A stretch of 64,000 bases of DNA from Eledone cirrhosa. Lineage: Eukaryota. Shown here one piece after another: positions 1 to 64,000 of the stretch. The stretch spans positions 52,266,001 to 52,330,000 of the forward strand of contig OZ024742.1 in NCBI GenBank assembly GCA_964016885.1, written 5' to 3'. The notes beneath the pieces are model-generated. The model had not been told where the DNA came from. It did not search any database and saw nothing but the letters and a program-made list of their open reading frames with translations. Made by a program: the position numbers and the translations under genes. The first letter of the stretch is position 1, and every line of letters starts with the position of its first letter.

Positions 1-3000
1 CCAGAATCTCCGGAGCACAGGCTTTCGCACCGATCTTCGGCGGCTACGATGTGGGCGCATCTCCCAGCCGTCCGGGATCGGGGGGAGGAGTTGCTGTGCT
101 TTTTCGGAGAGTTTTGGATCTTGCCATACGGGCCATCTTCCTGGACCCAGAAGGTAAGATGGGGGTGCTGGACGTGACCAGCGGAGACGGCCAAGCTTTC
201 AGGTTAGTGGCCGTCTATGCCCCGACAGGAGCAGGGCGGCCTGATTTCTTCCGGCGTCTGGAGACCTTTCTTGGAACGTCCCGCTCTTTAGTGTTAGTGG
301 GCGACTGGAACGGGATCTTAGATGCACGCTGGGATTGTGTGGGATTAGTGGATAGGGAACGAGGGTGCAAGAGTCTCACCAACCTGCTCAGACGTTTTGA
401 ACTGTCTGACAGGTACCGAATGGATTTCCCGAATGTACCAATGTGGACTTGGACAAATCGCATAGGGTCATCCAGATCATATCTAGATAGAGTATTTTGT
501 AGGGAAATAGATAGGTCTAGCATAGGCTGTCCACAATTCAAGATAGTCAGCTACACGGACCACAAATTCGTGTTCTGTGTGCTTGACTTAGATAGGCTTC
601 ATAGACGAGGACCCGGCTACTGGAAGCTAAACGCGTCCTTACCAGCACACAAGGCCTACAGAGACCGGATTAGCGAACTAGTTAAGCGGGCGTTGACGGG
701 GGCCATCGTCAACAACAAGTGGTAGTTTGCTCTGAAAAGAGCAATTAGAATAGAGTCCATTAGGTTTAGTAAGACTTTAGCAATAGAGAAAAATAGAGCA
801 GAGGGAGAATTAGTTAGAAAATTAGATGAGGCGCTTAGCAAAGGCATCGCGACCGACGTACTTGCGGCGAAATTGGCCCTTGACCAATTCTTCAATGCAA
901 AGCACGAAGGCTGCGTTGTCAGAGCTAGGGTGCGTGCTCTCAGACACGAGGGGACGAAAGCCGTTCAATGGGCCCGAGTGGCGGAGGCGCGTCGTGGCAA
1001 CAAAGCCACGATCCGGTCTTTGGTGGACCACGACGGGCGCATGCTACTCGATCCCGAGCAAATGTGTGAAGCTTTTCAGCGACATTTCACTCAACTGTTC
1101 GGGGGCAGTGGCGGGCCGGATGGAGAGATGGACTTTAGTGTCTACCTCGACGGACTGCCGCGGCTTTCGGCCACTGAGGCGGAGTGTTGCGAAAAGCCGA
1201 TAACAACCGCTGAAGTACGGGATGCAATGACTAGTTGCACAAGGGGTAAATCGCCTGGTTTGGATGGTCTGCCCTATGAACTTTACGTACAAATGCCAAA
1301 ATTGTTCGGAGGCCTCTTGGCGGACGTCTACTGCAACTGGCAACAGAACGGGAGAATTCCCAGTTCTGTGAGCCGAGGACCGGTGGCACTGCTGAGAAAG
1401 GATCCGAACAAGGGGGATAACATAGACAATTTCCGGCCCATAACTCTGCTAAACACAGAGTTCAAGATTTTGGCCAAGGTGCTAGTAAAGAGGTTGGCGC
1501 TTGTCGTTGGTGGTCTGGTGGGAGAGGCACAGACATGCGCCATTCCCGACAGATCCATTCACGACAACCTCCACCTCATGCGATACATCGTAGAGAGGGT
1601 AGCTAGGAACCTGGCACGGGTGGGTCTTTGATCAATTTAGATCAGTCAAAAGCCTTCGATAGGGTCGACCATCGTTACCTAGCGGCAGTCCTGAGGGCGG
1701 CTGGCTTTGGGCCCGTCTTCAGAGACTGGATCGCTGCCATGCACAGCGACATCTGCTCTGTAGTGAGAGTGAACGGTCACCTTTCGGAACCGTTCAACAT
1801 CATGCGCTCGGTCCGCCAAGGATGTCTTCCCGTCCCTCTTCAGGGGGGTCCCGCGCGAACTAGGATGCGGTAGATCCGTGTCAGCTATGCGGACGATGTC
1901 ACCGTAGTGGTGTCTAACGCCAAACACATCGAGGCGATCGGCACTACACTAAGAGAATACCAAACGGTGACAGGAGCAATTTATCAACCAGGAAAAGTCA
2001 GTGGGCCTGCAGCTCGGCACCTGGAGAGCAGGTCCATGCCGTCCAAACAGCGTCGTCGGGCGCTTGACGGACGGACCGGTTAAATTGCTAGGGGTCTGGT
2101 TCGGTGCGGACCTCCAGACGGACAAAAACAGGGACGAGGTGACGAGCAGGGTGGCTTCTCTCACCCAGAAATGGGCCGAGAGGTAGCTATCCCTGAAAGG
2201 TCGAGCGGAGGTGGCTAACGCGTACATCGCGCCCGTCATCTACTACCGCCTGACCGTCGTACCTTGTCCTAAGCTCCGCCTGACTGCGCTGGAGCGTTTG
2301 CTCTTTCGCTTCTTGTGGAAGGGACGCGCTCCGATGGTCAGGCGGTCCATCTGCTGTCAACACCCGCTACGTGGAGGGCTGGGCATGCCGTGGCTGATGA
2401 TGCGCAGACACGCGCTCAGGCTACGACATCTCCACCTCTTCCTCGACGGTGATCAGGTGTGGTCGCCGTTTGCTAGACACGTTTTTCCCCAGCTCATCTC
2501 CTTGACGGAGCTGCAGTCGTGGGTCAAGCGAAGACCGAGAGGGACCGCTTGGAGACTGGAATGTCTTCAGGCGCTCACAGCCCTCGACCAATCGGGCAAT
2601 GTGATCGGTGGAAACTGCACCTTGGCGTTCTATAGGGGATTAGTGGAAGGGAAGAGCGGCGACGTACTTGGAGAAACTCTAGGCGTCGACGAAAATCAAC
2701 TAGCCAATCTCTTCGGAAGGACTTTCGGGCCGGGGCCTATGGACAACTTCCAGAAATCCTTGGCCTGGCAGTGCTAGCGAGGACTTTGCCAGTTCGGGAT
2801 AAACACGACAGGCATCGTCAGCCGGGCATGTCCGAGATGCACGCAGCGCGACGAAACCGTCCTGCACGCACTCGTCCAGTGTCCGAGCATTGCTGACTTG
2901 TGGGTTTATGTCGAACACCTGCTGTAACGTGTAGGACGGATCCAGCTATCAGCTGAGTCCATCGTGAGGATTGCCCCGCCCTCTTCCTTTAGCCGGGAAG

Positions 3001-3506
3001 GGCAGGCAGTTTTTATCTGTCTGGTGGCCATGGCGAAAGAGATAGTATGGTGGACACGTTTGAAAGGGCTGAAGACGAGCACTTACCTCTTCGGTGATGC
3101 CCTGATTAACTTTTTCAAATTTCATTTGAAAAGGAAAATCAGGGTAGAGAGGGAAGTGCTCTCTTCCCAGCATTTTGTTGAAAGATGGGTGAGAGAAGCA
3201 AGTATGGCTCGAATGAATGGGCCTTCTCTGAGTATGTGTCTGTAAATTAAAGGTGGAAAACTGGGAGAGGGCACTTGCCCTGGTGGTCAGGGCCACTGTG
3301 GTCTTTTAATGGGCTTTCTCCACAAATGTCCCTTGGAAGTCTCCCCCCTATTGGGGAATTTTTCTTTGTTATTTTATTTCAACCTCTGTTTTTTTACACG
3401 CAGAAATGCCCATTTGTACCGTCCTGTATTGTCCTGTACTGTCCTTAATGTCTACTTTATGTGAACCCTTGTGGTTAATAAAGAAAACATTATTATTATT
3501 ATTATT
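1..3506 (+). mobile_element. Tx1/L1-clade non-LTR retrotransposon copy 1 (5' part outside window; ORF2 broken by stops and frameshifts)
   Basis: ORF fragments give APE endonuclease (VYAP, GDWN, YLDR, TDH), RT (SPGLDG, FRPITLLN, DQSKAFDRVDH) and C-terminus; AATAAA at 3477, (ATT)n tail 3489-3506. The C-terminus (ASMARMNGPSLSMCL) matches copy 8, so it is probably type B. Confidence 0.93.
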
Positions 3507-3722
3507 GAATGCCATGGTTGACGGAGGCTCGGCTCTGTAAGGTATAGTAATTTTTAACCGTTAAATCAATTGTAAATTGTTTAAAACTTGAACCAAATTG
3601 TTGATAAAGACACCCTCCTCCTCGTGAGAGGGGTCTTTCTGTCCGTTATTTGGCCCTTCGGGGTTAAATAACCAGTTATTGGGGTTTTGTACCCAAAATT
3701 TCATTTTAAACAGAAAAACAAC

Positions 3723-5830
3723 ATGGCTACGAAAAAGAAATTTCATACGTCACTCCCACTCATTCCGTCTTCTTCTTCCTCAATCATCACTACAGCAGAG
3801 AGAAGATTGTCTCTCTCCCTCCCTTCTTTAAATGTGTCTCTCTCCCTCCCTTCTCTTTCGCAAGTGACGAAAGAAAAAAAAAGTCTCGTGCAAAGCGTGC
3901 AAGGTTTCTCCACGACGACGACGACAGCGACGAAACAGGTGTGCGGGAAATACGAAAACCCAGTTCATTCGTCTGACGTCAGGAATAATAGCAGTAGCAG
4001 CCGTAATAACAACAGCAACAGTGACAATGAAAACAACAGTAGCAGCCGCAACAGCATCACCAGCAGCATAAACAACAACAGCATTAGCAGCAGCAACACC
4101 AACAACAACCACAGCAACAGCGGCGGAGGCAGTAGTCGTAGTACCTGCAGCTACAACAAAAGTACCAGCAGCTCTGACGACAACAACAAAAGCAGAGAAA
4201 AACCAATCTCATTTGCAGGTATTGCGAAAAACTTGGAAACAATCCTCATAACAAATGAGGAATTAGAGGAAGCGAAGAAGATGGTGACAAAGAACGGACA
4301 CCGAGCAATCTGCAAGGCAGCGGAAAAATTTTTCGAAACCCAAGAGCACTGTACGGTCACGTACCGTACAGTAAGTACAAAATCCCGTAGGGTGGAAAGA
4401 GCCACAGAGGCCCAAATACAAAAAGCCTTGGGGTCTGTGTGGCAGCGGAAAACGCACATCACCCGAGGCAAAAAATATGCCACCGTAGACGTACTTTTTG
4501 CCACACCCCAGGAGGCAAAGGCCCAATCAGTAGTGACCCTAAGGAGCGAGGAAATGGTGTTGGTGCCCTCCTACTGCGGGCAAAAAATTGTGAGGGTCAA
4601 TCTGACCCACGTCCCCCCCCCCCCCCCCCCGGAATGACCCCTTCTTGGCTGGCCACGTCTGTCCACGTCGGAATCGAGGACAAAACAACTGTACTGCAAG
4701 TACAGAAAAAAATAAGAGAAGATTGGGTCGGCTCCTCCATTGAGATGCTAATCCAAACCAACCAGGAGTGCATCGAAGCTATCCCGGATGTGATAGACTT
4801 CGATAACGGCATACAACTGCCCATAAGTGTTGAGGGAAAACGCCCGAAATGCTTTCGCTGTGGATCGAAGACTCACCTCAGGGCCTTCTGCAACGAGAAG
4901 ACCCTGAGAAAGGAGAAAACCCCCCTCCTTCCGAATCCGGCTCCACGGCTACCAGCAACAGGACAAGCGGCAACCAGAAACGATAGGTCCGTGGCACCCA
5001 TACCCACTCCACGGAAATCAAAAACAGCAGCAGCAGTGGAAATATTAACAACAACAACAGCAATACCAAATGCAGCTGCAACAGAGACTCCAGTGCAAAC
5101 ATCACCAACAACAACAAGTGAAAGAGTGGAGCTGGTACCCCTCCCCGACCTCACAGAATCAGACATGGAGTGTGAGGTGGGAGAGGGATGGCAAAAGGTC
5201 GCAAGAAGGCACAAACGCAGAAGCAGCGCATCGTCGCCTTTGAAAAGGGAGGAAAGAAATGAGAAAAGGGTAAAGTCTACTGCAAAGAGACCCACAGCAG
5301 CAAAACCACCAACACCATCACCACCCACACCAGCACCACCATCACCACCGGCGACAACCCCACCGCCAACAACACCTTCAACACCACCACCACAAGCACC
5401 AACATCGCAAACACAACAACAAAACACACACACCCAGCAACAACGACAAGAAAATAGCAGAACCACACCCCACCCCCAGAAAAACAAATGCACGGCAATA
5501 AACACACACAACAAGAAACTAATGACTTACATAATTGAACACACAGACATTTCACAACAGGACTACATAATACCAGCACCAATCAAAACGCCAACTAACA
5601 TAAGACTGCTAAAAATAGCACAGAAACAATACACAAACATTAAAACGAAATTCCCCAACGCAGTTGGTGATTTCAGGGACCTAGGAGGAACCATCAATCG
5701 AAGAGTATATTCAGACATTCTCTTAGAAGAGCCGACGACCAGCCGAAGGGACGATTCAACGGTCCCTTCACCAGACGATCAAGTGAAAAGGGATGTAAAA
5801 ACCATCCCTCCTCTACGAAAAGTACGGTAA
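3723..5830 (+). pseudogene. ORF1 type A (gag-like nucleic-acid-binding protein), frameshifted at an expanded C-run near 4613-4630
   Basis: MATKKKFHTSLP start, S/N-rich N-terminus, globular mid-domain, CX2CX4HX4C knuckle CFRCGSKTHLRAFC, Pro/Thr-rich linker, ends PPLRKVR*. Copy 5 reads through the C-run in frame. Confidence 0.88.
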
Positions 5831-5865
5831 GTGGTCTTTCCCATCTTTTCCACTCTATTTTAAAC

Positions 5866-8800
5866 ATGACCTCACTCAGAATAGGCAGCATAAATGCGCG
5901 TGGCTTGGGGTCGTCATGGAAGCAGGGTCACCTGCTCAACGCCCTCAGGTCACTAAACATAGATGTAGTGGCCATCAGCGAGACCAGAATCTCCGAAGCA
6001 CGGGCATTCGCACCGATCTTCGGCGGCTACGATGTGTACGCATCTCCCAGCCGTCCTGGATCGGGTGGAGGAGTTGCTGTGCTTTTTCGGAGAGGTTTGG
6101 ATCTCGCCATACGGGCCATCTTCCTGGACCCAGAGGGTAAGCTGGTGGTGCTGGACGTGACCAGCGGAGACGGGCAAGCTTTCAGGCTAGTGGCCGTCTA
6201 TGCCCCGACAGGAGCAGGGCGGCCTGATTTCTTCCGGCGTCTGGAGACCTTTCTTGGAACGTCCCGCTCTTTAGTGTTAGTGGGCGACTGGAACGGGATC
6301 TTAGATGCACGCTGGGACTGTGTGGGATTATCGGATAGGGGTGGAGGGTGCAATAGCCTCACCAACCTGCTCAGGCGTTTTGAACTGTCTGACAGGTACC
6401 GATTGGATTTCCCGAATGTGCCAATGTGGACTTGGACAAACCGCATAGGGTCATCCAGATCATATCTAGATAGAGTATTTTGTAGGGAAATAGATAGGTC
6501 TAGCATAGGCTGTCTACAATTCAAGATAGTCAGCTACACGGACCACAAATTCGTGACCTGTGTGCTTGACTTAGATAGGCTTCATAGACGAGGACCCGGC
6601 TACTGGAAGCTAAACGCGTCCTTACCAGCGCGCAAGGCCTACAGAGACCGGATTAGCGAACTAGTTAAGCGGGCGTTGACGGGGGCCATCGTCAACAACA
6701 AGTGGTGGTTTGCTCTGAAAAGAGCGATTAGAATAGAATCGATTAGGTTTAGTAAGGCTTTAGCAATAGAGAAAAATTGAGCAGAGGGAGAACTAGTTAG
6801 AAAATTAGACGAGGCGCTTAGCATAGGCATTGCAACCGACGTGCTTGCGGCGAAATTGGCCCTTGACCAATTCTTCAATGCAAAGCACGAAGGCTGCGTT
6901 GTCAGAGCTAGGGTGCGTGATCTCAGACACGAGGGGACGAAAGCCGTTCAATGGGCCCGAGTGGCGGAGGCGCGTCGTGGCAACAAAGCCACGATCCGGT
7001 CTTTGGTGGACCACGACGGGCGCATGCTACTCGATCCCGGGAAAATGTGTGAAGCTTTTCAGCGACACTTCGCTCAGCTGTTCGGGTGCAGCGGGGGGCC
7101 GGGTAGAGGGATGGACTTTAGTGTCTACCTCGACGGACTGCCGCGGCTCTCGGCCACTGAGGCGAAGTGTTGCGAAAAGCCGATAACAGCCGCTGAAGTA
7201 AGGGAGGCAATGACTGGCTGCACAAGGGGTAAATCGCCTGGTTTGGATGGTCTGCCCTATGAACTTTACGTACAGATGCCAGACTTGTTCGGAGGCCTCT
7301 TGGCGGACGTCTACTGCAACTGGCAACAGAACGGGAGAATTCCCAGTTCTGTGAGCCGAGGAGCGGTGGCACTGCTGAGAAAGGATCCGAACAAGGGGGA
7401 TAACATAGACAATTTCCGGCCCATAACTCTGCTAAACACAGAGTTCAAGATTTTGGCCAAGGTGCTAGCAAAGAGGTTGGCGCTTGTCGTTGGTGGTCTG
7501 GTGGGAGAGGCGCAGACATGCGCCATTCCCGACAGATCCATCCACGACAACCTCCACCTCATGCGATACATCATAGAGAGGGTAGCTAAGGAACCTGGCA
7601 CGGGTGGGTCCTTGATCAATTTAGATCAGTCGAAAGCTTTCGATAGGGTCGACCATCGTTACCTAGCGGCAGTCCTGAGAGCGGCTGGCTTTGGGCTCGT
7701 CTTCAGAGGCTGGATCGCTGCCATGCACAGCGACATCTGCTCTGTGGTGAGAGTGAACGGTCACCTGTCGGAACCGTTCAACATCATGCGCTCGGTCCGC
7801 CAAGGATGTCCCCTCTCGTCCCTCTTGTACGTATTGACTCTCGAGCCATTACTGCACAAACTGGAGACGTTGAGGGGAGTCCCGCGCGAACTAGGATGCG
7901 GAAGATCCGTGTCAGCATATGCGGACGATGTCACCGTAGTGGTGTCGAACGCCAAACACATCGAGGCGATCGGCACTACACTAAGAGAATACGAAGCGGT
8001 GACAGGAGCAATGATCAACCAGGAAAAGTCGGTGGGCCTGCAGCTCGGCACCTGGAGAGGCAGGTCCATGCCGTCCAACAGCGTCGTCGGGCGCTGGACG
8101 GACGGACCGGTTAAATTGCTAGGGGTCTGGTTCGGTCCGGACCTCCCGACGGACAAAAACTGGGACGAGGTGACGAGCAGGGTGGCTTCTCTCACCCAGA
8201 AATGGGCGGAGAGGAAGCTATCCCTGAAAGGTCGAGCGGAGGTGGCTAACGCGTACATCGCGTCTGTCATCTGCTACCGCCTAACCGTCGTACCTTGTCC
8301 TAAGCCTCGCCTGACTGCGCTGGAGCGTTTGCTCTTTCGCTTTTTGTGGAAGGGACGTGCTCCGATGGTCAGGCGGTCCATCTGTTGTCAACACCCGCTA
8401 CGTGGAGGGCTGGGCATGCCGTGGCTGATGATGCGCAGGCACGCGCTCAGGCTACGACATCTCCACCTCTTCCTCGACGGTGATCAGGTGTGGTCGTCGT
8501 TTGCTAGACGCGTTTTTCCCCAGCTCGTTTCCTTGACGGAGCTGCAGTCCTGGGTCAAGCGAAGACCGAGAGGGAGCGCCTGGAGACTGGAATGTCTTCA
8601 GGCGCTCACAGCCCTCGACCAATCGGGCAATGTGATCGGTGGAAACTCCACCTCGGCGTTCTATAGAGGATTAGTGGAGGGGAAGAGCGACGACGTACTT
8701 GGGGAAACTCTAGGCGTCGACGAAAATCAACTAGCCAATCTCTTCGGAAGAACTTTCGGGCCAGGGCCTATGGACAACTTCCAGAAATCTCTGGCCTGGC

Positions 8801-9285
8801 AGTACTACCGAGGAGCCTTGCCAGTTCGGGATAAACTCTACAGGCATGGAGGTGCCGTCAGCCGGGCATGTCCGAGATGCGCGCAGGGCGACGAAATTGT
8901 CCTGCAAGCACTCGTCCAGTGTCCGAAAATTGCTGACTTGTGGGTTTATGTCGAACACCTGCTGTCGCGTTTAGGACGGATCCGGCTATCATCTGAGTCC
9001 ATCGTGAGGATTGCCCCGCCCTCCTCCTTTAGCCGGGAAGGGCAGGCAGTTTTTATCTGCCTGGTGGCCATGGTGAAAGAGATAGTGTGGTGGACACGTT
9101 GGAAAGGGCTGAAGACGAGCACTTACCTCTTCGGTGATATCCTGATTAACTTTTTCAAATTTCATTTGAAAAGGAAAATCAGGGTAGAGAGGGAAGTGCT
9201 CTCTTCCCAGCATTTTGTTGAAAGATGGGTGAGAGAAGCAAGAATGGCCCGAGTGAATGGGCCTACTCTGAGTATATATCTGTAA
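5866..9285 (+). pseudogene. ORF2 (APE endonuclease - reverse transcriptase - zinc finger), ~1139 codons with one in-frame stop at 6778-6780
   Basis: ORFs 5866-6780 and 6841-9285 are in the same frame; the stop TGA is AGA in other copies. Motifs SINARGL, SET, GDWN, QGCPLS, YADD, LLGV and a degenerate CPRC..CP finger. Confidence 0.93.
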
Positions 9286-9533
9286 ATTAAAGGTGGAAAA
9301 CTGGGAGAGGGCACTTGCCTTGGTGGTCAGGGTCATTGTGGCTTTTTACTGGGCTTTCTCCACAAATGTTCCTCCGAAGTTTGCCCCCTATTGGGGAATT
9401 TTTCATTGTTATTTTTTGTTACATCCTCTGTTTTTGTTTTTTACACGCAGAAATGCCCATTTGTACCGTCCTGCATTGTCCTGCACTGTCCTTAATGTCT
9501 ACTTTATGTAAACCCTTGTGGTTAATAAAGAAA

Positions 9534-9589
<56 letters not shown>

Positions 9590-12500
9590 GGCGACCTACG
9601 TAGTAAATCGTATCATCGTAAGCTCCGCAAAGGTATGTTATTTTTAGTTGTTTAAAATTGCCATTTATGGAAATTTTTTTATTGTTAACTCTATATAAGT
9701 GCACATACATTGATTTCTGAAAAGGACACTCAAAAAGATTGGGGCCATGAGCCCAAAATTTGAATTTTTATAATTATCAAACAAAATAAATGTTGTTTGA
9801 AAAATCATGGCCGACTCAAAGTCACACCTTCCTCACAAACTAACACCACACGACGACACCACCATTGTAAATATGACTACGTTTGCCAACACTAAAAATA
9901 TAAGCAGTAGCAATATTTTAAATTTGTCTCAGGCAGACATCTATTTCCCGCCATTACCAATGACTGCAGGTGTTAAAGCCGCCACCCCCACCTCAACCAC
10001 AGCGACAACAGAAACAAAAGAAAGAAAAAAATTAACTCGTGATATCGAAATGAATTCAACCAAAATGAACTCTTCCACACCGAACACCACTGACGCCACC
10101 ACCACCACAACTGAAACTAAAATTAGCAATAACAAAAATAACGATAACAGCAACAATGAAATTAAGAAAACCACCCTGAGTTTTGCTAGAGTAGCAAAAC
10201 AGTGCGAAGCATTTCAGGTAACTCAGGAGGAATTAGAAGAAGACAAAAAAATGGTAAAGAAAGATGGGTACAGGGTCAGCCTCACCCCCCACCTAATAAA
10301 ATGGAGCATCGGCGCCAATGCACCGTGTCTTATCGAAAAATTAACATAAAATCTCGCCGAGTGGAACGGGCATCCGAGTCCCAAATCCAAAAAGCTTTGG
10401 GACATGTGTGGGCAAAAGAAACCCATATAAGACGTGGGCAGAAATATGGAACCGTGGACATGTTCTTTGAAACACGACAGGAGGCTAGAGAACACTCCAT
10501 GGCCCCATTAAGAAGTGACGACTTCACACTCGTCCCAAGCTATTGTGGCCACAGACTCGTAAAGATCAGGGTAATCCATGTTCCACCGGCCATCGAAATT
10601 CCCTGGCTAATAGCTACCGCCCACGCCGGCATCAAAGCCAACACCAAGATAATCGAAATAGCGACAGAAAAGCAGGAGAACTGGTCCGGATCTGGGATGG
10701 AGCTCCTGATTCAAGCGGACCCAAAAAGCATTGAGGTGATCCCAGGGGTAATAGACCTCACTGACGGTAGCCACCTCACCGTAATCGTCGAGGGTAGAAG
10801 GCCTACGTGTGTCGTTTGTGGTGAAGGAACCCACCTAAGGACTTTCTGCCCTCAGGCTAAAAGGTTGAGGCCACCTCTCTTACCCACCCCAGTGACTCAA
10901 CCATCAACGCCACCAGCAGCAAAGATGGCAGCAACAGCTGTAGCAGCAACAACAGAAGCAACTATAACAGCAACAACCGCAGCAACAGTAGCAAAACCAA
11001 CACCACCACCATCCAACGCTTCAGAACTAGCACCAGCGCCTACACCATCCACCACGCCACAACCAAAACTAACGCCTGTGGAGGATGTTCCACTCCCCGG
11101 CCTATCATAACTGGAGACAGATTGTGACGACGAGGAGTGGGAAACGGTATCAGGAAAAAAGAAAAAAAGAAACCAAAAAAGAAAAAATTATCTCCCCCCC
11201 CCCCCCAAACAAAATACAGAGGGAAACAAATAAACTATCAAACAAAAAGGTTAGGACAGATATGCCACCATCCACATCAGCATCACCACAAACACCAACA
11301 CCATCACCATCATTAACCCCAACACCACCATCACCATCACCACAAAAGTCACCAAAAAGCGAAACAGAAACAAAGCCACAACAAACGCAAACAAAACAAA
11401 ACAACCAAAACGATACACACTACACAGCATTAAATTTGAACAATAACCAATTATTACACTACATCCAACACAACACCAGCATCACAGAAAAAGACTACAC
11501 AACAACCCAAAAGTTGACACCACCTCCACACATACAAATCACTCGCATCACACAGAAAACGTACACGGCACAAAAGCAAAAAAATCCCCAAAGACATCGG
11601 AGACTTCCGACAAGCACTCTCCAGGAGGATTTATAAGGACATCCTTCCTGAGGAGGCCACAAGCAGTGAAAAGGATGGAAAAACCGTCCTTCCCCTACGA
11701 GAAGTAAGGTAAGTGGTCTTTCCCATCTTTTCCACTCCTTTCAACATGACCTCACTCAGAATAGGCAGCATAAATGCGCGTGGCTTGGGGTCGTCATGGA
11801 AGCAGGGTCACCTGCTCAACGACCACAGGTCACTAAACATAGATGTAGTGGCCATCAGCGAGACCAGAATCTCCGAAGCACGTGCCTTCGCCTTCATAGA
11901 CGAGGACCCGTCCACTGGAAGCTAAACGCGTCCTTACCAGCGCGCAAGGCCTACAGAGACCGGATCAGCGAACTAGTTAAGCGGGCGTTGACGGAGGCCA
12001 CCGTCAACAACAAGTGGTGGTTTGCTCTGAAAATAGCGATTAGAATAGAGTCCATTAGATTTAGTAAGGCATTAACAATAGAGAAAAATAGAGCAGAGGG
12101 AGAATTAGTTGGAAAATTAGACGAGGCGCTTAGCAAAGTCATCACGACCGATTCTTCAATGCAAAGCACGAAGGCTGCGTTGTCAGAGCTAGGGTGCGTG
12201 CTCTGATACACGAGGGGACGAAAGCCATTCAATGGGCCCGAGTGGCGGAGGCTCGTCGTGGCAACAAAGCCACGATCTGGTCTTTGGTGGACCACGACGG
12301 TCGCATGCTACTCGATCCCGGGCAAATGTGTGAAGCTTTCCAGCGACACTTCGCCCAGCTGTTCGGGGGCAGCGGCAGGCCAAATTGAGGGATGGACTTT
12401 AGTGCCTACCTCGATGGACTGCCGCGGCTCTCGGCCACTGAGGCGAAGTGTTGCGAAGGTGGAAAACTGGGAGAGGGCACTTGCCTTGGTGGTCAGGGTC

Positions 12501-12697
12501 ACTGTGGCCTTTTACTGGGCTTTCTCCACAAATGTCCCTCGGAAGTCTCCCCCCTATTGGGAAATTTGTTCATTGTTATTTTTTTATTACATCCTCTGTT
12601 TTTTTTACACGCACAAATGCCCATTTGTACCGTCCTGTGTTGTCCTGTACTGTCCTTAACGTCTAATCTATGTAAACCCTTGTGGTTAATAAAGAAA

Positions 12698-12728
<31 letters not shown>
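9590..12728 (+). mobile_element. Tx1 copy 3, ORF1 type B, ORF2 internally deleted (non-autonomous)
   Basis: 5' end GGCGACCTACGTAG is shared with 52565 and 54888. ORF1 MADSKSHLPHKL with CVVCGEGTHLRTFC knuckle. ORF2 jumps at ~11890 (EN), ~12150 and ~12457 (straight into the 3'UTR). Tail 12700-12728. Confidence 0.92.
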
Positions 12729-15700
12729 GGCCGCACATGTGTGAAGACAGTACAAATCTGCGGGGGAAAAGGTTCGTAACTTTAAGCTGTTTTAAAGTGT
12801 CATTTTTTGTATTTTCTTGTCGTTAACGAAACTTAAGGTACACATCTTGATTTAAAGAGAGGGATACCTCTCAATATTCGGGCTTTAAGCCCGAATATTC
12901 AGATTTATTTTTAAAAACTTCGAAAAAAATCACTTCCTCACCAAAAGAAACTTATGGAAATGTTCGACCGTGAAACGGTAAACAACGTTCAGGTCAAAAG
13001 TTTAACAGCAGCCACTGTAGATTTCACCACGACTACGACGGCTACAGTCATGCCTGTCATCCACTCTACTGAATGTGAAGGCAAAACTCAACCTTCTGTG
13101 ATAGCAGCAGTATCATCTGAAAACGACATCACCACCACCGCCACCACCACCACCACAACAACAACAACTCAGAGCAATAACGACAATAACACCAACAGCT
13201 TCAATGTAAACAAGGATGGCGGTGGCAACACCAATAACAACAGCAAGAATGACAACAACAACAATAAGAGCATCAGAAACACCACATTTGCTGCAGCAGC
13301 AGCAAAAACAAAGCGCTTATTGAATATTGATATTGATATTAGCGATAAAGACGAACAGTTGGCCAATGCGTGGAGGCTAATTAAACGGGAGAAGTCCTGG
13401 GCAAACCTGACCATCCCGGACGCGGCAATAGCGGCCATGCAAAGGAGGACGGTGTTCTTTCGATGTATTTCGGTGCAGACACGAAAAGTGGAACTTGCGA
13501 GCCAAGCAGAGGTAGAGGCTGCTTTGGAGTACATCGGAATTAACATAGAGTACAAAGCAAGAGGCAAACAGTTCGGTACCATCTCGGTACTGTTCAAAAC
13601 CGAGGCCCTCGCTATTAAGCACTCGGTGACCCCCTGCAGAACGGAACGCATTATCATGCATCCATCCTATATGGGTAAAAGGACATTGAAGGTACGCATT
13701 CCCAGTATCCCACCAGGAATGAACATATGGTGGCTGCTGGGATGCGTAATCGAGGAGGGGACAGACACTACTCTCCTGGACATCAAAAGGACAGAGAGAG
13801 AGGACTGGTCCGGAATGGATTTGGAGATTCTTCTCCAAATGAAACCGGAGGATATGAATAACATCCCGGATTTTGCCCGCCTGCAGGACGGGACAACAAT
13901 CCAACTAATGATTGACGGAAGAAGGCCACGCTGCTTCGTCTACGGGGAAGCAACGCATCTTCAAGCCTTCTACCCTCAGCGCAAAAATGCAGGGGGTCGC
14001 AAACCTCCTTTGTTGCCAACGCCAGTGTAAGCACGGAAAGCTGCACCACCACCACCACCAAAAACAACATCAACAAAAACACGGACACCAACATCAAAAG
14101 CAGCCGGATCACCACCAACACCAAAACCAATCCAAGGAGAAAACGAGGAAAGCTCCCCCCAAAAAATTATACACATAGACAAAACAATAAACGCACACAC
14201 AGACACAGAGACACTCACAGACACAGACCCTTTATCTTCCAGCAGCGAAGATGAAGGAAAACCCAAAAGTGCAAAAAAACAGAAAACTCACAAAAAAAAA
14301 AAGCCCCAACAAAACACAAAAACACACACAACAAAAAATACAGACACCACTAACGCAAACACTTCCCCAATAACATCATCACCAACAGCAACATCGACAC
14401 CACCTCCACAATCCCCGAAACGCAAACAACCTAAACAAACACAAGTACAAATAAACACACAAATACCTGAAATTTCAGACACCACACCTACAACAAACAT
14501 AGACATACCCGAAACAACACCACCAAAACCATCGCCACCACCTTCATCAAAACGAAAACAAATAAAACCACACCAACAAAATGTTAAAAACTTCGTGCTT
14601 GTCAGAAGGGCCAACGATAAACTGATGGCCCACTTAGCGCGAAGCGAGGACATTCAAACAGAGGGGGAGATTTTTGAAATCAGCACATTTTGCGTGCTAG
14701 AAGATTTGCTTCTGGTCCGAATGTCACTCAATTCCTTCAAAGAAATTCGAGAGAGCTTTCCTCAAGACGTGGGAACCCCGAATGTGAAACCCACATCAAG
14801 ACTTTTAAAGGGGTTCCCAAAAGAAACCCCACCAACCATGGAGGTCGAACCACCCGACCTTCACAAGACCCGGGAGGTAAGTAAACCTTCCCTCTCTCTC
14901 TCTTAGCTTACCAATATGGCCATATTAAGAGTAGGAAGTTTAGATGTTCGCGGCCTGGGGTCACCCTGGAAGGAGGGTCGCCTGCTCAACGACTTCCGGT
15001 CGCTGGAAATGGATGTAATTGCCGTAAGCGAGACCAGAATTTCCGACACGCGCGCACTAGCCCCCATTTTCGACGACTATCAGATCTTCGCATCTGTTAG
15101 CAGGCCGGGAATGGGAGGTGGGGTGGCAGTGCTGTTTAGGAAAGGACTGGAACTCGAGGTAAGGTCGATCTTCCGGGACCCGGAAGTTGGTGGTCTTGGA
15201 TGTGAGCAGTAGCGAAGGTGGTGCCTTTAGAATGCTGGCCGTCTACGCCCCTACAGGGGCCGGACGACCTGACTCATTTAGGCGCCTGGAGACCTTTCTG
15301 GGTACGTCTCGCCCTTTACTGTTAGCGGGGGACTGGAATGGCATCTTAGACGCACGCTGGGATTGTGTGGGAGTAGCCGATAGGAGCGGGGGGTGCAAAA
15401 GCCTCAAGGACCTACTCAGACAGTTCAAATTGTCTGACAGGTATCGACTAGATTTCCCCAATGTGCCAGTAAGGATATGGACCAACCGAATGGGGGTCAT
15501 CTAGATCGTATATAGACAGGATCTTTATTAGGAAAATAGATAGAAATAGTCTGGGCTGTCCACTTTTTAAAACGGTCGCCTATTCAGATCACAAATGTGT
15601 GATCTGTACGGTCGACCTAAATAAAACGCGTAGGTTAGGACCGGGTTATTGGAAGCTAAACATGTCATTTCCGGCACGTAAGGCTTACAGGGACCGAGTC

Positions 15701-18634
15701 AACAATTTAGTTAAGCAAAAGTTGACAGGGGGGATCATCAACAACAGATGGTGGGTGGCTCTCAAAAGAGAGATTAGAGTAACTTCGATAGAGTTCAGCA
15801 AAGAACTAGCGTTAGAGAAAAATAGAAAGGAGGGGGAGCTGGTAGATAAGTTAGACGAGGCTATTTGTAGTGGCATCGCAACTGACGTGCTAGCGGCGAG
15901 AATGGCATTAGACCATTTCTTCAATGCCAAACACGAAGGTTGCATTGTCAGAGCTAAGGCGCGTGCGCTGAGAAACGAGGGAACTAAAGATGTTCGATGG
16001 GCCCGCGTGGCGGAGGCGCAGCGTAGTAATAAAACCACAATTGGGTCGTTGGCGGACCGAGACGGACACGAGATAAGCGATTCCAAGCGGATGTGTGAGG
16101 CCGTTCGCCAGCACTTTGCTCGATTGTTCAGAGAGAGTGGCGAGTCAGAGAGATTAGCGGATTTCAGTCCCTACCTTGACGGCTTGAGGCGCATCTCGAC
16201 GGTCGACGCTGAGCGCTGCGAAAGGCCGATTACTTCAGCCGAAATTCAGGACGCCCTTGTCGGCTGCATGAGGCGCAAGTCACCCGGTTTGGATGGCCTG
16301 CCCTACGAGCTTTACGTACATATGCCAGACTTGTTCTCCGAACTCCTCGAAGCACTCTACTGCAACTGACAGCAGAATGGGAGTATTCCCAGTTCTGTGA
16401 GATCAGGGGAGTGGTGACGCTGATAAGGAAAGACGAGTACAAGAGGGATACATTAGACAACTTCAGGCCCATAACTCTGCTCAACACAGAGTTTAATATT
16501 TTGACCAAGGTGTTAGCAAAGAGATTGGCGCTTGTCGTCGAGGATTTGGTTGGGGAGGCGCAAACTTGCGCAATCCCAGCCAGGTCCATACACGATAATC
16601 TCCACCTCATGCGATACATCATAGAGAGGGTAGGGTGTAAACCTGGCCTCGGTGGGGCACTGATCAATTTAGATCAATCGAAAGCATTCGATAGGGTTGA
16701 CCATCGGTATCTGGAGTTTGTCCTCAAAGCAGCTGGCTTCGGCTCTGTCTTTAGAACCTGGATCGTTGCAATGCACAGCGACACATGCTCGGTGGTCAAG
16801 GTTAATGGCCACCTCACGGAAACATTTCGGCTCTCCCGATCGGTCCGTCAAGGGTGCCCTCTCTCTTCCCTTCTGTACGTATTGACTCTCGAGCCTTTAC
16901 TGCGGAAGCTGGAGCTGTTGCAGGGCATCCCGCTCGAACTGGGACGTGGAAAGGCGGTGTCGGCTTATGCAGACGACATCACTCACCGTGATGGTGTCAA
17001 ACACCTCAGAAATCGAGATGGTCGGCACCTTATTGAAGGAATATGAAAAGTTGACAGGAGCCAAACTTAACCCGGAAAAGTCGGTGGGCTTGCAGCTCGA
17101 AACCTGGAGAGGCAAGCTCATGCCGTCCAACAGCGTCGTGGGGCGCTGGACGGACGGGCCGGTAAAGTTGCTCGGGGTTTGGTTCGGACCAGACCTCCAG
17201 GTGAAAAAGAATTGGGACGAGGTAACGAGCAGAGTAGCCAGTCTCACCCAAATATGGGCTGGGAGGAAGCTATCACTGAAAGGTCGCGCGGAGGTGGCGA
17301 ATGCGTACATCGCGTTCGTCATCTACTAACGCGTGACCGTCGTGCCTTGCCCCCGTCCGCGCCTCGTCAAGCTGGAACGGCTCCTCTTCAAATTCTTGTG
17401 GAGGGGACAAGTTCCGTTGGTGAGGCGGTCCATCTGCTGCCAGCACCCTCTACGCGGAGGGCTGGGCATGCCGTGGCTAATGATGCGCAGACATGCGTTG
17501 AGGCTGCGAGATCTCCAGATATTCTGCCTCAACGGTGAACAGGTGTGGTCGCCGTTTATCAGACTTTCCGCAGCTCATTTCTTTGACGGAGCTGCAGTCC
17601 TGGGTCAAGAAGAGACCGAGACTGGGTGACTGGCACCTGGAATGTTGCCAGGCACTCACTGCCCTCTACCAAGCGGGCAATGCGATCAGTGGAACTTCCA
17701 CTCTCGAGTTCTATAGAGGATTAGTGGTGGGCAAGTGCGGTGACGCACTCGGAGAAGCTTTGGGCCTCGACGAAGTCGAACTGACCAGTCTGTACCGGAG
17801 GACTTTTGAGCCGGGGACGATGGACAATTTCCAGAAATCCCTCGCTTGGCAGTGCTACCGGGGGGCACTGCCGGTTCGGGATAAACTCTACAGGCACGGA
17901 AGTGCTGTCAGAAGGACCTGCCCAAGATGCGCACAGAACGACGAAACCGTTCTGCACGCACTTGTCCAATGTCCGTGCATTACTGACTTGTGGAGTTATG
18001 TCGAACAGTTACTGTCGCGTGTGGAACGAATCCGGCTATCGGCCGAGTCCATAGTGAAGATCGATCTACCGCCTTAGGTCAGGAAGAGCAGGAAATGTTC
18101 CTCTGTCTGGTGGCAGTTGCTAAAGAGATTATATGGTGGACCAGGTTGAAAAGACTAAAGACAGACACTTTTCTCTTCGGCCAATCCCTCATCAACTTCT
18201 TCAAGTTTCACCTGGAAAGAAAGGTGAGGGCGGAGAGAGAAGTGCTGCCCCCCCTCCCCAGTACATTTGCTAAAAGGTGGGTGAATGTGGGGAGAATGGC
18301 TCGTGTGAATGGGCCTACTCTGACCATGCGCCTATAGGCTGGCTAACTTGAGGAGAGGGGTGCTCTCCCTGGGTGCCCTAGAAGCGCAGGGTGGTTCAGG
18401 ATTGGTGGGGTACCTGAAGCACCCCAGGGTCGTACACCCCCTATCGGGGAATTTATTTTGTTATATTTATGCATAGTTTATTTTATATTTTTATATTTTC
18501 ATTGTTAAATTAGTCTTGCCATTGTGCACTTTTGCTCCACCTTATTGTAAACACCCACTGTCCCTGTCTTTGTATTGTCCCCTACATGTCGGCCCTGGTG
18601 GCCAATAAATGAAATCATTATTATTATTATTATT
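12729..18634 (+). mobile_element. Tx1 copy 4, divergent family C, full length, degenerate
   Basis: Distinct 5'UTR; ORF1 12954-14906 with degenerate knuckle CFVYGEATHLQAFY; ORF2 14916-18337 in pieces (GDWN, SPGLDG, YADD, CPRC..HALVQCP); distinct 3'UTR; tail 18617-18634. Confidence 0.92.
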
Positions 18635-21600
18635 GAATGCTATGGTTGACGGAGGCTCGGCTCTGTAAGGTATTGTAAATTTTGAACGCTATAACAATTG
18701 TAAATTGTTTAAAACTGTAACGAACTTGTAGACAAAAACACCCTTCTCCTCGTGAGAGGGGTCTTTCTGCCCGTTATTTGGCATATCGGGGTTAAATAAC
18801 TGCTTATTGGGGTTTTGTGCCCAATATTTATTTTAAACAAAAAAAACAACATGGCTACGAAAAAGAATTTTCATAGGTCACTCCCACTCATCCCGTCTTC
18901 TTCTTCCTCAATCACTACAGCAGAGAGAAGATTGGCTCTCTCCCTCCCGTCTTTAAATGTGTCTCTTTCCCTCCTTTCTCTTTCGCAAGCGACGACAAAA
19001 AAGAAAAGTCTCGTGCAAAGCGTGCAAGACTTCTCGACGACGACGACGACAACGACGAAACAGGTGTGCGGGAAATACGAAAACCCATTTCATTCGTCTG
19101 ACTTCGGGAATAATAGCAGTATCAGCCGTAATAACAACAGCAACAGTGACAATGAAAACAACAGTAGCAGCCGAAACAGCATCACCAGCAGCATAAACAA
19201 CAACAGCATTAGAAGCAGCAACACCAACAACAACCACAGCAACAGCGGCGGAGGCAGTAGTCGTAGTACCTGCAGCAACAACAAAAGTAACAGCAGCTCT
19301 GACGACAACAACAACAGCAGCAAAGAAAAACCAATCTCATTTGCAGGTATTGCGAAAAACTTGGAAACAATCCTCATAACAAATGAGGAATTAGAGGAAG
19401 CGAAGAAGATGGTGACAAAGACTGGACATCGAGCAATCTGCAAGGCAGCGGAAAAATTTTTCGAAACCCAACAGCACTGTACGGTCACGTACCGTACAGT
19501 AAGTACAAAATCCAGTAGGGTGGAAAGAGCCACAGAGGCTCAAATACAAAAAGCCTTGGGGTCTGTGTGGCAGCGGAAAACGCACATCACCAGAGGCAAA
19601 AAATATGCCACCGTAGACGTACTTTTTGCCACACACCAGGAGGCAAAGGCTCAATCCGTAGTAACCCTAAGGACCGAGAAAATGGTGTTGGTGCCCTCCT
19701 ACTGCGGGCAAAAAATTGTGAGGGTCAAACTGACCCACGTCCCCCCCGGGATGGCCCCTTCTTGGCTGGCCTGGTCTGTCCTCGTCGGAATCGAGGACAA
19801 AACAACTGTACTGCAAGTACAGAAATAAGTAAGAGAAGATTGGGTCGGCACCTCTATTGAGATGCTAATCCAAACCAACCAGGAGTGCATCGAAGCTATC
19901 CCGGATGTGATATACTTCGATAACGGCACTCAACTGCCCATACGTGTTGAGGGAAAACGCCCGAAATGCTTTCGCTGTGGATCGAAGACTCACCTCAGGG
20001 CCTTCTGCAACGAAAAGACCCTGAGAAAGGAGAAAACCCCCCTCCTTCCGAAACCGGCTCCACGGCTACCAGCAACAGGACAAGCGGCAACCAGGAACGA
20101 TAGGTCCGTGGCACCCATACCGACGCCACGGAAATCAAAAACAGCAGCAGCAGTGGAAATATTAACAACAACAACAGCAATACCAAATGCAGCTGCAACA
20201 GAGACTCCAGTGCAAACATCACCAATAACAACAAGTGAAAGAGTGGAGCTGGTACCCCTTCCCGACCTCACAGAATCAGACATGGAGTATGAGGTGGGAG
20301 AGGGATGGCAAAAGGTTGTAAGAAGGCACAAACGCAGAAGCAGCGCATCGTCGCCTTTGAAAAGGGAGGAAAGAAATGAGAAAAGGGTAAAGTCTACTGC
20401 AAAGAGACCCACAGCAGCAACACCACCAACACCATCATCACCCACACTAGCACCACCATCACCACCGGCGACAACCCCACCGCCAACAACACCTTCAACA
20501 CCACCACCACAAGCACCAACATCGCAAACACAACAACAAAACACTCACACCCAGCAACAACGACAAGAAAATAGCAGAACCACACCCCACCCCCAGAAAA
20601 ACAAATGCACGGCAATAAATACACACAACAAGAAACTAATGACTTACATAATTGAACACAGACATTTCACAACACGACTACATAATACCAGCACCAATCA
20701 AAACTCCAACTAACATAAGACTGCTAAAAATAGCACAGAAACAATACACAAACATTAAAACGAAATTGCCCAACGCAGTTGGTGATTTCAGGGACCTAGG
20801 AGGAACTATCAATCGAAGAGTATATTCAGACATTCTCATAGAAGAGCCGATGACCAGTCGAAGGGACGATTCAACGATCCCTTCACCAGACGATCAAGTG
20901 AAAAGGGATGTAAAAACCATCCCTCCTCTACGAAAAGTACGGTAAGTGGTCTTTCCCATCTTTTCCACTCTATTTTAAACATGACCTCACTCAGAATAGG
21001 CAGCATAAATGCGCGTGGCTTGGGGTCGTCATGGAAGCAGGGTCACTTGCTCAACGACCTCAGGTCACTAAACATAGATGTAGTGGCCATCAGCGAGACC
21101 AGAATCTCCGATGCACGGGCCTTCGCACCGATCTTCGGCGGCTACCATGTGTACGCATCTCCCAGCCGTCCTGGATCGGGGGGAAGAGATGCTGTGCTTT
21201 TTCGGAGAGGTTTGGATCTCGCCATACGGGCCATCTTCCTGGACCCAGAGGGTAAGCTGGTGGTGCTGGACGTGACCAGCGGAGACGGGCAAGCTTTCAG
21301 GCTACTGGCCGTCTATGCCCCGACAGGAGCAGGGCGGCCTGATTTCTTCCGGCGTCTGGAGACCTTTCTTGGAACGTCCCGCTCTTTAGTGTTAGTGGGC
21401 GACTGGAACGGGATCTTAGATGCACGCTGGAACTGTGTGGGATTAGCGGATAGGGAAGGAGGGTGCAAGAGCCTCACCAACCTGCTCAGGCGTTTTGAAC
21501 TGTCTGACAGGTACCGATTGGATTTCCCGAATGTGCCAATGTGGACTTGGACAAACCGCATAGGGTCATCCAGATCATATCTAGATAGAGTATTTTGTAG

Positions 21601-24597
21601 GGAAATAGATAGGTCTAGCATAGGCTGTCCACAATTCAAGATAGTCAGCTACACGGACCACAAATTCGTGATCTGTGTGCTTGACTTAGATAGGCTTCAT
21701 AGACGAGGACCCGGCTACTGGAAGCTAAACGCGTTCTTACCAGCGCGCAAGGCCTACACAGACCGGATTAGCGAACTAGTTAAGCGGGCGTTGACGGGGG
21801 CCATCGTCAACAACAAGTGGTGGTTTTTCTGAAAAGAGCGATTAGAATAGAATCCATTAGGTTTAGTAAGGCTTTAGTAATAGAGAAAAATAGAGCAGAG
21901 GGAGAACTAGTTAGAAAATTAGACGAGGCGCTTAGCAAAGGCATTGCGACCGACGTACTTGCGGTGAAAATGGCCCTTGACCAATTCTTCAATGCAATGC
22001 ACGAAGGCTGCGTGCTCTCAGACACTAGGGGACGAAAGCCGTTCAATGGGCCCGAGTGGCGGAGGCGCGTCGTGGCAACAAAGCCACGATCCGGTCTTTG
22101 GTGGACCACGACGGGCGCATGCTACTCGATCCCGGGCAAATGTGTAAAGCTTTTCAGCGACACTTCGCTCAGCTGTTCGGGGGCAGCGGTGGGCCGGGTC
22201 GAGGGATGGACTTTAGTGTCTACCTCGACGGACTCCCGCGGCTCTCGGCCACTGGGGCGAAGTGTTGCGAAAAGCCGATAACAGCCGCTGAAGTAAGGGA
22301 GGCAATGACTGGCTGCAGAAGGGGTAAATCGCCTGGTTTGGATGGTCTGCCCTATGAACTTTACGTACAGATGCCAGACTTGTTGGAGGTTTCTTGGCGG
22401 ACGTCTACTGCAACTGGCAACAGAACGGGAGAATTCCTAGTTCTGTGAGCCGAGGAGCGGTGGCACTGCTGAGAAAGGATACGAACAAGGGGGATAACAT
22501 AGCTAATTTCCGGCTCATAACTCTGCTAAACACAGAGTTCAAGATTTTGGCCAAGGTGCTAGCAAAGAGGTTGGCGCTTGTCGTTGGTGGTCTGGTGGGA
22601 GAGGCGCAGACATGCGCCATTCCCGACAGATCCACCCACGACAACCTCCACCTCATGCGATACATCGTAGAGAGGGTAGCTAAGGAACCTGGCACGGGTG
22701 GGTCCTTGATCAATTTAGATCAGTCGAAAGCTTTCGATAGGGTCGACCATCGTTACCTAGCGGCAGTCCTGAGGGCGGCTGGCTTTGGGCCCGTCTTCAG
22801 AGGCTGGATCGCTGCCATGCACAGCGACATCTGCTCTGTGGTGAGAGTGAACGGTCACCTGTCGGAACCGTTCAACATCATGCGCTCGGTCCGCCAAGGA
22901 TGTCCCCTCTCGTCCCTCTTGTACGTATTGACTCTCGACCCATTACTGCACAAACTGGAGACGTTGAGGGGCGTCCCGCGCGAACTAGGATGCGGATGAT
23001 CCGTGGCAGCATATGCGGACGATGTCACCGTAGTGGTGTCGAACGCCAAACACATCGAGGCGATCGGCACTAAACTAAGAGAATACGAAGCGGTGACAGG
23101 AGCAATGATCAACCAGGAAAAGTCAGTGGGCCTGCAGCTCGGCACCTGGAGAGGCAGGTCCATGCCGTCCAACAGCGTCGTCGGACACTGGACGGACGGA
23201 CCGGTTAAATTGCTAGGGGTCTGGTTCGGACCGGACCTCCAGACGGACAAAAACTGGGACGAGGTGACGAGCAGGGTGGCTTCTCTCACCCAGAAATGGG
23301 CGGAGAGATAGCTATCCCTGAAAGGTCGAGCGGAGGTGGCTAACGCGTACATCGCGTCTGTCATAAGCTACCGCCTGACCGTCGTACCTTGTCTTAAGCC
23401 TCGCCTGACTGCGCTGGAGCGTTTGCTCTTTCGCTTTTTGTGGAAAGGACGCGCTCCGATGGTCAGGTGGTCCATCTGTTGTCAACACCCGCTACGTGGA
23501 GGGCTGGGCATGCCGTGGCTGATGATGCGCAGGCACGCGCTCAGGCTACGACATCTCCACCTCTTCCTCGACGGTGATCAGGTGTGGTCGCCGTTTGCTA
23601 GACACGCATTTCCCCAGCTCGTTTCCTTGACGGAGCTGTAGTCCTGGGTCAAGCGAAGACCGAGAGGGAGCGCTTGGAGACTGGAATGTCTTCAGGCGCT
23701 CACAGCCCTCGACCAATCGGGCAATGTGATCGGTGGAAACTCCACCTCGGCGTTCTATAGAGGATTAGTGGAGGGGAAGAGCGACGACGTACTTGGGGAA
23801 ACTCTAGGCGTCGACGAAAATCAACTAGCCAATCTCTTCGGAAGAACTTTCGGGCCAGGGCCTATGGACAACTTCCAGAAATCTCTGGCCTGGCAGTGCT
23901 ACCGAGGAGCCTTGCCAGTTCGGGATAATCTCTACAGGCATGGAGGTGCCGTCAGCCGGGCATGTCCGGGCATGTCCGGGCATGTCCGAAAATTGCTGAC
24001 TTGTGGGTTTATGTCGAACACCTGCTGTCGCGTTTATGACGGATCCGGCTATCATCTGAGTCCATCGTAAGGATTGCCCCGCCCTCCTCCTTTAGCCGGG
24101 AAGTGCAGGCAGGTTTTTATCTGTCTGGTGGCCATGGCGAAAGAGATAGTATGTTGGACACGTTTGAAAGGGCTGAAGACGAGCACTTACCTCTTCGGTG
24201 AAGCTCTGATTGACTTTTTCAAATTTCATTTGAAAAGGAAAATCAGAGTAGAGAGGGAAGTGCTCTCTTCCCAGCATTTTGTTGAAAGATGGGTGAGAGA
24301 AGCAAGAATGGCCCGAGTGAATGGGCCTACTCTGAGTATATATCTGTAAATTAAAGGTGGAAAACTGGGAGAGGGCACTTGCCTTGGGGGGTCAGGGTCA
24401 TTGTGGCCTTTTAATGGGCTTTCTCCACAAATATCCCTCCGAAGTCTCCCCCCTATTGGGGAGTTTTTCATTGTTATTTTTGTTACATCCTCTGTTTTTG
24501 TTTTTTACACGCAGAAATGCCCATTTGTACCGTACTGTATTGTCCTGCACTGTCCTTAATGTCTACTTTATGTAAACCCTTGTGGTTAATAAAGAAA

Positions 24598-24656
<59 letters not shown>
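18635..24656 (+). mobile_element. Tx1 copy 5, full length, ORF1 type A, degenerate
   Basis: Collinear with copy 2 throughout; ORF1 18851-20945, ORF2 20981-24349 with stops and frameshifts; tail 24600-24656. Confidence 0.94.
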
Positions 24657-24843
24657 TGGATTGGCAGTATCGGTAGAGAGTCGGACACCATGCTTTGAAG
24701 CATAGAGTTACGTCCCGTTATGATCTGAGTTCAAATCCCGCCGAGGTTAACTTTGCCCTTCATCCTTACGGGGTCGATAAAATAAAGTACCACTAATGCA
24801 CTGGATAATTGCTGGCCTTGTGCCAAAATAGAAACAATTATTA
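24657..24843 (+). mobile_element. tRNA-derived SINE (first few bases missing)
   Basis: A-box TGGCAGTATCGG, B-box GAGTTCAAATCCC, central GCCCTTCATCCTTACGGGGTCGATAAAATAAAGTACC, ATT-type tail; five related copies in the window. Confidence 0.85.
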
Positions 24844-24849
24844 ATATAT

Positions 24850-25345
24850 ATAGGGTGAGGCGAATTCTTTCCCTGATTATCAGATTCCATATCTCGGATA
24901 CTATATACATTTTACTTTTTCATTATACTGTACCCCATTTGGCGGAGTGTCAGCCACAGATAACCTTCTATAAAGATGGAGCTCCTCCACATTGAGGCGC
25001 ACTTGTCCGTCAGTTTTTTAATGTAACCTTTCCAAACAGATGGATTGGGAGATGTGATCCCACAAGATGACCTCCACGTTCGCCAGACATTCTTTCGCTT
25101 GAATTCTTTTTGTGGGGGTACATGTGTCGTAAACCGGTTCGTGTGCTTGAAACTGGCAAGGATAACTGAAGCAATAGCATTCGTAACAGTTGATATGCTT
25201 AAGAGCAGAAGGCGTGAAATTAAATATCGCTTAGATATGCTGAGAATGACGCGTGGCGCCCAAGCTGAATTTCACTGAAGTTCATGAGTGAATAAAAAAT
25301 AACTTCTTCACATATATATAAGTGGGCCAAACAAAACTGTTCCAT
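24850..25345 (+). mobile_element. Tc1/mariner transposase remnant, DD41D (rosa)-like
   Basis: Manual translation from ~24960: KDGAPPH*GALVRQFFNVTFPNRWIGRCDPTR*PPRSPDILSLEFFLWGY, then ARITEAIAFVTVDML..YRLDMLRMTRG. 41 residues separate the second and third catalytic positions. Ends are approximate. Confidence 0.75.
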
Positions 25346-25401
25346 CTTTATGTTTTTCTTAATAAAGGCTTATAATCAGGGTAAGCCTTTATGCTCAGCC
25401 A

Positions 25402-25463
25402 TATATATATGTGTGTGTGTGTGTGAGAGAGAGTGTGTGTGTATGTGTGTGTTTGAGTGTGTA

Positions 25464-25543
<80 letters not shown>

Positions 25544-25552
25544 TGTGTGTGC

Positions 25553-25628
<76 letters not shown>

Positions 25629-25648
25629 GTGTGCGTGTGTGTGCGTGT
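25402..25648. repeat. (TG)n/(TA)n microsatellite
   Basis: Direct reading. Confidence 0.97.
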
Positions 25649-27212
25649 GACAAATTAAAACTATATATAAAAGCTCAAATGTATGAAGAGAATAATATAT
25701 GATAGTATATAATTACCACGTATTTTCAGGATTAGTGTAATGTGTTTATATAATATATTGGTCTGAAGAAAAGGTAGATTCTTGGACGGAGAAAGATTGG
25801 AAAGTCAAATTCTGAGCAAATAGAATCAAATATATATATGGAAAAATTAGCTTTTAAATCATATTTAATTCCTTACACATGTTTCCAGAGCTTTGTAGAT
25901 CAAACTATTCGAATAACATTAATAGAGCAATTTGATGTACAACTCTCTTGAAATATGTGTAAGGAATTAAATATTATTTAAATGTTATTTTATTCCATTT
26001 TGTTGCATCTTCAGATTTTAATTATTGGGAAGATATTTGTAGAAGACTTAAATATGTGCAAAATAACTTTCATGCCAGTTTACAAATAGTCATTTACAAA
26101 TATATCCCCAAAGTTTCCTGCCTTGGTCACTCAGGGACAAACATTCCACGATCTCTATTGGAAAATATTTTATCCAAAAAGGTTAAATTGTTATTTTAGA
26201 CAATAAGCACGCATCTCAAGTTACATGCATTTACTCACTGATTAGTTTATAAATGAAGTCTGAGAAACCTACAAGTCAAGAATTACCTCCCTTGTTCTCG
26301 AAAAGGAGCTTTCCACTTTTTATAACCAAATATAGTCGGATAACGGGTTTTCCTCCTAATGTTGTCCTAGAGCCTGATGTTGAAACGATTCCTCCACTAT
26401 ATCGTGGTGGCCATAACTGGGCCTCGAAACCTAAGGTCGCATATACATATTAAGAGTATGAAACTTTAAATATACTATATGTATATATAAACCAGTTAGT
26501 TGGGCAAATTTTTCAATTTGTAATTGTGCATCCCAACGCAAAATACCCTAACAATAATCGATCACTATATAATGTCTGAGAAAATGTGTTTGTGTGTATA
26601 TGTTATATCTATAGTATTTTCAATCTTACAACTGCATGACTTGGCTATGTACTTATTGGTGTTTAAACCAATACTGAGGGAATGTGAACAGTTTTTATGT
26701 TTATTTTCGTACTGTATATCGTTGTCTATAGATACTGTTGGTTGCAATATATAGATTGGTCAACTTTAGTATAGAATCAATTATGTCTTAGTCGAAGCTA
26801 TCGTATCTAAACTCCCTCGTCTACTATCTCCAATGATTGATAATCAGTGTATATAAATGAAGATCATTTGCTTGTATCTAATCAGCGCAATCAGCTGTCA
26901 GTATTCAACCAATACTCATTCCTCAGAATACATAAAGCAATTAATATATTCAACTCGAGACAAATGACGGATTACATTCTTCGGTTTTGGCAAACTCTGT
27001 CGCCAGCTGAATCATCTATTTTTAATTCAATTTTACTTGTCTATCAAACAGTATTTTTCCCTTTCTCCATTCCTATTTTTTTATTTTTTATTTAACTTCT
27101 TTATTTTCAAACCAGTTTCTTTCGTCTTCAAGTAACGATATAAATATATATATATATATATAAAATAAAGTTAAATAAAAAGTCAAATGTTTAAAATTTA
27201 GCTTCGTTTATT

Positions 27213-27267
27213 ACTGCTATATATATTTCAGTGACAGCCATCTTTGGCTGTGACCTCTTCAGGCAGT
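27213..27267 (-). ncRNA. Minimal type I hammerhead ribozyme in Penelope pLTR
   Basis: Minus strand: ACTGC-CTGAAGA-GGTCACAGCCA/AAGA/TGGCTGTCACT-GAAAT-ATAT-ATA-GCAGT. Confidence 0.8.
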
Positions 27268-30200
27268 TTGAATTAGTATGGTATAGACAAGTACATATGT
27301 TGTTGAGGTGTATAATTTTGTCAATACTCTGATATGTCCAGTTCCTGGTTAGGTTGTTATTTCTCTGAGGAACTGGAATTATATGAATTCAAACAAACGA
27401 ATTTCAGTGTCAAAGGGCCTCTTCTCCTCTAATTGGTCAGTTATTAGAACATTCCTCATTCTAAGTATTGTTATTGTTGGAGTTAGGTTAAACAATTGAT
27501 AAAGTGATAGAAGGGACAAGGTGTTAAAGGAACAAAATAACAAAAAAAGTGTCAAACTTCCCATTGGTCAGTTCTGAGAGCATTCCTCAGTCAGAAGTCT
27601 ATAGAATTCTTTCAGGGGTGAGGCTCCCTGTAGTGTTTGTGTTTGCTATTGTTAAGTACATTTGACCTCTACCATTATTTTGGTAGTGTTGTTGGTGTTG
27701 TGGTCAGCTTATGTCTTGCTGCTGCTGACAATTTAGAAGTATCCAGTGAGTGTTTTTTCTTCATCCCTCCTGCCACCATCTCTCATAGTGGTGGTGGTGG
27801 GGTGGGGTGGTTCTTCTATGTATATGAAGAAATATAAGGCAATAAATGAAGAAAACAGAAAATAAACAATATAATAAAATAATTAATATAATTCGTATAA
27901 TTTGAAAATAAAGAAATAGAGAATAAAGAATAAAGAATAAATGAAAAATTGGTGAAGAAGTAATGAAAATGAATATGGAGAAGTTTAAAATAATGTAGGA
28001 TAAAGTGTGTATGTGCTATAACAAATCTCAAGGTCAGAAATATGTTGGATAGATTGGTATGAGGACAAGATGTTAAAATAAGATAATAAAAAAAAATGTG
28101 TTTGTGTTAGAATCAATCTCAACTTAAAAATAAATATAAGGTGATACAGTGAAGAGGACAGAAAACAAATAACAAATTAATAAAGAGAAATCAAGATTTA
28201 AAATTGGAACTTGAAAATCAGAAATCAAGTAAATTAAAAAGTGTTTGTGTTATATAGATGTTGGCCAAATTATAATGGCTGTGTCCGATTCAATCTTTAG
28301 GCTATCATGGTGCCTGCTCAGCCTGGGTTGTTCCCTATGGCTTGAGGGGAGTTCACAACCTAGTGTGTTGTTACTGCCCATATAGCTTGAGGGAGGTCTG
28401 GCCGAGAGGTGTTTACATGTTCTGTAGAAGTCCCTATAGCTTGAGGAGAGTTCACATCTTCTTGTGTGGCTACTGTCCGTATATCTTGAGGAAGGTCCCG
28501 GCTCTAAGGTGTCTGCATGTCCCGAAGAAGTTGGTTCTGAGGTTTATCAGGCCGCTTCCACCTCTTAGCATCTCGAGGGTATCGTTCAGGCATAGTTTGC
28601 ATATGCAAGATCCCCCTTTATCGGGTGGTACTTTCCTGATTATGTACCAGGCCAGAGAGTACGGGGTCCTGTCCAGCTTAAGCTTCAAGATCAGGTCGGA
28701 GAGAGCCGTGCTTTTTCTTTTGGCCTCCTTATTGAATGAATGGCGATGGTTGTACCAGCGGTCTTTAAAGCTCGTTGATGTGGCTCCTATGTAGAGGTGT
28801 TCGGGGTTGGGGATTTTAACCCTACAACCATATACTAGGTTCTTCTTGAGGCATTCATTACCAAGGGGGCATGATTCGGGGTTTCTGCAGTTGCAGAGGG
28901 TGGTCAGCCTCTGCGTGCCTAGATTAGGGTTCCCGTTATGTGTTACATGTTCGTCTTCCCCCAGGCTCGGTGGGGGGTCCCCGGGTCTGTTTGGGTTTCT
29001 TGGGTGGGCTCTGGGTCCCCCCTTCCCTCCTTTCACATGGTTCTGCTGAGTGTTTGTATTGCCATCTTCTGGTTGTGTGTGGTTTCAAGCCAACTCCTGT
29101 TGATGCTAGCAATGTGTTGGGATAGATTTCTCGTGGTGGAATACGAGAGCTTCACAGTGTGTTTGTTGAAGATCCTGTGGTATCTGTGGTCCCTCGGTAA
29201 GCATTTGTCAAGTGCTCCAAAGAATGATCGGGCCAAGCTGTTCTTTAGGGCCGCTGAGTAGGGTAGGTTGTACCACGTGATTTTTCGGTGTCTCCTCCTA
29301 TATGTGTGGGTCGGGGGCGTCGTGATTTGTTGGAGATTTGTTGGGTTACTGGTGGTTTCAGCACTGTTGCTTCCCCTTTGGGCTCTATGCTTTTTGTTTT
29401 CTTCGCGGCCCGAATCTGTGGGGTAGTCGTTGCCCGCCCCGGGAGATCCATCGTTGGGTGGTCCCCCCCTCTACGTGTCCTGCGGTTGGGGTCGTCTGTC
29501 CTGGGGTGGTTAGCGTCACGGCTGAGACTGCTACTCATATTGTGCTTCATCTCGTGGTCAGGCGCACTAGTCACCACCGCCCGTGTGGTGGTGTCGGGCA
29601 CATGGTGCCTATTTGTTTCTGCTCTGCCTGTATTGTTAGGGTTCGCCCCCCCCCCCTGGGCAACGCGGGTGTGGGTGTCTGTTGGGCTATCCCCAACCCG
29701 GCGTTTCGGACTAGATGTTATATTTTGGCCATGTGCCGCCTTCTTTAGAGCTGTGTTGTAATATTCCGCGTGGTTATTGAATATTTCCTTACTTGCGGAC
29801 AGGCTGGAGATCCTATCCGAGACACTCTTTACCACTGCCTTGGTTATGGATCTAGGGTGGTTTAATTTGCGTTAACTTATACGAGTTTCTCGTTGGACTT
29901 GTGGTAGGGGTAGTATTGCTCGGTGTTCACGTTTAGGGTGGTGTCTAGGAAGTTAAATACCTTCCTATTTGGGTCTATTTCTATATTGAGCCCCTGGTTC
30001 TTAAAGAAATGGTGAATACGCCTCCTCATTCCCTCCAACATATTGGTGCTGTGGTCATATACTGTGAATAGGGCATCGTCACGATATAATCGGCCGCCCA
30101 GGCAGGGGATTTCATCTTTTATCTGCTTCAGCAAGTAGAGCCCAACCAGGTCCGTTACCTGTGCTGAGTCGATGCAGCCCATCTTGATGTCAAAGTTATT

Positions 30201-31299
30201 TGGCCAATCACTCCTGATCCAAAGGTCTCCATCGAAACGATTAAGGTCTTTCTTGCGGCGTGGATGATGCTCACCTCCTCTCGGGTTAGGTCCGTATTGG
30301 ACATCGCTAAAAATAGGGCCTTATTAAGTACTATGGGTGAGATTGAGGAGTAGTAGCTTGTGATGTCCAGTTGTATAAAGCTGGTCCTACTTTTCTCATG
30401 CAGTATTTTAAACCATTATATTACTTCTCCCGTGCATGACCATTGCTGTAATTTAGTTTTCTACCGAAGCTTGGTCAAAATCCTATTTTAACATCTTGTT
30501 CCTCATACCAATCTATCCAACATATTTATGACATTGAGATTTGTTATATCACATTCACACTTTATCCTACATTATTTTAAACTTCTCCATATTCATTTTC
30601 ATTACTTTTTCACCAATTTTTCATTTATTCTTTATTCTTTATTCTCTATTTCTTTATTTTCAAATTATACGAATTATATTAATTATTTTATTATATTGTT
30701 TATTTTCTGTTTTCTTCATTTATTGCCTTATATTTCTTCATATACATAGAATAACCCACCCACCCCACCACCACCACCACTATGAGAGATGGTGGCAGGA
30801 GGGATGAAGAAAAACACACATTGGATACTTCTAAATTGTCAGCAGCAGCAAGACATAAGCTGACCACAACACCAACAACACTACCAAAATAATGGTAGAG
30901 GTCAAATGTACTTAACAATAGCAAACACAAACACTACAGGGAGCCTCACCCCAGAAAGAATTCTATAGACTTCTGACTGAGGAATGCTCTCAGAACTGAC
31001 CAATGGGAAGTTTGACACTTTTTTTGTTATTTTGTTCCTTTAACACCTTGTCCCTTCTACCCCTTTATCAATTGTTTAAGCTAACTTCAACAATAACAAC
31101 ACTTAGAATGAGGAATGTTCTAATAACTGACCAATTAGAGGAGAAGAGGCCCTTTGACACTGAAATTCGTTTGTTTGAATTCATATGATTCCAGTTCCTC
31201 AGTGAAATAACAACCCAACCAGGAACTGGGCATATCAGAGTATTGACAAAATTATACACCTCAACAACATATGTACTTGTCTATACCACACTAATTCAA

Positions 31300-31354
31300 A
31301 CTGCCTGAAGAGGTCACAACCAAAGATGGCTGTCACTGAAATATATATAGCAGT
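31300..31354 (+). ncRNA. Minimal type I hammerhead ribozyme (inverted pLTR copy)
   Basis: ACTGC-CTGAAGA-stem II-GAAAT-ATAT-ATA-GCAGT followed by AATAAA. Confidence 0.78.
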
Positions 31355-31511
31355 AATAAACGAAGCTAATTTTTAAACGTTTGACTTTTTATTTAACTTT
31401 ATTTTACATTACTCCGGAGTAACCAAACCAACCTGCGCACTTTGTCGAGTGCTCCAGCCTGCATATTGAGGTGTTGGTTTACAACCAACATAAACTCAAA
31501 ATCTTTCACTT

Positions 31512-31512
<1 letters not shown>

Positions 31513-31584
<72 letters not shown>

Positions 31585-31622
31585 ATATATATATATGTGT
31601 GTGTGTGTGTGCGCGTGTGTGC

Positions 31623-31668
<46 letters not shown>

Positions 31669-31672
31669 TATA

Positions 31673-31752
<80 letters not shown>
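31513..31752. repeat. (TA)n/(TG)n microsatellite
   Basis: Direct reading. Confidence 0.96.
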
Positions 31753-31755
<3 letters not shown>

Positions 31756-31809
31756 CCTTGATTAAATCTTAACCATTTAACATCTCAGGGTATGTCATGT
31801 ATCATTATA

Positions 31810-31860
31810 TTTTGTCTGAGGAGGACGTACTGTTGTACCTCTGAAATATGTATAATAAAA
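31810..31860 (+). ncRNA. Minimal hammerhead ribozyme in a short island between (TA)n runs
   Basis: TTTTGT-CTGAGGA-GGACGTAC/TGTT/GTACCTCT-GAAAT-ATGT-ATA-ATAAAA. Confidence 0.65.
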
Positions 31861-31901
31861 TTTCATTGATCAAAAGAACATCTATTTTATTAATATTAGT
31901 A

Positions 31902-32040
<139 letters not shown>

Positions 32041-32206
32041 ATTATATCTACCAACATATGTATACAGATGTATACTCATGCTACCAAATATATATGTCAT
32101 GTCTTGTACCTTTGTGGTTCTATGCAAGGGGTTGCAGAGCAATTATATGAAAGGCGTAAAATAAGAAAATTTTCAAATTAACTTACTAAAATGTTCACTC
32201 CAATAG

Positions 32207-32288
32207 ACTCCCTGATGACGTAAGGATTTCTCTATAGTTGCGCTGCATAACTATATTTATTCCCTTACAGGAACTAATTAGTTGGAGT
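32207..32288 (+). ncRNA. Hammerhead ribozyme (degenerate, GGAAC in place of GAAAC)
   Basis: ACTCC-CTGATGA-CGTAAGG...CCTTACA-GGAAC-TAATTA-GTT-GGAGT; palindromic stem III. Confidence 0.62.
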
Positions 32289-32732
32289 GAAAATTTTAGT
32301 AAGTTAATTTTAAAATGTTCTTATTTTACGTCTTTCATATAATTGTTCTGCTTCCTCTTGCATAAAACCACAAAGGTACTAAGACATAACATATATATTT
32401 GCTAGCATGAGTATACATCTGTATACATATGATGGTAGATATACTAATTCTCTATATTTATCTCCAAATTATTTGTTGAGCAAAAGTTGCCGAAATTTAC
32501 TGCTATGGTTCATGGTAGTAGTTAGGCTCTTGTCTTATCACACACCACTCCTCACTGATTAACCTCAGTGTCACGTGATTTATTCTTTAGAATTTGCCAC
32601 TGACCAAGTAGGCAGTGAATTTTTTCAGTGCCCTGGAATCTAGTCCCCGCTTGCTTTTTCCATCCACTGAATTATTATTTTTATATCGGTTCCTAGTGTC
32701 CGCGCTTTGCCTGGGAACTTAGCTGAGAATAG

Positions 32733-32814
32733 ACTCCCTGATGACGTAAGGATTTCTCTATATTTGCGTTGCGTAACTATATTTATTCCCTTACAGAAAC
32801 TAATTAGCTGGAGT
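32733..32814 (+). ncRNA. Hammerhead ribozyme (second copy, cleavage triplet mutated to GCT)
   Basis: ACTCC-CTGATGA-CGTAAGG...CCTTACA-GAAAC-TAATTA-GCT-GGAGT. Confidence 0.6.
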
Positions 32815-32860
32815 GAAAATTTTAGTAAGTAAGTTAATTTTAAAATTTTCTTATTTTACG

Positions 32861-32954
<94 letters not shown>

Positions 32955-32959
<5 letters not shown>

Positions 32960-33627
32960 TAACAGATTAAAGTTTAAGCAAAGAATCGGTGCTTTCACCC
33001 TTAACGGGATCTTCTGAAACTAACAAAGTCAATCTGTGAACGCAGAAGTGATATTTCAAAAAACGTTGCAACCGGAGGAAGACAGGAAGACGATACTTTG
33101 GTTCGTGGATACGTTCCCTGGCAAAGAACGGGAAAAAACGAATATAATACGTAATTATTTGGAGTGGTGAAAAAAAATTTCACGCAAAGACAAAACCACG
33201 TTTATGATATAAAAGAAGTCGTAGACTAATATTCTATTAGGTGGTTCATACAGACGTACTCAGGAAATGATCGAAAAAAACGAAGATAATACGTCATATG
33301 TGGAGCGTAGAGAACAATTGCACGCAAAGACAAAACCACGTAAATGGTATAACTGAAGTTGTAGACTAAAATTCTAACTAGGAAACCGAATGATTCTCGG
33401 CTTCAGAGTTAAGAGTAAAGTAAATAAAATACAGAGGTAATTGAAATTAAATAAATACATACACGCATCCATATACATACATACACAAGCATACGGGAAA
33501 ACACTCGCCATAGGTATACAAATACATGCGCGTACAAAAAAACCAAAAAAAACCCGCAGGTACATACAGACCCAGGCAACGCCTGTAGCCGCACGCATAC
33601 GAATGTATACATCAAATGCATATAAAA

Positions 33628-33658
<31 letters not shown>

Positions 33659-36600
33659 CGTGTATACATATAATTAAATACACGTACATAAAAAAATAAA
33701 TACGTATATATAACAAGCACACGCACATACCTAGATGTAAATAGACATATGTTCGGAGACGAACGTCAACCAAAACACGAAGTACACATATACACACACT
33801 CTACATACGTACGCACCCGGATACTCACACAGACGCAAAACTCACGTATACACTTAACCAAAAGCATATGTACCAGAATATATAATATAAACGCCATAAC
33901 ATATACAATCAAATATACGTACAAGAAAGTATACGTACTTTCACAAAACATAAAAGTAATATATACTTGCCTATACAAATAAGTAATGGTATAAACATAA
34001 CATATACTTAGCTACAACATCAAGACGTAATATATCCGCGTATAGTTCGTATTATCCGTTAGGGTATAATGTGGGGCTGTAAGACTGTCGTTTTTTCCCG
34101 TTCTTTGTCAGGGAATGTTTCCACGAACCAAAGTATCGTCTTCCCGTCTTCCTCCGGTTGCAACGTTTTTTTTAAAATATTCACTTCTGCGTTAACAGAT
34201 TGACTTTGTTAGTTTCAGAAGATCTCATTAAAGGTGAAAGCAGCGATTTTTTGCTTAAACTTTAATCTATTATATTAATAAATATTTGTTCTACGGTTCT
34301 TATACATTTCTCCTTATCGAGCCCTCTTTGGATTTTAGTCTTCAAATTTATTATTATTACTATTTGGCTCCCTCGGTTGAGCACTCTATTGACTTGTATT
34401 CATCATGCAGAAAAAACATCTGAATATTTCTACAGAGAACATACCCGTACCAAGTAGGAAAACATACCTAAAACTTTTGATACAGAAAACAGACGCGTTC
34501 ATTAAAAGGTTGCGTTGGCGTGCCTTTTATTTCGATAATCAGGGAAAAGCAGACAACAAACAGGATAAATTTGGGTTTAAAACTTATAATAACCCTCCGA
34601 GTAACCCAGCATTGCTACCCTTAAAAAATGATGTCTTGGAACTCATACGGAGTATCAAATTTTTGGAATAGGAGCAATCACTTCCAGCAAGACCTGAAGA
34701 ATAGTATTCGTTCTATTAAGGATTCTAATGCCGTGCACGTTCATTCCGACAAAACTGGCAATCTATATCAAGTGGAGCGCAGTACTTACCATCAACTGCT
34801 ACATAATGCTGTAACTAAGGATTACCGTAAAACTAATCGGAACGTCATTAATGAAATCAACTATGCTGGGTTTAAAATCACCTCTGATCTCAACATCCTG
34901 GACCGGTCTGAACCTCTATTTCTCCCCACTTTACCCTGAAGGATCACAAATCCAATTTTCCGAACAACCCCTCTATTCGGCTTATTAACCCTACGAAGTC
35001 CGATTTAGGTAGACTTAGTAAAAAGATTCTTGATAGAATTATACCTGAAATTAGAAGTTTGGCCCCTCTTGCACTGTGGAACAATTCTTTCGCGGTGATT
35101 GATTGGTTCAACGACATATGCAACAAGGAACATTGCCGTTGTATCCAATTCGACATCAATAATTACTACTCCTCCATCACTTTACCACTTCTACTTAGCG
35201 CTAAAACACTCACAGTTGTTAAGGATTTCGAAGTTGATGTCACCCTCAATGCCCGTAGTCGGTGATAAATTTCGACGACTCTATTTGGATTAAAAAATCT
35301 AATAGTACCCCATTCGACGTGAGTATGGGCGCCAGCGATTCTGCGGAGGTTACTGATCTTATCGGCCTTTTCCTTCTTTTCTGTATCAAGGAAGAATTCC
35401 CCAACGTGGGAGGTGGTTTGTACCGTGATGATGGTCTTTTGACCATGACTAAGTGCGGCCCACGTGCTGGCGACAGGTTCAAAAAAGAACTCACAGCCTT
35501 CTTTAAAGGCTTCAACCTCTCCATACAGGTTGAGGCCAACCTCTCGGTCGTTAATTACCTCGACGTTACCCTCAATTTATCGAATGGCTTGCATTACCCG
35601 TATAGAAAGCCGAATGATACGCTTAACTACATAAGTAAGCATTCTAACCATCCCGCCAGCATAACCAAGAACCTGGTAAGAAACGTTTCTTTGAGGCTTT
35701 CCCGTCTATCTACTAACGAGCATATTTTCAACGACCATTCCACATATTACAATGAAGCTCTTGCTCGGAGTGGATTTGTCGTTAAGGTAGCATATACAGA
35801 GTACGAGAATAGACCTAGAAGAAATAGATGCCAACGCATTTTATGGTATAACCCACCATATAATATGGAGGTGGCCACACCATTAGCTAAGATCTTTCTC
35901 TCCCTTGTTATGAAGCATTTTCCCCCTACACATAAATATAGTAACATTTTTAATAGAAATACTATTAAAATGTCTTACTCTACGACACCTAACCTTGCAT
36001 ATAATATCACAGCTTCAAATTTAGCTAAACTACCTAGCCGTAGGAATACGTGCATTCCAGTAGTTAGTACTAACTGTAATTGTAGGAATTGGGTTGACTG
36101 CCCCCTATACGGGAAATGCCTCTCTAGTAACATTGTATACAATTGTAAGGTTGAAACACCCACGTCCCGCAGGGCCTACATAGGGTTAACCGCCAATAGA
36201 TTCAAGCAGCGTCTTTACATGCATACCCATTCTTTTCGTTACCCTTTAAGAAGGAATATGACGTCACTTTCAGCTTATATCTGGAGTCTAAAAGACAACC
36301 ACACCCAATATAAGTTACACTGGGAGATCCTAGCTAGGACTAAATCGTATAACGGAAATAAAAGACTATGTGAACTCTGCGCGCTGAGGCCCTGGAAATA
36401 CTCAACGCCAAAGATCACATCTTAAACAAAAAATCTGAGGCAATTTCGGCTTGTAAACATAAATTGCACAAAACCTTCCTGTATTACAGCCCCACATTAT
36501 ACCCTAAAGGATAGTACGAACTATACGCGGATATTTTACGTCTTGGTGTGGTAGCTAAGTAATTCTAATGTTTATACCATTACTGATTTGTGTAGGTAAA

Positions 36601-37617
36601 TATATATTACCTGTATGTTTTGTGAAAGTACGTATACTTTCTCGTACGTATATTTGATTGTATATGTTATGGCGTTTATATTATATATTCTGGTACATAT
36701 GCTTTTGGTTATGTGTATACGTGAGTTTTGCGTCTGTGTGAGTATGCGGGTTCGTACGTATGTAGGGTGTGTGTATATGTGTACTTCGTGTTTTGGTTGA
36801 CGTTCATCTCCGAACATATGTGTATTTACATGTAGGTATCTGTGTGCGCTTGTTATATACGTATTTATTTTTTTATAAACGTTTATTTAATATGTATACA
36901 CACACACACACATATATATATATATTTTTTTTAATATATATTTTTATGTGTATTTGATGTATACATTCGTATGCGTGCGCGTACAGGCGTTGCGTATGCT
37001 ATGAATGTGTGTGCGGGCTTTTTTTTAATTTCAATTACCTCTGTATTTTATTTACTTTATTCTTAACTCTGATGCCGAGAATCATTCGGTTTCGTAGTTA
37101 GAATTTTAGTCTACATCTTCAGTTATACCATTTACGTGGTTTTCTCTTTGCGTGCAATTGTTCTCCTCGCTCCACATATGACGTATTATCTTCGTTTTTT
37201 CCGTTTATTGCCAGAGGACGTGTCTATGCACCACCTAATAGAATATTAGTCTACGACTTCTTTTATACCATAAACATGGTTTTGTCTTTGCGTGTAATTG
37301 TTTTACACCGCTCCAAATAATGACGTATTATATTCGTTTTTTCCCGTTCTTTGCCAGGGAACGTTTCCACGAACCAAAGTATCGTCTTCCTGTCTTCCTC
37401 CGGTTGTAACGTTTTTTGAAATATTCACTTCTGCGTTCACAGATTGACTTTGTTAGTTTCAGAAAATCCTGTTAAGGGTGGAAGCAGCGAATCTTTGCTT
37501 AAACTTTAATCTGTTATTATAATAAATATTTGCTCTGCGGTTCTTATATATTGGATATATATTTATACTTATCGTGCACTCTTTGGATTTTAGTCTTCAA
37601 ATTTATTATTATTACTA

Positions 37618-37620
<3 letters not shown>
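32955..37620 (+). mobile_element. Penelope-like element 2: apparently full-length frameshifted ORF with inverted and direct pLTR copies
   Basis: ORF pieces 34405-36490: ENIPVP..RLRWRAF, SDKTGNLY, RLINP, QFDINNYY, GGLYRDDGL, YLDVTL, CNCR..CPLYGKCL, IVY..YIGLT..FKQRL. 32955-34082 is inverted versus 36484-37523; 34088-34362 is direct versus 37334-37619. Confidence 0.92.
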
Positions 37621-37664
<44 letters not shown>

Positions 37665-37670
<6 letters not shown>

Positions 37671-38720
37671 ATACTTTGGGAGGGTCATGTTGCCAATAAG
37701 AAACACACCCACCAGTTGCTTTCACTTCAGAACAAGGCTAATAGAATAAACTCATGGTATGATAGCAATAAATACCAGAGTGTAATGTTCATCGATACAA
37801 CCCCTAGAGGTGAATTAGCTTACAAATTTAGAAGGGCCCTAAATAAACATAAACTCAATATTAAGATAGTAGAAAGACCAGGTACCTCCGTAAAAACACT
37901 TATTAGCAAGACATACCCTTTTCAAAGACCCTCATGTATAGATAAGAAATGTATAACCTGTAAAATAAGCCCCCATATTAACTGTAAAACTAGAAATGTA
38001 GTGTATAGCATAAGATGTACTGAAGGACAATGTAGAGACAAAAATATAGTGTACATAGGTGAGACAGCTCGTAGTGTAGGGGAACGGATAAATGAACACT
38101 GGCGAGACCTTCAAGATAGTAAAGAATCATCTGTACTCTACCAACATGCTAAAATAGAACACAAGGGTAAATTAGAGAACATAGAAATAAAAATAGAATC
38201 TACACACAGAAAAGACGCAATGTTTAGACAAATTACAGAGGCAGTAAACATAAAAGAATTATAACCAAAATTAAATAGAAAATATGAGTGGAACAGCAAC
38301 ATCACAACTTACAATTAAGGACAAAATGAAAACACACACACACATAGAACAAACAACCAACCAGTAACATGTAAATAAACAAATAAATAAATGAACATAA
38401 ACACACACAGACACCCGGATGTGGCGCATGCGCAGACTGAGCACACAACACACACACAGAAGCAAAATGGCGTAGGACAGAACAAAGGAGAGGCACAGAA
38501 ACAAAGAAAGGAATCCCCAGTCACTGAAGAGGTCACAGAGTGTGTGACGAAAGAACTATAACTATATATAAACAACTATCTGGTTGTGGGACCAACCAAC
38601 CAACCAGAAATTTATAAATTTATAAATTTATTATAAATTTATTATAATAATAAATTGAAGTGAAAGCAACTGGTGCGTGTGTTTCTTATTGGCAACATGA
38701 CCCTCCCAAAGTATAACAAT
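37665..38720 (+). mobile_element. Penelope-like element 3: 3' fragment (Zn linker + GIY-YIG) with ~64 bp inverted ends
   Basis: CIDKKCITC..CKTRNVVYSIRC..YIGETARSVGERINEH..RQITEAVNI; 37665-37728 is the reverse complement of 38657-38720; flanked by (TA)n. Confidence 0.85.
38515..38592 (+). ncRNA. Possible degenerate hammerhead in the 3' region of Penelope element 3
   Basis: CTGAAGA-GGTCACA/GAGTG/TGTGAC-GAAA core is present; stems I and III are poorly supported. Confidence 0.4.
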
Positions 38721-38774
38721 ATCGCTTTCAACACACGATTTCAGATAAAGAATCTTGCTAAACAAATTCAGAAA

Positions 38775-38820
<46 letters not shown>

Positions 38821-40074
38821 TTGTGACTGCTTTCTGTCGAATGTTGTTACATTGTGATTGATACACTAAGCGCACCGGTGTTGTGTTGTTTAGTAAGTCT
38901 AATGATCCTATTAGTTTCTCTGCCTGTGTCAAACAAAATCTCTTTTCCATTCTTGATTTCAAGTCACGATATACATAAACATGTGATTGCTTATTTTTGT
39001 ATTTTGTAAAATTGTGAAGAGTATACTAATGTGTTGTGGCGTTATGTTGTTAGATATGTCAGCTGATCCTATTTTTGTACTTCAGTCAGTCCCGATTGAG
39101 AAACGCCATAGTCAGAGGCACTCAACCGATGTTCATCCCTTCGTTTATTTTATTTTCCCATATATTCAGCATGTAGGATGCGGCAAATGAGTAGAATAAT
39201 TAGAAAGTTGTATAGAATGTTTTGCGGGATTCATTCTCGCTTTCTGCATTATGAGTTCAAATGTCGCCGAACTCAACTTGACTTTACAGACCTTTGAAGG
39301 CGATAAAAGATACTACCATTCCAGAACTAGTGTTTCAATTCTTCTATGCATCTTTTTCATTTCCCTTCTCCCTCTCTCTCATTTAGTTTTTCTCCCTATC
39401 TAATTCCTTACACGCACACGTATATTATCTCTCTCTCCTTAGATCGAAGAAATTAGCTCGTCTTGAAACCTGGAGAGGGTTGAGCCCCACCAGGTTTAAA
39501 GTGCCGTATGCCGCAACGGCACCTTTACGACACAACCAGCTGTTACATATACACTTGTGCACATAATATGCCGGAGCAATGTTTAATCAAAATTAACAGT
39601 ATTGCCTTAATTCAAAATATAATGTTAATGATACAGTGAGAGAGCCTTTAAGTGTCTCTCGATTTGCGAAAAATAGTAACCAAATCTTTATCAAATCATA
39701 GCTCAAATCATAGCTAAACCAGAACAGTTAATACCATCTCTAATATACAAAAGGAAGTGATGATCAGTGTTAAAATATCTTTGGATATAGGGCTGCTGGT
39801 TCATAGATTATATGTGTTAAACAACATGAGAAGTAATATTTGTATAACGAAGAACAGCTAATGCAATATCAGCCACACTCGATCGATGCAATCCATTTTG
39901 TTTTTACACACTGTCTCACTGGAATCTCCCAGGGAATTACGTTAAAGGTACACACATGACAGTGAGAAATGCTGTATAAATTGAACACGTAAATCTATCA
40001 ATATGTGTATCAGAAAGTATCCCATCCTTGATTTTACTGTTTGAACTGCCTCATAAAACTTGACACCTAATCTT

Positions 40075-40610
40075 AGAACAACAATAACAACAGTATATAC
40101 ATCATCAACAACAATAATCGCTTCCAGTCGCAACAATAATATCAACATAAACAACAACATCAACAACAATTCCCACAAGTCACAAAAATAATATCAACAT
40201 AAACATCAACAATAATAAAAAGAATATAGAAGAAAAGAACAAGAATAAAGATACTACCAAACTCAATCAATAGTGTTAAAAATAACAATAACGGTAATGA
40301 TGGTGCTGAAGTTTTGGTGTTGTTATTTGTGATGGTGATGGTGGTGGTGGTGGTGTTCGCTGTGGTAGTGGTGTTGGAGGTCGAGGTTGAGGGGTTGTGA
40401 TAGAGGTGCTGTGGTGGTGGTTTGGCGGTGGTAGCGTTGTTGTTACTGTTGTTCTTGTAGTGGTAGTGGGCGTGATGGTGTTGGTGTCGGTGGTTGTGGT
40501 GGTGGTGGTGTTGATGTTGATGGTGTTTGAGGTGAGAATAGTGATGGTGGGAAGGGTGATGCTGGTGATGGCAGCGGTAGTGTTCGTGATGATGGTGGTG
40601 ATGTTGATAG
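40075..40610. repeat. Low-complexity (AAC)n-like and (GGT/GAT)n-like degenerate trinucleotide repeats
   Basis: Direct reading; produces spurious His/Thr/Val-rich ORFs. Confidence 0.85.
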
Positions 40611-40806
40611 GAAGGAAAAGTGGCAGAAAATGGAAAGGAAGATGTTTTAACCTCCATCTCTCCTCAGAAAAGACCAGCAGGAATGTAGAATTCGAAAGCA
40701 AAAAATTAATGATTTCTAAGATCATTTCTTCTGGCGCCAACGTATATGTATGAATCAATTAGTGTATAAAAATGACATCTAATATAATATAATATAATAT
40801 AATATA

Positions 40807-40872
<66 letters not shown>

Positions 40873-40976
40873 GTAAAAGAGAAGAAAAGAACCGTTATTA
40901 TTTACGTAACGAATTGCACATCCGTATGTATGAATCTGAAAGTATGTGTGCAAGCAGGCATATATATGTATGTATG

Positions 40977-41019
<43 letters not shown>

Positions 41020-42014
41020 ATGTAATATGTATGAATGTATGTATATATGCGTGTCTCTGTGTATGTGTCTGAATATATATATTTTCAAATAGTTCGTATA
41101 TATATTTATATGTGTATATATATATATATATAGTTGATCTGTGTATATGTCTGAATATGTATATTCAAATAATATCATTGTTTGTATATGCCTATCCATC
41201 CTTCAAAATGCAATGTGTCTGGATTACAAATAAAGCACATTCTAGTATTATGATATTTTGCTATAATCAGATAAGCAGCAATTTGTGTGAAATTGTATCA
41301 GCAGAGTGTCTACAACCCTGCAGACAGCAAAACAAAGCAAAGATCTCCCATCCACTCTCAATCAAATAGATAGTTACTTGGCTTTCTCTCCTTGCATCTC
41401 ATTTGATGAATTATTAAAGCATAAACCATACTTTTCTACTGTTGTTAATGAGTGTCTTCAGATTTGATTATTTCCTCAACTGATCAGGAATATAAATGTA
41501 ACAGTTCAAAGGAATTACTAAGAATTCTTCAATATGAAGCACTCTTGACATTAACTGTGTGTTTTGTTTCTTTAGCTGGGGAGAGGGGGGGGGGCTAGTC
41601 ATATTTCCCCATCTTTCTTCTTCATTGTTTCCTTTTCGTTTCCTTCTTATAATAAACTCCTTTCATTCCCTTTCTTTCTCACCCAATTAAGAGAGATGTA
41701 TGTATTGATGTTTCTGTTATTTTTGTTGTTGCCTTTGTTTTTGCTTTAGTTGTTGCTTTAATTATGTCTTCCTCTATACTGAAGAGGTTTTAAATATGAC
41801 CTCAACTCTATGATGCAGCAAAATGTGTTTGTAAATCTACAATTATATTTGTTACTACAGGCGCCAACAAAGTTGGGTAAATTCAACATAAAAGTGCTCA
41901 TAGGGAATGACTGCAACCTTACTGATTGTGTGGGCCAGTGCTTGATCAGCTTCTCTGCTCAATTATCCTTCACTTAATTCCATTATCTTCACTAGCATCA
42001 TTATTTCTCTACAG

Positions 42015-42087
<73 letters not shown>

Positions 42088-44809
42088 AGAGAATGTGTAT
42101 GATTGAGTGTCACTTGACGCCACGAATAATAATATTTGTCATTGATTATTTTTGATATTTCTACTGACTCCATGATTTCTTGTGATTCATTAAACACAAA
42201 TCTATAGTAAGAGATTTTTATAGACGGTATGGGCTGATAAGGGATGGTGAAAGTTAAGATTATTGGCAGAAAGATGCCGATTAAAAGGAATATGAAGAGT
42301 ATTCTTCACTACAAAATAGTATGTCCAATCCTTAAACTAAATAATGGAATATAAGTGATATTGACACTGCTATAACAGAGCGATGCGGTAACGAAAATAT
42401 TTCATTTAAAAGTAGCAATGTTAATCTATAGCAAGCTTTGACTATGAAGATTACAATATATCAATCTAATAGAACACTTGCTAGTATTATTGTGTATATT
42501 CTACTTACTACTCTTAATTGTAATGTATCTCTCTACTGGCACATATTTAAATCTAGGTAATGTGTGTTATTGAACATTAAAATATTGAAGAATTGTGATT
42601 GGAGTAATTACAGACATAGTTTCTAATATAAGAAATAGTTGCTTTCGAGATTTCATGAACCTTAAAATAATCTAGGAAGAGATTGTTAGCACTATATTCT
42701 CTAGGCCTAGTTAAGGTTTTTATAAAATAACATTAAAATCTCAATTCTCTTTCATCGAATGCTAATTAGCTAATTTTCAAGGATATGTAACAGTACCAAA
42801 GCAAGTGACAATCATATCCTTTCATATGAATAACGTGTGTTAGAGGGTTTCCGAGTTAGGGGAATAATCTGGTACAACATGCCTTCAACAGAATCCACCC
42901 CTCTAGAGATACTCGACGTTCATGCAAGGATCTTCAAGAGATTAGGTATACCTACATAGTAGGTTAGGGTGAGATTTGAAGTTGAAACGCAGACTGGTGG
43001 GGAAAATACCGCTATATATTTCATTCGACATCCTAAATTCACAATTCACAATCTTATGTTCTACTTACACTTGTATAGATTAAACAGCAAAACTATATCT
43101 TAATTTAAGATGCTAGTTATCTATAAATTAGTTCAAGGCTTTCTTGTTTAATGTTTCTAGATTATTAGATCAAATTTCTAGACATAGAGGAATTAGATGT
43201 CTAAAATAAAATAAAAATAGTTACCATTCTAATACAGATCATATATTTGATTATACCCCATTAAATGTTAGCAATACGATCTAGATAAATATTAGTGATA
43301 TACATAATTTTAATGATTTCAAGTGATAGTTTCTATTTTGAAATGCCTGTATTTTTTTAACATTTTATATTTTAGAAACATTAGAGATATACATATTTTC
43401 ATTTGCATTGGGACTATATATAGAAACGTGACTGCCTGAAGCAATATAAAAGTTTTCGATTAAATTTCAATTCCTTCTGCTGCATTAATATTCAAACGTT
43501 CCTATTAAATGTGATAAACAAGCAACATCATATATGATGTACTAATTCTCTGATGGTTGAATTTCCTCTAGATACCATCTAATGGGGTATATAAACAAAC
43601 ACAAACATGAACTCGTTAGATGGTTGATATGTACATATTTGTACTAGGATCTTAGCAAAGAGAAATTGTGATTCAAACATCATTTCTTTACTTAAATTAT
43701 TCAGTGAGAAAATATTCTCAATAAATGGGGGAAATGTGAGTTGATTTGCGATGAGGCTCTTTCCTGAATGCTCTCGAAGTTACAGCAAATATTTACAAAT
43801 TAATAATCAAATATTTCTGATAAAAGACAAGAGAGAATAACGTTGAGATGGAGCACATAAAACTGGAATGGTATATCGGTAACGTTGGTTTTGTGCAACC
43901 TTACTGTAGTAATAAATGTGTTGGTGATTTTTCTGTACATTCTTTTCATCATTATAGGTAGTATTAACTACAGCTTTTAAGAAAAAGGAATAAGATAAAC
44001 CATTTACAGCTTTTAAGTAAGTGTTTGATGTGTACCAAACAGAACACAGGAATCCTTTTCATATACGCTTTGCAATATTCTTCTATAAGATGTTTTCCTC
44101 ATAGCAGAGAAGTGTGACCAGTGTAAATACATTTCTCTTCTGATCGGATATCAATTATTTCTACGTTGGCTCTTTAAAGGTTTGAAATTACAAACACCAA
44201 AAATTCGATTTAGTGGAGAAGATTTCTGTAAAACCAATTTTGAAGCTCTCACATGCTGTTAAATTCAGGAATAACAACGAACGGTTCATTTTTATCAAGT
44301 CTCTTTTTAAAGCAAGGAGAATAACGATAACGAATATTCATATCCGCAATCCTTCAAGTGACACCTTGAATAATGATCAGTTTATGTTCAATATGTTTTA
44401 TAGGCAGGGAAAAATAATCAAATGTTTTCACTAATATTTGTTAGATGTATATTTTTATGATGAGGATATTTAAGTTTAAATAACGTTTCTGGTTAATAGA
44501 GTAAATATTCTACTAAACATCTGATAGAAAATCTTATCACATATAACTTATCATATAGTAATTTAAAATCATTAAAAAAAGCGATAATATAATTGAAACA
44601 TTGTTTCTGCTCCTCAGTTCCAGGTAAAGACTGCAGGAACACGGCAATTATAAGTGCAGTTTGTCAAGCTGTGTTATCATTGAAACATTGTTACTGTTGC
44701 GTAGTTCCCGGTAAAGAATGTCTAAACACACATATTATGATGGAAGGCAGTTCCGTCATAATCAATCAGTAATTTATCTGGATCTAGTATATAATGTAAT
44801 ATGTACGCC

Positions 44810-47800
44810 TTGCCCCGCGACTGGAGTGGTCAGACCTCCCGAGGCTGCAGTGGCAGAAAACCTACCAGCATCAGCGACAATGACAAAACCACTATCTCCA
44901 CCACCAACAGCGCTAACAAGACTAATGAAGAGCATGCATGCCCATTCCTGATATCGCTAAATCGGACAGGGAGTGTGATGACGTTGAAAAGTGGAAAACC
45001 ATCGTAGCGAAAGAAAAAAGAAAGAACTCCCTATCTTCGACTCCCCCCCCCCCAAAAAAAAAGAGGAAAAAATAAAAATATAAAAACGTGAACGACACCA
45101 CCGCCATCACCATCAACAGCCACACCTCTACAACCACCTACTCCATCACCACCACCACCACCACCATCGTCACCTCCAGCAACACCACAGCATACACAGA
45201 AAGCACCAACATTCCAAAAGCAGACACAATACATTGCTACAGACATAGTCAACACAAAGCTTTTAAATTACATTCAACACCACACCAACATCACAGAAAC
45301 AAACTACGTACAAACCACCAAAATTGCACCTCCCAAACGCATAAAAATAATTGAAATCTCTCAAAAGAATTACACAATATTAAAGGAAAATTTCCCAGCG
45401 GTAATTCGAGACTATAGAGGGAACCTCACCAAAAGAATTTATTCTGACATTCTCGTGGAGAAATCCACCACTGGTCGGATGTATGGATCACCCACACCCT
45501 TCCTAAAAAAGCCAAAAGTATTTTTTTTTAAAACTTTTCCCCTCTTATTTGTTTTCCTCCTATCTTAACCAACATGGCTTCTCTCAGCATAGGCAGTATA
45601 AATGGACGTGGCCCGGGGTCGTGTTGGAAGCAGAGCCACCTGCTCGGCGATCTTAGGTCGCTAAACATGGTGGCAATCAGCGAGACTAGAATCTCCAAGA
45701 CACGGGCATCACAACCATTTTCTGCGGCTACGAGGAGAACACATCTCTATGCCGTCTCGGATATGGGGGAGGAGTGGCTGTGTTGCTCCGGAGAAGTGTG
45801 GATTTCGAGATAGGGCCATCTTCTTGTACCCAGAAGGTAAGTTGATGGTGCTAGACGTTACCAGCGCAGACAGGCAAGCTTTCAGGCTAGTGGCCGTCTA
45901 TACCCCAACAGCGGCAGGACGGCCTGACTTTTTCAGGTGCCTGGAGATCTTTCTGGGAACGTCCCGTTCTTTAGTGTTAGTGGGCGACTGGAATGGGATC
46001 TTGGATGCTCGCTGGGACTGTGTGGGATTGGTAGATAGGGGAGGAAGGTGTACAATCCTCGCAAACCTGTTCAGACGTGCTCAACTTTCTGATAGGTATC
46101 ATCTGGATTTTCTGAATGTGCCATTCTGGACATGGACAAACTGCATCGGGTCATCCACATCGTATCTAGATAGGGTATTTTGTAGGGAAATAGATAGGTT
46201 TAGCAGAGGCTGTCCACAATTCAAGATAGTCGACTACACAGACCAAAATTTCCTGCTCTTTGTGGTCGACTTAGATAGGCTTTATAGACAGGGTCTCGGC
46301 TACTAGCATCTAAACGTGTAATTGATAGCGTGCAAAGCTTACAGAGACCGGATTAGCGATCTAGTTAAGCGAGAGTCATCAACAACAAATGGTGGTTCGC
46401 CCTGAAAAAAGCAATTAGAATAGAGTCCATTAGGTTTAGTAAGGCGTTAGCAATAGAGAAAAATAGAGCAGAATGAGAACTAGTAAAGGCATCGCGACCG
46501 AAATTGACTGAAGCACGGGAAGCAATGACTGACTGCATGATAGGTAAATCGCCTTGTTTGGATGGTCTGCCCAACGAGCTTTACGTACACATGCCAGGCT
46601 TGTTCGGCGATATCTTAGCGGGTGTCTACGCCAACTGGCATCAGAACGGGAGACTTCCCAGGTCTGTGAGGCGAGGGCAGCAGTGCTGCTGAGAAAAGAC
46701 GCAAACAAAGGGGACCATATAGACAATTTCAGGCCCATAACTCTGTTAAACGCAGAGTTTAAGATTTAGGCCAAAGTATTGGCAATGAGGTTGGCGCTTG
46801 TCGTCTGTGATCTGGTAGGAGAGGCGCAAACATGCGCCATTCCAGACAAGTCCATCCACGACGACCTCCACCTAATGCGATACATCATAGAGAGAGTGGT
46901 TAAGGAAACTGCCACGGGTGGGGCTCTGATTAATTTAGATCAATCAAAGGCCTTCGATAGTGCCAACCATCACTACCTTGCGGACGTACTCAAAGCAGCA
47001 GCCTTTGAACACGTTTTCAGGAGTTGGATCGCAGCAATGCACAGCGACATCTGCTCTGTGGTTAGGTAAACAGTCACCTTTCGGAAACATTCAACATCAT
47101 GCACTCGTTTCGCCAGGGTTGTCCCAGATCATCCCTTCTGTATGTATTGGCCCATGAGCCATTACTACACAAATTGGAGACTTTGAGGGGCATCCTGTGC
47201 AAACTAGGATATGGGAAAACCGTGTAAGCATATGCCGACAACGTCACCATAGCAGTGTCGAACATGAAATACATTGAGATGATCGGCACCACTGTCAGGA
47301 TTTACGAAGCGGTAACAAGAGCAAATATCAACCAGGAGAAGTCGGTGGGCCTGCAGCTCGTCACGTGGAGAGGCATTTACATGCCGTCTAACAGTGTTGT
47401 CGGGCGCTGGACAGACGGAGCGGTTAAATTAATGGGACGCGGTAGGGTTTAAGATGGCTTCCTTTTAACAGAATTTGCCACGAGGGGACTATCTTTGAAA
47501 GACGCGCCAGAGGTGGCGAACACGTTCATCGCGTCGGTCATCTACTACCACCTTGCCGGTGTGCCTTGTCCTAATTCTCACCTGGCTGCACTGGGCGTCT
47601 GCTCTTTCGCTTTTTGTGAAAGGGACGCGCTCCAATATGAAGAGGTCCATCTGCTTTCAACACCCGCTACGTGGATGGTGGGGCATGCCGTAGCTGATGA
47701 TGTGCAAACATATGCTGAGGCTGTGACCACTCCGTCTCTTCCTTGACAATGAACAGGTATGGCTAGACACCTTTTTTCCCCAGCTCATCTCCTTGACAGA

Positions 47801-48808
47801 GATGCAGTCCTGGGTCAAACGAAGACCAAGAGGAAGCGTTTGGTGAATGGAATGTATTCAGGTGCTCACAGATCTCGACCAGTCGTACGCTGCGATCGGT
47901 GGAAACTCCACCTTGGCGTTCTATAGATGGTTATTGGAGGGAAAGAGTGACGACGTCCTTGGGGAGACTCTGGGTGTCGATGAAAATGAACTAGCCAATC
48001 TCTTCCGGAGAACTTTCGTGCCAGGGCGCATGGACAGCTTCTAGAAATCCCTAGCCTGGCAGTGCTGCCGAGGAGCTTTGCCAGTTCGGATAAACGCTAC
48101 AGGCATGGATTTACCGTCAATCGGGCCTGTCCGAGGTGCGTGAAGGGCAACGAAACCGTTCTGGACGCATTCGTTGAGTGTCCGAGTATTGCTGAGCTGT
48201 GGGTTTATGTCAGGCACCTGCTGCCACGTGTAGGACGGATCTGACTATCAACTGAGTCCATTGTGAAGATCGCCCCGCCGTCTACCTTTAGAGCGGAAGA
48301 GCAGGCAGTTTTTATCTGCGTGGTGGCCACGGCGAAAGTGGTCATGAGGTGGGCGCATTTGAAAGGGTAGAAGACAGCCATCTTCCTCTTTGGAGGAGCT
48401 CTCATTAACTTTTTCAGATTTCACTTGATGAAGAAAATCGGGGGGGGGGGGGAGAAGGAAGTGCTGCTTTCCAACCAGTTGGTTAAAAGGTGGTTGAGAG
48501 TGGCGAGCATGGTCCGTGTGAATGGGCCTGCCTTGAGGATACGCCTGTAGATTGGAGTAGAAAGACTGGGAGAGGGCACTTTGCCCTAGCGGACAGGGTA
48601 ACCGTGGTATTTGTGGAATTTCTACACGAGTGACCCTTAGATTCTCCTCAACGTTGGGGAAGTTGTTATGTTTGTTTTAAATGTTTATTTTCGTAGTGCC
48701 TTTTATACATTTTATTTTACACAAAGCAAAACGAACACTGTATCGTTCTATAACGTATTTAATGTTTCCTTAATATGAGCGCTGTGTGGCTAATAAAGAA
48801 ATAATAAT
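44810..48808 (+). mobile_element. Tx1 copy 6, older degenerate family D (ORF1 C-terminal remnant + ORF2 with deletions)
   Basis: ~45362-45462 translates QKNYTILKENFPAVIRDYRGNLTKRIYSDILVEK, homologous to the ORF1 A/B C-terminus; ORF2 starts MASLSIGSING at 45574; EN, RT and CPRC pieces; AATAAA at ~48792. The 5' limit is approximate. Confidence 0.87.
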
Positions 48809-48994
48809 TGTTTCTGCATTTGGCAGAAGGCCAGCAATTACCTAGTGCATTACTGGTACTTTATTTTATCGACCCCGTAAGGATGAAAGGCAAAGTTAAC
48901 CTCGGCGGGATTTGAACTCAGATCATAAAGGGGGGTAACTCTATGCTTCAAAGCATGGCATCCGACCCTCTACCGATACTGCCAATCCACCGCC
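48802..48994 (-). mobile_element. tRNA-derived SINE
   Basis: Reverse complement of GGCGGTGGATTGGCAGTATCGGTAGAGGG...GAGTTCAAATCCCGCCGAGG...; same family as 24657. Confidence 0.87.
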
Positions 48995-49009
48995 TTCAAA
49001 TAAACAAAT

Positions 49010-52000
49010 AATAATAATTGTTATTATTATCATTATTATTGTTCTTTGAGTCTCAGTCATTGATGTTGGTTAACTGTAAAGTTTGTTGAAATGAATATCA
49101 AGCCACTACCTGCAGCCTCAGATATTCAGGACGTATCGGAGGCTTCTTGCTGTTCCCAGCAAGCATGCTTTTGAAGTGTTCCAAAAAGCGGGGCGGGGCC
49201 AATTTTCTTTAACCATCCCTGGAAACTTTTTGAGATAGTACTTAGTGCGCCTATGACAATCGGGACCACTTTGACTTCATGGAAGTTCCAAATCCGTTTT
49301 ACCTTCCACTTTAAGTCCTGGTATCGGTTAATTTTCTCCCTCTCCTTCTCTTGCACTCTCGTGTCGAATGGGCAGGCCACATCTACAATCAGGCACGATC
49401 TTTTTTCCTTGTCCAAAACCAACAGGTCAGGTCTATTGTGTTCCAGTAACTTATCCGTCTGTATCCTAAAATCCCACAGCACCTTCACCTGATCGTTTTC
49501 TATCATCGACTCTGGCTTATGCTCATACCACTTCTCAGAATGTGGTAAATTGTTTACTTTGCACAGGTGCCAGTGGATCACCCTGCCCATCACATCATGT
49601 CTCCAGCCTTTATAGTGAGTCTGGGCTAGGTGTTTACACTCGGATAAAATGTGAGCCACAGTCTCCTCTCTCTCTCCACCACAGATCCTGCACAGTGGGC
49701 TAACCTCCTCCTTGTAAATATGGTGTTTCAGCCACTTCGTTTTGGGGTCTCCTCTTTTCAACCAGTTCCATGTCTGTGGATCTCTGAATTCAGTTTTCTC
49801 AAAGAAGGTATTATGAAGGGATTTTTCATGAAGGTTGCTCTTCCTCCTTGTTGTTATTTCCTCCTTGGACATCCCCTGGTCTATTGTCCTCTCCTTCAGT
49901 ACAATTCTGAGCATTGGCTCCCTACTAGCAGTCACGTATTTGTGTAGGTTGTTTATCTCCATCTGAACACAGTCCTCTATGCTGATAAGACCTCTTCCAC
50001 CTTCAGATCTCCTTAAGTAGAGTCTATCGACATCACTCCTCTTGTGGAACATGTTGTAGATAGTCAATGGCTTCCTAGTCTTCCTATCCATTTATTTTTG
50101 TTCAGCAACATTCCATCTCAGAATTCCCGCACTGTACCTAATAATAGACACATCTCGGGAATGTACTGCACTTATGTCATTCCTACTGTTCAATGTGATT
50201 TTAATATGCTCCTTACTCTCCGAATGTATTCAGATCTTATCGATTCCTTCATTTTTTGGTTCTTGATGTCATCAGCCTCCAGAACACCCAAATACTTGTA
50301 TCCTTCTTCAGTGTCAATTTCCTTTATCATCTCACCTGTTGGTACCTGGATTTCGTTGCTTCTGCTCAATTTACCCCTCTTCATCACAAGGACTCCACAC
50401 TTACTAATACCAAATTGCATACATATATCATTCCTGAAAATGCGTAGAGTGGCAACAAGCACATCCAACTCCATCTCACTCTTCCTGAAGAACTTAAGAT
50501 CGTCCATGAAGAGGAGGTGGTTGATGGTAAGCTCTCCCTTTCCCAACTTGTATCCTGCTCTCACTTTTCACAGTATAATGGTCAGGGGCATCAGGGCAAG
50601 GACAAACAACAGAGGGGACAGACAATCTCCCTGGAAGATACCTCTCTTGATCTTCATGCCTCCCAAGGATTCTCCAGCTGATGTTAACTCTGTTTTCCAG
50701 GACTTAATATTTTGCTCAACAACTGTCTGATGTTATCTGAAACCTTGAAGATCTCTAAGCTTTGCATGGTGCAAGAATGAGGCACCGTGTCAAATGCCTT
50801 TTTGTAGTCTATCCATCCCATGGCAAGACCAGTGTGTCTCCTCTTGCAATTCTTTCGGCATCCTTTCTGTTCGTCCGGTAACAAGGTGTTTGTGTGGAGG
50901 TGATGGTAGATTTCCTCAGACACAATGCTTGTAAACAGTTTCCACATTACAGACAGACATGTGATAAGTCTATAGTTGGTAACATCATTACCCTTGATTC
51001 GGACTTTCATTACCAGAACTGTGGTACATTTTGTTAACCACTCTGGTACCTCACCTGACATCAAGCAGTCATTGAACATGGTTGTCAGTTTCGGGTGGAG
51101 GGATGTTATATTTTTAATCCAATACCCCTGCACACCATCTGGGCCTAGTGATTTCCAGTTGGTTAGTCTTTTGGCCTGCCCCTTAAGAGTTTCAACTGTG
51201 ATACTCAAATCAGTTTGTTGGTGTGCCTGTTCACTAGTCTCCTTTTGTACTGTCTCAATCCACCCTGCCTGGGCATTGTGTCTAACATCCTGCTCCCATA
51301 TTCCTCTGCAGAATGTTTTAGCTTGTTCCGCCCCAGGGACCAAGTCGTTGCCTCTTTCTTTCCCCTCAAGCTGTCCAAACAGCATCTTCTGGTTGTTGTC
51401 GAACATGCGGTTCTGTTTATACTGACTGACTCTGTTCTCGTATCGCCTGATTTTTGCACTCTTTGCTACAATGCGTTGCTTCAATTCCTCTATGATAATA
51501 TTTAGCTTTTTACTCCTAGTTTTGTATTTTATTTCCAGTCTATTTTTAGTGCCTTTGTTTTTTAGTGTCCCATTCAGTAGGGACTCAAGCTTTCCAATGT
51601 CATTTCTCATTTCCCTGATTTGACCATTTAGTCGTTTCTTCCACCAAGGTTCTGATCTTTCTTGTTTGTTGTTTCCTCTCGCTTTTATGCCAAATAATTT
51701 TTTAGTTAAAAGTTTAGGATAGCAACCAAATCTTGTCCTAGCCCGTAAGCATTCATTTCCTCAATGGGCGTATCTTGGTTCCAGGTATTATTTATTTCAG
51801 CATTCAGATCATTGTTTGCTTCGGATGCTTCCTCCGTTCTCTCAACCTCTTCACCTTCATTTCCCACTGGCTCGTTTGCCTGGCATACTCCACTCTCCAT
51901 TTCCAACCTATTCTCTCTGCTCAGTTCCTCCAGTTCCAGCTCGCTTATCCACCCATTAGTTCTTATTACCCGAGTCTGCTCGGCCAATTTTTGTTCATCT

Positions 52001-52549
52001 AATTTAAATAGACCAATCTCGTTCCAGATGTTATGCATCCGTTTCCTATAGCCTTTTTCCTTGGGGTTTCTCTTTAGGTAACATTGCATAACAGTTCTAT
52101 TCAATTCTTTCGTCCAGTTGTTTCTGGTCCCTTTCCTTCTTCTTCCTCCGACACCAGCAGTATTTGGATGAAAGCCAGGTCTCTGCTGCTGGGTCAGGGA
52201 GCACCTGCTGGGTGAGAGTCTGTCACATGACATTCCAGTCTCCACTTCACCGTTATTCGAACTGTTTAGGTTCGACATTTAAGCACTCTTATCGAGGATT
52301 GGTGAATTTATGGTTACAAAACTACCGGTGATTTCATCACCCCCAGTGATTTCATCACGCCCAGTGATTTCATCCCCCCCCCCCCCCGTTGATTTTAGCG
52401 TGGCACCGTCACGCTGTAGACTAACATAAATAAACAAACAAACAAATAGATAAAAAGCCAAAAAAAAACCAAAACAACAAAAACAAACACAAGTTTCATT
52501 GTAATGTTTGAATGTCTGACTTAGCCTTTCCTTTTTCTCTCTCCCTTTT
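49010..52549 (-). mobile_element. R4/Dong-clade non-LTR retrotransposon (RT + CCHC + restriction-like endonuclease), degenerate
   Basis: ORF pieces 52278-49126: N-terminal WTKELN..GYRKRMHNIW..EQKLAEQ, GPDG, IDYKKAFD, QGDCLSP, HLLFMDD, YKYLG, CRIC..HILSEC, RHD, RPD..IVDVACP..K..Y. (TAA)n-like repeats flank both ends on its own strand. Confidence 0.88.
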
Positions 52550-52564
52550 ATTATTATTATTATT

Positions 52565-53356
52565 GGCGACCTACGTAGTCAATCGTATCGTGAGCTCCGC
52601 AAAGGTTTGTTATTTTCAGTTGTTTAAAATTGCCATTTATGGAAAATTTTTTATTGTTAACTCTATATAAGTGCACATACATTGATTTCTGAAAAGGACA
52701 CTCAAAAAGATTGGGGCCATGAGCCCAAAATTTAAATTTTTATAATTATCAAACAAAATAAATGTTGTTTGAAAAATTATGGCCGATTCAAAGTCACACC
52801 TTCCTCACAAACTAACACCTCACACCGACACCACCATTGTAAATATTACTACGTTTGCCAACACTAAAAATATAAGCAGTAGCAATATTTTAAATTTGTC
52901 TCAGGCAGACATTCATTTGCCGCCATTACCAATGACTGCAGGTGTTAAAGCCGCCACCCCCACCACCACCACAGCGACAACAGAAACAAAAGAAAAAAAT
53001 AAATTAACTCGTGATATCGAAATGAATTCAACCAAAATGAACTCTTCCACACCGAACACCACTGACGCCACGACCACCACAACTGAAACTAAAATTAGCA
53101 ATAACAAAAATAACGATGACAACAACAGCAACAATGAAATTAAGAAAACTAGCCTGTCTTTTGCGAGAGTAGCAAAAACGTGCGAAGCGTTCCAGGTAAC
53201 TCAGGAGGAATTAGAAGAAGCCAAAAGAATGGTAAAGAAAGATGGGTACAGGGTCACCCCCCCCCCCCCCCCACACACACACACACCTAATAAAATGGAG
53301 CATCGGCGCCTATGCACCGTGTCGTATCGAACAATAAATGTAGAATCGCGCCGATG
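52565..53356 (+). mobile_element. Tx1 copy 7, type B, 5'UTR and first part of ORF1 only
   Basis: GGCGACCTACGTAG after (ATT)n; MADSKSHLPHKL at 52779; homology to copy 3 stops at ...AATCGCGCCGA. Confidence 0.88.
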
Positions 53357-53357
53357 T

Positions 53358-54400
53358 AATGTCCCATTCAGTAAAGACACAAGCTTTCCAATGTATTTTC
53401 TCATTTCCTTGATTTGACCAATCAGTCGGTTCTTCTGATCTTTCTTGTTTGCTGTTTCCTCTCGTTTTTATACCAAGTAATTTTTTCACCACATTTGCGG
53501 TTGCTTTGACGATATTATTGCATTGGTGAAGGTTCCTCGCCTCAAGGTATGGGATGACCTTGTTTACCTTAGCTGTTGTTTCTTTTAACATTTTCGTGTC
53601 TACAAATCATAGGTTTTCCACTATCATTATTCATTTCATCTACCACTAAGTTCAAGATATCAACCAAATCTTGCTCTAGCCCGTCAGCATTCATTTCCTC
53701 AATGGCCGTATCTTTATTCCAGATGTTATTTATTTCAGCATTCAGATCATTGTCTGCTTCGGATGCTTCCTCAGGTCTCTCAACTTCTTCACCTTCATTT
53801 CCCATTGACTCATTTGCCTGATATACTCCACTCTCCATTTCCAACTTAATCTCTCTGCTCAGTTCCTCCAGTTCCAACTCGCTTATCCATCCATTAGTTC
53901 TTATTACACGAGCTTGTCCGGCCATTTTTGCCCACCTAATTTAAATAGACCAATCTCATTCCAGATGCTATGCATCCGTTTCCTATAGCCTTCTTCCATG
54001 AGGTAACATTTCTGTTAACATTTCATGACAGTTCTATTCAATTCTTTCGTCCAGTTGGTTCTTGTCCCATTCCTTCTTCTTCCTCCAACACCAGCAGTAT
54101 TTGGATGACAGCCAGGTCCCTGATGCTCGGCCAGGGAGCACTTGCTGGGTGAGAGTCTTTCACATGACGTTCCAGTCTCCTTTTCACCGTTATTCGAACT
54201 GTTTAGGTTCGACATTTAAACACTCATATCGAGGATTGGTGAATTTATGGTTACATCACCACTGGTGCTTTTAGCGCGGCACCATCACGTTGTAGATGAA
54301 AATAAATAAATAAATAAATAAATGAACAAAAACATTAAAAAAATAAAATTAGTTTCATTGTAATTTTTGAATGTTTGACTTAGTTTTTTCTTTTTGTTTT
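53358..54400 (-). mobile_element. Second R4/Dong copy, 5' fragment
   Basis: MSNLNSSNNGE at 54215 and onward parallels 52278-51565; retains a segment (~53490-53650) missing from the first copy. Confidence 0.86.
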
Positions 54401-54829
54401 TCAAGGCAAGTAGCATCGGTTACTAGTTTTGTTGTTGCTACTGCTGCTGTTTTTGATTTTAGCTACGCTAAGCTCGTAGTAATAACAACGAGGGAGGTAG
54501 GGGGAGTTGCGGTCAAAACTTTTGAAATTTGTTTTAGTTTGTTTCAGTCTGTGTTCTGTTCTGTAATATTTCGACTTATCATCATTATGCAAGTTGACAT
54601 CGTTTAAACTAAATATTTTGAGAGAGTTTAGAGATACAACGACAATAATTATTATTATTATGGTGTTGTTGTTGGCTATGTTGGTGGGGGACTTCAGTGG
54701 CACTGTTATTCATGTTGGGATGTTCAAAATTTTCTTTTGACCGGGTCACTAAATCAGTCTATTTATATCTTTTGGTAGCTTCTTCCTTTCTAGTCTTGTG
54801 TAGTGGCACTACTACCTTCCCTCTCTTAA

Positions 54830-54887
<58 letters not shown>

Positions 54888-57800
54888 GGCGACCTACGTA
54901 GTAAATCGTATCATCGTGAGCTCCGCAAAGGTTTGTTATTTCCGTTTGTTAAAAATTGCAATTTATGGAAAATTTTTATTGTTAACTATATATAAGCGCA
55001 CATACATTGTTTTCCGAAAAGGACACCCAAAAAGATTGGGACCTTGTGCCCAAAATTTAAACTTTTATGATAATCAAAAAGTTTCTTTGAAAAAAAATGG
55101 CTAATTCACCTCTGCACCAAGCAGCTGAAAGCCTTCCTCACAAATTAACACCTCACACCGACACCACCATTGTAAATGATACTACGTTTGCCAACACAAA
55201 CAATTTAAGCACTAGCAATATTTTAAATTTGTCTCAGGCAGACATTCATTTCCCGCCATTACCAATGACTACAGGTGTTAAAGCCGCCACCACCACCACC
55301 ACCGCGACAACCACCACCTCCACCACCACCGCGACAGCAGAAATAAAAGGAAAAAATAAATCAACTCGTGATGTCGAAATATTTTCAACCAAAATGGACT
55401 CTTCCAAACCGAACTCCACTGACGTCACCACCACCACAACTGAAACTAAAATTAATAATAACAAAAATAACGATAGCAACAACAACAACAATGACATTAA
55501 AAAAACCACCCTGAGTTTTGCCAGAGTAGCAAAACAGTGCGAAGCATTTACGGTAACTCAGGAGGAATTAGAAAATGCGAAAAAAATGGTAAAGAAAGAT
55601 GGGTACAGGGTCAGCCTCACCCCCCCCCCCCCCACACACACACACCTAATAAAATGGAGCATCGGCGCCTATGCACCGTGTCGTATCGAACAATAAATGT
55701 AAAATCGCGCCGAGTGGAACGGGCATCCGAGTCCCAAATCCAAAAAGCTTTGGGACATGTGTGGGCAAGAAAAACCCACATCAGACGTGGGCAGAGTATG
55801 GAACCGTGGACGTGTTCTTTGAAACACCAGAGGAGGCTAGAGAACACTCCATGACCACATTAAGAAGTGACGACTTCACACTCGTCCCAAGCTATTGTGG
55901 CCAGAGACTCGTAAAGATCAGGGTGACCCACGTTCCACCGGCCATCGAAATTCACTGGCTAATAGCGGCCGTCCTCGCCGGCCTCGAAGCCAACACAAAG
56001 ATAATAGCAATAGCAAAAGAAAAGCAGGAGAACTGGTCCGGATCTGGGATGGAGCTCCTGATTCAAGCGGAAGCAAAAAGCATTGAGGAGATCCCAGAGG
56101 TAATAGATCTCACTGACGGCAGCCACCTCACCGTAATCGTCGAGGGCAGAAGGCCTACGTGTGTCGTTTGTGGTGAAGGAACCCACCTAAGGACTTTCTG
56201 CCCTCAGGCTAAAAGGTTGAGGCCACCTCTCTTACCCACCACAGTGACTCAACCATCAACGCCACCAGCAGCAAAGATGGCAGCAACAGTTGTAGCAGCA
56301 ACAACAGAAGCAACTATAACAGCAACAACCGCAGCAACAGTAGCAAAACCAACACCACCACCACCAGAAAAACCAACACCACCACCACCCAACGCTTCAG
56401 AACTAGCACCAGCGCCTACACCATCCACCACCCCACAACCAAAACTAACGCCTGTGGAGGATTTTCCACTCCCCGGCCTATCACAACTGGAGACAGATTG
56501 TGACGACGAGGAGTGGGAAACGGTATCAGGAAAAAAAAAAGAAACCAAAAAAGAAAAAAATTCTCTTCCTTCCTCCTCCAAAAACAAAATACAGAGGGAA
56601 ACAAATAAATTAACAAACAAAAAAGTTAGGACAGATATGCCACCATCCACACCAGCATCACCAATCCCATCACCCCAAACACCAACACCATCATTAACCC
56701 AACACCACCATCACCTACACCACAAAAGTCACCTAAATGCGAAACAGAAACAAAACCACAACAAACGCAAACAAAACATAACAACCAAAACGATACACAC
56801 TACACAGCATTAAATTTGAACAACAAGCAATTATTACACTACATCCAACACAACACCAGCATCACAGAAAAAGACTACACAACAACCCCAAAATTCACAC
56901 CACCTCCACACATACAAATCACTCGCATCACACAGAAAACGTACATGACACTAAAACAAAAATTCCCCAAAGACATCGGAGACTTCGACAAGCACTCTCC
57001 AGGAGGATTTATAAGGACATCCTTCCTGAGGAGGCCACAAGCAGTGAAAAGGATGGAGAAACCGTCCTTCCTCTACGAGAAGTAAGGTAAGTGGTCTTTC
57101 CCATCTTTTCCACTCCTTTTCAACATGACCTCACTCAGAATAGGCAGCATAAATGCGCGTGGCTTGGGGTCGTCACGGAAGCAGGGTCACCTGCTCAACG
57201 ACCTCAGGTCACTAAACATAGATGTAGTGGCCATTAGCGAGACCAGAATCTCAGAAGCACGGGCCTTCGTACCGATCTTCGGCGGCTACGATGTGTACAC
57301 ATCTCCCAGCCGTCCGGGATCGGGGGGAAGAGTTGCTGTGCTATTTCGGAGAGGCTTGGATCTTGCCATACGGGCCATCTTCCTGGACCTAGAAGGTAAG
57401 TTGGTGGTGCTGGACGTGACCAGCGGAGACGGGCAAGCTTTCAGGTTAGTGGCCGTCTATGCCCCGACAGGAGCAGGGCGGCCTGATTTCTTCCGGCGTC
57501 TAGAGACTTTCCTTGGAACGTCTCGCTCTTTAGTGTTAGAGTGCGACTGGAACGGGATCTTAGATGCAATCTTGGATTGTGTGGGATTAGTGGATAGGGA
57601 AGGAGTGTGCAAGAGTCTCACCAACCTGCTCAGGCGTTTTGAACTGTCTGGCAGGTACCGATTGGATTTCCCGAATGTACCAATGTGGACTTGGACAAAT
57701 CGCATAGGGTCATCCAGATCATATCTAGATAGTGTATTTTGTAGGGAAATAGATAGGTCTAGCATAGGCTGTCCACAATCCAAGATAGTCAGCTACACGG

Positions 57801-60746
57801 ACCACAAATTCGTGATCTGTGTGCTTGACTTAGATAGGCTTCATAGACGAGGACCCGGCTACTGGAAGCTAAACGCGTCCTTACCAGCGCGCAAGGCCTA
57901 CAGAGACCGGATTAGCAAACTAGTTAAGCGGGCGTTGACGGGGGCCATCGTCAACAACAAGTGGTAGTTTGCTCTGAAAAGAGCAATTAGAATAGAGTCC
58001 ACTAGGTTTAGTTAGGCTTTAGCAATAGAAAAAAATAGAGCAGAGGGAGAATTAGTTAAAAATTAGACGAGGCGCTTTGCAAAGGCGTCGCGACCGACGT
58101 ACTTGCGGGGAAATTGGCCCTTGACCAATTCTTCAATGCAAAGCACGAAGGCTGCGTTGTCAGAGATAGGGTGCGTGCTCTCAGACACGAGGGGACGAAA
58201 GCCGTTCAATGGGCCCGAGTGGCGGAGGTGCGTCGTGGCAACAAAGCCACGATCCGGTCTTTGGTGGACCACGACGGGGGCATGCTACTCGATCCTGGGC
58301 AAATGTGTGAAGTTTTTCAGCGACACTTCGCTCAACTGTTCGGGGGCAGTCGCGGGCCGGATCGAGGGATGGACTTTAGTGTCTACCTCGACGGACTGCC
58401 GCGGCTCTCGGCCACTGAGGCGGAGTGTTGCGAAAAGCCGATAACAGCCGCTGAAGTACGGGAGGAAATGACTGGCGGCACAAGGGGTAAATCGCCTGGT
58501 TTGGATGGTCTGCCCTATGAACTTTACGTACAAATGCCAGACTTGTTCGGAGGCCTCTTGGCGGACGTCTACTGCAACTGGCAACAGAACGGGAGAATTC
58601 CCAGCTCTTTGAGCCGAGGAACGGTGGCGCTGCTGAGAAAGGATCCGGACAAGGGGGATAAAATAGATAATTTTAGGCCCATAACTCTGCTAAACACAGA
58701 GTTCAAGATTTTGGCCAAGGTGCTAGCAAAGAGGTTGGCGCTTGTCGTTGGTGGTCTGGTGGGAGAGGCACAGACATGCGCCATTCCCGACAGATCCATC
58801 CACGACAACCTCCACCTCATGCGATACATCGTAGAGAGGGTAGCTAAGGAACCTGGCACGGGTGGGTCCTTGATCAATTTAGATCAGTCGAAAGCTTTCG
58901 ATAGGGTCGACCATCGTTACCCAGCGGCAGTCCTGAGGGCGGCTGGCTTTGGGCCCGTCTTCAGAGGCTGGATCGCTGCCATGCACAGCGACATCTGCTC
59001 TGTAGTGAGAGTGAACGGTCACCTTTCGGAACCGTTCAACATCATGCGCTCGGTCCGGCAAGTATGTCCCCTCTCGTCCCTATTGTACGTATTGACTCTC
59101 GAGCCATTACTGCACAAACTGGAGAGTTGAGAGGGGTCCCGCGCGAACTAGTATGCGGAAGATCCGTGTCAGCATATGCGGACGATGTCACCGTAGTGGT
59201 GTCGAACGCCAAACACATCGAGGCGATCGGCACTACACTAAGAGAATACGAAGCGGTAACAGGAGCAATGATCAACCAGGAAAAGTCAGTGGGCCTGCAG
59301 CTCGGCACCTGGAGAGGCAGATCCATGCCGTCCAACAGCGTCGTCGGGCGCTGGACGGACGGACCGGTTAAATTGCTAGGGGTCTGGTTCTGTCCAGACC
59401 TCCAGACGGACAAAAACTGGGACGAGGTGACGAGCAGGGTGGCTTCTCTCACCCTGAAATGGGCCGAGAGGAAGCTATCCCTGAAAGGTCGAGCGGAGGT
59501 GGCTAACGCGTACACCGCGTCCGTCATCTACCACCGCCTGACCGTCGTACCTTGTCCTAAGCCCCGCCTGACTGCGCTGGAGCGTTTGGTCAGGCGGTCC
59601 ATCTGTTGTCAACACCCGCTACGTGGAGGGCTGGGCATGCCGTGGCTGATGATGCGCAGACACGCGCTCAGGCTACGACATCTCCACCTCTTCCTCGACG
59701 GTGATCAGGTGTGATTGCCGTTTGCTAGACACGTTTTTCCCCAGCTCGTCTCCTTGACGGAGCTGCAGTCCTGGGTCAAGCGAAGACCGAGAGTGAGCGC
59801 TTGGAGACTGGAAGGTCTTCAGGCGCTCACAGCCCTCGACCAATCGGGCAATGTGATCGGTGGAAACTCCACCTTGGCGTTCTATAGGGGATTAGTGGAG
59901 GGGAAGAGCGACGACGTACTTGGAGAAACTCTAGGCGTCGACGAAAACAACTAGCCAATCTCTTCGGAAGGACTTTCGGGCCGGGGCCTATGGAGAACTT
60001 CCAGAAATCCCTGGCCTGGCAGTGCTACCGGGGACTTTGCCAGTTCGGGATAAACTCTACAGGCATGGAGGTGCCGTCAGGCGGGCATGTCCGAGATGCG
60101 CACAGGGCGACGAAACCGTCCTGCACGCACTCGTCCAGTGTCCGAGCATTGCTGACTTGTGGGTTTATGTCGAACACCTGCTGTCACGTGTAGGACGGAT
60201 CCAGCTATCAGCTGAGTTCATCGTGAGGATTGCCCCGCCCTCTTCCTTTAGCCGGAAAGGGCAGGCAGTTTTTATCTGTCTGGTGGCCATGGCGAAAGAG
60301 ATAGTATGGTGGACACGTTTGAAAGGGCTGAAGACGAGCACTTACCTCTTCGGTGATGCCCTGATTAACTTTTTCAAATTTCATTTGAAAAGGAAAATCA
60401 GGGTAGAGAGGGAAGTGATCTCTTCCCAGCATTTTGTTGAAAGATGGGTGAGAGAAGCAAGTATGGCCCGAATGAATGGGCCTTCTCTGAGTATGTGTCT
60501 GTAAATTAAAGGTGGAAAACTGGGAGAGGGCACTTGCCCTGGTGGTCAGGGTCACTGTGGTCTTTTAATGGGCTTTCTCCACAAATGTCCCTCGGAAGTC
60601 TTCCCCCTATTGGGGAATTTTTCTTTGTTATTTTATTACACCCTCTGTTTTTTTACACGCAGAAATGCCCATTTGTACCGTCCTGTATTGTCCTGTACTG
60701 TCCTTAATGTCTACTTTATGTAAGCCCTTATGGTTAATAAAGAAAA

Positions 60747-60812
<66 letters not shown>
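54888..60812 (+). mobile_element. Tx1 copy 8, full length, ORF1 type B variant, degenerate
   Basis: 5' GGCGACC after (ATT)n 54830-54887; ORF1 55097-57090; ORF2 57125-60504 with stops and frameshifts; tail 60748-60812. Confidence 0.94.
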
Positions 60813-61043
60813 GGCGGTGGATTGGCAGTATCTGTAGAGGGTCGGACGCCATGGTTTACAGCATAAGTTAAGGCTCTTTAGGATGTGAATTCAAATTCCG
60901 CCGAGGTTAACTTTTCCTTTCATCCTTACATGGTCGATAAAATAAAGTATCAGTCGCGCACTGGGGTAGATTTAATCGACTTTCCCCTCCCCCAAAATTG
61001 TTGGCCTTGTGCCAATATCAGAAACCATTATTAATATTATTAT
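60813..61043 (+). mobile_element. tRNA-derived SINE
   Basis: GGCGGTGGATTGGCAGTATC, degenerate B-box, central domain, TTGGC-CTTGT-GCCAA, ATT tail. Confidence 0.87.
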
Positions 61044-61044
61044 A

Positions 61045-61272
61045 GGGGCGGTGGATTGGCAGCGTCGGTAGAGGCTCGGACGCCATGCTTTGACGCATAT
61101 AGTTACGGCCCTTGCTATTCTGAGTTCAAATCCCGCCGAGGTTAACTTTGCCTTTCATCCTTACGGGATCGATAAAATAAAGTACCAGTCACGCACTGGG
61201 GTCGGGTTAATCGATTTTCCACTTCCCCCAAATTGCTGGCCCTGTGCCTATATAAGGAACGAATATTATTAT
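61045..61272 (+). mobile_element. tRNA-derived SINE (tandem with previous)
   Basis: Same A-box, B-box and central domain; ATT tail. Confidence 0.87.
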
Positions 61273-61397
61273 AACTTCTTTTTTCGACAAGGGCCCAAGA
61301 AACTGGGAAGAATACGTGACAACGGAAACACTGTACAAAGTGGGGCTTACATCAGTTAAAGAAAAGTTGGCTTCAACGAAATGAAAACAGTATGAAT

Positions 61398-61608
61398 AAC
61401 AATAATGGTTTCTTATATAGGCACAAGGCCAGCAATTTGGGGGGAGGAGAAAGTCGATTAAATCGACGCCAGTGCGTGACTGGTACATTATTTTATCGAC
61501 CCTTTAAGGATGAAAGGTAAAGTTAACCTCGGCGGGATTTGAACTCAGATCATAAAGGGCCGTAACTCTATGCTGCAAAGTATGGCGTCCGACCTTCCAC
61601 TGATACTG
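61398..61608 (-). mobile_element. tRNA-derived SINE, inverted relative to its neighbours
   Basis: Reverse complement of the same family (GGGATTTGAACTC B-box at ~61534). Confidence 0.83.
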
Positions 61609-62170
61609 AATAACAATAATGAATATTGTATTAAATATACATAATAATAGAAAATCTAAAGAAAATAATAATAATTCTAACAGTAAGAAAAGTAGTGACA
61701 TGAAAACAATGAGCCAATGAAGAGTCTTTTATTCTACAACATTAACAGAATATGTAAATATGAAATCACAGATATTCACCAGACATGGTCATTTCCATAG
61801 ACATAAACTAAAATACTTGATTACTATACCACTTAATCCCGATTAAAAGATGACGTATCGATAGTTAATTATTAAGCAGAAACAATCATATTCACTTTAT
61901 CATCGGCATCGGTCTTATCCTATTACGAAACACAACTTACCATTATAACCTTATGTATACCAATACGCCTTGATAGTAAACTTCTATACCATATAATAAT
62001 ACAAAGAATGATTCATTCATAACTTCACCCCATTAACTATAACTACCATTACCATAGATCGATTCATTTACATGCCTCTATCATTTACTACATTATACTT
62101 CATAAGTCATTCATCATTTTGAATAAACAAAAGAATTAATATAATTAAGCAATGCGTTGAGCAAATATTC

Positions 62171-62351
<181 letters not shown>

Positions 62352-62410
62352 GAGCGGAACAAACAAACATTAAATAATCTTATAAAATTAAAATATTCAC
62401 CTGTTCTAGT

Positions 62411-62490
62411 GCTGTGACCGACGGTTTCGCTTATCAAAAGATTGGAAATACAGAGAATTTCCAATGGAAAGAATCAGCTCTTCAGACAGC
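62411..62490 (-). ncRNA. Type I hammerhead ribozyme with canonical GUC site
   Basis: Minus strand: GCTGT-CTGAAGA-GC...ATTGGAAAT/ATTTCCAAT...GC-GAAAC-CGTCG-GTC-ACAGC. Confidence 0.78.
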
Positions 62491-63157
62491 TACTTCCATA
62501 CCACAGGGCACAAAGCCTTGTAGTTAGTAAATATATCGCTTTCTGCCCGATGCATGAGGTCGGGCCGTTAACGTGACCCACACATAAATAGGCCGTAAGA
62601 AAAAGCGGGAATTATAGACTTGTTGAAATTTCATGTTACTAAAAATAGCAGCACGATACAACATTTTTTCTCCTCATAGAAGGAGAATACATATAAATGA
62701 TATAAATATTCCAGTAGGTACTAAGTACCCACGGAATATACATGGTGTCTATAACAGTTGTTGTTCAATGGTACTAATTTGAGATGCCAGAACTATAAAA
62801 AATGAGTGGAACAAGCAAACATTAAACAATCTTTTAAATAAATTAAATTACAATTTAAATATTCACCTGTTCTAGTGCTGTTATCGGTTGGAAATTCACT
62901 GGTCTATCCAGGGAATTTCCAACCGATAAGGTATGATTTTCATGGGTATGTCTCTATTTATAAAACAAATTTAGTATTTTATCTCATGTGTCTTGGTACT
63001 CTTGAAATATATATAATAAAATAAATATGGTTTTATAAATATAGTTTCCGTTTATTTAATATCATTGAATATTTACTCCAGTAAACTGGTGAGTGCTCTA
63101 AATCAGTTATAAACATTTATATTTGTCAGACTTCCAACAAATTAAATACCTCTTCTA

Positions 63158-63218
<61 letters not shown>

Positions 63219-63822
63219 CCGAAATGCGATTCTCGCTAAATTTATATTTGTATTAATATCCCGAGTCTTACAATTAACCTGTTAATAATTCTATTGACAT
63301 ATGAATTGCATAAGTTTATTTTAAAAACTACTCGGTTGAGTGCTTATTCGATTTGTGCTATTTATGCAATTGTTTGCACATACTGAATTCATTTGCCAAA
63401 ATCTGGGTCTTTTTCCCTTTTGAATTATACATGTGCTTTTACGAAACTCAGTGTCATTCACAATTTTGGTACAGAGCCAAATACCTGTTGATAACGTGAT
63501 ATTCCTTGTTCGATCATTAAACCTAAGGCTTATAGTTTTAAGCAGACAGTATTATTGATTTAGGTGTCATAGAAACCCTGCATTTGGATTTTACCATTAA
63601 TTCCAATCTGTTTTTTTTATTTTGTTTTTAACTGTTTAGCTTGATTTGCTTTTTGACTTAGGTGGTTGATGCTTTTTTGACCACTTTTTCAGTGTTGTAT
63701 GGCGTTTTAACATATTGATGAGCTCTGGTCCTTTAACTATCGAGCGCTTGCCAGCATAATACTGATTTTGGCGTTTCGTTTCGCTTTTTCTACCTGCCGA
63801 AATGCGATTCTCGGTGAATTTG

Positions 63823-63865
<43 letters not shown>

Positions 63866-63872
63866 AAAACTC

Positions 63873-63956
<84 letters not shown>

Positions 63957-64000
63957 TATATAAACAAACCTCATTGAATATATATATATATATATATATA

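Follow-up and report, generated by a model that had tools for sequence, protein, structure and literature searches.

The exchange of a whole 5'UTR and ORF1 between LINEs is already known, in the mouse families L1MdTf and L1MdGf and in CR1/L2 elements. In the mouse families (PMC3600994) the 5'UTR and ORF1 of one family precede an ORF2 and 3'UTR taken from another; this chimera was amplified, and a young 3' end has recruited an older 5' end. Their breakpoints are found in the 5' part of ORF2 and join related families which can be aligned as DNA. In CR1/L2 (PMC4120745) ORF2 is tree-like while ORF1 is reticulate, and type I ORF1 has an RRM before the CCHC knuckle; transfers of whole ORF1s are deduced there between lineages from domain trees, without junctions, and the proposal is that a 5'-truncated element with a complete ORF2 was joined to the ORF1 of another element. 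Kibi, Koshi and the crocodilian (TTCC)n/(TTTC)n Tx1 families are APE-type LINEs found in microsatellites (PMC4494074), where a family is target-specific when >20% of its flanks are of one sequence type. SpIREs and spliced chimeras have their junction exactly at donor and acceptor, with the intron lost (PMC5860796, PMC13174262). In Octopus vulgaris 13 recently active L1-Tx1 families are described (PMC13282606); its main text does not use the term ORF1. In the literature searched, which lay outside Repbase and subscription journals, we found neither the LINE family presented here nor its swap described, and no mention of a donor motif that overlaps the ORF1 stop of a LINE.

The window which we have analysed is the whole stretch of 64,000 nt from Eledone cirrhosa. 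It is a head-to-tail array of L1/Tx1-like LINEs with (ATT)n between the copies; five copies of three families follow each other in positions 1–24599 (Table 1). Most copies are broken. Those of the same type have the identical start base and differing neighbours. In this one window (ATT)5 or longer precedes all six intact 5' ends, and four of these repeats are the tails of neighbouring copies. Kibi and Koshi are inserted in (TC)n or (TTC)n, whereas here the repeat is (ATT)n and is also the element's own tail, so that arrays build up.

Table 1. Features of the window, with positions counted from its first letter
Feature	Position	Strand	Remarks
Copy 1 (c1)	1..3488	+	ORF2 and 3'UTR only, groups with copy 8; 5' module outside the window edge
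Copy 2 (c2A), type A	3507..9535	+	
Type A 5'UTR, copy 2, 216 nt	3507..3722	+	begins right after (ATT)6
Type A ORF1	3723..5830	+	
A's own ORF1 tail	5735..5781	+	colinear with B tail as protein, not as DNA
B-like ORF1 tail in A	5782..5830	+	5' end is the change-point
GGTAAGT donor-like motif	5826..5832	+	contains ORF1 stop codon; GT 39 nt before ORF2 ATG
Pyrimidine-rich inter-ORF spacer	5831..5865	+	3' arm of predicted junction hairpin
Shared ORF2	5866..9285	+	APE endonuclease, reverse transcriptase, C-terminal zinc-binding region
Shared 3'UTR	9286..9535	+	AATAAA near its end
(ATT)18	9536..9589	+	copy 2 tail and copy 3 landing site
Copy 3 (c3B), type B	9590..12699	+	
Type B 5'UTR, copy 3	9590..9806	+	
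Type B ORF1, copy 3	9807..11712	+	broken by frameshifts and stops; domain order as in A
Predicted B RNA hairpin	11661..11741	+	ORF1 tail paired with spacer; encloses stop codon and donor-like motif
Copy 3 ORF2 (internally deleted) and 3'UTR	11746..12699	+	
Copy 4 (c4C), family C, outgroup	12729..18616	+	third ORF1; ORF2 26% from A and B
Copy 5 (c5A), second full-length type A	18635..24599	+	junction same as copy 2
Copy 6 (c6D), family D, outgroup	~44800..48802	+	C-terminal part of fourth ORF1; ORF2 20–21% from A and B
Copy 7 (c7B), type B 5' piece only, 790 nt	52565..53354	+	
Copy 8 (c8B), full-length type B	54888..60747	+	

By their sequence, the elements belong to the L1 group (L1/Tx1) of APE-type non-LTR retrotransposons: they have two ORFs, AATAAA, a simple-repeat tail and no LTR. 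ORF2 contains PF03372 (E 8.6e-16) and PF00078 (E 1.9e-28), while zf-RVT falls just below its cut-off of 27.5 (25.5 bits, E 2.1e-5) and is annotated on close relatives. Among solved structures it matches human L1 ORF2 (E 7e-44) and R2 (4e-20), and no other LINE clade. The Tx1 part of the label is an assumption based on the architecture; no named Tx1 reference appears among the 120 ORF2 matches listed, of 603. The named relatives of both ORFs come from Octopus and Argonauta. No related loci were found in viral or metagenome contigs.

In type A the ORF1 has a low-complexity N-terminus, two RRM-like domains, one CCHC knuckle, a Pro/Thr-rich linker and a conserved C-terminal domain. The RRM-like domains were assigned by homology to the ORF1 core of B, whose predicted fold (pLDDT 85.8) has two such domains plus CCHC, with tandem-RRM proteins as best matches. 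Both knuckle sequences quoted in the first-pass annotation are present. PF02994 has no match, and the coiled coil-RRM-CTD organization of mouse L1 and of other vertebrate type II ORF1s is absent; from the predicted domains ORF1 would be type I of PMC4120745. In copy 2 ORF1 is frameshifted at a poly-C run near 4612–4630 and ORF2 has one in-frame stop (6778–6780).

The first-pass annotation had proposed that A and B are interchangeable cassettes of 5'UTR and ORF1 on a shared ORF2, exchanged recently as a whole. The comparison of copies 2 and 8 which it called for gives a sliding identity of 41–64% across the 5'UTR and ORF1 and of 90–98% from 5807 onward, except for two windows over a deletion in copy 8. 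As had been claimed, the 5'UTRs share only short motifs and cannot otherwise be aligned: their local scores (25–31, shuffle maxima 28–35) are reached by 0–10 of 300 shuffles in the six pairs. The ORF1s have 48% amino-acid identity and a pS of 0.786, with 39 of 45 four-fold sites different (232 codons); ORF2 is about 95% identical, with a pS of 0.084 (40/530). Since synonymous sites are saturated in ORF1 and not in ORF2, fast protein evolution alone is refuted, and the equal synonymous divergence which would have spoken against a recent exchange is not found. Separate trees of ORF1 and ORF2 are discordant: in the ORF1 tree, with 57 of 149 homologues included, the A+B clade has no support (0.21), while the ORF2 tree groups A and B against C and D with 100% bootstrap. 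Among A, B and C the ORF1 cores share 37–42% identity, and the ORF1s of A, B and D are roughly equidistant, while the ORF2 of D is set well apart from the other two (Table 1). On these comparisons ORF1 and ORF2 of A and B have discordant histories, with a breakpoint common to several independent copies, as in the mouse families.

Each type had been thought to occur in several copies. Type A is indeed joined to the shared ORF2 in two copies and type B in two, one of them complete, while copy 7 has no link to ORF2. The word interchangeable was too strong: ORF2 variants follow the 5' type at 56 of 59 informative sites, which shows one graft and then separate descent; repeated interchange is not demonstrated. 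Both lineages kept replicating after the graft under purifying selection, since fixed codons in ORF2 are 25 synonymous to 13 nonsynonymous and private ones 52 to 114 (Fisher p 1.5e-4).

The reported convergence at the end of ORF1 is real, but it starts about 15 codons before the stop, at 5782 (5781–5785, against both B copies), rather than in the last 10 or so. The switch is near the donor-like motif as stated, 44 nt upstream of it. From the conserved C-terminal motif onward, ORF1 is 14 codons longer in A than in B and C, and 12 longer than in D; A has first its own tail, then a B-like tail. As DNA, the own tail of A matches B in 16 of 47 columns (as good a score comes from 107 of 1000 shuffles), the B-like tail in 37 of 44 (0 of 1000). 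The same junction was recovered in an independent run, X4, as a 1412-nt contig on 4470–5892 with 17 differing letters; runs X22 and X20 cover 5 and 14 of 30 bins of 3507–9528, mostly low-complexity, and were left out. The change-point lies at the end of a predicted hairpin which was noticed post hoc and ranks only 6th of 66 windows along copy 8. In both B copies this fold has the lowest energy (z -3.7 and -3.2, with about 22 long-range pairs expected); in A it lies 2 kcal/mol above the minimum, with 3.4 pairs. Rfam and tRNA searches gave no match.

The doubled tail of A and its weaker hairpin make it likely that the A module was grafted onto the tail and ORF2 of the B lineage. We therefore favour, with a probability of about 0.6, that family A is a chimeric L1/Tx1-like LINE: a single graft joined an old, deeply diverged 5'UTR and ORF1 to the 3' part of a B-lineage element, which begins with the final 15 codons of ORF1 and continues through spacer, ORF2 and 3'UTR. 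A template jump in the course of target-primed reverse transcription is the probable route. Template switching, suggested at first reading, stays the leading mechanism. Reverse transcription would start at the 3' end of an RNA of the B lineage and pass through ORF2 and then the junction hairpin. Where the hairpin ends on its 5' side, the cDNA would switch to an A-type template, joining it close to where its ORF1 ends through a purine-rich microhomology of at most about 10 nt. This second template may be a co-packaged RNA or a genomic copy whose (ATT)n tail was being inserted into. That the ORF1 stop, spacer and ORF2 start stayed together, leaving ORF2 translatable from its own ATG, is the likely reason for the survival of the graft. 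The B-lineage parent is present in the window; no A-type ORF1 with the ORF2 that originally followed it was seen there. Among the points against this reading, the shared tail is just 84% identical, against 96–97% at the start of ORF2, a divergence which exceeds expectation.

The junction would look identical after a template switch on RNA, after annealing to a genomic copy and after a deletion between tandem copies, so the mechanism is unreadable from it. The same three candidate mechanisms are given for the mouse recombinants in PMC3600994, which also provides the precedent. Alternatively, the fusion may have formed in the DNA of the (ATT)n-linked array, where an A-type copy upstream and its B-type neighbour downstream lost the A ORF2 and the B ORF1 by deletion or unequal exchange, and the fused copy retrotransposed later; we consider this origin possible but rather unlikely. 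It fits the head-to-tail order of the first five copies and the doubled tail with microhomology, and copy 3, whose ORF2 has two internal deletions, shows that large deletions with short or no homology do happen. Section 11 of PMC3600994, however, reports that recombination of DNA was discounted for L1 since most copies are dead, most copies in our window are broken too, and this reading gives no reason for a break at the hairpin end except later selection.

It is more doubtful that the direction was reversed or is unresolved, with the B module as newcomer and the A tail lengthened later. Tail length does vary among relatives (P0002 has a long one), an AU test leaves B monophyly in ORF2 standing (p 0.154), and on the 808 shared columns the support for A nested within B drops to 76%. 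On the other side, the ML tree of ORF2 nests A within B with 86% support, B aligns colinearly with C and almost so with D, the old and the B-like tail occur together in A alone, the hairpin fits B best, and B 5' modules are more diverse than those of A (ORF1 6.6% vs 3.5%). Two of the three B 5'UTRs align with that of C (scores 51–52, 0 of 300 shuffles); the alignment of copy 8 is non-significant (21 of 300), and A 5'UTRs do not align with C.

Splicing or read-through between array neighbours at GGTAAGT, the other route suggested in the first-pass annotation, is very improbable. The motif is the best or joint-best sense-strand U1-like site in the copies of A, B and C, 37–39 nt before the ORF2 ATG in all five (at 14877 in copy 4, at 39 nt), and LINE-1 chimeras made by splicing exist (PMC13174262). 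In a spliced product, however, the join would fall precisely at the donor and the sequence behind it would be gone; here identity begins upstream of the donor, and both families keep motif and spacer. Of 1072 joints in the reads aligned to 3507–9528, none among the 15 listed leaves from the donor-like motif, which carries no information on splicing as none of the runs is recorded as RNA. That no swap took place, ORF1 having evolved very fast or ORF2 having been homogenised by gene conversion, is equally improbable: within types the 5'UTR (12%) and ORF1 (3.5–6.6%) do diverge faster than ORF2 (2.7%), but the pS contrast, the abrupt transition, ORF2 variation that is tree-like and not patchy (one split in those 56 sites) and a synonymous excess on the internal ORF2 branch all oppose it.

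Compared with the mouse families, A and B have saturated ORF1s, a break 44 nt before the ORF1 stop and, in A, a doubled tail. They differ from the CR1/L2 cases by being recent and L1/Tx1-like; the two products lie in the same array, and their junction is mapped. What is new is that a swap between ORF1s of deep divergence is recent and resolved to the base, and that its boundary is a predicted hairpin around the stop codon and the donor-like motif. It is a clean case of a promoter and ORF1 swap outside vertebrates and insects, and shows that this ORF2 can do without the ORF1 it co-evolved with. One ORF2 with two 5' modules is a natural pair for asking what turnover of ORF1 and 5'UTR buys: expression pattern, piRNA escape or RNP assembly. 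For the short 5'UTRs found in fish, in frog and in one lizard clade, PMC5381506 reports no replacement, and a short-UTR mollusc swap is a useful counterexample. We tentatively suggest, as a rather unlikely extension, that the junction cassette (hairpin, U1-like motif over the ORF1 stop, pyrimidine spacer and ORF2 ATG at a fixed 37–39 nt) may control ORF2 output and travel with ORF2, and that mutual insertion into (ATT)n tails may make arrays a platform where one ORF2 family repeatedly gains promoter and ORF1 modules from deeply diverged relatives. If functional, the cassette bears on how ORF2 is translated, called an open question in PMC3894237.

Two further splice readings were set aside. Removal of ORF2 by splicing to an acceptor-like site in the 3'UTR is unsupported: the pyrimidine tract plus CAG, ending at 9450 in copy 2, is also found in copies 1, 5 and 8, is mutated in copy 3 and was not found in C or D. 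An in-frame fusion of ORF1 and ORF2 through an intron of 51–53 nt fits the frame in four of four A and B copies, not in C, where the donor is in another phase, and we rank it low. No fused protein occurs among three matches of 448–2000 aa, a small and weak sample. A wider search for the ORF1 C-termini of relatives returned only the query itself; at the protein level, they are compatible with a donor in two or three of the few full-length octopod-like matches. By eye, 25 of 28 long ORF2 relatives start with a Met no more than 7 residues away from the first endonuclease strand.

Self-comparison of the window gives eight pieces of related LINEs, all on the plus strand; five of them lie head to tail in 1–24,599, with (ATT)6–19 between them. 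The ORF2 has APE endonuclease and reverse transcriptase domains and a weak zf-RVT match. Its closest solved protein is human L1 ORF2 (E 7e-44; R2 has E 4e-20) and its best named animal relative is from Argonauta (68%). Of 20 ORF1 relatives examined, 9 have a named organism: Octopus sinensis, O. bimaculoides, O. vulgaris or Argonauta hians. These relatives point to a probable octopod host. We take these LINEs to be probably Tx1-like, a label drawn from their architecture. The conserved core of type B ORF1 has a predicted fold (mean pLDDT 85.8) of two RRM-like domains followed by a CCHC knuckle, with tandem-RRM proteins as best structural matches; on this prediction it is of type I in the scheme as quoted by PMC4120745. 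Four public gene models (P0011, P0053, P0071, P0126) join pieces of this ORF1 to host domains that have no relation to it, probably through annotation artefacts.

Coordinates of the repeated elements in the window
Feature	Positions	Remark
Copy 1	1–3488	ORF2 and 3'UTR
Copies 2, 5	3507–9535, 18635–24599	type A
Copies 3, 7, 8	9590–12699, 52565–53354, 54888–60747	type B
Copy 4	12729–18616	family C
Copy 6	~44800–48802	family D
5'UTRs compared within types	3507–3722, 18635–18850, 9590–9806, 54888–55096	
200–230-nt repeat, five copies	60811–61040, 61047–61272, 61395–61608 (-), 48841–48994 (-), 24657–24847	
Different broken LINE-like reverse transcriptase element	49126–52440 (-), 53355–54300 (-)	second fragment right after copy 7
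Long inverted repeat pairs, 176-nt palindromic repeat	27158–31409, 32947–37619, 62166–62351	self-comparison

According to the first-pass annotation, types A and B carry interchangeable 5'UTR and ORF1 cassettes on a shared ORF2. The contrast is indeed sharp: the sliding identity of copies 2 and 8 is 41–64% in the 5'UTR and ORF1 and 90–98% from 5807 onward, one deletion excepted. In the shared part the p-distance is 2.85% within A, 4.8–5.2% between A and copy 8 and 6.0–6.6% for the deleted copy 3; it reaches 20–21% to family D and 26–27% to family C. Similar synonymous divergence in both ORFs, which the annotation had named as evidence against recombination, is not found. Over 232 alignable codons the ORF1s of A and B have 47.8% amino-acid identity and differ in 39 of 45 four-fold sites (pS 0.786, 95% range 0.70–0.88), whereas their ORF2s differ in 40 of 530 (pS 0.084, 0.06–0.10). 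Both ORF1s are as close to D (A 40%, B 48%, over 62–78 codons) as to each other, and a clade of A and B has no support (0.21) in a tree of the second RRM and knuckle of 57 of the 149 homologues. The A and B modules have therefore recombined. Within types, 5'UTR divergence is 12% versus 2.7–6.6% for the ORFs, in A and B alike.

The change-point is at 5782 against both B copies (5781–5785 within 2 log units). Identity of A and B is 34% just before it, 84% over 5782–5825, 90–93% in the spacer and 96–97% at the start of ORF2. The junction is present in both A copies and is crossed by a contig of sequencing run X4 (4470–5892, 17 other letters), so it is not an assembly error of the window. Splicing between neighbours, a route previously suggested, cannot have made the join, since the change-point lies 44 nt upstream of the donor-like motif GGTAAGT and both families have kept this motif. 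Counted from the conserved C-terminal motif, the ORF1 tail of A exceeds those of B and C by 14 codons and that of D by 12. Its first part is A's own (DNA score against B matched by 107 of 1000 shuffles) and its second part is B-like (0 of 1000).

In B a hairpin is predicted in which the shared ORF1 tail, as the 5' arm, base-pairs with the pyrimidine spacer, with the stop codon and the donor-like motif inside it (z -3.7 and -3.2, equalled in 1–2 of 300 shuffles). The 5' end of the hairpin and the change-point coincide within a few bases; the hairpin was spotted after the fact and is only sixth among the 66 windows along copy 8. In A the predicted long stem is 2 kcal/mol less stable than the minimum-energy fold. 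A short stem around the motif is predicted in C, and none in D.

The claim of mobile cassettes holds in part. Copy 7 carries no ORF2 and copy 3 is internally deleted at two places, so each combination of 5' module and ORF2 is shown by two copies. The word interchangeable overstates the case; a single event with separate descent afterwards is shown, as 56 of the 59 informative sites of the shared part separate copies 2 and 5 from 8 and 1. Codons fixed between these pairs have 25 synonymous to 13 nonsynonymous changes, while the changes seen in one copy only number 52 synonymous to 114 nonsynonymous (Fisher p 1.5e-4); therefore both lineages kept replicating after the graft under purifying selection. 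Copies of the same type have an identical start base and different neighbours, the pattern that independent insertions would give. Under the O. vulgaris calibration quoted in PMC13282606 (distance 0.065 for 18 million years), if it applies, the graft would be roughly 4–7 million years old.

The summed contig depth of run X1, which is not a copy number and counts in relatives down to 85% identity, is 107–155 thousand over most A-specific bins. It is 121 thousand at 5517–5717 versus 687 thousand at 5919–6119, with no steady rise toward the 3' end; such depths are consistent with A accounting for a minority of the 5' modules joined to this ORF2 family. On reaching the 3' end, contigs of X1 and X4 return to 9441 (9441–9528), which suggests that the last ~90 nt of the 3'UTR are tandemly duplicated in some copies. 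At least half of the sampled words of 3507–9528 are present in runs of six coded organisms (A–F), which makes sharing across species a possibility; of these runs, the contigs aligned to the stretch were those of X1 and X4, both from organism A.

The doubled A tail, the predicted hairpin and an ML tree built on the shared part, in which copy 3 (B) groups with A (86%), speak for A as the newcomer, by about 3 to 1 in our estimate; the AU test does not reject monophyly of B (p 0.154). We consider that a jump during target-primed reverse transcription made the graft, with a probability of about 0.6. PMC4120745 proposes a 5'-truncated element joined to the ORF1 of another element. All six intact 5' ends follow (ATT)n, in four cases the tail of another copy, so nascent cDNA would often be just downstream of a related element. 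The cDNA may have been released at the end of the predicted hairpin and joined through microhomology, and only grafts keeping stop, spacer and ATG together would have survived. The leading alternative, which we find unlikely, is a deletion between neighbouring tandem copies.

The swap works like that of mouse Tf/Gf chimeras and resembles the whole-ORF1 transfers inferred in CR1 and L2. These LINEs belong neither to vertebrate type II L1 nor to Kibi or Koshi, and the A junction is not that of a spliced insertion. PMC9115989 concerns RTE and Dong elements. The literature searched gave no account of this family or of its junction; paper supplements or Repbase may contain these families.

On the sense strand of the A, B and C copies (131–314 GT sites each), no site is more U1-like than GGTAAGT, which D lacks. 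The motif lies 39 nt before the ORF2 ATG in A, 37–38 in B and 39 in C, even though the C spacer aligns poorly with those of A and B. It falls in one ORF1 phase in A/B and in another in C; this points to a putative role at the nucleotide level. ORF2 relatives start mostly at their own Met. In SART1, RNA structure near the ORF1–ORF2 junction can affect ORF2 translation, as described in PMC3894237. Some 35–45 nt into the element, A, B and C have a second donor-like motif, AAG|GT (~3541, ~9633, ~12772), which is among the few conserved 5'UTR motifs. In family C (14875–14916) both ORFs are in the same frame with a single TAG between them; it ends a pyrimidine tract and is splice-acceptor-like, 9 nt before the ORF2 ATG.

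The 200–230-nt repeat, presumably SINE-like, has A-box- and B-box-like motifs and no ARAGORN or Rfam match; two of its five copies lie directly behind the (ATT)n with which a LINE copy ends. The minus-strand element at 49126–52440 we take to be RTE-like. The long inverted repeats form pairs of 931 nt (97% identical) and of 500–550 nt (89–93%); these and the palindromic repeat are possibly DNA transposons or MITEs.

Follow-up and report, generated by a model that had tools for sequence, protein, structure and literature searches.

The young LINEs of this Eledone cirrhosa region carry, at the very end of ORF1, a putative 5' splice site (donor) which is conserved without a matching in-frame acceptor, and which for this reason likely controls RNA processing rather than fusion of ORF1 with ORF2. 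Such a fusion had been proposed in the first-pass annotation of the window (the whole analysed stretch of 64,000 nucleotides), from a small intron whose removal would join the two genes in three families. The donor part of that proposal is supported beyond its original view, in 16 lineages, three phases and several sequence variants.

Elements and lineages

The elements, all lying on the plus strand, are assigned to L1/Tx1-like LINEs from their domains rather than from an RT tree. The full-length type A copy (3507..9535), flanked by (ATT)n tracts, comprises ORF1 (3723..5830), ORF2 (5866..9285) and AATAAA with an (ATT)18 tail (9524..9589); its ORF1 is broken by a frame change near a C run (4613-4630) and its ORF2 contains a premature stop. 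ORF1 possesses a C-terminal domain common to octopod homologs and ends with Arg and a stop at the donor; its CCHC knuckle motif was seen in the translation, Pfam zf-CCHC scoring under the cut-off for 3 of 3 homologs and giving no match to the window fragment. ORF2, which has its own AUG with A at -3, encodes an APE endonuclease (EN), a reverse transcriptase and a zinc domain (Pfam Exo_endo_phos, RVT_1 and zf-RVT). Its closest solved relatives are L1 EN, and its RT matches are mostly to unnamed sequences.

Further ORF1/ORF2 boundaries in the window belong to a second type A copy (20939..20994), two of type B (11706..11759, with AAG|GTAAGT in phase 2, and 57084..57138), one of type C (14874..14918, with GAG|GTAAGT in phase 0, the ORF1 stop TAG at 14904-14906 and the ORF2 AUG at 14916) and one of type D (45510..45587), whose donor is decayed. 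In the genome listing the B spacer usually measures 52 nt, as in the second B copy, the 51-nt copy being a variant. Since A and B have 98% identical EN and the same donor and acceptor, the three families taken for independent amount to two coincidences of frame. Type C exists as a genuine subfamily but is in the minority (about 17 of 100 among the matches listed of 738, counted by eye), and its sister C2, whose donor is in phase 1 and whose AUG is preceded by no AG, is commoner (about 77 of 100 among the same matches, likewise by eye); lineage G accounts for about 70 of 100 among the matches listed. EN identity between intact-looking lineages goes down to 54-63%. The 16 lineages, sampled genome-wide, are mutually related and hence cannot be counted as that many independent trials; lineages J, K and L are each known from one decayed copy, and the lineage tree, distorted by frameshifted copies, serves for coarse grouping only. 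Intact A/B boundaries in the genome number 3,278.

Donor motif at the ORF1 end

In type A the motif ACG|GTAAGT (5824..5832, GT at 5827) lies over the ORF1 stop. GTAAGT was confirmed at all five annotated positions (5827, 20942, 11709, 57087 and 14877), as were the spacer lengths of 53, 53, 51, 52 and 30 nt. For type D, the pyrimidine tract and the CTCAG whose last base is 45587 were described correctly, but the window copy has no donor (AAAA|GTATTT); CAG|GTAA(T/A)T occurs in 4 of 7 further D copies with an EN-start motif and a usable frame call, or a clear donor. By sequence, the ORF1 end conforms to the U2-type 5' splice-site consensus: MAG|GTRAGT is matched at 8-9 of 9 positions in 14 of the 16 lineages and at 7 of 9 in the remaining two, against a background of 3 of 253 coding windows, and the donor is thus commoner there than by chance. 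Columns -1 to +3 are invariant (+1 and +2 by design, being fixed by the search anchor itself), with about 0.4-0.6 in the flanks. The variants found across lineages are GTAAGT, GTAGGT, GTATGT and GTAATT, and the GTATGT of lineage L holds no stop codon. As the donor occurs in ORF1 phases 0, 1 and 2, its conservation is at the nucleotide level.

Outside this genome, 21 ORF1 matches, reduced to 20 by removal of one repetitive false match, were available as protein sequences only; 9 of the 20 end in G, GK, GKS, GR or similar, as the translation of a phase-1 G|GT AAG would. The named homologs are from Octopus and Argonauta, and one homolog reads through a spacer whose translation resembles that of C2. 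The gene model P0024, which diverges from its relatives around the G-K position, was not counted, because a gene predictor would choose such a site anyway. A weaker donor-like site, AAG|GTATAG (3539..3547), is situated 35 nt into the A 5' UTR, with similar ones at 9633 (B) and 12772 (C); most lineages have such a site 23-45 nt from the 5' end.

Acceptor, reading frame and spliced copies

Excising 5827-5879 on paper joins ORF1 to ORF2 in frame, and removal is in frame at 5 of 5 window sites, as had been claimed. Among the 15 lineages of the frame table, the first AG 3' of the donor is in frame in five (A, B, C, F and K) and out of frame in ten, an agreement at chance level (P about 0.6 at 1/3). 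In D, E, E2 and C2 a second AG falls in frame, and in G, H and I there is no in-frame AG before endonuclease codon 28, where it lies beyond the Asn aligned with L1 EN residue 14 and is hardly usable. The proposed acceptor CTCAG (5875..5879) coincides with endonuclease codons 4-5, which encode Leu and Arg, and its AG disappears where the Arg is changed to Lys or Gln. That A, B, C and F come out in frame is probably incidental, the L-R-I-G-S codons happening to contain AG dinucleotides. As far as the sequences indicate, the 3' splice site is not conserved independently of coding, the first AG shifting in position and phase, nor are donor and acceptor phase conserved together. Conservation of GT/AG and phase in related families, which the annotation had proposed to measure, thus held for the donor in 16 lineages and failed for acceptor and frame, and as to acceptor and frame the outcome named in the annotation as refuting its model was obtained.

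The inter-ORF spacer (5833..5865) is pyrimidine-rich (71-82% in 16 of 16 lineages) and ends in the ORF2 initiation context, the AUG having A at -3 in all 16 lineages and G at +4 in 13; splicing at 5827-5879 would delete this AUG. Without splicing, ORF2 stands in register 0, 1 or 2 to ORF1 according to lineage, so that readthrough, suggested for the in-frame TAG of type C, is not general, and a fixed frameshift was rejected likewise.

Intronless copies, the search for which had been suggested earlier, were not found: 0 precise A/B copies against the 3,278 intact boundaries (upper 95% bound 0.09%). These searches covered exon-2 starts other than G, together with the second AG, and for lineages C, D and F-L they extended to the matches listed. 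The A/B search with a gap of 0-30 gave one match, a 30-nt deletion keeping the donor; past the A/B exon end each of the 69 non-G continuations proved to be a point change or a deletion, all 30 of the E pattern were point changes or unrelated sequences, and the single match to the second-AG junction was a point mutant. None of the 73 non-G continuations at the A 5' UTR donor was spliced, so the family provides no positive control for spliced insertions. Precisely spliced genomic copies of the SpIRE type were therefore absent from the material searched. At the protein level, no ORF1-EN fusion was present among 11 longer EN matches, judged by listed length and Pfam content with five sequences read, nor in the search for longer ORF1 proteins, both searches being weak. 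In four contig sets over 4700-9535 (run types not on record), none of the 15 joints among those listed starts at the donor, 29 further joints lying outside the listing; contigs of X6 and X5 (run types likewise not on record) span the boundary with no listed joint, and these contigs speak neither for nor against splicing.

Role of the donor and known systems

Our preferred, though still tentative, explanation is that the donor is a putative U1-binding site, carried by a two-gene RNA that mostly escapes splicing, and would guard the ORF2 part of this RNA. Judging by the consensus match, the motif at the ORF1 stop likely binds U1 snRNP, and bound U1, by analogy with the EVD element considered below, likely shields that part against premature cleavage and polyadenylation. 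The RNA would stay mostly unspliced, productive splicing being presumably rare or absent in view of the zero intronless copies, if cis-preference is assumed, and ORF2 would likely be translated from its own AUG by reinitiation, as in L1. Against protection by U1 counts the finding that AATAAA 3' of the donor in ORF2 is absent from three A/B copies (two occur in C), canonical hexamers lying mostly upstream, in the A-rich ORF1, so that the target of suppression is not obvious. The pyrimidine tract and a CTAAC-like branch motif in G and D resemble 3' intron signals and favour real splicing. Moreover, mRNA with an unspliced 5' splice site can be retained in the nucleus (PMC9074902).

A truly spliced short border intron serving as an expression switch, with ORF1-only RNA as its product in most lineages and an ORF1-EN-RT fusion where phase allows (A, B and F), is conceivable but doubtful. 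In the form modelled on EVD, where the precedent exists (PMC5580714), an intron of about 41-66 nt would be spliced in part of the RNA, removing the ORF2 AUG, and early polyadenylation would yield an ORF1-only RNA, the frame being irrelevant. In every lineage of the frame table the donor is followed by a pyrimidine tract and, at a distance of 41-66 nt, by an AG, out-of-frame products end after 1-25 residues in most lineages, and such an RNA, devoid of ORF2p and the 3' tail, would leave no intronless copies, which fits their absence. Nevertheless, we consider this form unlikely: the unspliced ORF1, unlike that of EVD, already has a stop and needs no splicing for one, splicing to the first AG removes the stop in A, B and F, the acceptor position tracks the protein sequence, and A/B ORF2 has no early poly(A) hexamer. 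The originally proposed ORF1-EN-RT polyprotein is largely refuted as a family-wide mechanism and is very improbable altogether; the in-frame first or second AGs of the lineages named above and the hydrophobic residue retained at the EN Leu position by the A/B join speak for it, but the frame agreement is that of chance, G, H and I reach an in-frame AG only at codon 28, the ORF2 AUG context is kept, cis-preference should have favoured the spliced RNA as template and yet left no copy, and the weak protein searches gave no fusion.

A role other than splicing, either as a DNA-level factor site or as a stem-loop aiding ORF2 reinitiation, is likewise unlikely; its precedent is the human L1 donor, kept because it lies inside a RUNX3 site (PMC5860796). 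Stems over the motif are more stable than expected from shuffled spacers in five lineages (E, E-old, E2, F and G, with 0, 0, 7, 2 and 5 of 200 shuffles as stable), E having a near-perfect antisense copy of the donor, but not in the other 11 of 16 lineages, A and B included, and a universal hairpin was rejected. Both the variants that the motif admits and the AG kept on its exon side also fit the 5' splice-site consensus. Long-range splicing between the donor and an acceptor in the 3' UTR, by which the whole of ORF2 would be lost in the style of Drosophila copia, would leave donor phase free, and a U-rich tract with CAG is present about 75 nt before AATAAA in A, B and D (9430..9450 in A); it is highly improbable, since this AG is missing in E and C, which excludes a universal acceptor, and none of the 69 A/B and 30 E-pattern continuations is a joined copy, though the 3' tail would persist. 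Chance with shared ancestry, in which a stop codon amid purines would merely resemble a donor, is hardly believable at all: phase-2 lineages do have TAA within the motif, and the lineages share descent, but the motif persists in all three phases, and also as a variant lacking a stop, between flanks that are unalignable.

LINE RNA is copied only if full length and unspliced, and splice signals are hence usually deemed detrimental to such elements. A donor retained throughout an entire LINE radiation, at the sole non-coding spot between the genes, implies use of the host U1/splicing machinery, shown so far for LTR elements, and offers a compact, testable handle on the ORF1p to ORF2p balance and on avoidance of premature termination in LINEs. 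Its presence in thousands of copies (the A/B boundaries alone) may feed chimeric exons into host genes. If the border intron is truly spliced, a non-LTR element would follow a retrovirus- or copia-like strategy, with the spliced RNA somehow barred from reinsertion.

A conserved 5' splice site at a LINE ORF1 stop was not found in the published literature searched, exclusive of supplements. The elements share with the L1/Tx1 clade two ORFs, a putative CCHC knuckle in ORF1, an APE-RT-zinc ORF2 and a short inter-ORF spacer, and differ in their (ATT)n tail and flanking repeat; some Tx1 families adjoin microsatellites, as copies here do (PMC4494074). In both L1 and SART1 the ORF2 AUG soon follows the ORF1 stop, as here, but the overlapping stop-start of SART1 has no counterpart here and the 63-nt spacer of L1 is longer, reinitiation being suggested by analogy (PMC5972666). 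Human L1 is likewise a LINE keeping a rarely used donor, which, however, is located in the 5' UTR over a RUNX3 site and leaves spliced insertions, the SpIREs, at about 1.8% (PMC5860796), in contrast to a donor at the ORF1 stop and 0 against 3,278. EVD, an Arabidopsis Ty1/copia element, likewise has a donor conserved at the boundary of structural and catalytic genes; in it the donor outweighs the acceptor and U1 blocks premature termination, for when the U1 match is mutated, transcripts end at a cryptic poly(A) site instead (PMC5580714). EVD differs in being an LTR element with one Gag-Pol frame, where splicing is demonstrated and creates the Gag stop (PMC5580714), whereas ORF1 of the LINEs described here, known from DNA alone, has a stop of its own.

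A conserved donor at the ORF1 stop

The window carries ~6-kb LINEs in head-to-tail arrays, with (ATT)n between the elements. Their ORF2 comprises an APE endonuclease (EN), whose closest solved structure is human L1 EN, a reverse transcriptase (RT) and zf-RVT, while ORF1 contains a CCHC knuckle motif; the named ORF1 and RT homologs are from Octopus and Argonauta, so that an octopod is the probable host. This element type is itself already known. The family is young and abundant, with 40 of 40 scored matches in the type A boundary search rounding to 100% identity and 3,278 intact boundaries of types A and B matching a tight pattern.

The first-pass annotation had proposed a small intron (GTAAGT...CTCAG, 5827-5879 in type A), whose removal would fuse ORF1 to ORF2 in frame in three families. 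All five GTAAGT sites were correctly located, and excision of the proposed introns on paper does join ORF1 to EN in frame. Concerning the three families, the sites exist, but A and B, with EN 98% identical, have a single boundary in common; the 51-nt type B spacer was found in a copy, the commoner B form being 52 nt. Type C and lineage C2 are sisters, C being the minority form, and the type D copy in the window has lost the donor.

Lineages were sampled with patterns anchored on the ORF2 start alone, and the matches listed (100 of 998 and 100 of 107) revealed many additional ones. Representatives were retrieved and 52 distinct boundaries were scored. For consensus scoring, the best GT upstream of the ORF2 AUG was compared with MAG/GTRAGT in 16 lineages, each with one representative of our choice: 9/9 positions matched in 6 lineages, 8/9 in 8 and 7/9 in 2, and 8 positions were attained in just 3 of 253 coding-body windows of equal length. 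Visibly decayed copies were excluded, as were two more pattern matches (L082, L092) having neither a donor nor an ORF1 domain upstream. The donor occupies ORF1 phase 2 in A, B, D, F, G, H, I and L, phase 1 in E, E-old, E2, C', C2 and K, and phase 0 in C; being found in all three phases, it is not a codon artefact. Some automatic phase calls conflicted in frameshifted D, H and I copies, and phase was assigned there from the homologous ORF1 tail. Among ORF1 homologs from other sources (protein sequences only), 9/20 have G, GK or GR at the C-terminus, the ending expected from a phase-1 donor. The donor at the ORF1 stop is a real signal and apparently a so far undescribed one: no conserved donor at a LINE ORF1/ORF2 border was found in the literature searched, which mostly did not extend to subscription papers.

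Acceptor frame and intronless copies

In 15 lineages (J, of ambiguous phase, was omitted), the nearest AG lying 20 nt or more downstream of the donor was taken as the acceptor. Splicing to it would keep the reading frame in A, B, C, F and K only (5/15, P ~0.6) and break it in C', C2, D, E, E-old, E2, G, H, I and L, so that the fusion is not conserved across related families. The proposed acceptor CTCAG is a Leu-Arg codon pair within an EN motif, and the AGs in the remaining two useful phases come from the neighbouring Ile-Gly and Gly-Ser codons; consequently, an in-frame AG is nearly always present from coding alone. In lineages G, H and I, with Arg changed to Gln or Lys, the first in-frame AG appears only at codon 28, and splicing to it would remove an Asn that corresponds in the alignment to residue 14 of L1 EN and has a role in the catalytic site. 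The ORF2 AUG falls within the proposed intron in most lineages, yet its context retains A at -3 in 16/16 lineages and G at +4 in 13/16.

According to PMC5860796, LINE protein favours copying its own encoding RNA (cis-preference), so a fusion RNA would be expected to leave intronless genomic copies if cis-preference extends to this clade. The genome search proposed in the first-pass annotation yielded none against the 3,278 intact A/B boundaries, nor was any present among continuations from the A/B and E exon ends. Spliced genomic copies were likewise not found for the 5' UTR donor, hence this absence is without an internal positive control. In contigs of unrecorded type aligned across the boundary, none of the 15 joints listed out of 44 was at the donor, which is uninformative. 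The first-pass annotation is right about the signal and wrong about its partner.

Arrays, copies and further donor-like sites

Different lineages follow one another in the same orientation (3507-24656 and 52548-60810; also L054, L064, L066 and L071 elsewhere in the genome), each arrayed LINE beginning directly where the (ATT)n tail of the preceding element or of a short repeat stops, which suggests insertion targeting (ATT)n, including the tails of its own family. A short repeat with an ATT tail (24657-24800, 60811-61040; L052, L056, L060), often adjoining LINEs, is possibly a SINE sharing tail and target with them. Type A looks like a recombinant: at 5770-5830, an E-like ORF1 gives way, at the position of E's donor, to an ORF1 tail and spacer resembling those of B, and the copy L127 is intermediate for this apparent recombination. 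In the first B copy, internal deletions (11891-11892) have removed ~570 nt from the EN region along with most of RT, yet both element ends are retained. A premature TGA (6778-6780) interrupts ORF2 in the first A copy; it is copy-specific, since contigs of three runs show another letter there. An unrelated RT-coding element occupies the minus strand at 49126-51760. In Octopus gene models P0006, P0016 and P0024 (a tectonic-3-like model is an example), pieces of this LINE's EN or ORF1 are fused to unrelated sequence, possibly through exonisation or as annotation artefacts.

Most lineages possess a donor-like site 23-45 nt from the 5' end (3542, 9633, 12772; also L056, L057, L060, L063, L064), which reads GTAAGT without mismatch in several of them, is a poorer match in A, B and C, and is missing in E. 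These sites would fit U1 sites being used generally. In arrays the motif sits 50-120 nt past the AATAAA of the upstream element and might promote read-through. The E lineages (L033, L036-L040) carry a near-perfect antisense donor copy 7 nt downstream of the donor, the two pairing into a stem of 9-10 bp in which E2 shows matching changes; the antisense copy resembles the U1 5' end.

Role of the donor and comparison with known systems

Conservation of the donor but not of an acceptor agrees better with U1 binding than with a fixed intron. For this reason, and given the precedent of Arabidopsis EVD, we tentatively favour U1 acting on unspliced RNA, although we would not give this reading quite an even chance: the two-gene RNA would remain mostly unspliced, U1 would attach at the donor on the ORF1 stop, and ORF2 would be translated through reinitiation, as is proposed for L1 in PMC5972666. 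The absence of a canonical poly(A) hexamer from ORF2 of A and B counts against it. The pyrimidine tract, the free donor phase and the missing intronless copies are accounted for equally well by a genuinely spliced, early-terminated RNA carrying ORF1 alone, which we consider rather unlikely, yet with a real chance of being correct. Retention of the motif for a non-splicing role has a precedent in RUNX3 in human L1 (PMC5860796), but stems hide the donor in just 5/16 lineages, and we regard such a role as unlikely. Fusion of ORF1 to EN by splicing is improbable, as the acceptor frame agreement is at chance and intronless copies were not found; long-range splicing from the donor seems very improbable, and a chance origin of the donor motif is hardly credible.

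In PMC5580714, the conserved element at the Gag/Pol border of EVD is described as a donor, and U1 bound there as blocking premature termination of the full-length RNA. U1-linked control as such is already known, and the novelty is the conserved donor. EVD and the LINE studied here are alike in possessing a conserved donor at the border between two gene regions, Gag/Pol in the former and ORF1/ORF2 in the latter.
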